In this document: piece by piece, positions 1 to 64,000 of the stretch
How positions within the stretch are numbered: the first letter of the stretch is position 1
Layout: each line of letters starts with the position of its first letter
Made by a program: the position numbers and the translations under genes
Notes under the pieces: model-generated
What the model saw: the letters and a program-made list of their open reading frames with translations, nothing else
What the model was told of the DNA's origin: nothing
Databases searched by the model: none
Assembly (NCBI GenBank): GCA_032718475.1
Contig: JAUCBJ010001214.1
Location: 1-64,000 of the forward strand
DNA from: Nemertoderma westbladi
Taxonomy: Eukaryota > Animalia > Xenacoelomorpha
Reading direction: 5' to 3'
Length of the DNA: 64,000 nucleotides

Positions 1-1946
1 AAAAATGACGGTTTTTTGTCCGCCGTGTCCGTCGAGGGGATAGATTTGCTAATGTTAGAGTGGCTAATATCTTAGAATTCCGAGTCGCTCCCCTGGTGCG
101 AAAATAAAAAAAATTGGTCTCTTCCTTCATCGAAAAGTCCCCCAGAATCCCAAGTTAACCTATATAGTTAGCGATGGCCTGCGGCTTTAGGAGCGGCCGC
201 GGTATTCACCTCCCTCATAGCGGCCGCGGCGGTGTTGCGTCAAATGGAGAAATATTTATCCCACCTAGTAGATATGTCAATAAATATAATAGCACCAATT
301 TGGCAACATATTATATATGGCATTATATGAAAATTAATTTTTAAGCTACTAAACATCGTCTGGACTGTTTGAGAATAACCAAACCAAATATTTTTAAAAT
401 TGGCCCCAAAATGGCTCCGTAATGGCCAAAAGTGCCTTTTTGCGCCAAGGGCTATTTCTCCACTAATATTTGTTGAAATTTGTCGAAATTTGGAATATGG
501 GTTCAGAAGAACCCTGCATCCAATTCTTCTGAACAAATTTTGCCACAAATGGTCTGGAGCCTTTTTAGAACAAAAAGGCCCCAAAAAAGGGCCTTTTTTG
601 GGCCTTTTTTGATATAAAAGGCTCCAGGGAATTTCCAACCAAATTTGTTCAGAAGAAGTATGGAGAAGGGTAATCTTAACAAGTGTACCAAATTTCAACT
701 CATTTCATTTAAAACTGGCGGAGAAATAGCCCTTTTCATGAAAAAACGTCATTCTGAGATATGGGTGTTTAAAGTTTAAGGAACAATTCAAACCTTCCCG
801 CCATTTTAGATAATACCATTTTTCTGTGTTCAACGATAACTTTCTCAAAAATGAATGAAATTCAACGAAATTTTTCATGCTTGCTAAACATATAACTAGT
901 AAAACAACTTTCTAGCAATTGTATTCATATCTGTAATGTGAGAGCCTTTTTTATGAAAAGGGCCCCTTGCAATTGTAATATATAGTGCTGCTCGAAGGCT
1001 TTTCAAAACTTAGACCAGCTCTTACCTTTTGGGTAATAACTTGAGTTTGAGAAAAGATATGAGAAAACTGCCTGCAGATTTGTAATCTCCATTAAATTTG
1101 GCACATGATAGAATAAAAAAACTTTTTTGTCAATTTGCAAAATAGTATAATAGTAATTTGCATAAATTATACATTAATATATATATCATTAATAATATTA
1201 TGTAGGATAAAATTAAAGCCACAGAAGTATATATATTTCATTAGCCACTATACTAGTATACACTGGTTTGTGCGCGCCCTTTGTTTTGGTCGAATTTTTG
1301 GTTTATCTGTATACAATAATTTCTCAAAACCAAATTGCTTGAATTTTGTTTCGAAATAAGTGTAGGCAATTGTAATGAAACTGTCATTTCTGTAGTACTT
1401 AAATCATTCATCATTTATATCGCAATATGATTAAACAAATAATTGGTCTTTCTAATATTATATACTAATATTGTATAATTTAACCCTAACCATAGGCATA
1501 GCTGAATAATTCTATAAATTGTATAATTTAACCCTAACCATAGGCATAGCTGAATAATTCAATAATTGTATAAATACGTGCCGGTTAATCTGAATGCATT
1601 TTTTTTTTTTTTAAAGAAAGATACGCCCCCGTGCGGGGCAAATATATTAGCTCATTTGTCAGGGTAGAATCAACAGTGAATATATGGAATAAATTTACAT
1701 ACAGTGCACAAATTATACGAGTATAATACAGGAAATAGTATCTATCAGTATTTATGGTACAATAATCTAAGAGTCTCAATTAATTTAATATATAACATAT
1801 CATTAAAAGCACAAATAATAAAAACAGTTTATTCTCAACAAACATAATATAAAATAATATAAAATATATATTTTATTATATAAAAATTTTCAGTAAAATT
1901 GAGAGTGGGATAGATTATGAAAAATATAAAGGTTTACAAAGTTAAA

Positions 1947-4711
1947 TTATTCGTTTGCTAGTGCGGAGAGAGATGGGGATGAGGAGCATGATAGCACGTG
2001 GTACTTGTCTTCGCAACTTAGGTTACAGAATTTGCAAACACAAGAGACGGAGCGGTCATGGAAAGGGCGAGTGTTGGTGCAAAGCTTGTGATGAAAACCA
2101 TGTGAGGTGGTTCTTGTGATGACGTGACGGTTTTTCTGTCCGGTTCTAGTTCGGTCCGGTTAAGAAAACCTTCAGCAATGAAAGCGTTCTGGCGTTCGGT
2201 TCTGAAGGCTTTGTATTGTGAAATGGAATCGGAGTTGAACGAGTTCGGGAATTTAAGTAGAGTAGTCTCAGTGAGGGTTTTCTCGCCGACAAGGTTGTGA
2301 GCTAGGGTTGATGAGGCATTTAGTGGCAAGCCAAGCATTTTCTTCAAAAATGAAGATTTTATCATGTCTATGTTCTTTAGGTGTTTCAATTTTAAATATT
2401 TACCAAAAGTGGAGATTGCATAGAGGGCTTTTGGGGCTACTTTACTGTTAAAAATTTTCAGCCCAGTATCTACAGATAGTAGTGGTAATACAGATAGCGA
2501 TCCTATCAAGCTATAGCACTGACGTTTCTTTAGGTCTATGTGCTTTGAAAAGCACAGAGATGGTTGGACTATAACGCCTAAGTATTCGTAAGAATTATCA
2601 ATATGCACAATTTCGTCATTATATGTAAAAATATCGGTCTTTTTAAGAGGACCACCGTTTCTAAATTTTACAATCTTAGTTTTACGCAAGTTGACTGTCA
2701 TACCATTTTCTTGACACCATGTGTACACAGCATCTAGTGCCGATTGCACATCATAAGCGTTCGAAGAGTAAAATACAAGATCATCCGCGAAGAAAATCTG
2801 TTTTAAAGTAGATACTGCGGAACATAGGAAATGGCACAAATCGGCAATAAAAAGCACAAAAAGTGTAGGTGATAGTGAATCTCCCTGTAATATGCCTCTC
2901 AGTTGATCTATCACATTAGAATATTTAATGCCATCGAAAATACGGATATTATTCTTAAATAAACAACGGATAATATTGTATATCTTACCACGTACTCCTA
3001 GAGTATAAATTTTGTATAAAAGTTTAGCTCTAGGTACCATATCGAAGGCCTTTTTAAAATCGATAAAACATGCGTATACATGTCGATTCGAACGGTGTTC
3101 TGATTTGAGAGCTTGATTTATATCACTAAACAATTGACAGAGTGCATGTATTGTGGATCTACCGGGAATAAACCCATATTGGTTACAGGGAAAAACTTCA
3201 TAAATATTCAACCGTAATTTAGAGTTAATTATAGAAGTGAAAATTTTGAGAAACACAGAAATTAGGGCAATACCCCTATAGTTGTCAGGGTCGTAGCGCG
3301 ACCCCTTGCCTTTGTACAAAATATTTATAAAACTCGTCATCCATATGCTGGGTAACGCAGTGCAGTCCAAACAAACGTTATATAACAAAGTTAGGTAAAC
3401 TAAAATGAAGGGTAGGATTTCCTTTATGTGTTCGTAATAGAACCCATCCGGCCCCGAGGCTTTCCGGTTCTTAGTCCGCAACACAGCCTCGGATACTTCA
3501 TCTTCTGATATCCCCTTATTAAACCACTTGTCCTCAGTCAGTTCACTCAAATCGGGTGTAGGTGGGTCGCTACAACCTTCAGGATCGTTCTCAGTTCCAA
3601 CAAGATTGCGAAAGTGCGATTCGAGCACTTCCGCTTCAATTGGCGCAGAAGCTGGTTTTCTTCCTCGAAATAGCGTCCATGGGTCGATTTCTGCTGACTC
3701 TAAACGTTTTGTAACCTCTGTATTGCTATACTCTAGTTGCTTCTTCTTTATCAACCACTTGTATGCTTTCCTAGCTGCCCAGAAATGGGATTCTGACTCT
3801 GCTGAAGCTTTCCGGTTTTCCATCAGGTTTAGTAGATTTCGTTTCGCTGTGATACAATCGTCATCGAACCACTCCTTACTGGCGTTTCGTTTATGCCGTT
3901 TCATCGTTGTCGAATCTCGGATTGCTTGGTTGATTAGGCCCCATAAGTGATCTACAGAGTCACTAGCAGCAGTACTTGTGTTAAGAATAGCCAGATTTTC
4001 GTGTTGCGTAAACGTAGCAATATTTACCTTGCGAGATAGTGGGGGCGATTTCATTTGTGGAGGGGGAGGCCTTTCAGCGTCCAGAAGGACAGCTACAGAC
4101 AACTGTTGGTGTTTCCTGATGGGTGAATCGAGAACACGCACTGATGTTGAGCCAGCTAATCCCTTTGCAAAGACAATGTCGATGATGCTGGATCCTTGGG
4201 GTGATATATATGTAGGTTTGCCAGGGGTTTCGTACTCTAACCTCTCGAATCCCAATGTCTGGAGGCCAGCGTTTAACTCTTTCCCGCGGTTACCTTTGTC
4301 TAGTCGGCAATTAAAATCGCCAGCCAGGACTGTAGGAGTTGGTTCGGTATGCGAAAGTGATTCTGATATCACAAATAATATATCTGCAATTGCCGTCTCG
4401 GGGATAAAATAGTATACGATAAAGTAAGCTGCGCTTGTCTTGCATATAATATAGTTCTCAGTATGTACCTTCATCGATGGGTTTAACTGTGGAGTTGCAA
4501 GGAGCATAAGGCCACGGAAGGGTTTACCTCTGGGATATTGTTCCGCTGGGTGACCATAGGTATAATAGCCAGGATTTTCCTGCGCATCTGAAGTGAGAAA
4601 AGTCTCTGCGAACATTATTATATCATTGTTATTGTATAGTTCTTCATGGTTCAAGGATTCTTTGACAAATTTAAAACCTTCTACATTCCAGAATGATATC
4701 GAGACCCGGAG
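1947..4711 (-). pseudogene. LINE ORF2: AP endonuclease, reverse transcriptase and C-terminal CCHC, with one frameshift near 2150
   Basis: APE motifs ISFWNVEG, FAET, LAGDFN, TY..PQGSSIID. RT motifs DPDNYRGIAL, FIDFKKAFD, GILQGDSLSP, FADD. A shifted frame encodes CKFCNLSCEDKYHVLSC up to a stop at 1947-1949. Confidence 0.9.
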
Positions 4712-5530
4712 TCACGGCTGTTGTTGCTGTATCAGGGTACCTTGCATACCCAGACTAGGATCATTACGTGGTGGCCTGGGTTTCATCCCGAGGGTCAATC
4801 TTTCTTCATTTGAGAGCCAGTAGTTACGGATAACTGTATTGTCCGGCCACAGGTCGGGGTCCATTAGCGATTCACGGTTCTGCTGAGTGCACACGATGTG
4901 GAAGCTGTGAGCATTCTCTGTCGGTGGGCGGGCAATTACCGACTCGAAGTGGACTTCTTGCCCGCTCAGAAAGCTCTCGATGTCAGCCGCGGATACAGAC
5001 TTCTCTATATTTCCTATGTAGATGTGTGACATATAGGGGCTCCGCCGGGGGACTGCACGGATGGGGCCATCAAGTCGCCTACCACGTGCAGTTCCAGTTG
5101 TGGAGGCTCTTTCTGGTTTGTTCTGAGTTGCTGGCGGCCGTTCTTGCACGCGGTGGTGTGCCGGCACCGTAGTTCGGATACTGCAACCTGCCGCTAGAGA
5201 CGATGGGTTTGCTGTTAAGGGTACCGGTACTGGTAGCCCACTTCGGACAGCTCCTGAGTACGACCTTGGTGCGTCTGTGCATGGAGAAGTCGTAGGCGAC
5301 CGAATGAATCTTAGAAGTTCATCCTTGGCAGAAATAGCTTCACTTTGTGCCCGTGCAACCCTACTGATAGCTCTAGTAAACAGAGCGGACATTCCAAGTA
5401 GTTCTTCCGTTATTACTTTCTCATCCTCATTTGAGACAGATTTCTTGCTTTTGCAGTCCCTTAATTTGGCCAGAATTTTCTCTTGTAGATGAAGATATTC
5501 CTCAACACCTACAGGATCGGTGACTTCCAT
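4712..5530 (-). CDS. LINE ORF1 protein (coiled coil plus C-terminal RRM-like domain)
   Basis: ATG at 5530 (MEVTDPV). The C-terminal HIYIGNIEKSVSAADIESFL...SFHIVC...LMDPDLWPDNTVIRNYW pattern is typical of RRM-type LINE ORF1 proteins. Confidence 0.8.
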   Translation of the reverse strand: MEVTDPVGVEEYLHLQEKILAKLRDCKSKKSVSNEDEKVITEELLGMSALFTRAISRVARAQSEAISAKDELLRFIRSPTTSPCTDAPRSYSGAVRSGLPVPVPLTANPSSLAAGCSIRTTVPAHHRVQERPPATQNKPERASTTGTARGRRLDGPIRAVPRRSPYMSHIYIGNIEKSVSAADIESFLSGQEVHFESVIARPPTENAHSFHIVCTQQNRESLMDPDLWPDNTVIRNYWLSNEERLTLGMKPRPPRNDPSLGMQGTLIQQQQP

Positions 5531-5691
5531 ATTAAAAATAGTTAATATCGTAATTAAATAAAATGCGAAATGTTCAGTATAATCAATACAGTATAACAAT
5601 TATTCTAATTCAACTCAAATTTTCCGTTTTTGAAGTGTTAAAATTGGGTTAAAATCTATAATATAAAGACGCTCTTCAACTATATACACAA

Positions 5692-7610
5692 CACTATTTG
5701 TAAGTGTTGACTATTTCGAAATGTTGACTATTTCGAAGTGTGGACTATTTCGAAGTGTTGACTATTTGGAAGTGTTGACTATTTGGAAGTGTGGACTATT
5801 TCGAAGTGATGACTATTTCAAAGTAAAGTGATGACTATTTGGAAGTGTGGACTATTTCGAAGTGTTGACTATTTCGAAGTGTGAACTATTTCGAAGTGTG
5901 GACTATTTCGAAGTGTTGACTATTTGGAAGTGTGGACTATTTCGAAGTGATGACTATTTCAAAGTAAAGTGTTGACTATTTGGAAGTGTGGACTATTTCG
6001 AAGTGTTGACTATTTCGAAGTGTGGACTATTTCGAAGTGTGGACTATTTCGAAGTGATGACTATTTCAAAGTAAAGTGTTGACTATTTGGAAGTGTGGAC
6101 TATTTCGAAGTGTGGACTATTTCGAAGTGTGGACTATTTCGATGTGTGGACTATTTGGAAGTGTGGACTATTTCGAAGTGTGGACTATTTCGAAGTGTGG
6201 ACTATTTGGAAGTGTGGACTATTTCGATGTGTGGACTATTTCGAAGTGTTGACTATTTGGAAGTGTGGACTATTTCGAAGTGTGGACTATTTGGAAGTGT
6301 GGACTATTTGGAAGTGTGGACTATTTCGAAGTGATGACTATTTCAAAGTAAAGTGTTGACTATTTCGAAGTGTGGACTATTTCGAAGTGTTGACTATTTG
6401 GAAGTGTGGACTATTTCGAAGTGATGACTATTTCAAAGTAAAGTGTTGACTATTTGGAAGTGTGGACTATTTCAATGTGTGGACTATTTCAAAGTGTGGA
6501 CTATTTCGAAGTGTTGACTATTGGGAAGTGTGGACTATTTCGAAGTTATGACTATTTCAAAGTAAAGTGTTGGTTGACTATTTGGAAGTGTGGACTATTT
6601 CGAAGTGCTGACTATTTGGAAGTGTGGACTATTTCGAAGTGTTGAGTATTTCGAAGTGTTGACTATTTCGAAGTGAGGACTATTTCGAAGTGTTGACTAT
6701 TTCGAAGTGTTGACTATTTCGAAGTGTGGACTATTTCGAAGTGTGGACTATTTCGAAGTGTGGACTAATTCGAAGTGTTCGAAGTGTTGACTATTTGGAA
6801 GTGTTGACAATTTCGAAGTGTGGAATATTTCCAAGTGTTGACTATTTGGAAGTGTGGACTATTTCGAAGTGTTCGAAGTGTTGACTATTTGGAAGTGTTG
6901 ACAATTTCGAAGTGTGGAATATTTCCAAGTGTTGACTATTTGGAAGTGTGGACTATTTCGAAGTGCTGACTATTTGGAAGTGTGGACTATTTCGAAGTGT
7001 GGACTATTTCGAAATGTGGACTATTTCGAAGTGTTGACTATTGGGAAGTGTGGACTATTTCGAAGTGTGGACTATTTCGAAATGTGGACTATTTCGAAGT
7101 GTGGACTATTTCGAAATGTGGACTATTTCGAAGTGTTGACTATTGGGAAGTGTGGACTATTTCGAAGTGTGGACTATTTCGAAATGTGGACTATTTCGAA
7201 GTGTTGACTATTGGGAAGTGTGGACTATTTCGAAGTGTGGACTATTTGGAAGTGTGGACTATTTCGAAGTGTTGACTATTGGGAAGTGTGGACTTTTTCG
7301 AAGTGATGACTATTTCAAAGTAAAGTGTTGACTATTTCGAAGTGTTGACTATTTCGAATTGTGGACTATTTCGAAGTGTTGACTATTTCGAAGTTTTGAC
7401 TATTTCGAAGTGTGGACTATTTCGAAGTGTTGACTATTTGGAAGTGATTTCTATTTCAAAGTAAAGTGTGGACTATCTCGAAGTGTTGACTATTTCGAAG
7501 TGTGGACTATTCGAAGTGATGACTATTTCTAAGTAAAGTGTTGACTATTTGAAAGTGTGGACTATTTCGAAGTGTGGACTATTTCGAAGTGTGGACTACT
7601 TCGAAGTGTT
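5692..7610. repeat. 17-bp satellite (GACTATTTCGAAGTGTG) with periodic 22-bp variant units
   Basis: Directly visible tandem array, with a recurring GACTATTTCAAAGTAAAGTGTT variant. Confidence 0.97.
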
Positions 7611-9414
7611 GTTATATTATTAATGGTTATATAGATAAAGTGTGTGTAAACAATGATCGAACATTTTATTTTATTTAACTTCATCCATTGTTTTATTCGT
7701 TTATTTGTTGTATCTCCCGCAGTCTCAACCGCGACTAATAAGTAAATAGATAAAGTGTGCGAAATTGTCTCCCTTACCAATGCTTTCAGTTGCTCAATAT
7801 GTAGAACACCATTGGATCTGCTCCTCCCAACTTAGCCAATGGCATAAACATCCGTTTGGGTCGAATTCTTAGTTTTCCCTAGACTGCCGCAGGTAATCAA
7901 TCAGACTATATAGCTAAAAATTTAGTGCGAAGTTGTTGCCATCCAATCTGACTAACTGTAGCTAAAATTATATCCAAGCATATAACTTTTTGTTATAACA
8001 CCAATAAAAAACTAAGAATCTGGTCCCTAAAGCCTCGAATAAGCCGTAAGGAAACGCAGATGGGCTACTATCTCTTTTTTACGGCCAATTTGACAGATAG
8101 GCAAAGTTAATACAATTATCGAAGTGCGAAACCTGGAATCCCAATCCAGAAATACTGATAAAAGTCACAGCTAGCTTCCTGATAAGCAACCCATTTCCCA
8201 TGGCACGTAATGGCGAACTCGTCAATAGGACAGTGGATGAGACCTAAGAGATAGAGCGTGTAACTTCGGTCAATAATTCATGCAGGTCCGGTGTGTGATT
8301 TGGAATGGCGGATTCCATTGTGAGAGAAATTATATGTGACTCTGGGCGGAGATCCCTCACAGGCACTCACTTACTTTGCATATAAATAATATTAACTTTG
8401 TATTCCATTACATTGTCAGCCATTGACGTGTGGCACTTTTACTCAGCTAACACAATTTATTCATTCTGTAAAGTAAAAAAATGTTTTCATTGCTAATGTT
8501 ATATTATTTTTTTAATAGATTCATGTAGAAATTGACCAGATATGTTTCCAGTGATAGATTATTTAATGTGGATCCAACACCAACAGGCTGTTATATTCTC
8601 TAATAACAGTGCCCGGCAAGAGCCTCGTGCTTGTAGTGTATCGCTTTTGTAAATGCGTTGTTACTGAATTTCTCATACAATGAACCCGGCGTTGCATTCT
8701 TGTCTAATTGCCATCCAGTGATCCAGAGATTTGACAGAAGTCTATATATATGGCTTGGCTAACAGTTAATAAGGTCATCATCGACTAAATACACTGACGG
8801 TCTATGCGACAAGACCCACCTGAGGGAATCCATATTTGTAGTTTTATAGCGCCGACCTTATAATAACATCAGTCTATCCTGGACTGTTGAATAGATTCTT
8901 GGACTTGGACCTTCCTCCTGCAGTCATTAATACCTAATTGATTGGTCTTAAGGGGAAATTCGGCAAATAGCATCTGATTACTAGCAGATATAAAACACTG
9001 TAACCTACTTACTTTAGTTTATTGTTTTGGTTAGAATAAAGTGCCACTGTAACCTGCTCATTTCACTACGTTGATAATATAACATTGAGGCGAGATATGA
9101 ATGCCCCAAGATGTGAATCGCGTGATGTGAAATGTGAAATATTGTTGAAATCCAGGAGTATAACAACTGCAGTGTCAATCAGTTTCAATTTCAACAAATT
9201 AACGTGACAGTCCCAAATGCTTAGAAACATGATAGATAAAGTTAACAATCAATTAGTTAGTTACAATAACTTATTGTCACTAATAGGTTAATTATTGTTT
9301 GTTTATGATGTTTGTTTATGATATAATAATTTTTACACTTTGTACCATTATAATAGGCGTGGTTTCTGCTTTAGTTTTTAATTGTTTTATATAATTAATA
9401 CTTGATCTACATAA

Positions 9415-10593
9415 ATGGAGAGTGACTGCTCAAAAATCAACCAATTTAAAAACATTATGTCGGATATAAGTTTTAAAATATTTACGGCTATAAACTTTGT
9501 TACGGCAATCCTGATATTTCTACTTTTGATACTCACCACGAAATGTGTACTAAAGAATAGACACTCCGTTACCAACATACTAATTGCGGGACTTCTAGTT
9601 TTCGACATGTGTGGTTGCTGGGCAGCCATTATCAACGCTGTTGTTAATGTAATACAAATATGTTCGACAAACTCCTTCGCAATAAACCAACACAATCACG
9701 TCTCGGATAACTGCCCTATCATTAAGTTTTTACACGACTTCCTACAAGAATTATTAATAACTCTTAATTTCTACGGAAGCATAATTATGGCCTTTCTAAT
9801 ATCTATTGATCGCTTTTTTTACGTGAAGCATTGCATTCGCTATTCAACCATGGTAACATTGTGTAGAGCTGGAATCGTCATTGGTATCTGTTGTGGAGTT
9901 GTTTGTATAACAGCTATAATACGTGCAATATTTAATTACTGGGAACTTGAATCAGACGATACAAAATTCGCGAGATATTTCATTCAAGATATCTGTTTTA
10001 TAGTTCTTCCTTTGGGGACCGTGGTTCTAAACAGCCTCGTTATGGCGACGGCCTACCAACAACAGAAGATAATGTGCGCGACGCCGTTTAAACTAGAGAC
10101 AAGTTTGCGGATTAAGAGAGAACGAACGAGGCGTTATCGTAAACACCACAGACGAGCAAACAGACGAACTACGTCCAAAGGGATGCGAGTTAGGGATTAC
10201 CAGTTCCGTATGCGAATGAGACTTGCATTGAGTCTGTTAGCGATAACTTTCGTTAATATTATATGCTGGGTCTCCCAGAATATTTGTTGGCTTGTTTTCG
10301 ACATACGAAAACTAACTGAAGATTTTGAGTCTGTTGCTAGGGCAACCCATGAGAATGTTTGCGCGTGGTTGAGACTGTTATCATTGTATAATTTTGTGTT
10401 CGATTTCATTGTTGTAATGTTTTGGAAACCTTCAATAAGAAGACATCTGTTTTATAATCTACACGATATGTGGATATTTGTAAATGAAATTAGTTTCCAT
10501 CGCAGAAAGAAATCCGTTTATTCTAAATCGACTACTCCCTTTACAATGCCACCTATACCCCCTCCCGCTGTCGTTGTAACTACGCCGTCATAG
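9415..10593 (+). CDS. Intronless class A (rhodopsin-like) G-protein-coupled receptor, orphan, 392 aa
   Basis: Seven hydrophobic segments, TM2 LLVFD, TM3 SIDRF (DRY-like), TM6 FVNIICW, basic third intracellular loop. The NPxxY motif is degenerate. Confidence 0.85.
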   Translation: MESDCSKINQFKNIMSDISFKIFTAINFVTAILIFLLLILTTKCVLKNRHSVTNILIAGLLVFDMCGCWAAIINAVVNVIQICSTNSFAINQHNHVSDNCPIIKFLHDFLQELLITLNFYGSIIMAFLISIDRFFYVKHCIRYSTMVTLCRAGIVIGICCGVVCITAIIRAIFNYWELESDDTKFARYFIQDICFIVLPLGTVVLNSLVMATAYQQQKIMCATPFKLETSLRIKRERTRRYRKHHRRANRRTTSKGMRVRDYQFRMRMRLALSLLAITFVNIICWVSQNICWLVFDIRKLTEDFESVARATHENVCAWLRLLSLYNFVFDFIVVMFWKPSIRRHLFYNLHDMWIFVNEISFHRRKKSVYSKSTTPFTMPPIPPPAVVVTTPS

Positions 10594-11165
10594 TTTATTG
10601 TGTAATAATAATTTGTTTGTGATATTTAATTTTATTATTATTTATTATTTTATTTCAATTCATTATTATTTCTAGGCAACTATATATGCAGGACAATGAC
10701 TTTTTACAATAATATTTTTTTGTTATAATCGCGTTATTCGAAGATCGTTGATATTTATTTGGATTTGACCGGGTTTATTTCAGGTAATTAATTAGCACTC
10801 TATAATTGTAACAAATACTATACCATGTATGGCAACATAGATGATATTGAATGGGGGAATGACGCTCACCATGAACTACTATGTCCATGCTTAGTATCTT
10901 CCGTTAGATAGATCTTCTTCGCATATCATAATACAATTCTTATTACAATAAAAGTAATGTAATAACTTTCCGCAATGTTTAAATTTTGGAATACATTTAC
11001 GTACAGCGATGCACCGTACACCGTAAATTTAAATATATTTTTAGTTTCCAACTACTCTTTTCCCACAAGTCTCACGATAATAACGGTTTTAAGGGGCCCG
11101 GACGTTCCGGTTAAAGGAGCGCCGTCTATTAGTTTGTACCTTCGATTTGAAATTTTAACTTGTTA

Positions 11166-12240
11166 GGTCAATGGGTACAACGAGTCAAAGGGAACAAAAC
11201 GAGCCAAAGTGTACAATATCAAAGGGCACAACGAGTCAAAGGGAACAAAACGAGTCAAAGTGTACAACATCAAAGGGTACAACGAGTCAAAGGGAACAAA
11301 ACGGGTCAAAGTATACAACATGAAAGGGTACAACGAGTCAAAGGGAACAAAACGTGTGAAAGGGAACAACATGAAAGGGCACAACGAGTCAAAGGGAACA
11401 AAACGAGCCAAAGTGTACAACATCAAAGGGCACAACGAGTCAAAGGGAACAAAACGGGTCAAAGTATACAACATGAAAGGGTACAACGAGTCAAAGGGAA
11501 CAAAACGAGCCAAAGTGTACAACATCAAAGGGTACAACAAGTGATAGGGAACGAAACGAGTCATAGGGTTCAACATGAAAGGGTACAAACGAGTCAAAGA
11601 CAACAAAACGAGTCAAAGGGTACAACATGAAAGGATACAAACGAGTCAAAGGGAACAAAACGGGTCAAAGTATACAACATGAAAGGGTACAACGAGTTCA
11701 AGGGAACAACGAGTCAAAGGGTACAACGAGTCAAAGGGAACAAAACGAGCCAAAGTGTACAACATCAAAGGGCACAACGAGTCAAAGGGAACAAAACGAG
11801 TCAAAGTGTACAACATCAAAGGGTACAACGAGTCAAAGGGAACAAAACGAGTCAAAATATACAACATGAAAGGGTACAACGAGTCAAAGGGAACAAAACG
11901 AGTGAAAGGGAACAACATGAAAGGGCACAACGAGTCAAAGGGAACAAAACGAGCCAAAGTGTACAACATCAAAGGGTACAACGAGTCAAAGGGAACAAAA
12001 CGAGTCAAAGTATACAACATGAAAGGGTAGAACGAGACAAAGGGAACAAATCGAGGCAAAGGGTACAACATGAAAGGGTACAACGAGGCAAAGGGAACAA
12101 AACTAGTCAAAGTGTACAACATGAAAGGGTACAACGAGGCAAAGGGAACAAAACGAGTCAAAGGGTACAACATGAAGGATACAACGAGTCAAAGGGAACA
12201 AAACGAGTCAAAGGGTAGAACAGGAAAGTGTACAACGAGA
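11166..12240. repeat. Satellite of ~17-bp subunits (GAGTCAAAGGGTACAAC-like) in a ~51-bp higher-order period; inverse relative of the downstream array
   Basis: Tandem array. Its reverse complement (GTTGTACCCTTTGACTC) resembles CTGTTGTACTCTTTGAC of 12410-23440. Confidence 0.92.
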
Positions 12241-12241
12241 T

Positions 12242-12341
12242 TTAAAACTGTCATGTAACTCTAACCCTAAGTCATAATCTGAGAAATTTAGCGGAATTTC
12301 TTAGATTATGACTTAGGGTTAGAGTTACATGACAGTTTTAA
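12242..12341. repeat. Inverted repeat/hairpin with 39-bp perfect arms
   Basis: ttaaaactgtcatgtaactctaaccctaagtcataatct (12242-12280) pairs with 12303-12341. Confidence 0.95.
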
Positions 12342-12409
12342 TTAGGGTTGAGGCCGCCACTACTGTAACCAGCGAGTTTCATACAGTATATAAATACATG
12401 TTGTTCACT

Positions 12410-15078
12410 TTGTCCTGTTGTACCCTTCTTTCCGTTTTTGTACTCTTTGACCTGTTGTACTCTTTGATCTGTTGTACTCTTTGACCTGTTGTACTCTTTG
12501 ACCTGTTGTACTCTTTGACCTGTTGTACTCTTTGACCTGTTGTACTATTTGACCTGTTGTACTATTTGACCTGTTGTACTCTTTGATCTGTTGTACTCTT
12601 TGACCTGTTGTACACTTTGAGCAGTTTTACTCTTTGTCCTGTTGTACTCTTTGACCTGTTGTACTCTTTGTCCTGTTGTACTATTTGTCCTGTTGTACTC
12701 TTTGATCTGTTGTACTCTTTGAGCAGTTTTACTCTTTGTCCTGTTGTACTCTTTGACTTGTTGTACTCTTTGTCCTGTTGTACTCTTTGACCTGTTGGAC
12801 TCTTTGACCTGTTGTATTCTTTGAGCAGTTGTACTCTTTGTGCTGTTGTACTCTTTGTCCTGTTGTACTCTTTGATCTGTTGTACTCTTTGAGCAGTTTT
12901 ACTCTCTGTCCTGTTGTACTCTTGACCTGTTGTACTCTTTGACCTGTTGTACTCTTTGATCTGTTGTACTCTTTGTCCTGTTGTACTATTTGTCCTGTTG
13001 TACTCTTTGATCTGTTGTACTCTTTGATCTGTTGTACTCTTTGTCCTGTTGTACTATTTGTCCTGTTGTACTCTTTGATCTGTTGTACTCTTTGTCCTGT
13101 TGTACTCTTTGTCCTGTTGTACTCTTTGACCTGTTGTACTCTTTGTCCTGTTGTACTCTTTGACCTGTTGGACTCTTTGGCCTGTTGTATTCTTTGAGCA
13201 GTTGTACTCTTTGTCCTGTTGTACTATTTGTCCTGTTGTACTCTTTGATCTGTTGTACTCTTTGAGCAGTTTTATTCTTTGTCCTGTTGTACTCTTTGAC
13301 CTGTTGTACTCTTTGACCTGTTGTACTCTTTGATCTGATGTACTCTTTGTCCTGTTGTACTATTTGTCCCGTTGTACTCTTTGATCTGTTGTACTCTTTG
13401 AGCAGTTTTACTCTTTGTCCTGTTGTATTCTTTGACCTGTTGTACTCTTTGTCCTGTTGTACTCTTTGACCTGTTGGACTCTTTGGCCTGTTGTATTCTT
13501 TGAGCAGTTGTACTCTTTGACCTGTTGTACTCTTTGTCCTGTTGTACTCTTTGTCCTGTTGTAATCTTTGATCTGTTGTACTCTTTGTCCTGTTGTACTC
13601 TTTGTCCTGTTGTTCTCTTTGTCCTGTTGTACTCTTTGATCTGTTGTACTCTTTGAGCAGTTTTACTCTTTGTCCTGTTGTACTCTTTGATCTGTTGTAC
13701 TCTTTGTCCTGTTGTACTCTTTGCCCTGTTGTACTCTTTGAGCCGTTTTACTCGTTGTCCTGTTGTACTCTTTGACCTGTTGTACTCTTTGTCCAGTTGT
13801 ACTATTTGTCCTGTTGTACTCTTTGATCTGTTGTACTCTTTGAGCAGTTTTACTCTTTGTCCTGGTGTACTCTTTGACCTGTTGTACTCTTTGTCCTGTT
13901 GTACTCTTTGACCTGTTGGACTCTTTGGCCTGTTGTATTCTTTGAGCAGTTGTACTCTTTGTCCTGTTGTTCTCTTTGTCCTGTTGTACTCTTTCATCTG
14001 TTGTACTCTTTGAGCAGTTTTACTCTTTGTCCTGTTGTACTCTTTGACCTGTTGTACTCTTTGTCCTGTTGTACTCTTTGACCTGTTGGACTCTTTGACC
14101 TGTTGTATTCTTTGAGCAGTTGTACTCTTTGTCCTGTTGTACTCTTTGTCCTGTTGTACTCTTTGTCCTGTTGTACTCTTTGATCAGTTTAATCTTTGTC
14201 CTGTTGTACTCTTTGACCTGTTGTACTCTTTGTCCTGTTGTACTCTTTGAACTGTTGGACTCTTTGGCCTGTTGTATTCTTTGAGCAGTTGTAGTCTTTG
14301 TCCTGTTGTTCTCTTTGTCCTGTTGTACTCTTTCATCTGTTGTACTCTTTGAGCAGTTTTACTCTTTGTCCTGTTGTACTCTTTGACCTGTTGTACTCTT
14401 TGTCCTGTTGTACTCTTTGACCTGTTGGACTCTTTGACCTGTTGTATTCTTTGAGCAGTTGTACTCTTTGTCCTGTTGTACTCTTTGTCCTGTTGTACTC
14501 TTTGTCCTGTTGTACTCTTTGAGCAGTTTAATCTTTGTCCTGTTGTACTCTTTGACCTGTTGTACTCTTTGTCCTGTTGTACTCTTTGACCTGATGGACT
14601 CTTTGACCTGTTGTATTCTTTGAGCAGTTGTACTCTTTGTCCTGTTGTACTCTTTCACCTGTTGTACTCTTTCACCTGTTGTACTCTTTGTCCTGTTGTA
14701 TTCTTTGACCTGTTGTACTCTTTGTCCTGTTGTACTCTTTGACCTGTTGGACTCTTTGACCTGTTATATTCTTTGAGCAGTTGTACTCTTTGTCCTGTTG
14801 TACTCTTTGATCTGTTATACTCTTTAACCTGTTGTACTCTTTCACCTGTTGTACTCTTTGACCTGTTGTACTCTTTGACCTGTTGTACTATTTGACCTGT
14901 TGTACTATTTGACCTGTTGTACTATTTGACCTGTTGTATTCTTTGAGCAGTTGGACTCTTTGACCTGTTGTACTCTTTCACCTGTTGTACTCTTTGACCT
15001 GTTGTACTCTTTGTCCTGTTCTATTCTTTGTCCAGTTGTATTCTTTGATATGTTGTACTCTTTCACCTGTTGTACTGT
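12410..15078. repeat. 17-bp satellite (CTGTTGTACTCTTTGAC), block 1
   Basis: Directly visible tandem array with variant units. Confidence 0.97.
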
Positions 15079-15125
15079 TGTACAGGATCAGTTAATTTAA
15101 TCCGTTATAATTCTCCAACCCCACA

Positions 15126-15791
15126 ATGGATCGCATCATCGACATTCTGGAAGCGAACACCCGATTCTGGGATGAGATCGAGAAACGGGAACATGGTCAC
15201 TTCATGTTGCGACCGACCCACGACCAGCTGCTCCGCCACCGATGGGATGCGGTAATGGTGGGACCTCTAGACGCCATCCTGCGGCCGCTGGTGGAACACA
15301 AGCACCGCGACTTGGACGTGATTGAGAAGGAAGTCGAGGACCTGATGGCTTCCCACTTCCCACATCTGGAGAACGCCGACGGTCGATTCCATTTGCACTT
15401 CGACGTCAAAGGATTCGAACCCAAAGATCTCAAAGTCCAGTTGCTAAACAACAGAAAGGTCACCGTCGAGGGAACCATGGAGAAGTCAGCTGAGAGTGAG
15501 GGGAAGCGAGACTTTGTTAAACGGCAATTCTTCCGGACGATATCCCTTCCGGAGAACGTCAAGGGAGAATCGATAAAGTGCTTCTTCTCCGAGGACGGGG
15601 TTCTATCGTTGGATGCGGAAAGGAGCGAAACTGAAACACTGAAACCAATCGAAACGGTAACCAACGAAACGGTAACCAATGGAGTAACCAACGAAACGGT
15701 AACCAATGCAGTAACCAACGAAACGGTAACCAACGGAGCAACCAATGGGACAATGACTGAAGATAAACTCGCTGCCATCAACAAACTATAA
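15126..15791 (+). CDS. Small heat shock protein (HSP20/alpha-crystallin domain), copy 1, with TVTN-repeat tail; C-terminus clipped by an RTE insertion
   Basis: Alpha-crystallin domain: FHLHFDVKGFEPKDLKVQL...VTVEG...RQFFRTISLPENVKGESIKCFFSEDGVLSLDA. Confidence 0.9.
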   Translation: MDRIIDILEANTRFWDEIEKREHGHFMLRPTHDQLLRHRWDAVMVGPLDAILRPLVEHKHRDLDVIEKEVEDLMASHFPHLENADGRFHLHFDVKGFEPKDLKVQLLNNRKVTVEGTMEKSAESEGKRDFVKRQFFRTISLPENVKGESIKCFFSEDGVLSLDAERSETETLKPIETVTNETVTNGVTNETVTNAVTNETVTNGATNGTMTEDKLAAINKL

Positions 15792-16191
15792 TCTCTGGAT
15801 GGCACATTCACAAGAATGCTACGCCGGGTTCATTGTGTCAAGTACAATTTACACATCTCCAACCAGACACTATATAACATTGGAGGTATCTCACTGGTTC
15901 CCCCAAGCTTGACACTAGAACAAAATCGCCTCCGCTTTGCAGGACATTGCTTTCGCCGTGAGGACCAGCCAGTGCATAATCTTGTACTTTGGCAGCCTCA
16001 TGGAGTGAATAAGCATGGGGGACAGCCCATGACTTTCTTGAGACGCATCTTAAAGGACACTGGCCTTGAAGATGCGGATGATCTAGCAAATGTCATGGGT
16101 GATAGGGAGTTGTGGCGGTGCAATTTTGTCGATAAGCCGGCACAGCATTCTTAAAAATGCAGCTGCAATGCAGCATGCCGATCCTAGTAGT
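15790..16191 (+). mobile_element. 5'-truncated RTE LINE 3' fragment
   Basis: Near-identical to 27607-28009, ends in a (TAG)n tail, and is flanked by the 11-bp TSD atcaacaaact (15777-15787 and 16192-16202). Confidence 0.92.
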
Positions 16192-16398
16192 ATCAACAAA
16201 CTCAAGGAAACCCCAATCAGTTCTGACGAGACCGCGTAGAAACTTTAGAGAACGACTTCGACCCAATTTAACATAAATTACTTTAGAATATATTCCATGT
16301 GTTGTGCTTCATTATTTAATTATTTCCACTTTCATTATATGTAACATGTATATGTAACAATTGCTAATAAATTAGTTGCAATGTATTAATTAATTAAT

Positions 16399-19300
16399 TA
16401 CTCTTTGACCTGTTGTACTATTTGACCTGTTGTACTATTTGACCTGTTGTATTCTTTGTCCTGTTGTACTCTTTCACCTGTTGTATTCTTTGTCCTGTTG
16501 TACTATTTGACCTGTTGTACTCTTTGACCTGTTGTACTCTTTGACCTGTTGTACTCTTTGTCCTGTTGTACTCTTTGACCTGTTGTACTCTTTGACCTGT
16601 TGTATTCTTTGACCTGTTGTACTATTTGACCTGTTGTATTCTTTGAGCAGTTGTACACTTTGATCTGTTGTACTCTTTGATCTGTTGTACTCTTTGACCT
16701 GTTGTACTCTTTGTCCTGTTGTACTCTTTGACCTGTTGTACTCTTTGTCCTGTTGTACTCTTTGATCTGGTGTACTCTTTGACCTGTTGTACTCTTTGAT
16801 CTGGTGTACTCTTTGACCTGTTGTACTCTTTGGCCTGTTGTACTCTTTGATCTGTTGTACTCTTTGTCCTGTTGTACTCTTTGACCTGTTGTACTCTTTG
16901 ACCTGTTGTACTCTTTGACCTGTTGTACTATTTGTCCTGTTGTACTCTTTGACCTGTTGTACTCTTTGATCTGTTGTACTCTTTGACCTGTTGTACACTT
17001 TGAGCAGTTTTACTCTTTGTCCTGTTGTACTCTTTGACCTGTTGTACTCTTTGTCCTGTTGTACTATTTGTCCTGTTGTACTCTTTGATCTGTTGTACTC
17101 TTTGAGCAGTTTTACTCTTTGTCCTGTTGTACTCTTTGACTTGTTGTACTCTTTGTCCTGTTGTACTCTTTGACCTGTTGGACTCTTTGACCTGTTGTAT
17201 TCTTTGAGCAGTTGTACTCTTTGTGCTGTTGTACTCTTTGTCCTGTTGTACTCTTTGATCTGTTGTACTCTTTGAGCAGTTTTACTCTCTGTCCTGTTGT
17301 ACTCTTGACCTGTTGTACTCTTTGACCTGTTGTACTCTTTGATCTGTTGTACTCTTTGTCCTTTTGTACTATTTGTCCTGTTGTACTCTTTGATCTGTTG
17401 TACTCTTTGATCTGTTGTACTCTTTGTCCTGTTGTACTATTTGTCCTGTTGTACTCTTTGATCTGTTGTACTCTTTGTCCTGTTGTACTCTTTGTCCTGT
17501 TGTACTCTTTGACCTGTTGTACTCTTTGTCCTGTTGTACTCTTTGACCTGTTGGACTCTTTGGCCTGTTGTATTCTTTGAGCAGTTGTACTCTTTGTCCT
17601 GTTGTACTATTTGTCCTGTTGTACTCTTTGATCTGTTTTACTCTTTGAGCAGTTTTATTCTTTGTCCTGTTGTACTCTTTGACCTGTTGTACTCTTTGAC
17701 CTGTTGTACTCTTTGATCTGATGTACTCTTTGTCCTGTTGTACTATTTGTCCCGTTGTACTCTTTGATCTGTTGTACTCTTTGAGCAGTTTTACTCTTTG
17801 TCCTGTTGTACTCTTTGACCTGTTGTACTCTTTGTCCTGTTGTACTCTTTGACCTGTTGGACTCTTTGGCCTGTTGTATTGTTTGAGCAGTTGTACTCTT
17901 TGACCTGTTGTACTCTTTGTCCTGTTGTACTCTTTGTCCTGTTGTACTCTTTGATCTGTTGTACTCTTTGTCCTGTTGTACTCTTTGTCCTGTTGTTCTC
18001 TTTGTCCTGTTGTACTCTTTGATCTGTTGTACTCTTTGAGCAGTTTTACTCTTTGTCCTGTTGTACTCTTTGATCTGTTGTACTCTTTGTCCTGTTGTAC
18101 TCTTTGCCCTGTTGTACTCTTTGAGCCGTTTTACTCGTTGTCCTGTTGTACTCTTTGACCTGTTGTACTCTTTGTCCTGTTGTACTATTTGTCCTGTTGT
18201 ACTCTTTGATCTGTTGTACTCTTTGAGCAGTTTTACTCTTTGTCCTGGTGTACTCTTTGACCTGTTGTACTCTTTGTCCTGTTGTACTCTTTGACCTGTT
18301 GGACTCTTTGGCCTGTTGTATTCTTTGAGCAGTTGTACTCTTTGTCCTGTTGTTCTCTTTGTCCTGTTGTACTCTTTCATCTGTTGTACTCTTTGAGCAG
18401 TTTTACTCTTTGTCCTGTTGTACTCTTTGACCTGTTGTACTCTTTGTCCTGTTGTACTCTTTGACCTGTTGGACTCTTTGACCTGTTGTATTCTTTGAGC
18501 AGTTGTACTCTTTGTCCTGTTGTACTCTTTGTCCTGTTGTACTCTTTGTCCTGTTGTACTCTTTGATCAGTTTAATCTTTGTCCTGTTGTACTCTTTGAC
18601 CTGTTGTACTCTTTGTCCTGTTGTACTCTTTGAACTGTTGGACTCTTTGGCCTGTTGTATTCTTTGAGCAGTTGTAGTCTTTGTCCTGTTGTTCTCTTTG
18701 TCCTGTTGTACTCTTTCATCTGTTGTACTCTTTGAGCAGTTTTACTCTTTGTCCTGTTGTACTCTTTGACCTGTTGTACTCTTTGTCCTGTTGTACTCTT
18801 TGACCTGTTGGACTCTTTGACCTGTTGTATTCTTTGAGCAGTTGTACTCTTTGTCCTGTTGTACTCTTTGTCCTGTTGTACTCTTTGTCCTGTTGTACTC
18901 TTTGAGCAGTTTAATCTTTGTCCTGTTGTACTCTTTGACCTGTTGTACTCTTTGTCCTGTTGTACTCTTTGACCTGTTGGACTCTTTCACCTGTTGTATT
19001 CTTTGTCCTGTTGTACTATTTGACCTGTTGTATTCTTTGAGCAGTTGTACACTTTGATCTGTTGTACTCTTTGATCTGTTGTACTCTTTGACCTGTTGTA
19101 CTCTTTGACCTGTTGTACTCTTTGACCTGTTGTACTCTTTGTCCTGTTGTACTCTTTGATCTGGTGTACTCTTTGACCTGTTGTACTCTTTGATCTGGTG
19201 TACTCTTTGACCTGTTGTACTCTTTGGCCTGTTGTACTCTTTGATCTGTTATACTCTTTAACCTGTTGTACTCTTTCACCTGTTGTACTCTTTGACCTGT

Positions 19301-19512
19301 TGTACTCTTTGACCTGTTGTACTATTTGACCTGTTGTACTATTTGACCTGTTGTACTATTTGACCTGTTGTATTCTTTGAGCAGTTGGACTCTTTGACCT
19401 GTTGTACTCTTTCACCTGTTGTACTCTTTGACCTGTTGTACTCTTTGTCCTGTTGTATTCTTTGTCCAGTTGTATTCTTTGATATGTTGTACTCTTTCAC
19501 CTGTTGTACTGT
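16399..19512. repeat. 17-bp satellite, block 2 (largely a duplicate of block 1)
   Basis: Same unit. The variant order repeats that of block 1 at an offset of ~4383 bp. Confidence 0.97.
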
Positions 19513-19559
19513 TGTACAGGATCAGTTAATTTAATCCGTTATAATTCTCCAACCCCACA

Positions 19560-20225
19560 ATGGATCGCATCATCGACGTTCTGGAAGCGAACACCCGATT
19601 CTGGGATGAGATCGAGAAACGGGAACATGGTCACTTCATGTTGCGACCGACCCACGACCAGCTACTCCGCCCCCGATGGGATGCGGTAATGGTGGGACCT
19701 CTAGACGCCATCCTGCGGCCGCTGGTGGAACACAAGCACCGCGACTTGGACGTGATTGAGAAGGAAGTCGAGGACCTGATGGCTTCCCACTTCCCACATC
19801 TGGAGAACGCCGACGGTCGATTCCATTTGCACTTCGATGTCAAAGGATTCGAACCCAAAGATCTCAAAGTCCAGTTGCTAAACAACGGAAAGGTCACCAT
19901 CGAGGGAACCATGGAGAAGTCAGCTGAGAGTGAGGGGAAGCGAGACTTTGTTAAACGGCAATTCTTCCGGACGATATCCCTTCCGGAGAACGTCAAGGGA
20001 GAATCGATAAAGTGCTTCTTCTCTGAGGACGGGGTTCTATCGTTGGATGCGGAAAGGAGCGAAACTGAAACACCGAAACCAATCGAAACGGTAACCAACG
20101 AAACGGTAACCAATGGAGTAACCAACGAAACGGTAACCAACGCAGTAACCAACGAAACGGTAACCAACGGAGCAACCAATGGGACAACGACTGAAGATAA
20201 ACTCGCTGCCATCAACAAACTATAA
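19560..20225 (+). CDS. Small heat shock protein copy 2
   Basis: 221-aa ORF differing from copy 1 at about ten nucleotide positions. Confidence 0.9.
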   Translation: MDRIIDVLEANTRFWDEIEKREHGHFMLRPTHDQLLRPRWDAVMVGPLDAILRPLVEHKHRDLDVIEKEVEDLMASHFPHLENADGRFHLHFDVKGFEPKDLKVQLLNNGKVTIEGTMEKSAESEGKRDFVKRQFFRTISLPENVKGESIKCFFSEDGVLSLDAERSETETPKPIETVTNETVTNGVTNETVTNAVTNETVTNGATNGTTTEDKLAAINKL

Positions 20226-20619
20226 TCTCTGGATGGCACATTCACAAAAATGCTACGCCGGGTTCATTGTGTCAAGTACAATTCACACATCTCCAACCAG
20301 ACACTATATAACATTGGAGGTGTCTCACTGGTTCCCCCAAGCTTAGAACAAAATCGCCTCCGCTTTGCAGGACATTGCTTTCGCCGTGAGGACCAGCCAG
20401 TGCATAATCTTGTACTTTGGCAGCCTCATGGAGTGAATAAGCATGGTGGACAGCCCATGACTTTCTTGAGACGCATCTTAAAGGACACTGGCCTTGAAGA
20501 TGCGGATGATCTAGCAAATGTCATGGGTGATAGGGAGTTGTGGCGGTGCAATTTTGTCGATAAGCCGGCACAGCATTCTTAAAAATGCAGCTGCAATGCA
20601 GCATGCCGATCCTAGTAGT
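20224..20619 (+). mobile_element. 5'-truncated RTE LINE 3' fragment (duplicated with the sHSP)
   Basis: Same junctions and TSD atcaacaaact (20211-20221, 20620-20630) as copy 1. Confidence 0.92.
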
Positions 20620-20826
20620 ATCAACAAACTCAAGGAAACCCCAATCAGTTCTGACGAGACCGCGTAGAAACTTTAGAGAACGACTTCGACCCAATTTAAC
20701 ATAAATTACTTTAGAATATATTCCATGTGTTGTGCTTCATTATTTAATTATTTCCACTTTCATTATATGTAATATGTATATGTAACAATTGCTAATAAAT
20801 TAGTTGCAATGTATTAATTAATTAAT

Positions 20827-23440
20827 TACTCTTTGACCTGTTGTACTATTTGACCTGTTGTACTATTTGACCTGTTGTATTCTTTGTCCTGTTGTACTCT
20901 TTCACCTGTTGTATTCTTTGTCCTGTTGTACTATTTGACCTGTTGTATTCTTTGAGCAGTTGTACTCTTTGATCTGTTGTACTCTTTGACCTGTTGTACT
21001 CTTTGACCTGTTGTACTCTTTGTCCTGTTGTACTCTTTGATCTGTTGTACTCTTTGACCTGTTGTACTCTTTGGCCTGTTGTACTCTTTGTCCTGTTGTA
21101 CTCTTTGAGCTGTTGTGCTCTTTGTCCTGTTGTACTCTTTGATCTGTTGGACTCTTTGTCCTGTTGTACTCTTTGACCTGTTGTACTCTTTGGCCTGTTG
21201 TATTCTTTGAGCAGTTGTACTCTTTGACCTGTTGTACTCTGGCCTGTTGTACTCTTTGTCCTGTTGTTCTCTTTGTCCTGTTGTACTCTTTGATCTGTTG
21301 TACTCTTTGACCTGTTGTACTCTTTGGCCTGTTGTACTCTTTGTCCTGTTGTACTCTTTGATCTGTTGTACTCTTTGAGCTGTTGTGCTCTTTGTCCTGT
21401 TGTACTCTTTGATCTGTTGGACTCTTTGTCCTGTTGTACTCTTTGATCTGTTGTACTCTTTGATCTGTTGTACTCTTTGTCCTGGTCCTGTTGTACTCTT
21501 TGATCTGTTGGACTCTTTGTCCTGTTGTACTCTTTGATCTGTTGTACTCTTTGACCTGTTGTGCTCTTTGTCCTGGTCCTGCTGTACTCTTTGATCTGTT
21601 GGACTCTTTGTCCTGTTGTACTCTTTGATCTGTTGTACTCTTTGTCCTGTTGTACTCTTTGATCTGTTGTACTCTTTGATCTGTTGTACTCTTTGATCTG
21701 TTGTACTCTTTGACCTGTTGTATTCTTTAACCTGTTGTATTCTTTGAGCAGTTGTACTCTTTGACCTGTTGTACTCTTTGACCTGTTGTACTCTTTGACC
21801 TGTTGTACACTTTGTCCTGTTGTACTCTTTGATCTGGTGTACTCTTTGACCTGTGGTACTATTTGACCTGTTGTACTCGTTGTCCTGTTGTACTCTTTGA
21901 TCTGCTCTACTCTTTGACCTGTTGTACTCTTTGACCTGTTGTACTCTTTGACCTGTTGTACTATTTGACCTGTTGTATCCTTTGAGCAGTTGTACTCTTT
22001 GACCTGTTGGACTCTTTGACCTGTTGTACTCTTTGACCTGTTGTACTCTTTGACCTGTTGTACTCTGACCTGTTGTACTCTTTGACCTGTTGTACTCTTT
22101 GACCTGTTGTACTCTTTGACCTGTTGTACTCTTTGACCTGTTGTACTCTGACCTGTTGTACTCTTTGACCTGTTGTACTCTGACCTGTTGCACTCTTTGA
22201 CCTGTTGTACTCTTTGACCTGTTGTACTCTTTGACCTGTTGTACTCTTTGACCTGTTGTACTCTTTGACCTGTTGTACTCTTTGACCTGTTGTACTCTTT
22301 GACCTGTTGTACTCTGACCAGTTGTACTCTTTAACCTGTTGTATTCTTTGAGCAGTTGTACTCTTTGACCTGTTGTACTCTTTGACCTGTTGTACTCTTT
22401 GACCTGTTGTACACTTTGTCCTGTTGTACTCTTTGATCTGGTGTACTCTTTGACCTGTGGTACTATTTGACCTGTTGTACTCGTTGTCCTGTTGTACTCT
22501 TTGATCTGCTCTACTCTTTGACCTGTTGTACTCTTTGACCTGTTGTACTCTTTGACCTGTTGTACTATTTGACCTGTTGTATCCTTTGAGCAGTTGTACT
22601 CTTTGACCTGTTGGACTCTTTGACCTGTTGTACTCTTTGACCTGTTGTACTCTTTGACCTGTTGTACTCTGACCTGTTGTACTCTTTGACCTGTTGTACT
22701 CTTTGACCTGTTGTACTCTTTGACCTGTTGTACTCTTTGACCTGTTGTACTCTGACCTGTTGTACTCTTTGACCTGTTGTACTCTGACCTGTTGCACTCT
22801 TTGACCTGTTGTACTCTTTGACCTGTTGTATTCTTTGACCTGTTGTACTCTTTGACCTGTTGTACTCTGACCTGTTGTACTCTTTGACCTGTTGTACTCT
22901 TTGACCTGTTGTACTCTTTGACCTGTTGTACTCTTTGACCTGTTGTACTCTTTGACCTGTTGTACTCTTTGACCTGTTGTACTCTGACCTGTTGTACTCT
23001 TTGACCTGTTGTACTCTTTGACCTGTTGTACTCTTTGACCTGTTGTACTCTTTGACCTGTTGTACTCTTTGACCTGTTGTACTCTGACCAGTTGTACTCT
23101 TTGACCTGTTGTACTCTTTGACCTGTTGTACTCTTTGACCTGTTGTACTCTTTGACCTGTTGTACTCTGACCTGTTGTACTCTTTGACCTGTTGTACTCT
23201 GACCTGTTGTACTCTTTGACCTGTTGTACTCTTTGACCTGTTGTACTCTTTGACCTATTGTACTCTCTGACCTATTGTACTCTTAGACCTGTTGTACTCT
23301 TTGACCTGTTGTACTCTTTGACCTGTTGTACTCTTTGACCTGTTGTACTCTTTGACCTGTCGTACTCTGACCTGTTGTACTCTTTGACCTGCTGTACTCT
23401 TTGACCTGTTGAACTCTTTGATTCGATGTTCCCATTGACT
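20827..23440. repeat. 17-bp satellite, block 3, with an internal ~604-bp duplication
   Basis: Tandem array. The variant pattern at ~21720-22320 recurs ~604 bp downstream. Confidence 0.95.
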
Positions 23441-24975
23441 CGGAATCCCTATGGCTGATCTACCCTTAACCCATAATATTTTAAATTACCTTAATAACGC
23501 AACAAATTTATTTTACAATAAATGGTCACATGGCATACTGTAGTCTAACATTAAGGGCTCCATCCTGTGGAGTGAACCTACAGATTACAATGTGTAATGG
23601 ATTACCCACTCGGAACTGGGTTCCCACCTTGACATTTTAGTTAAATCTATTGCGTTGAATTCACATCCCTCCAGAGGTCGTACGTTCGAACCCCACATGG
23701 GTGCTAGGGTAGTTTTCGTTTCAGCACGAAAATTATAAAGGTTGTAGTCAGGACGCATCTCTGCCTTGCATCCTTAAGTGGCACGTAAATGAGTACCGGA
23801 GTTTCCTCTGGGGAGTATAGTTCTGGGGGGACCGCACTGGAAATAAGTCGTCAGACTTTGTGCCTAACGGACGAAGAAAATTAACTATGATCTTCAATAC
23901 ATCTGAACTCAAGAGGTTTGGCAACAACAACACAGGCAATATTTTTGCGACGGTCTGGTCACTACACTCATCATTACAACAAACCGCTGGGTTGCATCAT
24001 TCATGCGGATTGCGTACAAGGTTGAAATGACTGCAATCTCTCTACGACTAACAGGTAAAGCCATGCTACGCAAATATAGGCCATGCCAGTTGATGTAGGC
24101 CTACTACTGTGTAGCACATGGCTACAGACTACAGTAATTATATACCAGTACCGCACTACATGTAGTGTCGTGTTGCTTGACTTAATACAGTAATACTGTA
24201 ATCAGACTACTTTATTATTAAACGACACTAAGCATGTTGGTAGTAACTCATAACTGATTAGTTTTACATTGCTACATCGCAGCGGGATACCCAACAATTG
24301 GCACTGCGATGGAAAATATTGAACACATACATGCGGTTACACAAGCAGACGTCGCCTCTACATCCTACATGTACCTGTTCAAATTCAAAATTCAACTTAC
24401 ACTATACAAACTATGGCAGTTTCTACAAAGTATGCCGAATTATTCAAGCCTTTTAAAATGTCTACAGACAAAATGGCCAGTTTATAAAACCATGCTAGCG
24501 GTAATAATTGATTCGACAACTTTCAATAATGACGCAAATTTAGAAGCTGAAAAGCGTAAATTATTCCTTGCGAATTGTGGCACAGACCTACTCGAAATTG
24601 CTATGGATCTAATCTACCCTTCAGACATACTTACAGCAAATTACACAGACATTATTACAGCAGTGGATACATACTTCAATCACAAAATAAACAAAGAAGC
24701 GGAAATACGAAAATTCATCAGATTGAGCAGAAATAACATGAAAGCATTGTCGAATTTTCTAAATCAATCAAAGCAGCTTCACGTTATTGTGAAGTTGGAG
24801 CTAACCATGATGGTAGACTAATTTTTAGCAGGGGTCAAGGATGAATAAATAGCCACAGAGTTAATGAGACAGAAACCAGACACTTTTATTGCAGCTGTTG
24901 ACATATCAAAACACTATGGAGATTGAAGAGGCTCGAGAAAATGCAAAGCGTGAGGTGAATGGTATATCAATAGAG

Positions 24976-26564
24976 GGTAATAGTTCCGTATAGAACTGCA
25001 TTTTATAACCCATGGCAAAAGTGAAGAGTTCTAGAACAAAAAATATATAATATACACTATTCTAGAACAAAAATAAAATAAAAAAATTATTGTTCTAGAA
25101 CATATAGCTAGTAATTTTATAAATTTAAAATAGCTAGTAATAATAAAAAATTTATTTATTTATATTATTATTAAAAAATTTATCTACCGGTACCAAATTT
25201 ACTAGCTATTTTAAAATTTAAAACACTAGCTATATGTTTTAGAACATTATTATTTTTTATTTTATTTATTTAATATTGTATGTATTATACACTATTCTAG
25301 AAGCATAAATAATGTAATGTTATAGGGTAGAACATAGGCCTATAGCTAGTTATTTTTCAAATTTAAAATAGCTAGTAATACAAAAAAATTAATTAATTTA
25401 TATCTAGAAATTCTCAAAAATTATATTTGAATTTACAGACAAGATAAACAATCATATTAACCTAAAGTACTGTAATGACATTACAACTGTTTATTTTCCT
25501 CTCATCAACTTCTTCCATCCAGCTGCAACATCGAATTGATTAGATATCGACTTTCCCACTCCTTTCTTCCCACACCCCTTCGATCTTCCTCTCTTTCCTT
25601 TCTTCTTCCCCTTTCCTCCACGACTCCTTGATCTACTCCCTTTACCTCGATGACTCTTTGATCTACTCCCTTTACCTCGGCGAGAATAACTCTATTCCAC
25701 AGCGCTGATTGAACCCCGAACACAAAGGGCATTCCCCCTCACTATGGCTATCCCGATGCGTTGCTTCAGCCACAAGCTCTCGCGTGGGTCTCCTGACTCC
25801 GCTATGAGTCTTCGGCTAAGATCTTTTAACACGCTGATGGTGGATGGACCGAATACTCCTGTGGTCTCGAAGGCCAGGGGTTCGAATTGGTACTGCTGAC
25901 CCAAATTGCGGTATTTCACACGCTTTAGCTCCTCCGCTGCTGCTGATGCTGAGGATGGCTCAATGGCAGAGCGAATAATGTGGGATGGGGCAAATGTATC
26001 CACACATGTAGCATCCCATACCAGGCACTGGCCTTTCGAGTAGGGGTAGATGGTCATACCATCAGGACGTTTCCCATCTCCCCTATCCAACCCAGTAGGT
26101 TCCAGGACAGATGGTAGACCAGCTCTGCTCAGTGAACGTTTCAGCATATCGTTGAGAGCTGCATGACGTGGGAACCTACCCATGCTGTTTCGGCAGGACA
26201 GTGCATGGTGCCCAAGAATATCCACTTCCTTGCCACACTTGCAGGTGTGTTTATGGCAGATAGGTGCACCAACTCTCTGTGCTATACCAATTCGAAGAGC
26301 TTCCGATTAATCCGAGCTTTCAATTAATTTATATTATTTATTTATTAGAAAATTTATCTACCAAATTGGATATTTTTTAAATTTACTAGCTATTTTAAAA
26401 TTAAAAAAAACTAGCTATATGTTTTAGAACATTATATTTTTTATTTTATTTATGTTCTAGAATATTATATAATACTTTTCTATTGTTCTAGAACTCTTCA
26501 ATGTTGCCATAGTAACAATGACATATGTTTTAAAAATGCAGTTCTTCTATACGGAACTCTTGCC
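24976..26564. mobile_element. Non-autonomous TIR element (Merlin-like MITE)
   Basis: Imperfect long TIRs GGTAATAGTTCCGTATAGAACTGCATTTT / AAAATGCAGTTCTTCTATACGGAACTCTTGCC and an 8-bp TSD caatagag (24968-24975, 26565-26572). Confidence 0.75.
25440..26303 (-). mobile_element. 3' fragment of a CRE-like non-LTR element (CCHC plus restriction-like endonuclease)
   Basis: CKCGKEVDILGHHALSC...RHAALND...KRPDG...LVWDATC...KRVKY...PLAFETTG (ORF 25692-26225). Ends approximate. Confidence 0.85.
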
Positions 26565-26753
26565 CAATAGAGACCCACAAACTACAGTTACAGTCCAAGT
26601 ACCGCCTAAAAGCTAAAGATACAAATACAATGCCTATTGTGTGTTACCGTTGTAATAGGAATGGACATAAAATTACCACATGCAAATTACCAGATACACT
26701 AAAATGTCATTCCTGTGGTGCTTCAGGGCATATACAAGCCGCTTGCATGAAAG

Positions 26754-28009
26754 AATGGAAATCAGAATGGGTTCCGTAAAGGTCGTGGGACCATGGAGCC
26801 CATTTTGGCACTTAGAAGGATAATTGAAGAGTTATCAAAAAAGAAAGACAGGCATCTGGCTGTTATCTTTGTTGACTTCTTCAAGGCCTTTGATTCAGTC
26901 TCTCGCTCACGTATGTTCAGCATACTTTCATTATATGGGATTCCAGATGAAATTATTGCAGCAATAAGATCAGTATACGATGGTTCGACAACATTTGTGT
27001 CTACTGTTGATGGTGACACAGAACCATTTGAAGTGTTATGGGGCTTCCTCCAGGGAGACACACTTGCACCATTCTTGTTCATAATTGTTGTTGACTATGA
27101 TCATAATGATGATGGGGTGATGATAACTCCACCTACTGGCTCCAGAAGTCGAGGAAATCCTGCCAAGTACCTAACTGATCTAGACTTTGCTGATGACGTA
27201 GGAGTACTCTCAGAAATCACTAGAGGGAGCCCAACGGCTCCTCAGCTCATTAGTACATGCTATGCTGCTTCTAGTGTTGGTCTTTTTATTAACTCCAGAA
27301 AGACCAAAATTTTGACAGTTAACGTTGAAAGTCCTCAGCAAGTCTCTGATCGGATAAGCATAAGCTCAAAAGATGGTATGCTTGAGCATGTGGATGACTT
27401 CTGTTACCTGGGATCATGGATCCGGAAGTCAGGTGAGGACCTTCGAATACGTAAGGGAAAGGCAGGGGCAGCCTTGAATAGGCTTTCCAGGATTTGGAAG
27501 TCACCGAGAATTAATCGGAAACTTAAGGTCCGATTATTTAGAGCAGCAGTAGTTCCAGTACTCCTCTATGGGAGTCCATGCTGGGCTCTAACTGCTGAGG
27601 ACACCAAATCTCTGGATGGCACATTCACAAGAATGGTACGCCGGGTTCATTGTGTCAAGTACAATGCACACATCTCCAACCAGACACTATATAACATTGG
27701 AGGTGTCTCATTGGTTCCCCCAAGCTTGACACTAGAACAAAATCGCCTCCGCTTTGCAGGACATTGCTTTCGCCGTGAGGACCAGCCAGTGCCTAATCTT
27801 GTACTTTGGCAGCCTCATGGAGTAAATAAGCATGGTGGACAGCCCATGACTTTCTTGAGATGCATCTTAAAGGACACTGGCCTTGAAGATGCGGATGATC
27901 TAGCAAATGTCATGGGTGATAGGGAGTTGTGGCGGTGCCATTTTGTCGATAAGCCGGCACAGCATTCTTAAAAATGCAGCTGCAATGCAGCATGCCGATC
28001 CTAGTAGTA
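26754..28009 (+). mobile_element. 5'-truncated RTE LINE (RT domain to 3' end)
   Basis: FVDFFKAFDSV, QGDTLAPFLF, DLDFADD, RLRFAGHC. (TAG)n tail. 9-bp TSD gcatgaaag (26745-26753, 28010-28018). Confidence 0.93.
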
Positions 28010-28630
28010 GCATGAAAGCAAACAAAAAAACCCAAATAACATAGGACATTCGCGTCACAATAAATCGCGTACTACAAACCCACATAAATCTGGAACTACA
28101 AGCCAGAAAATGACAAAATTACAGGTTACAGAGGACAGCGATGTTGATGAGGAAGAGTATGATGTAGATTTAATACATTACATGAATCTGGTAACCTTCA
28201 ATTACAGTAAACCCAATAAATTTGCTGGAAAAAGTTACTCCATGACTTGCATACCAGAAATAAATGGTAAGATTGTTAAATGCGAACTAGATTCAGGAGC
28301 TAGACACTCAGTAATATCTTTTAAGCAATTCCAGGAACTATTCCCACGTGAAAGCTTAGAAGAAACAGATACAATATTAAAAGGATTTTGTGATGGAATA
28401 CAAAATGTAAAGGGTATTAATTAGTAAAGTAACAGTTAATATACACAAATTAGGCATCACTGAACATAGTTTGCCTTAGCTCATAATTGACAAAGCATGA
28501 CAAGGTTTTCCACTTTTCGGAAAATATTGGATAGACAGGCTAAACTGTGGAGTTGATTGCCTCCGTGACAATTGTACAGGTACAAGTGATAAAAAATCGA
28601 TAATGGCTAAATAAAAAATGGCAGCTGGCT

Positions 28631-28789
28631 TTGAAATTAATACTCCATATCTCAAGAACCTGTGGCCTAGTGGTTGTAGCCTCGGCTTCTACCTCGAGGT
28701 CCCAGGTTCAAATCCGACACCACGCTGATGAGACCCAGTAAGGTCGAAACGCGTACGTGGTTTGGAGAGATATGAGATATTAATTTCAA
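28631..28789 (+). mobile_element. tRNA(Arg-like)-derived SINE carrying a hammerhead ribozyme, with inverted flanks
   Basis: A box TGGCCTAGTGG (28663-28673), anticodon-like loop cttctac, B box GGTTCAAATCC (28705-28715), then a hammerhead core. The ~23-bp flanks are inverted repeats. Confidence 0.8.
28719..28761 (+). ncRNA. Minimal type I hammerhead ribozyme
   Basis: Stem I ACCACG/CGTGGT, core CTGATGA, stem II GACC-cagtaa-GGTC, GAAAC, very short stem III, GTA cleavage triplet (cut after 28755). Confidence 0.85.
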
Positions 28790-29538
28790 GAAAATTACGC
28801 GATTCCTAAATTTGTACACTACCCGGTTAAAAAGTACGCATGTGATGGGATTAGTCCTACAATTGCGCCAATAAAAGATAAGTTATTTTCGGTAAAATAA
28901 ACTTTATCATTCGAGGTTAAGACCCCTAGATCCCTTCCTATAATAAAAAATCGATGGTACACATTGGAAACAATGTACAATTCAGTGATACAGTGAATAA
29001 CTTGTAATTAGAATTCAAGGATGTCTTTATGGGGCTTGGGAAATTCAAGGGACAGCCTGCAACATTGGCATTGTCAGATGAAGCCAAACCATGATTCCTA
29101 AGTTGCCGTCAAATAGCATTTGGGTACAAAGACGAAGTCATTCAGATTCTGGAAAACTACCTGAAGCGTGGTATTCTACGCAAACCCGAACCCAATGAAG
29201 AAATAAAATGGGCAACCCCATTGGTTGTTTCATTGCGAAACAATAAAATTCATGTGTGTTGTGATTACAAGTCCACAATAAATCAATTTATCATTGAAGA
29301 TACTTACTTTCCAGTTCTCAACCTTGGATGAAATCACAAACAAAATTTCTAGAGGACAGGAATTTACTATCCTTGACTTGAAGGAAGCATACTATCAGTT
29401 CCCATTAGTTAAAGAAGCTGAGCTAATTACTACGCTAAACACGCCATTAGGACTACTAATTCCGTCTAGAGTTCCGTATGGAGTAAAACGTTCAGGAACT
29501 AAATGTTTCAGGGGAATATACGAAGCCTTGCATAACAC

Positions 29539-29578
29539 ATGCAGCTGCAATGCAGCATGTCCATCCTAGTAGTAGTAG
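29539..29578 (+). mobile_element. 40-bp extreme 3' end of the same RTE family
   Basis: atgcagctgcaatgcagcatg...cctagtagtagtag, flanked by the 10-bp TSD tgcataacac (29529-29538, 29579-29588). Confidence 0.85.
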
Positions 29579-30816
29579 TGCATAACACTAAAAGCGCCAA
29601 ATACATGGATGAATGTGTTATTACTGGGAAGAATAAAGCAGAACATATTGAAAACATCAAGTCCGTTTTATCTGCCCTTCGTCACTTTGGGTTGACGTAT
29701 GGATAAATGTAAGTTTTTTCAAAATACAGTCGAGTTCTAATTTCTCTAATTTCTAAAAATGGTATTCGCCCAGACCCCAAAAAGATAGATACAATTGCCA
29801 CCGGAGAACGTCAAAGAACTCCAATCAGTACTTGGATTATTCAACTACTTGCATAAATGTGTCCCATCATTTGCTGAGATAGCACAACCAATGTACAGTT
29901 TACAATGGAACGATACAACAAACCAAGCATTCAACAGAATCAAAGCTGAAATAGCAAAGTCAACACTACTAACATTTTTTGATACGAAAACTTGGATACG
30001 ATATTCACTGACGCATCACCGACTGCCATGTCTGCTGTACTTGTACTACTCCAAAAACAAGATAACAACTGTTAGACCCCAGTGTTTTTCACATCTGCAT
30101 CTCTAAATAAATTTCAGCGTTAATTACTCTCAATTCGACCGGGAAGCCCTCGGAATCATATTTGCTGTTCGGAAATTCAGATCTTATATTCTTAGAAGAC
30201 ATTTTATTTTAATAACTGACAACTTACCATTGAAACATATCCTGGCACCTGCGAAATTACCAACAATGGCATTATCCAGACTACAGCACTGGTCTGTTGA
30301 AATGTCAAATTACAATTTCACACCAAAATTAATATCTAATCTAATATCTAATCTTTCTAAGCCAAAAGAAGAGATAGATGGTACGGTTGATATTAAGATT
30401 ACAGACATACATATGCAACAAGCTACAGCGGAATTGTTTGAGTTCAACCGCATAGGCATCACAGATGCTACTGAGAAGGATGTTATTCTTCAAGTTCTCG
30501 AACTAGCATCAGGAAAAACCCCTAACTCACCTGAGCTACGTCCTTATAAACACATCCGGAATTAACGGTCTACACCAACTAAATCGGTCATTGCGGTTCT
30601 AATGAGCATAATATCAATGCGGTAGGAATACTAGAAGTTGATCATCACAAAAATGGCGAATATGACTCACTTGCTGCATGGGCGGGAACTGGACGTGGAC
30701 ATGTGAAAGAATTTAATACTAACATTTTCAGTTGGGTTCCACGACAATTCAGTAGCAAATTGTGCAAGAAATTGGAATATGTATACCTTTTTACCTAACA
30801 ATGACAAGGGTAGCAC

Positions 30817-31051
30817 GAACTCAGTTCCAATCGTACATTTTCAAAGGCGAACTTAGTTCCAATTGAAACGAATTTAGATCCAAAATAAATTTTACAAAGC
30901 GAACTTAGTTCCAATCGAGGCGAACTTAGTTCCAATCCCAGAATATCAAAACGAACTTAGTTCCAATGGATGCGAATTTAGTTCCAATGGATGCGAATTT
31001 AGTTCCAATGGAAGCGAATTTAGTTCCAATGGGTACGAACTTAGTTCCAAT
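30817..31051. repeat. Minisatellite, ~21-bp unit with core CGAA(C/T)TTAGTTCCAAT
   Basis: About ten visible copies, some separated by short spacers. Confidence 0.85.
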
Positions 31052-31583
31052 GTTTCAATCGTGGGGATAGCCATGTAATAGGCGAAGCCTATTGCGTATT
31101 GCCACTATTTGGGTCAGGGTCAACAATAATTGTAAATATATATTAATCACGAGTAAACTGATACTGACTGACTGAGTCTGTAGTATTATACTCAAGTCAT
31201 GCATGCACATTGTGCCATTTTCACACCAATTACAATATTTACCCGTTGTTTCAGTTTAGGTGGATGGGCTTTGTTTGGGTTAGGAAGTTGGGACGGTACC
31301 GGTAATGACGCAGGACCTAATGTCGCAGCGCAGGCTGACCTAACGTCCAAAGGACCTATTGCTATAACTGTAGTCATCGTGGAACCGCTTTATAACCTAC
31401 TGTATTATTATCAGATGTGTATCGGTGACTCTTCCCAACAGACCGTTAAGCTGTTAAGTGCTGAAGTGGCACGCCTACCGATACTTCGACAGTGGCCAGT
31501 CATTCAGTAGTACACTAGTACAGTAGTAGGCAGGCCATTACTGAGTTCTTGAGTTTATCAAATGTGGGCCAAAACCCGGAAAT

Positions 31584-32258
31584 ATGTTTAATATTCCGGG
31601 CGACGAAGACACCGACAATATAAGTTGGGACGACGAGAGTACACGGAGTATCCCAGGAGTTGGCAGCGATTCGACGACGGAGACAGGGAGCGACACAGAC
31701 GAGGCTCGAACCGAGGAAAGCTCCGTGAGTTCTGTTCGTCTCCACAAACTCCACGAAGAGAAGATGGAAGCGCTCAAGAAGAAACTCGCGGACATCGAGG
31801 AAGGAACACATCGGGAGTTCGCGAGGAAAGTCCGTCGGCTGGAACGGCAGCATCGCGAGCGGGTTCTCGTCGTGGAGGCTTTCCGAGACTACCAGCTAGC
31901 GGCGATAGAGTCGGGGTACCGTTGGGATGAGCGTGCGGCCCGCGTCGAATACGAGGAATCGAGAAGTCGTCTCCGGGACAACATGTTGGGGGAACTTGAG
32001 GACAAACGGAGGGCCATAGAGACGGAGCGAGTTACCATGGAGCTGAGCGGGGACTCGATGGAAGTTAAACCCGCGGTGACGAGGAAACTCCGTCGACGAG
32101 TGAACGACGGCCCCTCGGCCCAGTCGATCGGCTCCTCTGATAAACTCCGACGGAAACAGACCCCGAACCTGATAAACTATCAGCTCCCGGACGATGATAT
32201 TGGCGAGGATCTCCGCTGTATCGGAAGGACAAAGAAACCCGTCGCCGGGAAATCCTGA
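31584..32258 (+). CDS. SUDS3: Sin3-HDAC complex component SDS3 (Sds3/BRMS1 family), intronless and short
   Basis: Acidic N-terminus, coiled coil EEGTHREF...LEDKRRAIE, and MELSGDSMEVKPAVTRKLRRR matching the SDS3 signature. AATAAA at ~32348. Confidence 0.8.
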   Translation: MFNIPGDEDTDNISWDDESTRSIPGVGSDSTTETGSDTDEARTEESSVSSVRLHKLHEEKMEALKKKLADIEEGTHREFARKVRRLERQHRERVLVVEAFRDYQLAAIESGYRWDERAARVEYEESRSRLRDNMLGELEDKRRAIETERVTMELSGDSMEVKPAVTRKLRRRVNDGPSAQSIGSSDKLRRKQTPNLINYQLPDDDIGEDLRCIGRTKKPVAGKS

Positions 32259-32683
32259 GATCCCGTAACTCTAGCCCGACGGATTACGATGTTTTTCTAC
32301 TGTAGTTTTATAATTTATCTTTCACTTTTATTTATTATTTTATTAAGAATAAAAAATATCAACTTCCTCCAATTTTAATGTTTTACACATCTCGAGAGGT
32401 AAAACAAACGTGTTGCAGATATAACATTTAGAGCATTCCAATCCGATACGATATACGAATACACAATGATAATAATAGTAGCATGTTAAACATTATTATC
32501 AGTTACTATTCAGTCTATTTATTTCTATCTATTATTTCTATTTCTATTTTACATTTAAGTTTCAGTTTCAAACAACATGAATATTCCGTATCTTCTCGAA
32601 CTAGAACCAGACCATTGGCGCTGATAATCGAGTCGCATTTACACTACTCTGAGGTAATTGATTAACCGCATTATGGATTGGCT

Positions 32684-32990
32684 GTTCGATATGGGGATTT
32701 GTGTACCGGAGTTCCGTTCCGGTTCGATATGGGGATTTGTGTACCGGAGTTCCGTTCCGGTTCGATATGGGGATTTGTGTACCGGAGTTCCGTTCCGGTT
32801 CGATATGGGGATTTGTGTACCGGAGTTCCGTTCCGGTTCGATATGGGGATTTGTGTACCGGAGTTCCGTTCCGGTTCGATATGGGGATTTGTGTACCGGA
32901 GTTCCGTTCCGGTTCGATATGGGGATTTGTGTACCGGAGTTCCGTTCCGGTTCGATATGGGGATTTGTGTACCGGAGTTCCGTTCCGGTT
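32684..32990. repeat. 38-bp tandem repeat, 8 essentially identical copies
   Basis: Unit GTTCGATATGGGGATTTGTGTACCGGAGTTCCGTTCCG. Confidence 0.97.
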
Positions 32991-33427
32991 TCGGTTTTTT
33001 ATTCATGAAATATTCCTATACACATTATATATATATAAAACATCCCAAAACGTTTAACTAATAAACCACAATATCATATACCAAGAAAAGCCACTAGAGG
33101 ACGACTCATAATGTTGGAATGTTTTTTGAAAACATTCGATTCAAATAAAAGGCTACAGAGAGTTTAACTTCCAATTGAAAAGTTGACTAAAACAAATTGC
33201 TTTACTGGTGGTGCGTCTAAAAGTCTAGTGAGTTTACATTTAAACACTTATAGATTGATAATTATAATAATAGGGTTGGTGTGCGAAAAAATTGTTGGGC
33301 TAGAAACAATTGAATAAGGGGTAACAAGGTGCCCTGAATCGAGTGGCGGGGTGTGTTTTATAAAAACACGTGGAAACTGTCTAAATGGCGGGTTTAAGTA
33401 AGCGCGGGAAGCCAATTTTTAAAATCG

Positions 33428-34356
33428 GCTGTAATTGGCTGTTACATATTTGACGTCATGAAGCAGTGCTCTGATAATTTCTTATAGGGTAGTAGGTGTA
33501 AAACGCGGATCCGGATCTGGATTCCAAAATTATCAATTAAGGGAAATGAGCAGGTTACAGTGGCACGTTATTTTAACCAAAACAATAAACTAAAGTCAAT
33601 AGAACAGGTTATAGTTTTATTTTTGGGAGTTATAAAAATGTAAAAAAAATCGACTTCCGTAGGGACAATGTTAAATATAGAATCCGGATCCGCGTTTTAC
33701 TCTGACCCTTTCTTACATTGGTTTCTATGGTGGGTGATTTTAGATCCATTGAAATACACATTTAATCTCAATCATTTCACACGTAGCTTATATCAATTGA
33801 AAGCGGAGAGTCTTGAGCGTCTTTTGAAACTACAATCACTTAAATTCATGATCATGAACATTGATAAAATACTGTTTGCAATTTTGCAAACTTGGTAGGT
33901 TGCCGTACCGCGTATGCAAGCACTCACCAACTCAGCCCTATCCACCTATTGCATTGCAGTATCAGTATCGGAGTAGGCCTATTGCTGTATTGTTGTTTAA
34001 GTTCATTAAGTTGAGTAAACCTACCGCTGTTCCACTCTTACGCTAGCGGTGACCGGTACACATTTCAACTTAATGAACTTAAAGCTGCAATACTCCAATA
34101 CTGCAATGCAATAGGTGGATAGGGCTGAGTGGTTCAGTACTACTTGCATGTCAGGCAATCTGCGAGTTTATGAATTTAATTAATTGTAATGTTAAAAGAC
34201 TCTCCGCTATCAATTAATATAAGCCACGTGTTAAATTATTGAGATTTAATGTGTATTTGAATGGATCTAATTCACCCTCATAGAAACCTATATAAGAAAT
34301 AATCAGAGCACTGCGTAGAGCGTAGAGACGTCAAATATGTAGCAGCCAATCGCAGC
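33428..34356. mobile_element. Degenerate foldback (palindromic) non-autonomous element
   Basis: The left arm (e.g. ttggctgttacatatttgacgtc, tagatccattgaaatacacatttaatctcaat) is the imperfect reverse complement of the right arm. Centre ~34045. Confidence 0.8.
33487..33708. mobile_element. MULE-like MITE nested in the foldback element
   Basis: TIR core GTAAAACGCGGATCCGGAT / ATCCGGATCCGCGTTTTAC, GGG...CCC ends, 9-bp TSD tttcttata / tttcttaca. Confidence 0.75.
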
Positions 34357-35585
34357 ACAATTCTGCCCTCCAAAGGCAAAGGCACGTAACTCCAAATTTT
34401 GCAGTTTTGAGTTAAATAGTGCAAAATGAAGCCAATACTTCTAAGCAATTATCTGATAAATCATTGACACCCCTTGGTGGTTGTTTGACATTTTTATTTG
34501 AAGTTTACCTAACTCGATTATTGCTAAATTTGGTGTTATACAAAGTCAAAAGCGCCTAAATCAAATTACAAAGTCAAAAGAACGTAATTGTAATATTATA
34601 GTAGTGTTCGAAAAATCCTCCGAATACAAATACAATAGAACACGTTCGTGGGGCCTTCGCGCAGCACGAGGTCCAGTTATGAGATACAAATTAAAATTAA
34701 GCGACTGTATCACAAAATCAGGTTTTGAGAAATTTACCCACACCACCAATCAATCAAAGAAAGGGGGACAGTACGTGTTCACCCCTTTTAATCCCCCCCC
34801 CCCCCCCCCCCCACCCTTCTCAACCACCAATACATAACCGTGACATCTACCACCCACGGAAGGGTAGAACGAACTTATTTCCAATCGCACGTTAAATATG
34901 CAAAGCCAGGTGGTGTATATGAATATAATCAACGCCGTACTCGTCTTAATTATTATAAGCGTCGTTCAATCGTTGCGCTCGTCCAGAGTAAGTCCCCCCC
35001 CCCCCCCCCCCCTATCAGAAAGATTTACTCAACAAAAAATAGTGTAAATAAATAAACAACTACAAGGATAAGAGGTCATGTGTAGGAAAGCTAATCAGAC
35101 GATACCTTTACTAATATATTGAGCTGCATTGATCTATACATAGTAATGTTGGGTGATGGGGGGGGGGGGGGTGAGGGGTAGGGGGTGTCTGGGTGGGTTG
35201 TTAGTATTAGGGTGCACAATATCGACGCACGCGCAGGAATGTGTTGATGTTTAATAGCACCGCATTCCCGCGTTAGAAAGCATCCCCAATTGGAATAAAT
35301 AAATAAATTAAACGCGTTTCGTTGTGTTCCTCGACTTATATTATTCTCTCCACGGACGAGTTATTAGCTGCTAGACAGGTAGACCTAGTCCCCCACAACA
35401 ACGGTCATACCTTCAATCAATCAATCAATTGAGCTCATATTAGCTCGTATATTAGTTTTATTTATAAATTGAAATCTCACGAATTAATAGGCCTATTAGC
35501 TGATTAGTGAACTATCATATGTTAGACCATATATATATATTATATATTGGACCTTATCAAAATAGCGGTTGTACTGGGGCGGTAT

Positions 35586-35886
35586 CGACTTATCGGGAAT
35601 GACATGAACTTAGCGTCCGGAATATTCTGATCAGATTAAATCTACTTGGCGCTGTAATACTGCATCCCGTTGTACCAGAAGTTATTAAAACATACCGGCC
35701 CCTCAAATGCGCTTGCAGTGGGTTAGAGAACAACTATGTTGTTCTCTAACCCACTGCAAGCGCATTTGAGGGGCCGGTATGTTTTAATAACTTCTGGTAC
35801 AACGGGATGCAGTATTACAGCGCCAAGTAGATTTAATCTGATCAGAATATTCCGGACGCTAAGTTCATGTCATTCCCGATAAGTCG
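35586..35886. repeat. Perfect 301-bp palindrome (149-bp arms, 3-nt loop)
   Basis: The arms read as exact reverse complements around ...gaacaac TAT gttgttc... centred at 35736. Confidence 0.95.
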
Positions 35887-37019
35887 GGACTTTACAAAAC
35901 TCGTGGATAAAACCGCGTGTAGCAGAGAGCAGATAAATTGGGTTAAATTGCAAAACAGAATAATATGGAACTGTAAGTGGAACTGCGGAGATTTGGGTTT
36001 TTTTGTTATGGTGAATAGTCAGCCTGTCCGCGATATGTTCAGCTGCCCTTTTTAATGGGTTGCAGGTACAAATGAAATACACATTGCAGTTACTAAAATA
36101 AAAGTGGCGCATATTATTGTACATTTACAACAACAATTATATAAATGCAATATGCCTGATCCCTATTAATGTACTTTGTACCGCCAATTCTGTAATTCAA
36201 TAACGCAAAGCCGCGTTTACTGTACAGCAGCACGTAATATATTTGATACTTATTATACTAACTAAACTAACAAACCGCAAGGCCTACTTACCGAAATAAA
36301 TTAACTTTCAGTTAAATACAATATACTTGTTTGCTCTGTAAAAATTTTAATTAAAAACAATCCTGCCATTTAATATACCTAATTAGCATGGTTGCGTAAG
36401 CAGTATGAATTGGAATGAAATTGTGAAATAATTTATTTAAACTATTATGTACATTTAGATTAAATAATAATACAGTAAGTTGGCCTACAGAAATAAACAT
36501 TGATATTCGGAACAGTAAAACAATTATTTATTTCATTCATTCAACTAACCAGAGAGACTCATAGCTCCAGTGAATATTAACATCCCGACGTTACTTTAGT
36601 AATAATATTAATGTCATTGAACCCGATACACACACACCTCCAATCAGCCAGTTCAATGGAGAGTGAGTGAATGGATGGCTACTAGCAGCAGCAGCAGTCT
36701 GCCTCTTACAAGCAAGGCTGACTGAATACCTCAAGTGTTGCTGGGAATCAAGCCAACTTGGATGTTAACCAATAAATGAGCAGTATTTAATGAGAATACA
36801 TTTTTTATGCCGGTTTAATTACTTTAGATCAATTAAAGACACGATTATTAAAGCAAATCACTTGAACTAATTAAAAACTATAATAGAATGGAGTATGCGG
36901 ATTACATCTGTATATTTTTTAAGTATAATTATTGAAGTCTTATACTGTAAAACAATTAATTTCCTTTAAAAGGCAGGTTGAAAATGGTGTTTTTACCGTA
37001 ATCAACTTAATTAACTAAT

Positions 37020-37952
37020 TAACTGCTATTATCTTAGCTTCTCGAAGGCCACACGGAAATTCTACTTGGAAAATTTCTAAACTTTTGCCATACAACATGT
37101 GTACCAAGTTTGGATAGATTTCATCAAAGATTGGCCGAGTTATTAACGTTTAAAATTGAACACGACAGAACGACAGAACGACAGAACGACAGAACGACAG
37201 GTTGATTAATGGTACCACTACGCTAAGGCTCACTCACTTCGTGGCTCGCCCCACAGGTTACAGTTTTATTTTTGAGAGTAATCAGCTGTTATTTGCGTCG
37301 AATTTCCCCTGGAGGGATAAATTTTTATTGCGTCGAAAGTGATGATAAACACACACACACACAGAGACCAGACAAACAATAATTGATATTTATATTTATT
37401 CGATTTTAGATGTACATATGTATAATATTAGATAAAATAATAATACAGTACTGCCTACAGAAATAATCACTTTTAATATTCAGAACAGTAAAATAATAAA
37501 AAAACTAAAATGTTATAAACCTCTCTTTCCACGCAGCCATTATTGATTGAGAAAGCTGAACTAGTCTTGGATAGTTCGCAACAGACAACCCACCCCAATT
37601 AACACTCCAGCCTGGATTGGTACTGTGCTGTGTCCAGCTAGCTACGAGTTCAATAATTACCTAACGTTGCTATGATACAGATAAAAATCTTCCCTATTCA
37701 ATTTCATAGGCAAATTCGACCCTGCGTGTCAAATATGACATATTTATACACTATTTGATTTTCAATTTTCATTTGATTTGGCATTCACGCAAGCAAACGC
37801 GTAAAATAAGCCTCGAGATAGCGATAGTTTACTTGCTCAGGACGAGAGCTTTCGATCGATGTATCATTTGTTCACATTGGTGCTCGTGTGTCGGAGCGTA
37901 TAGCTTGGACAGACTCACAGACAGACAATGCATATTTATATATATTAGACTA
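37020..37952 (+). mobile_element. Cluster of putative non-autonomous Helitron-like fragments
   Basis: (ACGACAGA)n and GACA/CA microsatellites, a tgtaccaagttt motif, and a 3' ...acagacagac...tttatatatattagactag end. Confidence 0.4.
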
Positions 37953-38549
37953 GAAAGCTTTCTAGTTCACAAGCTTCTATACAGTCAATCAATCAATGGG
38001 CAATATCAACCATAAATAAATTAATTAATTAACTTAACAAAACTTTACATAAGACTAACAGACTGATCCCGTTTTAGTTGCAGCTACATACAATATTAAA
38101 CATAAGGCTTTATGTTGTAGTAAATACCTACCAAGTAACACCTCCAATGGATTACAAATAATAAAATGGGAAAAGGTTTTACCTGTGTGTGATATTTTCC
38201 CCTCAGTGGAAAACTGCATAACTGCAGAGTAGTGGTTAGCGTCCTCGCAAACATAACCTAACCTACCTAATCCAATTATACCATTCAGTATGTAGACACA
38301 TGACCACTCCTGGGATTTCCCTATCAACTTCTCCCAACCTTATAACCCAACCTGCAACCCTATATTTGTACTTTAGATTGACAGCTTATAACTACAGTAA
38401 CTCGGTGTACTTTCCCTATCACAATTACCTTACGTTATACAGTACATACATACACGTTAACCTTTCTGGGATTCACCTATCAGGTATTCCCCTTTACAAC
38501 TTATATATATATATATAGACCCCCACCTTTTCCTGTTAGTTGCCAGTAC

Positions 38550-38590
38550 ATAGTCTGATGCAGACCGGTAGGTAGAAAACGTTTACTATT
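38550..38590 (+). ncRNA. Degenerate hammerhead-like motif, possibly a Penelope-like element pLTR remnant
   Basis: ATAGT-CTGATGCA-GACC ggta GGTA-GAAAACGTTT-ACTAT. The core has mismatches. Confidence 0.45.
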
Positions 38591-38835
38591 GTATCTTTAT
38601 CTAATATAATATAACCAGCTAAAGACCCTCAATACTTTATTATTTTTTCTATCATCTTTGAGATTACTACTTAACCAACCCAGCCTGCCTGCAGGCCACC
38701 TCAAGATATGATGGGTCTGCAAGTAGCTAGTTGCCTTGCTAACTAACTCTCAGCTTTGCCAGGCCTGTACTGCCAAAAGGAATATTCGAATCACTTTGAG
38801 ATTATGTCACACAACATGTTGCAGCGAATACAAAA

Positions 38836-40025
38836 TGTTCGCGCTTTTAGACCTTTAGCAGTTTAACCTGCCAAATTTAGTATTAATTTAGTTTTAAAAT
38901 TTAGTAATAACAAGTATTTGATACACATAAAGCTACATTAGCCGAAGCCAGCCTATGCGCGATCATTCACCCACGGTTAAGGGAGACTGGATTCGGATGC
39001 TCTGACCTTATTGCGGTGTAGGCCTACTGTACTATTCGATTGATCGTTAATATATAATCTCTGACAAATATTATTCACTTTCGGGAAATATTAACAGTTC
39101 CTTTAGGACGTGGCGCTCTAAGTATGTAAACAGAGTTATGACTTACACTAAACACAACGAGATGGCTAATGATTTACGTATAAAGCGCATTCTTTAGGAA
39201 ATGCTTTGTTATCTATCACACTCATGCACACTACCGCACACTGCTGCACACTGATCTGCCGACCTTCACCAATTTTAATCATATATAAGGAGAACAGCAA
39301 CTGACACATGTAGGGCCTATGAAATAGCATTCAATTCACTCCAAAACCACTATAATGTAAGTCGCAATTGCTATATGTAACCGGTCTCTCTAACCTTCAG
39401 TATATCAAGAAGATTGGGGTTTTCTGATTATTTATCGATATTCTCCAAATATAACAATATTCCATCAACTGATAACAATTAATAACAGACAGTAAATAGC
39501 AGTAAATAGCAGTAAAATAATGCGGTGAAAGGTACATATAGCATTTGAGTCTGACCAGTTCGGTTTGTGATGCTGGTTTGATAACAGTTATACGTTTCTA
39601 TGATCAAAGCCGTTCTAATGTTTGGCTAAAGTCTGAAACACAGAATAATTCCACAGCCGATGTTCTGGGCTCAGGAAAAAAGGTAAACAAAGACCATAAT
39701 GCATTGCGCGATTTCCCAGAGGCTTCTGTACAAATAAAATGAAAATCGCTCTGATTGGTCGAGCCGAACAAAGAACAAAGAAAAGCTCTATGTGGACATA
39801 TCAGCTGATAGATGTCGTCATCTGAACTACACGGTATCAAGAGTATTTTGGCATATTGCGGCATAAAATCGCTAGTTATATCCGCTAAAGTACACATACA
39901 GAAAAATGGCTTTTTATGTCCACTAAAACACCTACACAGTAAGAAAACAGCTTTTTATGTCCACTAAAACACCTACAGAGTACTTGCGGGAAAAATGACT
40001 AGCTAGATCCGCAAAAGCCTTTACA
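38836..40025 (-). repeat. 3' LTR of copy A (~1.19 kb)
   Basis: Minus strand TGTAAAGG...CGCGAACA, preceded by the purine tract ctgggagtgg. Homologous to 53439-54619; homology stops exactly at 38836. Confidence 0.8.
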
Positions 40026-40095
40026 CCACTCCCAGAAAATGGGATTTAATTCTATAAAATATAAAAAATCACAGTAGTCTAAACAGTCTAAACAG

Positions 40096-43000
40096 TTAGT
40101 CTTTCTTGCGAGGACGGCGTTTACGCAGTTTTTTAAGGCTAGCAAGAGTCCTTTTCTCTTTGGGGCGAGCCACTTTACTAGGAGGGCTATAACTCCTGGG
40201 TGAAGGGTGCAATACAATTGCATCGGAAGGTTTGGGATTACGGTCGGTGTATCCGCCGTTCGAGGTACCTGGTTGATCGATATCAACCTCAGTGGAGCGA
40301 GATCTAACGGCCTTTAGAGCGCGTTTTAGGACAGCAGCTCCTACTGGTCCCTGACGAGTCGTCTGAACGATAGCGGTAGGTGGACCGTGAATAGTGAGAA
40401 ACTTCCTCGGTTTAATGGTTCTTTCCAACTCGCGTTCTCGGGCTCGATATTCGTATGGCCGTCGATGTACTTCCTGTAACTCTGGATGCGAGTTGATGAA
40501 CAAATCGCCATACTCCGGGTCTTGACGGATGAAATTAATTAAATTGTATGAATTAATATCGTTAGGATTGATGTTCCTGAGATATTTACGAACAAATTTG
40601 GTGGAAATACACTCACCAACACGCTTCATTAGTTCGTAACTCGGTGTGCGTGATTTTTGTTCAACAGACGCGAATAGATAAGGATGGAACGCATAAACTC
40701 CTTCGTAGGCGCGTCCAGGGTAATAGCGATGGCGTGACTCACAGTGTAAATCCGCATTCGCTTCCCAAGCTCGGATGTAGCGCAGGGTAATCATTTCATC
40801 TACGCTTTCCAGATCGCGGTTAAAAGGGCAATCAAAACTGGCATGTCCTTTAAGTTGACAATGATGGCATTGAGTCATAAATTGGGGGCAGACTGCGAAA
40901 ATGTGCAAGTTGTTGAGTCTGCAATACGCACAATAGATCTCCATCGCCGGTTGTTCGTGGAAATAGGAACAGGGTACGTCTCAGTCCATGGAGGTGAGAT
41001 GATCTCTCGATGCGCATAATCGGCAACGTTTTCGAGAAACATAGTTGGCATGCCGATAATCGTATGCGGTGAGACATTGTGGACCTTGATACCATTCTAA
41101 GACGTAGTCGTTGTCGCTGCTCCGGGGCGCTGTAGGTTGAATCTCCTCAGATTCTAAGCATATTGGTTCGTCTTCCAATTGCATAGCTGAGGTAGGTGCA
41201 GCCGTCTCCTCAAGCGAACCCACTGTCTGAACTTCCACGATAGAATAACCCGTGGGTATTCGAGGTCTTTGTATAACAGAGGAATGTAGGTTCTGTATAC
41301 AAACGTCCTTGAAAATGGTGAATCCAGCGCTGTCTAACTTCTCAGCAGCTGAGTCTCTTAGGCTGAGCTTAGTCAGAGCGCGGTCCTTGAACTGACTATC
41401 AACGTTACGGAACGGAGTCAGAAAGCACCTGAAACATTCGAAGCGGATGAATTTATTGTGTTCATCTAGCTTGGCGAGTTTGGTTCCAAGTATTAAGGGA
41501 TAGGCGCGTATAGTACGACTGCACACATCGGCTAGCCAACCGGCAAGTGTGGCGTTTTCAAAGATCGTGTATATAGCTAAGGAGGGACGAAGTGGAACAC
41601 TCATAAAGCTATACACGACGCCAGGTGCGGTCAATGGTCCGTCAAAGTATAATCGAGAATAATGATCTCCATATACTTGTTGGTAGTTGATAGGATTTCC
41701 AACCTTGAAATTCCATCCGTATTCTTGAAAGGCAAGATGTCCGATGGAGGTTCGTTGTACTTTAGTAATGCCGCTGGGTATATTGGCATACATAGTGCGG
41801 AAGAAACCTCGGCCTTCTGCCCAGGGAGCAATCAGCTGAGTATCTACGAAAGGATATGGGATATTCTCCATGTTCCTAAAGTCGTTTTGGAGATCTCCAT
41901 AAACAGCTGAGCCGATTTTAAGGATTCTTTCGTTAAACAACATCTCGAGCACGGGCTGGGGTAACATCGATCCATCGATACCCATGGCCCGTTTTCGCTT
42001 GGTGTCAGTGACGTAACGCTGCGCGAGTTCGAATTGTCCATGTCGGAGTTTCTTTTGTATCTCGGTGAGGGTCTCAAAAGAATAATCAATCACATCGGAA
42101 CATGCTCGAGTAAATACGTGGGTAGAACCAGCTAGTCCTCGTATATGTATCATGCGCGTAGTTCCCAGTTCTCCAACCGGAATGCTACCTTCGTTATCGT
42201 AAGTGACAACTCCATACATCTCTATAACGTTAAGAGTTTCATTCCACTCTTTAGTGGCGTTTTCTAGGGTCATTCCCACTGGATGCCACAAGGTGGCGCA
42301 TTCGCTAGCGTTAGGTAGATCTCTATACTTCAAATATTGTGTAGTATATGTTTCTACATCTCCATATCGTTGTATTCTCTCCTCCTCGAATAACACGTTG
42401 AGATTCCAGTGGACTAATCGAGTTTTGATAAATCCATCGAGATTATACGGAGGTATTATATCCTTCTCTATTCTGGAAACATTATCGGGTTTTCGGAATG
42501 AGTTTACTTTCACTAACTGATCCAGATGTTTCTGCAGTTGTTCGAGTTCGACAAGATCGAGAGGATTTATTAGTGGTAGAAACCTTAGACTATGTGTAGG
42601 ATCTTCCGGTTTTACCATGTAATATTGAGTTAGATTGACATAATAAGGGTGATCTTTAATCCCATAAAACGAGTTCGGTAAAGGTCTAGCGCGTATGTTG
42701 ACCTCGTGTACCATACGACGGACAAGATCCGCTCTATTGTCCGGAGGTTCAACGAGTATACCGTCGACACGAGCGGCCTTGATTGGCAGACGTTGCAACA
42801 TAGGAGCGTCAGCGATAAGATCCCGAGATCTTAGGTTGATATCAACCGGTTGAGGTTGTGCCGTGGCGAAGAGTTTGTCTCCGAAATGGGGAACCATTGA
42901 AGGATGAATGATGGTTTTAGAATAGAGATCCGTCATAAGGATTTGAGATTCTGGCTGGGCTAAAGCTGCTTCTTCTCTCTCATCCATTTCTATGTGTTTC

Positions 43001-44321
43001 TCCTCGAGCTGATTTTCCTCCGCTTGTTGTTGTAAACGATTGTCTAGGAACTCTTGCAGAGAATAGGTTCGTCCACGTTCGATGTCTTCCTCGAGGTTCT
43101 GGATTTCTCGATCGAACTGGGGTAAAGCTAATTATTTCACCGTTTGGACTTGTTGCTGCAATTTGCGTTTCTCTAAACAATCGTAAGTTCCTTTTCCGAT
43201 CTTCTGCCGAATAGCATCTAACGCGTCTCGTACAACGCTCTCCTCGACTTCGGTGACGGGTTGTATCGGGGTTAAACCGGGACGATTGTATGGGTTGAAC
43301 GGCGATATTAGATGCCTGCGTCCCAATCCGGCTAGGTAGGAAGGGCGGATATCTAGCGAGCCCACTACCGGAGTGCCACCGATTAACTGTTCAGGTAACA
43401 CAAGATCTTTAAATAGTGAGTACAGTTCAGGGGGATCCGTTATACTATTAGGATCAAGCGTTTGAGGTCTCACTAAGGAATGACGAGGTCTGATTGAGTA
43501 TTCCGGAACTCTGATCATGGGTTTATTTAAGGATCGTTTGAGTCGAGCGAGCATAGGTGATACGTCGAACAGGTTTCACTCGAAACGTGTAAAACTGTGT
43601 TTAGCGCAACGTCTCCGCGGATGTTTATGTCTTTCCATTTGCTGATTGGGTCTAGGGCATTCATCGCAGTAATACCAAAGACGCACGTCCTGCAGGGGAA
43701 ACGCGGGTGATCGTTCTCCAGTTTTACAATATTCCTCCATCTGTTCGAAGCTATCTGGGACGACAGGTAGCGGTCGATCGGCGGTAAGATACATCATAGT
43801 GAAATAGAGCCGTTTGAGTTCTATCATAGGGTCATGATGTATACCTTGAGGATATCGAGTTTCTAGATTTTGTTGACTGGCAATATTGAGATATGTTTCT
43901 CTCAAGAATTCCAGATAATCGTTGAAGTCGCTGCGTTTATCCGGCTCTTCAACGTCTTCTCTTTCGAGTCGGTTCCGAATAGAATTCTCGGTTTATCGTT
44001 CCGACTCCGCTGGGTATGATATTTAAATAAAACCAATTCCCTTTCGGTGTCTATATCGTCCGTATCGTGTAAATCGATAGGATGGCCAGTAGTTAAGAAG
44101 TCCATATACGTACCATTACGATGCGTATAGCGAGCGGTGAATTTTCTATAGTCCAATTCACGCGTAAGTTGCTCCTGGGACATCGGCGGTTCGATATAAC
44201 GACCATCGTCCTCCGTAGTAGTTGGACTAGCGTCGCCGCGTATTAAGCTATCAACAAACGCTTGTAAAGGTAGAGTATATCGCTCCCTGATACCAAGATC
44301 ATCTTCTATCAACTCAGTCAT
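40096..44321 (-). pseudogene. Frameshifted copy of the accessory exonuclease-fold/zinc-knuckle ORF
   Basis: Five consecutive ORF pieces (43902-44321, 43576-43905, 43132-43554, 40981-42987, 40096-40944) align colinearly to the 1417-aa ORF. Confidence 0.92.
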
Positions 44322-44364
44322 AGCTGCTATATGAGTTTATCAATATTATAATGAGTTTATAATT

Positions 44365-44512
44365 AGGCTAGCGGGCGTCGCTGCCTACCCCTCTCGGCCC
44401 CCGGACAGTGCAAGATCCTCAGCGCCGATGTACCGTCGTCGCTGTGTTTTTCGCCAACGTAGTAGCTACACAACGACAACGATAACTGGCACAAGTCACT
44501 CCACTGTCCGTC
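44365..44512 (-). promoter_or_regulatory. Putative structured RNA leader upstream of the accessory ORF (copy A)
   Basis: GC-rich nested stems cggacagtg/cactgtccg and cgtcgtcg/cgacaacg, plus the hairpin taggc..agcg/cgct.gccta, conserved in copy B. Confidence 0.5.
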
Positions 44513-46025
44513 CCAAAGGCTTAGGTTTACTTCAGGTTCTTACTGCAGAGTTAGGGCTACTTTCACAATTGCGACTCGCTACTGTAAACACACTTTAGTA
44601 GTAACATTCACCTATAAACGCACAAATTCCACACAACTGTCACAAATTGTACACATTCGGGCCATTTGTCCGTTAGTCAAGTGCCTTCCAGAATGCCACG
44701 TTATTATTATGTATCCTTGGATACTAGCAGTGTGCTATTTATTCCTTATGCTATTCAATGGGGCAAGCTTTCTATTGTTCTTTTAACTAGCTTCTAATTC
44801 TAGCGTGGTTGTTGCTATGGTGACATTATGGAAAGCTAGCGGTAGAATTAGGGTAATTCCCATGCATACAGATCTGGGATGCTATTTAATAGTAATTCTT
44901 TAATTGTCAATATCCCCTTTATACATGATTTTATGAATTTTATCGGCTATTGACTATATATTGGAGATTCTCGCACACTAATATACTTAATAGGGTGAAT
45001 CTCCGCTCCCATGATCTATTAATTAATGGATTTTTGGGAATGTTATAAATTGTATAAAAATGACAATTTATCAAATTCATTAAAAAATATGAATTTAAAT
45101 TTATTCCCGTAAATTTTATTATTTAACATTAAATAGACACAATTTTATTCCAGAACATGTCTGGGGACTAGGATCCTGAATTCTAGGAAATTTGTCCTTT
45201 TAAGAGTATCGGTAAGTGCTACGATATCTTAATCGACTAGAATTTTAAAGGATCTAAATTTTAACCGATTTTGATTTATAGATTTTCTAGAGTTTAACTT
45301 GTAAGTATTTACTCTATTGTATTTGTTTGACAGATTTTATAAATATTAATAGTTAATATTTAAGATGGGCACCGGTTTATTCCAGAACTTGTCTGGGGAC
45401 GTTAACCACTGATTCTAGAAATTTGTCTTTCAAGTATATCGGTGGGTGCTGCGATATCTTAATCGACTAGAATTACAGATGGTCAAAGGGTTTAACAGAT
45501 TTATTTTGAGTTTTATGCTACTGTTAAAGGGACATCACGCTACTATATGTATTATTTAATATACGGTATGAGAGCAATATCGCAAGAAGCAATGTCAGTG
45601 AGAAGAGGCAAGTCGTTTCCAAGGTCTACCCAGAGCTTGGTTTAGCCGAGACACGAGGATCTGAATTTTGCATTCCTAATACTCTACTTACCAATAATAC
45701 TTGAATATAGTAGGAGCTTTATTGTACTTTAATAAGTACGGACATTTCATCTTACTGTAGTCACGTATTTATAATGTACTACGGACAGTAAGGAAAGAGA
45801 AAAAAGAATTATTTCTCGCCGTCGCACTAAATATATAATATATAAGTAATTAAGTAATAAGACTAATATATATTGCACTAATCTACTAAATAATCACTAA
45901 AATAACATTCTACTAAATAAAATTAAAGAAAACGATTATAATAAAATTACATAATAATACATACATAAATATAAAATAATAAAAATATATGAAATAATAT
46001 AGTCACACACCCACTCCAGACGCTG

Positions 46026-49000
46026 TTACGTTGGGGAGTCCCTAGATGTTTGTTGGATTAGGGAGGTGGTTGTGGGAAGAGTATCTTGCCTTCCATAGTT
46101 TCCGGAGAGTTCTCTGTCTCTTTCCAGTAAACATAAACGACCAACTGGGCGATTGAGCTGCTGCGTCTCGAAGACAATTCCCGGTTTCTTAAAGTTACGT
46201 CGCATGACGACGAGTTCTACCGATCGCACCAAACCATCATCCGAGATATGAGTCTCGATGATACGACCTGTCTGCCACCGCTTACGTGGAAGATCTGAAT
46301 CCACAATAAGGACCATGTCTCCGGCGCTGACGTTTTCTTGCTGCGCAAACCACTTAGTTCGAAGTTGTAGAGTAGGCAGATAATGTTTTTCGAAATGGTC
46401 AGCGAAACGACGGGATAACAACTGCATAAGTTGCCAAGTTTGCCGGCAGTATTCGTCTCCGTCCGTGATTTCCGATCGTGGGAGCATGGCTACAGGTTTC
46501 TTCAGTAGGAAGTGCGCGGGTGTTAGCGCTTCCAGGGAATCGGGACTCGATGAGACTGGCATAAGCGGTCTCTCGTTGAGATAGGCGGCGATTTCCTCCA
46601 TTAACGTCCGCAAAAGTTCGTCGGTGAGATACGCGCGGCACGGCACTATAAAGTGAAATGCGGTCTTCACGCTTCTGATTAATCTCTCCCAACTTCCTCC
46701 CCACCAAGGGGCGTCGGCGGCGTTGAAGGTCCAGCTAGACGCTGTTACCCTTAGCTGATCGTCCACCTGTCTTTGGTTCCAATCTTTGACGTAAGCCTTG
46801 ATTTCATTGTTGGCACCAATGAAGTTCGTTCCCTTATCAGATCTCATCGTGTTGCTAGTTCCAAAGCGAGCGATCTGTCGGCGTAAGCTCAATATGAAGC
46901 TATTGGTAGATAAATCGTTCACCATATCGAGATGGATAGCTCTACAAGTCATACAGACAAAGATGACACACCATCTCTTGACTATAGTCCTAGCACGATA
47001 TACTTCAATAGGGCCAAATAAATCCACACCGGTATTAGTAAAGGGTGGTTCATAGAAGCTTACTCGTTCCCTAGGTAATTCTGCCTCTCGCTGTGTTAAA
47101 GGCCTACTGAATGCTTTCCTACAGGGTATGCAGTTCCTAAGAACTTGGTTCAGAGCTCTACGGGGTTTATAAAAATAATAGTGAGTTCGAATTTCGCTAA
47201 GAACTCGTTCTCTACCAGCATGATAAAGCTTACTGTGAACATCTACAATCATCTTGATTTGTATCTCAAGATTTCTAATGAGTATGGGAAACTTAGTGTC
47301 AAAGGATAATGGAGCATTAGTTAGTCGTCCTCCAACGCGTATTAACCCATCTATCATTGTGCTAGAGAAACGATCCCTTAAGCGCATCTGTGGATTTCTC
47401 AACAACAGGAAATACTTATCGGAATCCTCATAGCATTGCAGGAGTCTCAGTATCTGCTTATTGGTTTCTTCATGCTCCTGGTAACCGATCTTCTCCTTCA
47501 GGAATCTGTCTGATATCTTGTATTTGGGAAGATCTTTAACAACATGGACCTGCGCAGATGTCCGTGGAGCGGTATCACTAGTGGTCTTCGTCCTGGAGTA
47601 GTGATGATGAAAACATCGCTTTAAGTATGTAACGGCCTTACAGCGCCGATTCCAGGAACTATAGTGATGTATCGCTCTCTGCAGGAGGGGTGAGAGTCCT
47701 TGCGAGACGTCTGGTATTCCAGATTTCCAATCTCTCTCTCTGATTTCCACAACAGACTTATTTGTGGCTGTGGGTTTCGGATCCAAAGCGTCGTCTCCGG
47801 AAGTGTGTAGTACAGACAGCTCTATCGCGGGTTTAAATAACTTCGATTTACTCGCCCGGGTTTTAGGTTTGACTTTCTCCGCTCCCTTGGCTTGTCTAAT
47901 CTCCGCCGTAGTAAGATGAGGAGGCCATTCATCCTCTTCGTTGCTTAGGAAGTCGGGTCCACCTAACCAGTCTGGAGTATCTATCAGTTCTTGTGGAGTT
48001 GCTCCCCTGGAGGCGATGTCGGCTGGATTAATCGTCCCAGGGCAATGTCTCCATTGATCTATCTTCGTGCGACTAAGTATAATGGCTACTCTGTTGGTAA
48101 CAAAGACGCTGAACTGACAGACTTCATTGGTTATATACTCCAACACGAGTAAAGCATCGGTCCAATAGACAGTTTTCTCCAGGGGATAGTCGATCTGTTC
48201 TGTTACATTCCGGCCGATGGCTGTAGCGTATAGAGCCGCTTTTAACTCCGCTCGAGGAACTTTCAACTTGTTGTTTATCAAGGCCTTAGAGGTAACCAAG
48301 GCGACCTTAATTCCATCCGGAGTTTCAACTCTCAGGTAGGCTACTATACCTATTCCCATGTCGCTGGCGTCTCCAAACACATGGAGTTGATAGGCGTACG
48401 TGGGGAGAACATGACCAAAATATGAACGGGAAATTATAAAGTTCTCGATGGATGGTAGAGAATCTTCCCATTTCATCCACTTCTTTAATAGTTCTCCCTT
48501 AAGTGGATAGTCCCATGAGTGGTTTTCAAGCCACATTTGTTGTACTAAACTCCGAGCAATCAATATAACTGGGCTAATAAATCCCAATGGGTCGAAATAA
48601 GTGCTCAGGATACTTAAACAAATCCGTTTAGTCCGAACTGGATTATCTCGCTGTTTTAGCTGGAAAAACAGGATATCTCTCTCTGTGTCCCATTTCAAAC
48701 CAAGCGTCTTGGTTTCTGGAAGATCGTCCTTGATTAGGTCTAGATCTTTAACTCCTCAGTCTTTTACCGGGATTGATTCCAGAAACTCACGGGAGTTGCT
48801 GGTGAATTTAGTTAATCGAAATCCACCTCTTTTCAAGCACTCTACCGTTCCTTTGGCGACATCAATGGCTTCTTCCACTGATGGGAGGGACTTTAAATTG
48901 TCGTCCATATATATATCCCGTTTGATGTTGTCGATAACCTCTTTAGAGAAGGCGTCCCGGTTGTCATCAGCAGTGGTGCGCACTACTGAGCAAGCGTTTG

Positions 49001-49720
49001 AAGGGCTCGAGATGATCCCAAAAGCCTGGATGGTCATCCAGTACTCCACCGGTTTCTGGTTGAGGTCTCCTTCAGGCCACCACAGAAATCGTAGGCTGTC
49101 TCGATCTCTATCCAGCGCCTTAACTTGTGAGAACATGCCTTCTATATCGGAGGCGAAAGCGATTGAATATTGTCGTAATCTTAAGAGTATTCCCAACAAG
49201 GATTGTAGTAAGTTGGGTCCTGGCAACAACTCGGAGTTAAGGGATTGGCCCATGTAGAGGGCGGAGCCGTCAAATACTACCCGGACTTCATTGGGTTTAC
49301 CGGGTTTGGGAACGTAATGATGTGTTAAATAGTACGTTCTCTCAGTTATGGGTGTTCCTTCCGGTACTCGATCCGCATATCCCTTGTCAATGAATTTCTT
49401 CAGCTGGGTCTTGAACATCTCCTTAGCTGAAGCATTTGCCGTAAGGCGTCGATGTAGTTGCGCAATTCTCTTCTCCGCCAAGGGTCGGTTGTTTATAAAA
49501 TTGGGTTCTCGCCGTCGGAAAGGCAGACCAATCTCATATCTACCTTGATCTTTAAGAAAACGTGTAGTTGTTTCCTGTATCTGCTTGGCTCTTTCTTCTT
49601 CTACCGATAGGGCCTTATCGTAGGAATTAGGCTCTACAGCCTCTTGAGTAAAGAATCGTACGGCGTGTTCATCACGAGTCTTCGCGTTGTAGCGATCTAT
49701 CACTTCATTCAGTTCGTCGC
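46026..49720 (-). pseudogene. Bel/Pao pol: RT, RNase H, integrase; one in-frame TGA at 48756-48758
   Basis: RT VRVVFDGS, GPNLL, SDIEGMFSQV, IYMDD. RNase H LHVFGDAS, PRAELKAA, WTDA. Integrase HHCC, GVDLFGP, SDKGTNF, WERLIRSVK. Confidence 0.93.
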
Positions 49721-52125
49721 CTGAAATCGTTTCAGTTCGATCGCCCATCTCGATCTTAAATGTTTTGGGTCCGGGGGTGAGGACCTTGTAAGGCCCCTCG
49801 TATGGGCGTTCAAATGGCGTCCGGTGGGCGTCGCGCCAGACGAAAACGTAGGTAGCGTCGTGGAGGTCCGGTGGAACCGACGACGAAGTCAGTCCGTGGT
49901 GTGACGTCGGTACCGGAGCGAACCGCCCGACCGTATCCCGGAGTTGAAGGAGGATCGTGGACGGCGAGTGCTGGGCGCCCGTAGCCGGCGGAAGGAACTC
50001 GCCCGGAACGGTGAGGGGGGCACCGTAGACCAGCTCGGCAGAGGAGGTCCCCAAGTTGTCCTTGGGAGCGGTCCGGATTCCGAGGAGAACCCACGGCAAC
50101 TCGTTGACCCAATCGGGGCCGGTGAGCGAGGCCCGCAAGGCGGACTTTAGGTGGCGGTGGAAACATTCCACCAGTCCGTTCGCCTGCGGGTGGTAGGCCA
50201 TGGTGCGGTGCAGTTGGGTGCCCAGCAGCTGGTTGACGGCGGACCAGAGCTGGGAGGTAAACTGCGAACCGCAGTCGGAGGAGAGATCCATGGGGACGCC
50301 AAACCGAGATATCCAGTTGGAGATGAGAGCCCGGGCGCAACTCTCGGTGGAGGTCTCGGTGAGAGGCACGGTCTCTGGCCATCGAGTGAACCGGTCTACC
50401 ATCGTCAGAAGATGAGTGAACCCACGCAATGGTGGTACAGGGCCGACCAGATCCACATGGATGTGGTCGAACCGGCGGTGGGGGGTGGCGAAGGTGCCAA
50501 GGGGCGCGCGGACGTGGCATTGCACCTTGGAAGACTGGCAAGGGATGCAGGTCTTCGCCCACCTCTTTGCGGAGGCCGTGCCACACGAACCTGTCGGTGA
50601 CGAGTTTCTTGGTGGTACGAGCATTGGGGTGAGACAGGCCGTGTAGGGCATGGAAGACGCGCCGTCGCCAGGCGACGATGGGTGTCCGAGAGAAATGTCG
50701 CAAAGTAGAGTGGCGTTGGCAGGGGCGAGCGGGACGTCTTCCAGTTGGAGGCCGGACACGGCGGAGCGGTAGGTTGGCAGCTCGGGGTCGGCGAGTTGGG
50801 CAGCCGCCATAGCCATGTAGTCGAGGCCAGGGAGGAGGGTTCGAACCGCGCTGACGGTAGTCCTGGAGAGCGCATCCGCCACACAGTTGTCTTTGCCAGC
50901 GACGTGTTCGATCGCCGTGGTGAACTCGGAAATATAGGCGATGTGCCGTTGTTGCCGATTCGACCACGGGTCGCTGATCTTGGCGAATGCGAATGTCAGG
51001 GGTTTGTGGTCTGTGTAGGCGGTGAAGACACGGCCCTCCAGGTAGTACCGGAAGTAGCGAACAGCGAGGTACAGCGCGAGGAGTTCCCGGTCGAACGCGC
51101 TGTACTTCACCTACGGGGGTCGAAGTTGGCGGCTGAAGAACGCCAGGGGGCGCCACGAGTCGCCGACGAGCTGTTCTAGAATAGCGCCCACTGCCGTGCC
51201 GGATGCGTCCACGGTGAGCGCCGTCGGTGCGTTGGCGTTGGGGTGGGCGAGCAACGTGGCGTTGGCGAGGGCTTCCTCGGAGTTCCAGAACGCCGCCGCC
51301 ATGTTGGGGGTCCAGTCGAGGGACTTGGGTTTACCGGCAAGGGCCGCGTAGAGGGGCCGCATGATGGCGGCGGCCGCGGGGACGAACCGATGATAGAAGT
51401 TCACCATCCCCACGAACTCCTGCAGGCCCTTGATGGTGGTCGGCTGGGTGAACTCCCGGATGGCGGAGACCTTGTCGGGGAGCGGGATGGCGCCGTGGGC
51501 CGAGATTTGGTGGCCGAGGAAGTCGATGGTCGACCGACCGAACTCGCACTTGGCGAGGTTGCTCACGAGGCCGTGTTCTTGGAGGCGTATGAAGAGCTGA
51601 CGGAGGTGGTCACAGTGTGGTGTTCCTTGGGGGACCGACTCGTGACGAGGACGTCGTCTAGGTAGACGAAGAGGAAGTCGAGTCCCTGGCACACCGTGTC
51701 CATCAGTCTCTGGAAAGCCTGGGCCATGTTCTTCAGCCCCAACGGCATTCGAAGGAATTCAAACAGGCCGAACGGGGTTATAACCGCGGTCTTGGCGATG
51801 TCGGCCTCGGGTACGGGGATCTGGTGGTAGCCGCGCACCAGATCGATCTTAGAAAAGATCTTCGCCTGAGCCAGTCTGGAGGAGAAGTCCTGGATATGGG
51901 GGATGGGGTACCAGTCCGGAGTCGTGGCGTCGTTGAGGCGTCGGTAGTCGCCACACGGCCGCCATCCACCCAAGGGTTTAGGGGCCATGTGGAGGGGTGA
52001 CGCCCAGGGACTGTTGGACCGGCGGATGATCCCCATCTCCTCCATCTTCCGGAACTCGTCCCGCGCGATCTCGAGTTTGTCTGGAGGCAGACGACGGGCG
52101 CGGGAGTAGACCGGGGGTCCCTGTA
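49718..52125 (-). mobile_element. GC-rich Ty3/Gypsy pol fragment (RT, RNase H, integrase), frameshifted, no LTR visible
   Basis: [81 protein letters not shown]. Confidence 0.93.
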
Positions 52126-52590
52126 AATAATAAACAATATGTATTTCTTATTATAGGAGTGAAACTCGATATATTAGTCGAATTTATATATTTTATATTC
52201 GAAAGACAATATGACTCAATACTTACCTACTTACGTCGATTAATTTATCGACCTACCATATTTGTAAATATATCAAACTTAATGTTGTTTGAAAGGTCAT
52301 TTAATGCTTGTCTAGTCCTACCGGAAGTGACTCAACGAACTTTATTATTTTATATTATATGATGAAGTTGATCTACCCTTAATTAATTTCATTAATTTTT
52401 TAGTTAGATTGTTTATCGCATTTAATTGTATGTAGCAAGTATTTAATATCGACGTTACCTTTAATCGTTGAAAGATTGTATGCACCCTTTTCCATACAAA
52501 TTTCCGAAAAAACTCAATATTGTGTTATTCATAGAACGATTGTTGAACTTGTACGTAATTTTAGGGAACGGTTTTGCTGCATGAGAACGC

Positions 52591-53438
52591 GAATGGATCA
52601 TAACCATCAATAAGGACAGATTGAGAACTGCGAATGGATCATAACCATCAATAAGGACAGATTGGGGAACTGCGAATGGATCATAACCATCATTAAGGAC
52701 AGATTGGAAAACTGCGAATGGATCATAACCATCAATAAGGACAGATTGAGGAACTGCGAATGGATCATAACCATCAATAAGGACAGGTTGGAGAACTGCG
52801 AATGGATCATAACCATCAATAAGGACAGATTGGGGAACTGCGAATGGATCATAACCATCAATAAGGACAGATTGTGGAACTGAGTATGGATCATAACCAT
52901 GAATAAGGACAGATTGGAAAACTGCGAATGGATCATAACCATCAATAAGGACAGATTGGAGAACTGCGAATGGATCATAACCATCAATAAGGACAGATTG
53001 GAGAACTGCGAATGGATCATAACCATCAATAAGGACAGATTGGAGAACTGCGAATGGATCATAACCATCAATAAGGACAGATTGGAAAACTGCGAATGGA
53101 TCATAACCATCAATAAGGACAGATTGGAGAACTGAGTATGGATCATAACCATCAATAAGGACAGATTGGAGAACTGAGTATGGATCATAACCATCAATAA
53201 GGACAGATTGTGGAACTGAGTATGGATCATAACCATCAATAAGGACAGATTGGAAAACTGCGAATGGATCATAACCATCAATAAGGACAGATTGGAGAAC
53301 TGCGAATGGATCATAACCATCAATAAGGACAGATTGGAAAACTGCGAATGGATCATAACCATCAATAAGGACAGATTGAGGAACTGCGAATGGATCATAA
53401 CCATCAATAAGGACAGATTGGAAAACTGCCAATGGATC
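52591..53438. repeat. 42-bp satellite, ~20 copies
   Basis: Unit GAATGGATCATAACCATCAATAAGGACAGATTGGAGAACTGC. Confidence 0.97.
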
Positions 53439-54619
53439 TGTTCGCGCTTTTGAAGACCTTTAGCAGTTTAACCTGCCAAAATTTATATGTCTTTTAGTTA
53501 ATTAAAACACCTTTAGCATACGACAATATTTTATGCTAATAAACAAAACATTAGCCGAAGCCAGCCCATGCGCGATCATTCACCCGATGGATACACCCGG
53601 GAGGCTGAATTCGGATGCTTAAATTTTATTATTGCAGTGTAAGGTTGCAGTGTAAACCTACTGTATTATTCGATTGATCGTTAATAACTAATTTCTGACA
53701 GATATTATTGGCTTTCGGGAAATATTAACAGTTCCTTTAGGACGTGGCGCTCTATCTATTTAAACAGAACTAGGACTTATACTAAAGGCAACGATACTGC
53801 TTATGATTAAAGTATAAGGCGCATTCTTTAGGAAATGCTTTGTTACCAATCACAATCATGCACACTATTCTGCCGACCGTCAGTAAATTTGATCACACAT
53901 AAAGAGAGCAGCAATTGACTCATGTAGGTTCTGCTAAATAACATTAGATTCAATACACACCACATTGATATAAATCGCAATTGTTATGTATAGCCTGTCT
54001 CTCTAACCTGTAGTGTATCAAGAAAATTGGGAATTTTGGGTGATTTATCCGTATTCTCCAAAGGGCAATAATTCATCAACAAATCGATACAATTAATAAC
54101 TGACGGTAAATAACAGTACAAACAATATGATTAGTGCAGTTAAATTAAGTGAGTTAGGTAAGGTAACAGTTATACTTTCGATAATTTAAGCAGTTTTACT
54201 GGAGTTCTTCCCAAAAGCCGGTGTTATGGCGAAAAATGGGAACATAACAACAGAATCATATGAAGAATCATATGACTACATAACTATACGAGGATACCAA
54301 CTACCCTTATTCCCCGAAGCTCCCGTCCAACACAGAGGATGAGCATACAGATAGGAAATTCAGTTCAGTAGCTCTGGGATAGGTCAAAATCAACGCCCAC
54401 TCAAATTCTATTGGCTGATACGGACAGCAGGGCTGAGGCAACCTCCCTAAGCTGGTTGGCCGATCGAACAGAACCCAGATACCTTCGTACAGCACATCAG
54501 CCAATAAGCTGGTAGCTTGCACTATTTTTAGCTATAGATCCCTTTTAGAGTATTCTAGCGACCGGGGGGGAACTGGCCAGCAAGGCAAACGAATCAGTTA
54601 TCCCACCAAAGCTTTTACA
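53439..54619 (-). repeat. 3' LTR of copy B (~1.18 kb)
   Basis: TGTAAAAG...CGCGAACA after the purine tract ctgggagcgg. Homologous to the copy A LTR. Confidence 0.8.
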
Positions 54620-54697
54620 CCGCTCCCAGAAAATGGGATTTAAGTCTATAAAATATACAAAATCACAGTTTCTAAAATATAAAAATACTCTAAACAG

Positions 54698-57600
54698 TTA
54701 GTCTTTCTTGCGCGGACGGCGTTTACGCAGTTTTTTAAAGCTAGCAAGAGTCCTTTTCTCTTTGGGGCGAGCCACTTTACAAGGAGGGCTATAACTCCTG
54801 GGTGAAGGGTGCAATATGATTGCATCAGAAGGTATGGGATTACGATCGGTATATCCGCCGGTCGAAGTACCGGGTTGATTGACATCAACGTCCGGGGAGA
54901 GGGGTCTAACGGCTTTGAGAGCTCGTTTCAAGACAGCCGCTCTTACGGGTCCTTTACGAGTGGTCTGAACGAGGGCCGTGGGTGGACCATAGGCAGTTAG
55001 AAACTTCCTTGGTTTAATGGTTCTTTCCAACTCGCGTTCGCGGGCTCGGTACTCGTAAGGCCGTCGATATACTTCCTGTAACTCGGGGTGTGAGTTGACA
55101 AATAAGTCTCCATAGGCAGGGTCTTGACGGATAAAGTTTATTAAGTTGTAAGAATAGATGTCACTCGGATTAATGCTCCTAAGAAATTTGCGTACATATT
55201 TGGTTGAAATACATTCTCCAACGCGCTTCAGTAGTTCATAACTTGATAGGCGTGATTTCTGCTCGACGGAGGCAAACAAATAAGGATGGAACGCATAAAC
55301 TCCTTCGTAAGCGCGTCCAGGGTAATAGCGATGGCGTGAATCACAATGTAAATCAGCGTTCGCTTCCCAAGCTCTGATATAACGTAGTACAATCATTTCA
55401 TCTACCCTCTCTAAATCATGATTAAAGGGACAATCAAAGCTGGCGTGTCCTTTTAATTGACAATGATGGCATTGAGTCATAAATTGGGGGCAGACAGCAA
55501 AAATGTGCAAATTATTAAGCCGACAATATGCACAATAGATTTCCATCGACGGTTGCTCGTGGAAATAGGAACAGAGATCGTTGGTGTCCATAGACGTAAT
55601 ATGGTCTCTCGATGCGCACAGCCGACAACGTTGTCGAGAAACATAATTGGCATGGCGATAATCATACGCAGTAAGACACTGTGGACCTTGATACCATTCC
55701 AATATGTAGTCGCTATCGCTACTCCGAGACGTGGGGGGCTGAATCTCTTCAGATTCTAAACATATGGGTTCGTCTTCCCCTTGTATAGTTGAGGTAGGCA
55801 TGGCCGTCTCCTCAAGTGGACCTACCGTCTGAATTTCCACGACAGAATAACCTGTGGGGATTCGAGGTCTTTGGATAACAGAGGAGTGCATGTTTATTAT
55901 ACAAATGTCTTTGAAAATAGCAAATCCAGCGCTATCTAACTTCTCCGCAGCCGAGTCTCTTAAGCTGAGCTTGGTCAAAGCGCGGTCTTTGAATTGGCTA
56001 TCCACGTTGCGAAACGGGGTTAAAAATCGTCGGAAACATTCAAAGCGGATGAATTTATTATGTTCATCTAGCTTAGCGAGTTTGGTCCCAAGGATTAATG
56101 GATGGGTGCGTATAGTACGACTGCACACATCGGCTAGCCAACCGGAAAGTGCGGTGTTTTCGAAGATCGTGTAGATAGCTAAGGAGGGGCGGAGTGGAAC
56201 ACTCATGAAGCTATACACGGCGCCAGGTGCGGTCAACGGTCCGTCAAAGTATAATCGAGAATAATGGTCTCCGTATACTTGTTGATAGTTGATGGGATTT
56301 CCGACCTTGAAATTCCATCCGTATTCCTGAAAAGCAAGATGTCCGATGGAAGTTCGTTGCACCTTTGTAATGTTGCTAGACGCATTAGCATACATGGTGC
56401 GAAAGAAACCTTGGCCTTCGGCCCAAGGAGCTATCAGCTGAGTATCCACGAAAGGATAGGGGATATTTTCCATATTCCGAAAGTCGTTTTGGAGATCTCC
56501 GTAAACAGCTGAGCCGATTTTAATGATTCTTTCGTTGAATAACATCTCGAGAACGGGCTGGGGTAACATCGATCCATCGATACCCATGGCCGGTTTGCGT
56601 TCGGTGTCAATGACGTAACGCTGCGCGAGTTCGAATTGTCCGTGTCGGAGATTCTTTTGCGTTTCGGTGAGAGTTTCAAAGGAATAATCTATCACGTCGG
56701 AACACGCTCGCGTAAACACGTGAGTGGAACCAGCTAATCCGCGTATGTGTATCATGCGCGTAGTTCCTAATTCTCCGATTGGAACGCTACCTTCGTTATC
56801 GTAAGTAACAACGCCATACATCTCAATGATATTAAGAGTTTCATTCCACTCTTTGGTGGCGTTCTCGAGGGTCATCCCTACCGGATGCCACAAGGTGGCG
56901 CATTGATTAGCGTCAGGGAGATCACTATACTTCATGTATCGAGTGGTATACGTCTCCACATTTCCATATCTTTGTATTTTCTCCTCCTCGAATAATACGT
57001 CTAGATTCCAATGGTCTAATCGAGTTTTAATAAATCCATCGAGATTATAAGGAGGTTCTGTATCCTTCTCTATTCGAGAAACGTTATATGGTTTTCGAAA
57101 TGAGTTTACCTTTACTAACTGATCCAGATGTTTTTGCAATTGTTCGAGTTCTACAATGTCCAGAGGATTTATTAGTGGTAGAAACTTTAAATTATGCGTC
57201 GGATCTTCTGGTTTTACCATATAATATTGAGTCAGATTAACGTAATAAGGGTGGTCTTTAATTCCATAAAAAGAGTTCTGTAAAGGTCTAGCGCGTATGT
57301 TGACATCGTGTACCATACGACGGACAAGATCCGCTCGATTGTCTGGAGGTTCAACGAGTATACCGTCAACTCGAGCGGCCTCGATTGGCGGACGCTGTAA
57401 CATAGGAGCGTCAGCGATAAGATTTTGCGATCTTATGCTGATATCAACCGGTTGGGGTTGTATCTTTGCAAAAAGTTTGTCTCCGAAATGCGGAACCATC
57501 GAGGGATGATGGACGGTTTTAGAGTAGAGATCGGTTATGAGTATCTGAGCTTCGGGTTGGGCTAAAGCGGCTTCTTCTCTCTCATCCATTTCCGTATGTT

Positions 57601-58951
57601 TCTCCTCTAGTTGATTTTCCTCCGCTTGTTTCTGTAAGCGTTCTTCTAGAAACTCCTGTAGAGAATACGTACGTCCAAGCTCGATGTCCTCTTCGAGGTT
57701 TTGGATTTCTCTATCAAACTGCGGCAAGGCTAACTCTTTCACCGATTGGACCTGCTGCTGTAATTTACGTTTCTCTAGAAAATCCTGTGTTCCCTTTCCG
57801 ATTTTCTGTCGGATGGCGTCTAAAGCGTTTCTGATGACACTCTCCTCGACTTCCGTGGCAGGTTGTATCGGAGTTAATCCTGGCCGATTGTAAGGATTAA
57901 ATGGCGATGTTAGATGTCCGCGTCCCAATCCGGTTAAATAGGATGGTCGAATATCTAACGAACCTACCGCTGGAACACCACCGATTAACTGCTCGGGTAA
58001 CACCAAATCTTTGAACAGTGAGTATAACTCAGGAGGATCAGTGATACTGTTAGGATCAAGAGTTTGAGGTCTCACTGGGGAATGAGGAGGCCTGACCGAG
58101 TATTCCGGAACTCTGATCATGGGTTTATTTAGCGATCGTTTTAGACGGGCGATCGTAGGTGATACGTCGAACAGGTTTCGCTCGAAACTCCCGTAAGTAT
58201 AACGCGTAAAACTGTGTTTAGCACAACGTCTCCGCGGATGTTTATGTCTTTCCGTTTGCTGGTTAGGTCTAGGACATGAGTCACAATAATACCAAAGACG
58301 TACGTCCTGCAGAGGAAACGCGGGTGATCGTTCTCCAGTTTTGCAATACTCTTCCATTTGTTCAAAGCTGTCCGGGACAACAGGCAGTGGACGATCTGCG
58401 GTAAGATACATCATGGTGAAATAGAGTCGTTTGAGTTCTACCATGGGATCGTGATGTATACCTTGAGGATATCGAGTCTCTAGGTTCTGTTGACTGGCAA
58501 TATTGAGATAGGTTTCTCTCAAAAATTCCAAGTAGTCGTTGAAGTTGATACGCTTATCGGGTTCTTCAACGTTTTCTCTGTCGAGTAGGTTGCGAATAGA
58601 GTTCTCGTGTTCTATTCTCGGTTTATCATTACGATTCCGCTGGGCATGATATTTAAATAAAACCATTTCCCTTTCGGTGTCTACATCTTCCGTATCATGT
58701 AAATCGGTAGGATGGCCGGTAGTTAAGAAGTCCATATACGTACCATTACGATTCGTATAGCGAGCGGTGAATTTTCTATAGTCCAATTCACGCGTAAGTT
58801 GTTCCTGGGACATCGGCGGTTCGATATAACGACCATCGTCCTCCGTAATAGTCGGATTGGCTTCACCGCGTATCAAGCTATCCACAAACGCTTGTAAAGG
58901 TAGAGTATATCGCTCCCTGATACCAAGGTCATCTTCTATCAATTCCGTCAT
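54698..58951 (-). CDS. Accessory 1417-aa protein: Cys/His cluster, coiled coil, DEDDy/DnaQ-like 3'-5' exonuclease fold, zinc knuckles, basic C-terminus
   Basis: Uninterrupted ATG-to-TAA ORF. VVTYDNEG (Exo I), LEMLFNERIIKIGSAVYGDLQNDF (Exo II, WRN/EXD-like), FVDTQ, SIGHLA, GPLT...YSFMS. Knuckles CRLCASRDH, CAYCRLNNLHIFAVC, CHHCQLKGHASFDC. Confidence 0.8.
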   Translation of the reverse strand: MTELIEDDLGIRERYTLPLQAFVDSLIRGEANPTITEDDGRYIEPPMSQEQLTRELDYRKFTARYTNRNGTYMDFLTTGHPTDLHDTEDVDTEREMVLFKYHAQRNRNDKPRIEHENSIRNLLDRENVEEPDKRINFNDYLEFLRETYLNIASQQNLETRYPQGIHHDPMVELKRLYFTMMYLTADRPLPVVPDSFEQMEEYCKTGERSPAFPLQDVRLWYYCDSCPRPNQQTERHKHPRRRCAKHSFTRYTYGSFERNLFDVSPTIARLKRSLNKPMIRVPEYSVRPPHSPVRPQTLDPNSITDPPELYSLFKDLVLPEQLIGGVPAVGSLDIRPSYLTGLGRGHLTSPFNPYNRPGLTPIQPATEVEESVIRNALDAIRQKIGKGTQDFLEKRKLQQQVQSVKELALPQFDREIQNLEEDIELGRTYSLQEFLEERLQKQAEENQLEEKHTEMDEREEAALAQPEAQILITDLYSKTVHHPSMVPHFGDKLFAKIQPQPVDISIRSQNLIADAPMLQRPPIEAARVDGILVEPPDNRADLVRRMVHDVNIRARPLQNSFYGIKDHPYYVNLTQYYMVKPEDPTHNLKFLPLINPLDIVELEQLQKHLDQLVKVNSFRKPYNVSRIEKDTEPPYNLDGFIKTRLDHWNLDVLFEEEKIQRYGNVETYTTRYMKYSDLPDANQCATLWHPVGMTLENATKEWNETLNIIEMYGVVTYDNEGSVPIGELGTTRMIHIRGLAGSTHVFTRACSDVIDYSFETLTETQKNLRHGQFELAQRYVIDTERKPAMGIDGSMLPQPVLEMLFNERIIKIGSAVYGDLQNDFRNMENIPYPFVDTQLIAPWAEGQGFFRTMYANASSNITKVQRTSIGHLAFQEYGWNFKVGNPINYQQVYGDHYSRLYFDGPLTAPGAVYSFMSVPLRPSLAIYTIFENTALSGWLADVCSRTIRTHPLILGTKLAKLDEHNKFIRFECFRRFLTPFRNVDSQFKDRALTKLSLRDSAAEKLDSAGFAIFKDICIINMHSSVIQRPRIPTGYSVVEIQTVGPLEETAMPTSTIQGEDEPICLESEEIQPPTSRSSDSDYILEWYQGPQCLTAYDYRHANYVSRQRCRLCASRDHITSMDTNDLCSYFHEQPSMEIYCAYCRLNNLHIFAVCPQFMTQCHHCQLKGHASFDCPFNHDLERVDEMIVLRYIRAWEANADLHCDSRHRYYPGRAYEGVYAFHPYLFASVEQKSRLSSYELLKRVGECISTKYVRKFLRSINPSDIYSYNLINFIRQDPAYGDLFVNSHPELQEVYRRPYEYRARERELERTIKPRKFLTAYGPPTALVQTTRKGPVRAAVLKRALKAVRPLSPDVDVNQPGTSTGGYTDRNPIPSDAIILHPSPRSYSPPCKVARPKEKRTLASFKKLRKRRPRKKD

Positions 58952-58993
58952 ATCTGCTATCTGAGTTTATTAATATCAATATGAGTTAATATT

Positions 58994-59137
58994 TAGGCAA
59001 GCGGGCGTCGCTGCCTACTAGGCTTTGCCCCCGGACAGTGGGTTTCTCAGCGCCGATGTACCGTTGTCGCGGTGTTTACGCCAACATGTAGCAACAGCAC
59101 GACAACGATAACCGGCACAAGTCCCATCACTGTCCGT
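58994..59137 (-). promoter_or_regulatory. Putative structured RNA leader upstream of the accessory ORF (copy B)
   Basis: Same nested stems as copy A. Mismatches on the plus strand become G-U pairs on the minus (sense) strand. Confidence 0.5.
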
Positions 59138-60770
59138 CCCAAAGGCTTGAATCCACTTGAGGTTATCTCAGTAGAGTTAGGGCTACTTTACAATTGCGAT
59201 TAGCTACTGTAAACACACTTTAGTAGTAACATTCACCTATAAACGCACAAATTCCATACAATCATTACTTACTGCACACATGCAGGCCATTTGTCCGTTA
59301 ATCAGTGTCTTCCAGAATGTCACGTTATTACTATGTATCCTTGGATACTAATAGTGCGCTATGTATACTCTTATGCTACGCAATGGGCAAGCTTTTTATT
59401 GTTCCTTTAACTTGCTTCTAATTCTAGCGTGGGTGTTGCCATGGTGACATTATGGAAAACTAGCGGTAGAATTAGGGTAATTCTCATGCATACAGATCTG
59501 GGATGTTATTTAATAGTAATTCTTTAATTGTCAATATCCTCTTTATGCATGATTTTATAAATTTTATCGGCTATTGACTATATGTTGGAGATTCTCGCAC
59601 TCTAGTACACTCAATATGAATCTCCGCTCCCATGATCTATTAATTACTGGAATTTTGGGAATGTTATAAATTGCACAAAATGACAATTTATGAAATTCAT
59701 TTAAATATGAATTTAAATTTATTCCCGTGAATTTTATTATTTGATGTTAAATTGACACAAATTTTATTCCAGAGCATATCTGGGGACTTAGGATCCTTAA
59801 TTCTATAAAATAGTCCTTCTAACAATATCGGTAAATACTGCGATATCTTAATTGACTAAAAATTTTAAAGGATCGGGATTTTACAGATTTTAATAAATAT
59901 TAAATTAATATTTAGGATGAGCACCGATTTATTCCAGAACTTGTCTGGGGACGTTAACCACTGATTCTAGAATTTGTCTTTCAAGTATATCGGTGGGTGC
60001 CACGATATCTTAATCGACTAGAATTACAGATGGTCAAAAAGTTTAACAGATTTATTTGCGATTTACGCTACTGTTAGAGGGACATCACGCTACTATATGT
60101 ATTATTTGAAATAAGGTAGAAGAGCAATATCGCACGAAGCAATGTCAGTGTGAAGAGGCAAGTCGTTTCCAAGGTCTACCCAGAGCTTGGTTTAGCCGAG
60201 ACACGAGGATCTGAACTTTGCATTCCTAATACTCTGCCTACCAATAATACTTAAATATAGTAGTGGCTTTATTGTACTTTAATAAGTACTGACATGTCAT
60301 CTTACTATAGTCTCGCATTTATAATATAATACGGACAGTAAGGAAAGAGAAAAATAATTATTTCTTGCCGTCGCACTAAATATATTATAAGTAATTAAGT
60401 ACGTAATAAACACTAATATATTGCACTAATTTACTAAATATTCTAAAATAACATTTTACTAAATAAAATTAAAGAAAACGATTATAATAAAATTACTTAA
60501 TAATACATACATAAATATAAAATAAAAAACAAATATAAAATAATATAGTCACACACCCACTCCATATGTTATTATGTTATGGAGTCCCTAGATATTTGTC
60601 GGATTAGGGAAGTGGTCGTAGGAAGAGTATCTTGCCTTCCATAGTTTCCGGACAGTTTTCGGTTTCTTTCCAGTAAACATAAACGACCAGCTGGGTGATT
60701 GGGTTGTCATGTTACTTTCTCCGCTCCCTTGGCCTGTCTACTCTCCGCCGTGGTAAGATGAGGAGGCCAT

Positions 60771-63700
60771 TCATCTTCTTAAGAAGTTGGATCCACCTAA
60801 CCAGCCTGGAGTATCTATCAGTTCTTGAGGAGTTGCTCCTCTGGAATCGATGTCGGCTGAATTAATCGTCCCAAGGCAATGTCTCCGTTGATCTACATTG
60901 GAGTTAATATCGTCATTATCTGAGGAGTATGGTGTTCCCTCAGTTAGTTCGTCCACTTCACTGCTCTCCACTTCCCAACCATTTATCTGGCATATTCTTT
61001 CTGGTGGTAGTCTCTCTTCGAGAGTTCTGCGGGAAGGGCCAGTAAAGTACCAACCTACTCTAGTTCTTACCGCATAGGTTTGCAGTGGCTGTGGTTGAGC
61101 AGGCCGTTTCTCTAATGTTTCGAGCGCCTCGTGCGCGTTTTGGCCGATGAGTATTTGCACTCCAGGATAATCTGTCTGGAATCGAGGTATCTTAAGATGT
61201 TGGATGCTCTCATCCTCGTCCCAATTATAAAGGTCTGCTTGAGTAGTAGCAAAGTTCTTTATAGCCACCATTTTTACTGACCTTACCTTGTGTTCCTAAC
61301 TTATCCGGGGGGGTGGACAACACACCTACATAGTAATCTGCCGTTAGGGTAGATTTCCAAACCTGCATAATTCCTGACATATTCAATTTAGTCCGGAACT
61401 TGGGTTGTCCAGCAAAGATATCTTCGGCTAGTTCTTGATCGATGAATGTTCCTGTGCTGCCGGAGTCAAGGAGGGCGTTCACTATGTAGCTTTTGTTAAG
61501 ACCGTGAACTCTTACTTGAACTACAGGAAATTCTCTGATTCCTACGTTGGAAGCTGGAGCTTTCCAAGATGGTTGTTTGGCGAAAGTAGTTGGGGGAAAC
61601 TCATCGTTGATGTCCTTTTCGTAAGTAAGTGCTCGATACACTGCGGTATTTATTAGATAACAGGATTCATTGGCGTCGGAGAATTCGTCAGTATAGAATC
61701 CTTCCATCTCAGACTCTTGATCAGTGTCGTTTACGTCACTGAATTGGACATGTAGTTCGGGCTCACTTACCTGACTCAGTTTGTCTCGTTCGAACTCACT
61801 GTGTAACAAGATGTGATGTTTCGCGCCACACTTTGCACACTTTATGTCGGAGTAACAGGTTCGCCGTTGGTGTCCTGATCTGAGGCAATTATAGCATAAC
61901 CGCTTATTCCACAGGACTGTACGTCTGTCTACAAGGGATTTCTTTAGAAATTCAGCACACGCACTCAAACGGTGGGGCCCGTCGCACAGCGCACATTTTG
62001 GTTTGATGTTACTCACCTTAACTTGGTTAACGTTATGCACTCTCATTCTTTCTTCGGGCTTTCTTCCGTGAATTCTCTTAGGAGACGTAGGAGGAGTTGT
62101 TGTTACCTGTTCTCTCCTATCACTGGTTCGAGACTTGTATTTACTTACGTCTTTATAGGTCTTGTTGTCATAGTCAGATTTTGCTGTGTCTTTCCCGCTG
62201 TCCTCTTCTTGAGAAGCTTGGCTTTCGCCGTCATCAGTATAACACACTGGTATTATCCTTCTCCTAGAAACGGGTTTCTCACTTACCTTATTTTCCGATG
62301 TTTTCTCTCTGGACTGCCTTATGAGTTGTAATTTTACTTCACTATCTAAGAAGGACATGAGATCAGCCATGGTAGGACTTCGTCGTTGTTGTTCATTCAT
62401 GTACAACACTTTCTTGTCCCAGCGTGTACATACTCCACCCTTTGGTAAAGTAGAGACTACGGCTCCAATAACCATGGAACTCTGAAATTCATGCGACTTA
62501 CCTAACCAGTCCAGTTGTCTACAGATCTCTTGAATTTCATCGGAAAACTCTATAATCCCGCTACTAAGGAAGTGTCAGGGGGCTACTAATTTTGCATACA
62601 AATACTTAGCTATGTTATCCTTGTTACCATACCTGATGTTTAATGTATCCCAAACTTGTCTTAATCCATCTGGATGTCCAATAAACTTTAACGCCATTAA
62701 CTTGGGAGGTCCTTCCAAGCACTTGATGAGGAATCTAAGTTTCTCTCCGTTAGATAGTACAGAGTTCTGTATGCTATCTTTGTAATATTCGTTGAAAGGT
62801 AACCATTTCATCTCATCTCCATTGAATTTGACGATCTCTCCCACTTTGACCGCTTGGTGGGCTTCTGTTCTAGCCATCTGACGCGTAAAGCTTTCTTGGG
62901 CCATCGTGTTATTTAATATCGAATTATCGGTATATAAATTTCTCGGATCATTATCAGGTCTATAGGGAATATCATTAATAACAGGTCTATAATCACCCTT
63001 AATAGGGTTTGCTATAGGAGTTTCAACTTCACTAGCAGTATAGATGCGTGTAGGCTCCACACCTTGCGCATGTAATACTTCAGACCTAACAGGTTGACAC
63101 AATGTTACAGGGGGTATTGGTATGCCCTTTTGGATATTGACTAATTTGTCGCGTTCTAGTGCGATACTTTGCTGCACTTCTTGCAACTCTGCTCTACCTT
63201 CCCTCACTGTTCCCTTAAGTTGGTGGACAGTCTCCTGCATCTGTCCTAACAGGAGATTCATCCCCCGCCGTCCCTCTTCTACCCACTCAACCGCCGAAGC
63301 GGGAGTCGCCAACATAGTAGCGGGCTGACGCGGGACGAAGGGAGACAAATTTTTGATTTCTCTCTCTGCTATCTGGACAGGGATATTCTCTTGGACTGTT
63401 CCACCGGGTACAGGCAGTGTAGTACTATGTAAAGGGAATTTAGAGTTAAGCTCTGGAAGTACAGGGGTCTCTAACACAGAAGTGACTTTGGGAACGACAG
63501 GCCTAATTATTTCAGGCTCATCAACTATTGTAGGGAGTCTTTTGACCTTAATACTTTGGGCTGTAGGTTCTATACTACTCAAGTCTGTGCTAGCTAGCTG
63601 TCTTCTAACAGCTGGGGGCAAATCAGGCAATTTGCGACGGTAAGATGTTTTTCTACGCCTACTTAGATGAGATCTATTTCCTCTGCCTTCAGGATCGGTG

Positions 63701-63993
63701 GTCTCGCCTTCCTCCGAGGATGTGTATCCCTGGCGCTTGGGAGTAGATTTTCTCATCATCTGCATTTGATTAGCAGTGAACTGTTTATTTATACTGTCTT
63801 GCGTCTCTTGCAGATTTTCCAACTCCAGTTGGATAGTCTCCTCAGAAGCTCTCCGTTCTGCTTCTGCCACTGCTGCTTTTCTTTCTGCTTCTGCTTCTGC
63901 CGCCTTTCTTTCGGCTTCTGCCTTCTTTCTTTCGGCTTCTGCTTCTTCCGCTTTTCTTTCGGCTTCTGCTTCTGCCGCCGCTGCTGCTGCCAC
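60771..63993 (-). pseudogene. Bel/Pao gag plus aspartic protease (in-frame stop at 62575, frameshift ~61280)
   Basis: KFNGDEMKWLPF...EKLRFLIKCLEGPPK...LNIRYG (Pao gag). CALCDGPHRLSAC, CYNCLRSGHQRRTC, CAKCGAKHHILLH. Protease ALLDSGSTGTFI. Confidence 0.9.
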
Positions 63994-64000
63994 CTTTCTT

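Follow-up and report, generated by a model that had tools for sequence, protein, structure and literature searches.

Among the closest described systems is the ORF3 of the bdelloid rotifer LTR retrotransposons Juno1/2 and Vesta2/5, a DEDDy gene of Gypsy-like elements (PMC5408684) to which the earlier note on this DNA had correctly pointed and which, according to PMC6431247, is shared with the Athena/Terminon retroelements. From the rotifer work a common pool of DEDDy genes across Gypsy-like and Penelope-like elements was suggested (PMC5408684; PMC6431247). The Dada DNA transposons of Laccaria and Ectocarpus likewise are mobile elements with a DEDDy domain, which there sits within the DDE transposase (PMC3706591). 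In env-bearing BEL/Pao retrotransposons, env is the third gene after pol (PMC8742986; PMC3118150). No BEL/Pao exonuclease ORF was found reported in the literature, although Repbase, Dfam, GyDB and subscription journals may list one, and the word exonuclease has 0 occurrences in the main text of PMC3118150.

In this study, we describe a BEL/Pao element that is represented by two partial copies in the window, a 64-kb stretch of DNA analysed as a whole, and in which the place of env is taken by a gene (ORF3) for a soluble protein with a predicted nuclease fold. The following parts define the two copies, the minus strand of the window being the sense strand of the element.

61225..63999, minus strand: gag-protease of the right copy, with DUF1759, knuckles and an Asp protease, and one stop near 62575
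60600..60895, minus strand: pol of the right copy, reduced to two short remnants that match 47872-48061 and the pol end at 46026-46155
54698..58951, minus strand: intact ORF3 of the right copy, from the ORF call and its dN/dS against the left copy
54620..54627, minus strand: short purine-rich PPT-like tract GGGAGCGG, found at the equivalent place in the left copy
53439..54619, minus strand: 3' LTR of the right copy, 1181 bp, TG..CA, delimited by repeat comparison and contig cover edges
46026..49720, minus strand: BEL/Pao pol of the left copy, with RT, Peptidase_A17, integrase and DUF5641
40096..44321, minus strand: broken ORF3 of the left copy, with three stops and two deletions
38836..40025, minus strand: 3' LTR of the left copy, similar to the right LTR (76%) just over its 3' 680 bp

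The element belongs to BEL/Pao (Belpaoviridae), with a Pao-type pol and gag and a TG..CA LTR after the PPT. Peptidase_A17 (E=2e-35), DUF5641 (E=8e-20) and DUF1759 (E=1e-7) are all recognised, and the PMC3118150 supplement has the same RT motifs in its BEL/Pao set; within the superfamily (BEL, Pao, Tas, Suzu, Sinbad, Dan, Flow) the comparison is one of motif matches alone. Both copies show the same order of pol end, ORF3, GGGAGCGG and TG..CA repeat, which places the ORF in the env slot, as had been proposed. At the right LTR, contig cover stops at 53425-53469 on one side, and on the other a contig matches from 54619 after 1677 foreign letters. Both copies are incomplete: most of pol is gone from the right copy, whose gag carries the stop, and the left copy is without gag and abuts a Gypsy pol fragment on its 5' side. 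No 5' LTR is present within the 64-kb window. The family is multi-copy and very abundant in the public runs of the host. The element thus resembles env-bearing BEL/Pao elements in its gag-pol markers, PPT, LTR (up to 1.2 kb in that group) and third gene after pol (PMC8742986; PMC3118150, in part), whereas the stated BEL/Pao length of 4.2-10 kb compares with about 15 kb here, a sum over two partial copies.

ORF3 of the right copy spans 4254 nt from ATG to TAA and encodes 1417 amino acids. The earlier claim of a 4.25-kb ORF in both copies holds for this copy, whereas the left one is interrupted by premature stops at codons matching 258, 406 and 1123 and by deletions of 13 nt and 15 nt. Over 1403 codons, the two copies differ with a dN/dS of 0.076 at a dS of 0.67, and ORF3 has therefore been under selection for long; the ratio is 0.069 in the exonuclease core, 0.038 in residues 1091-1250 (knuckles) and 0.066-0.094 in the N-terminal part, which shows purifying selection over a long time. 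An env-type signal peptide and TM anchor were not found in a simple hydropathy test (maximal 19-residue Kyte-Doolittle mean of 1.27), and the N-terminus is acidic, in agreement with the earlier note. A hydrophobic upstream ORF of 27 codons was set aside, as the right copy has it but the left copy does not keep it.

56102..56869, minus strand: predicted DEDDy-type 3'-5' exonuclease fold, from profile, model and alignment evidence

The motifs quoted in the earlier note are all in place, namely YDNEG (Y717), LEMLFNERIIKIGSAVYGD (K811-D819), FVDTQ (834), the knuckles and KKLRKRRPRKK (1406-1416). A DnaQ-like DEDDy fold in residues ~695-950 is predicted from five partly independent signals that agree, each of them weak alone. 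The window protein alone has no Pfam, PHROG or PDB match, and ribonuclease D TIGR01388 is matched at E=0.011, the best of two matches. With a profile of the window domain and its orphan relatives (alignment A2), the best PDB match is the Egalitarian EXO domain (E=0.0014), EXD2 being found at E=0.059, and D718, E720 and D819 align on Egl D561, E563 and D621 (numbered after 10.1101/2025.08.03.668247). An HMM built from the relatives only gives 47 bits for the two window copies, whereas none of 656 other ORFs and 200 shuffles scores above 3.1. By feature similarity, the Atlas cluster for relative P0003 is DNA_pol_A_exo1 with zf-CCHC (0.92), and that for P0002 is EXD1-like (0.77), a lead only. An earlier AF2 model of the domain was unusable (pLDDT 30). 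The later one, a low-confidence model (pLDDT 40, pTM 0.42) from an alignment that included one RNase D row, has structural matches that are nearly all DEDD domains, with a top Z of 9.3 (rmsd 5.0, 158 aligned) and a best Foldseek match at E=0.002. The structure search suggested by the earlier note returned, for a low-confidence model, almost only nucleases of the DEDD type, and the note's placement of ORF3 in the RNase D/EXD/Egalitarian/Nibbler branch agrees with both profile and structure searches. No subfamily of origin is singled out: the best sequence match is Egl, but RNase D (8.6), Nibbler (8.3), EXD1 (8.1), Rrp6, Egalitarian and diDNase lie within about 1.5 Z of one another; T. brucei RNase D (7c42) scores 7.8, and Pol I is also among the matches. 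With Egalitarian EXO (9uju, 9rvy), EXD1, Nibbler and RNase D, ORF3 shares the DEDDy fold, the ExoI and ExoII acids in register and a PL-x6-Y motif before ExoIII, yet the identity is 7-15% and no LOTUS, HRDC or dynein-light-chain region is detected.

The ExoI DxE (D718-E720) and the ExoII D (D819) are invariant in alignments A2 and A6 and are encoded by the same codons in both copies. For ExoIII two registers compete, neither with a D: in one the acid is E931 (Y927-x3-E931), in the other there is none (Y913-x3-S917). The active site most likely reads D718-E720-D819-Y927-E931 (D-E-D-E-y). This register is obtained with L-INS-i, G-INS-i, A5 and A6, and also when the closest relative is compared by BLAST and phmmer. 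An early reading of ExoIII as lost was demoted after realignment, and we regard it as possible, though doubtful, that the domain is a pseudo-nuclease scaffold which binds just RNA or protein, like EXD1 or Exuperantia. The S917 register on which this reading draws is found in A1-A3, E-INS-i and the relatives' HMM, and BLOSUM pairwise scores prefer it against P0003 (7 vs -2) and P0008 (8 vs -6); however, the closest relative, P0002, which itself has YxxxE, prefers the E931 register (14 vs -1), the S917 register places two prolines inside the ExoIII helix, and adding RNase D to the alignment returns E931. The AF2 model has a long helix at 922-949, although it was fed the E931 register. The pseudo-nuclease reading concerns chemistry and fits an own-RNA or an anti-silencing target alike.

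56882..58951, minus strand: N-terminal ~690 amino acids, with a Cys/His cluster (223-243) and an E/Q/K-rich stretch (401-500)
55430..55627, minus strand: three CCHC zinc knuckles (zf-CCHC_3, E=0.0039)
54704..54736, minus strand: basic NLS-like tail (1406-1416), identical in the left copy, nuclear localisation predicted from sequence

The N-terminal region has no Pfam, PDB, PHROG or NCBIfam match, the large protein libraries having been searched with the part beyond residue 517, and a function is assignable to about half of the ORF3 protein only. The knuckles occupy residues 1109-1127, 1140-1154 and 1161-1174, the first with a long H-to-C spacer; their profile matches HIV NC at E~0.001-0.003, and the triple knuckle is common to the orphan relatives P0002, P0003 and P0008. 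The order of parts is thus exonuclease fold, three CCHC knuckles and basic tail, a layout found in three orphan protein clusters. Euglenozoan DNA_pol_A_exo1 plus zf-CCHC proteins (Atlas cluster) also carry an exonuclease followed by CCHC knuckles, but they are cellular, measure 381 aa and resemble ORF3 by features alone, and this shared architecture is probably convergent. Like ORF3, the rotifer gene is a non-env ORF3 after pol with an RNase D-like fold, no TM segment and an altered acidic motif; it differs in its Gypsy-like and Penelope-like hosts, in its motif (DEED, here probably DEDE) and, by its description in PMC5408684, in having no triple CCHC, 690-aa N-terminal region, splice junction or cis stem-loops. 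The orphan relatives P0002-P0021 lie on contigs of up to 9.4-11.5 kb. Length-limited word-based protein searches with residues 560-1250 and with alignment A1 gave nothing at E<=0.001. DNA scans for ORF3 relatives retained 0/299, 0/2, 0/1 and 0/133 candidate stretches in viral contigs and 0/238 and 0/66 in prokaryote genomes; the one candidate kept out of 347 in a metagenome scan is a bacterial RNase D gene and not a retroelement.

Outside the coding region, the element contains a candidate splice and several RNA structures.

54002..54010, minus strand: candidate splice donor CAG/GTTAGA inside the LTR, with GT at 54007, from joined contigs; AG/GTTAGA is also in the left LTR
59167..59180, minus strand: candidate splice acceptor ahead of ORF3, with a CTAAC branch point, its junction mapped in joined contigs
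59018..59150, minus strand: long hairpin, rich in GC, in what would be the 5' UTR of the ORF3 message
59925..60042, minus strand: stem-loop repeat 1 of the right copy, in the predicted intron (sense z -4.5, antisense -0.9)
59761..59880, minus strand: stem-loop repeat 2 of the right copy, in the predicted intron (sense z -2.2, antisense -1.8)
45141..45491, minus strand: stem-loop repeats of the left copy (45373-45491 and 45141-45260), by the same folding tests

Two joined forms in contigs of run X5 use the same LTR donor (54008/GT) and the ORF3 acceptor (AG/59166), which has a branch point, and the left copy has CTAAC..CAG at the equivalent place of the acceptor. The chance background of a GT x AG pair is 0.0036 per position. 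Among the matches listed, the LTR-ORF3 joined form occurs in one of four runs, the DNA or RNA kind of run X5 being a guess. None of the runs holding the family is on record as RNA, which has no bearing on its expression. These observations are strongly suggestive of ORF3 expression from an LTR-spliced subgenomic RNA, as in env splicing. Another X5 joint, 55779-58589, was rejected as a splice, there being no GT donor in this copy. X5 contig depth is raised at the ends of ORF3 and also in 54010-54144, a segment closely following a TATA-like box (54174); such depth shows neither RNA level, start nor kind and was left out of the evidence.

The duplicated stem-loop keeps 97% of its cells paired, compared to 29-46% in slid controls, and in 4 of 33 pairs both partners have changed; this covariation stems from one duplication event and amounts to two independent units, and the pairs-with-change measure stands at 253 of 500 shuffles. 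The sense strand folds more stably than the antisense strand in all four units. The 1.6-kb non-coding spacer that holds them is 90% identical between the copies, compared to the dS of 0.67 in ORF3. The 5' UTR hairpin has a z of -5.0 (-5.6 in the left copy; 0/200 shuffles) and keeps 53 pairs in both copies with one two-sided change. Rfam returned nothing but a chance mir-23 row (E=0.69).

Our tentative proposal, to which we give somewhat less than even weight, is that ORF3 is a conserved third gene in the BEL/Pao env slot, made from an LTR-spliced message, whose product binds and either trims or protects the element's own RNA. The protein would enter the nucleus through its basic tail and would recognise the duplicated stem-loops, which lie within the predicted intron and are therefore found in unspliced genomic RNA only; recognition may then favour stability, export or delivery of the genomic RNA, a Rev/RRE-like or Egalitarian-like job. 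The Egalitarian EXO domain binds RNA stem-loops, with no need for its catalytic residues (10.1101/2025.08.03.668247). Alternatively, Gag or host proteins could use the stem-loops as signals for packaging or dimerisation.

Complex retroviruses have the Rev/RRE and Rex/RxRE systems, in which a spliced message encodes a basic accessory protein that binds RNA, and a structured element is kept in unspliced RNA only. By analogy, BEL/Pao may have built a Rev/RRE-like circuit independently, from a captured DEDDy fold and knuckles, in which the spliced product reads an unspliced-only stem-loop and governs export or germ-line delivery; this we consider unlikely. ORF3 has no sequence relation to either system, and any shared working is hypothetical.

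The earlier note had offered both small-RNA silencing and element RNA as targets; handling of element RNA is favoured by the candidate spliced form and the stem-loops predicted to be unspliced-only, whereas anti-silencing is argued from family resemblance alone. That the protein might trim or bind piRNAs, siRNAs or their precursors, or compete with host EXD1, Nibbler or Mut-7, appears rather unlikely to us. Nibbler and EXD1 are among the tied top structural matches, the Atlas lead for P0002 is EXD1-like, the host's runs contain the family in great abundance, and the idea was already raised for rotifer ORF3s (PMC5408684); yet RNase D, Rrp6, Pol I and diDNase are equally among the matches, and in the rotifers copy number was not clearly tied to the presence of a DEDDy ORF3 (PMC5408684). 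A pure suppressor would also leave the intronic stem-loops unexplained.

Decidedly less credible is a replication-step nuclease, packaged via the nucleocapsid-like knuckles, that would trim primer, RNA or cDNA at the 3' end or, in the manner of arenavirus and nidovirus exonucleases, remove immunostimulatory RNA. The knuckle match to HIV NC and the probably intact acidic site point in this direction, and 3'-end processing has been suggested for the rotifer ORF3, for Terminons and for Dada transposases (PMC5408684, PMC6431247 and PMC3706591), but most BEL/Pao elements replicate without such an enzyme (PMC8742986) and a protein of 160 kDa that has a basic tail and would be made separately, from a spliced message, suits a regulator better than a particle enzyme. 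Very improbable and largely refuted is a captured host gene or independent element useless to the retrotransposon: the window holds no intact element with both LTRs and the linkage to BEL/Pao is seen in its copies only, but the collinear pol end, spacer, ORF, PPT and LTR in two long-diverged copies without inner LTR or other boundary, which also speak against the nested element considered by the earlier note, the dN/dS of 0.076 and the probable dedicated splice out of the element's own LTR argue against it.

In summary, the BEL/Pao case extends the repeated capture of nucleases to a third order-level retroelement group, with a larger and unrelated-looking architecture. New beyond the earlier cases are the long purifying selection, the mapped candidate splice junction and the candidate cis RNA target; one protein fragment and two short RNAs would thereby suffice for a direct test between own-RNA handling and anti-silencing. 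If the Rev/RRE-like reading were true, it would reveal an accessory control circuit in a family thought to be limited to gag, pol and env.

The 1417-codon ORF3, on the minus strand of 54698-58951 and thus in the sense orientation of its element, is a real, selected and element-integral accessory gene. It runs as a single open frame from ATG to TAA, the plus strand of the same interval is closed, and all motifs quoted in the earlier note were located in its translation. That note had assigned the frame to both element copies; it is intact in the right copy only, since in the left copy (40096-44321) it is interrupted by three stops and carries two deletions. In a self-comparison of the window, 54608-59894 matches 40014-45275 at 86%; the match continues across the non-coding spacer as far as the pol end and, on the downstream side, into a common repeat. 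Between the two ORF3 copies, 1403 comparable codons show 416 synonymous and 163 non-synonymous changes (dS 0.67, dN 0.052, ratio 0.076), with constraint in every region and the strongest over the knuckles (0.038).

The host element belongs to BEL/Pao, as indicated by Peptidase_A17, integrase and DUF5641 in the left-copy pol and by DUF1759 with an aspartyl protease in the right-copy gag. Outside ORF3 both copies are defective: in the right one most of pol is gone, and the left one is without gag and fused to a Gypsy fragment. Both show the order pol end, 1.6-kb spacer, ORF3, short purine tract and a 1.18-kb repeat starting with TG and ending with CA (the LTR, 53439-54619 minus in the right copy). 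The LTR ends are confirmed by public contigs, since cover in run X3 falls from ~450,000 to 1,500 across 53425-53469, and in one contig of run X5 the match starts exactly at 54619, behind 1677 foreign letters, as expected of a 5' or solo LTR. The stretch is present in part in six of the seven listed runs (four studies; five labelled organism A, one organism B), and the many variant contigs argue for a multi-copy family. The 5' halves of the LTRs (54150-54600 vs 39550-40000) are barely alignable, while spacer, ORF3 and the 3' half of the LTR agree to 76-93%; this divergence may reflect turnover of the promoter region between subfamilies. In place of the 5' part of the left copy lies a GC-rich (63%) Gypsy RT-RH-IN fragment (49720-52120 minus), which starts abruptly behind an acceptor-like TTTACAG and runs in-frame into the left-copy RT. 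A 42-bp tandem array (52583-53438; 20 copies, 94%) starts exactly where the right LTR ends. Elsewhere the window holds:

5693-7609 and 11167-23421, large satellite arrays with a 17-bp unit
2018-5599, minus strand, two-ORF LINE (endonuclease and RT)
9415-10593, plus strand, single-exon rhodopsin-family GPCR
31545-32258, plus strand, Sds3-like ORF

The host is an animal. A duplicated RT-containing fragment breaks the array at 11167-23421 in two places and is found again at 27607-28012. The perfect inverted repeat at 35586-35886 (149 bp, spacer of 3 nt) is possibly an assembly artefact or a foldback.

On its own, the ORF3 protein has no match in Pfam, PHROG or PDB, and a single weak one in NCBIfam (ribonuclease D, E=0.011); in these databases its N-terminal half falls into no known family. 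Residues 518-1417, searched against 1.84 billion representatives, gave two matches at E<=0.001, P0002 via the central domain and P0003 via the knuckles, each alignable in the other region too; a third cluster, P0008, was reached by way of P0003. All three are unnamed, and in each an exonuclease-like domain is followed by three knuckles and then by a further conserved segment. The exonuclease-fold, triple-knuckle proteins of these sets (P0002, P0003-P0007, P0008-P0021; 575-650 aa, on ENA contigs of 2.5-11.5 kb) are without the long N-terminal region of ORF3 and are likely ORF3s of related elements. The DEDDy exonuclease fold proposed in the earlier note is supported from several sides besides the RNase D match. 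A profile of the domain and its relatives best matches, among solved structures, the Egalitarian EXO domain (E=0.0014), with EXD2 lower, and in the Atlas, a protein-cluster map, P0003 (0.92) and P0002 (0.86) adjoin DNA_pol_A_exo1 clusters. The AlphaFold2 model of the domain is poor (pLDDT 40, aided by one RNase D row in the alignment); it has the order alpha-beta3-alpha-beta-alpha, and nearly all its structural matches are DEDD nucleases, among them diDNase (Z 9.3), RNase D (8.6), Nibbler (8.3), EXD1 (8.1) and Egalitarian (7.8). Each signal is weak; taken together they leave little doubt about the fold, and they single out no DEDDy subfamily. Of 347 candidates in a pattern scan of metagenomes, the only one confirmed was a bacterial RNase D.

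At the active site, D718, E720 and D819, the same in both copies, align with Egalitarian D561, E563 and D621, as named in the accessible part of 10.1101/2025.08.03.668247. The third motif, ExoIII, is ambiguous because the PL-x6-Y motif occurs twice in ORF3, at a distance of 14 residues. Register 1 (Y913/S917) is given by one MAFFT mode, the default alignments A1-A3, the relatives' HMM and the scores against P0003 and P0008, both of which keep YxxxD. Register 2 (Y927/E931) is given by the closest relative (YIYCENT vs YTIFENT), BLAST, phmmer, the other two of three MAFFT modes and an alignment with RNase D. It is probably the correct one, and the predicted D-E-D-E-y site could be active.

Joints were examined in contigs of four runs. 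Among the 12 of 49 joints listed, two in X5 connect LTR and spacer (59168-54016 and 59149-54008), also visible as a loose contig end. In element sense they exit the LTR at 54008 (CAG/GTTAGA, slash at the exit) and resume at 59166, just behind CTAAC..AG. The second variant is similar to the subfamily of the left copy, whose acceptor reads CTAAC..CAG. The putative LTR-to-ORF3 joint is arranged like env-type subgenomic splicing, in which gag-pol is skipped. X5 was guessed to be a DNA run, so that the joined form is either a cDNA-derived contig or a retro-copy of spliced RNA, and either way a splice would be implied. Deletion across a two-letter microhomology could also have produced the joints, but it would need to fall on GT..AG (0.0036 per position) next to a branch point. 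The LTR donor could alternatively join TTTGGCAG, a conserved acceptor close to where the LTR ends (54007-53473 minus, a 535-nt intron inside the LTR), with a counterpart at the matching position of the left LTR; none of the four joints listed is of this kind.

The spacer is 90% identical between copies, far above expectation from the dS, and folding of the 994 nt that precede the acceptor beats that of all 20 shuffled versions (z -5.3). Each copy carries a ~120-nt unit in duplicate, and all four units have a common ~85-nt stem-loop plus a small hairpin, with 97% of cells paired vs 29-46% in slid controls; between repeats 1 and 2, four of the 33 pairs show two-sided changes. Their z-scores are -4.5, -2.2, -4.0 and -3.1 in sense and -0.9, -1.8, -0.1 and -2.7 in antisense. 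Since the independent units number only two, these data suggest a conserved structure but do not prove it. Lying inside the predicted intron, the stem-loops would therefore be kept by genomic RNA only. A second long hairpin (~125 nt; 59018-59150 and 44391-44526 minus; z -5.0 and -5.6) is located where the ORF3 exon begins and could serve translation control or as a small-RNA precursor. Rfam gave no match for the repeats or this hairpin.

We tentatively propose, ahead of the alternatives, that the ORF3 protein serves the element's own RNA. Translated from the spliced message and imported into the nucleus by its basic tail, it would bind structured element RNA with its knuckles and DEDDy surface, and the bound RNA might then be trimmed, protected, exported or delivered. 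Egalitarian, in the accessible part of 10.1101/2025.08.03.668247, is a DEDDy-type fold able to read stem-loop signals without catalysis; we infer the pairing of the ORF3 protein with the stem-loops. A Rev-like circuit of protein and stem-loops has a low probability. An anti-silencing role, suggested by family resemblance, is rather unlikely. Particle-associated trimming is less probable still than service to the element's RNA or anti-silencing, and that ORF3 is a mere passenger is highly improbable next to both.

Mobile carriers of such domains have been described before. The rotifer Juno and Vesta elements and Terminons have RNase D-like DEDDy ORF3s, reported without functional tests (PMC5408684), and the accessible parts of further sources add Dada transposons (PMC3706591) and Terminons (PMC6431247) and count a DnaQ-like domain among the known accessory domains of LTR elements (PMC6338049). 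For BEL/Pao, env is the only third gene named in the ICTV profile (PMC8742986) and in the accessible part of PMC3118150, and our literature searches, which left Repbase, Dfam and GyDB outside their scope, found no BEL/Pao exonuclease. The concept of ORF3 is known, and what appears to be new is its host superfamily and its architecture; it comes with a putative splice mapped in contigs and with stem-loops as a candidate target.
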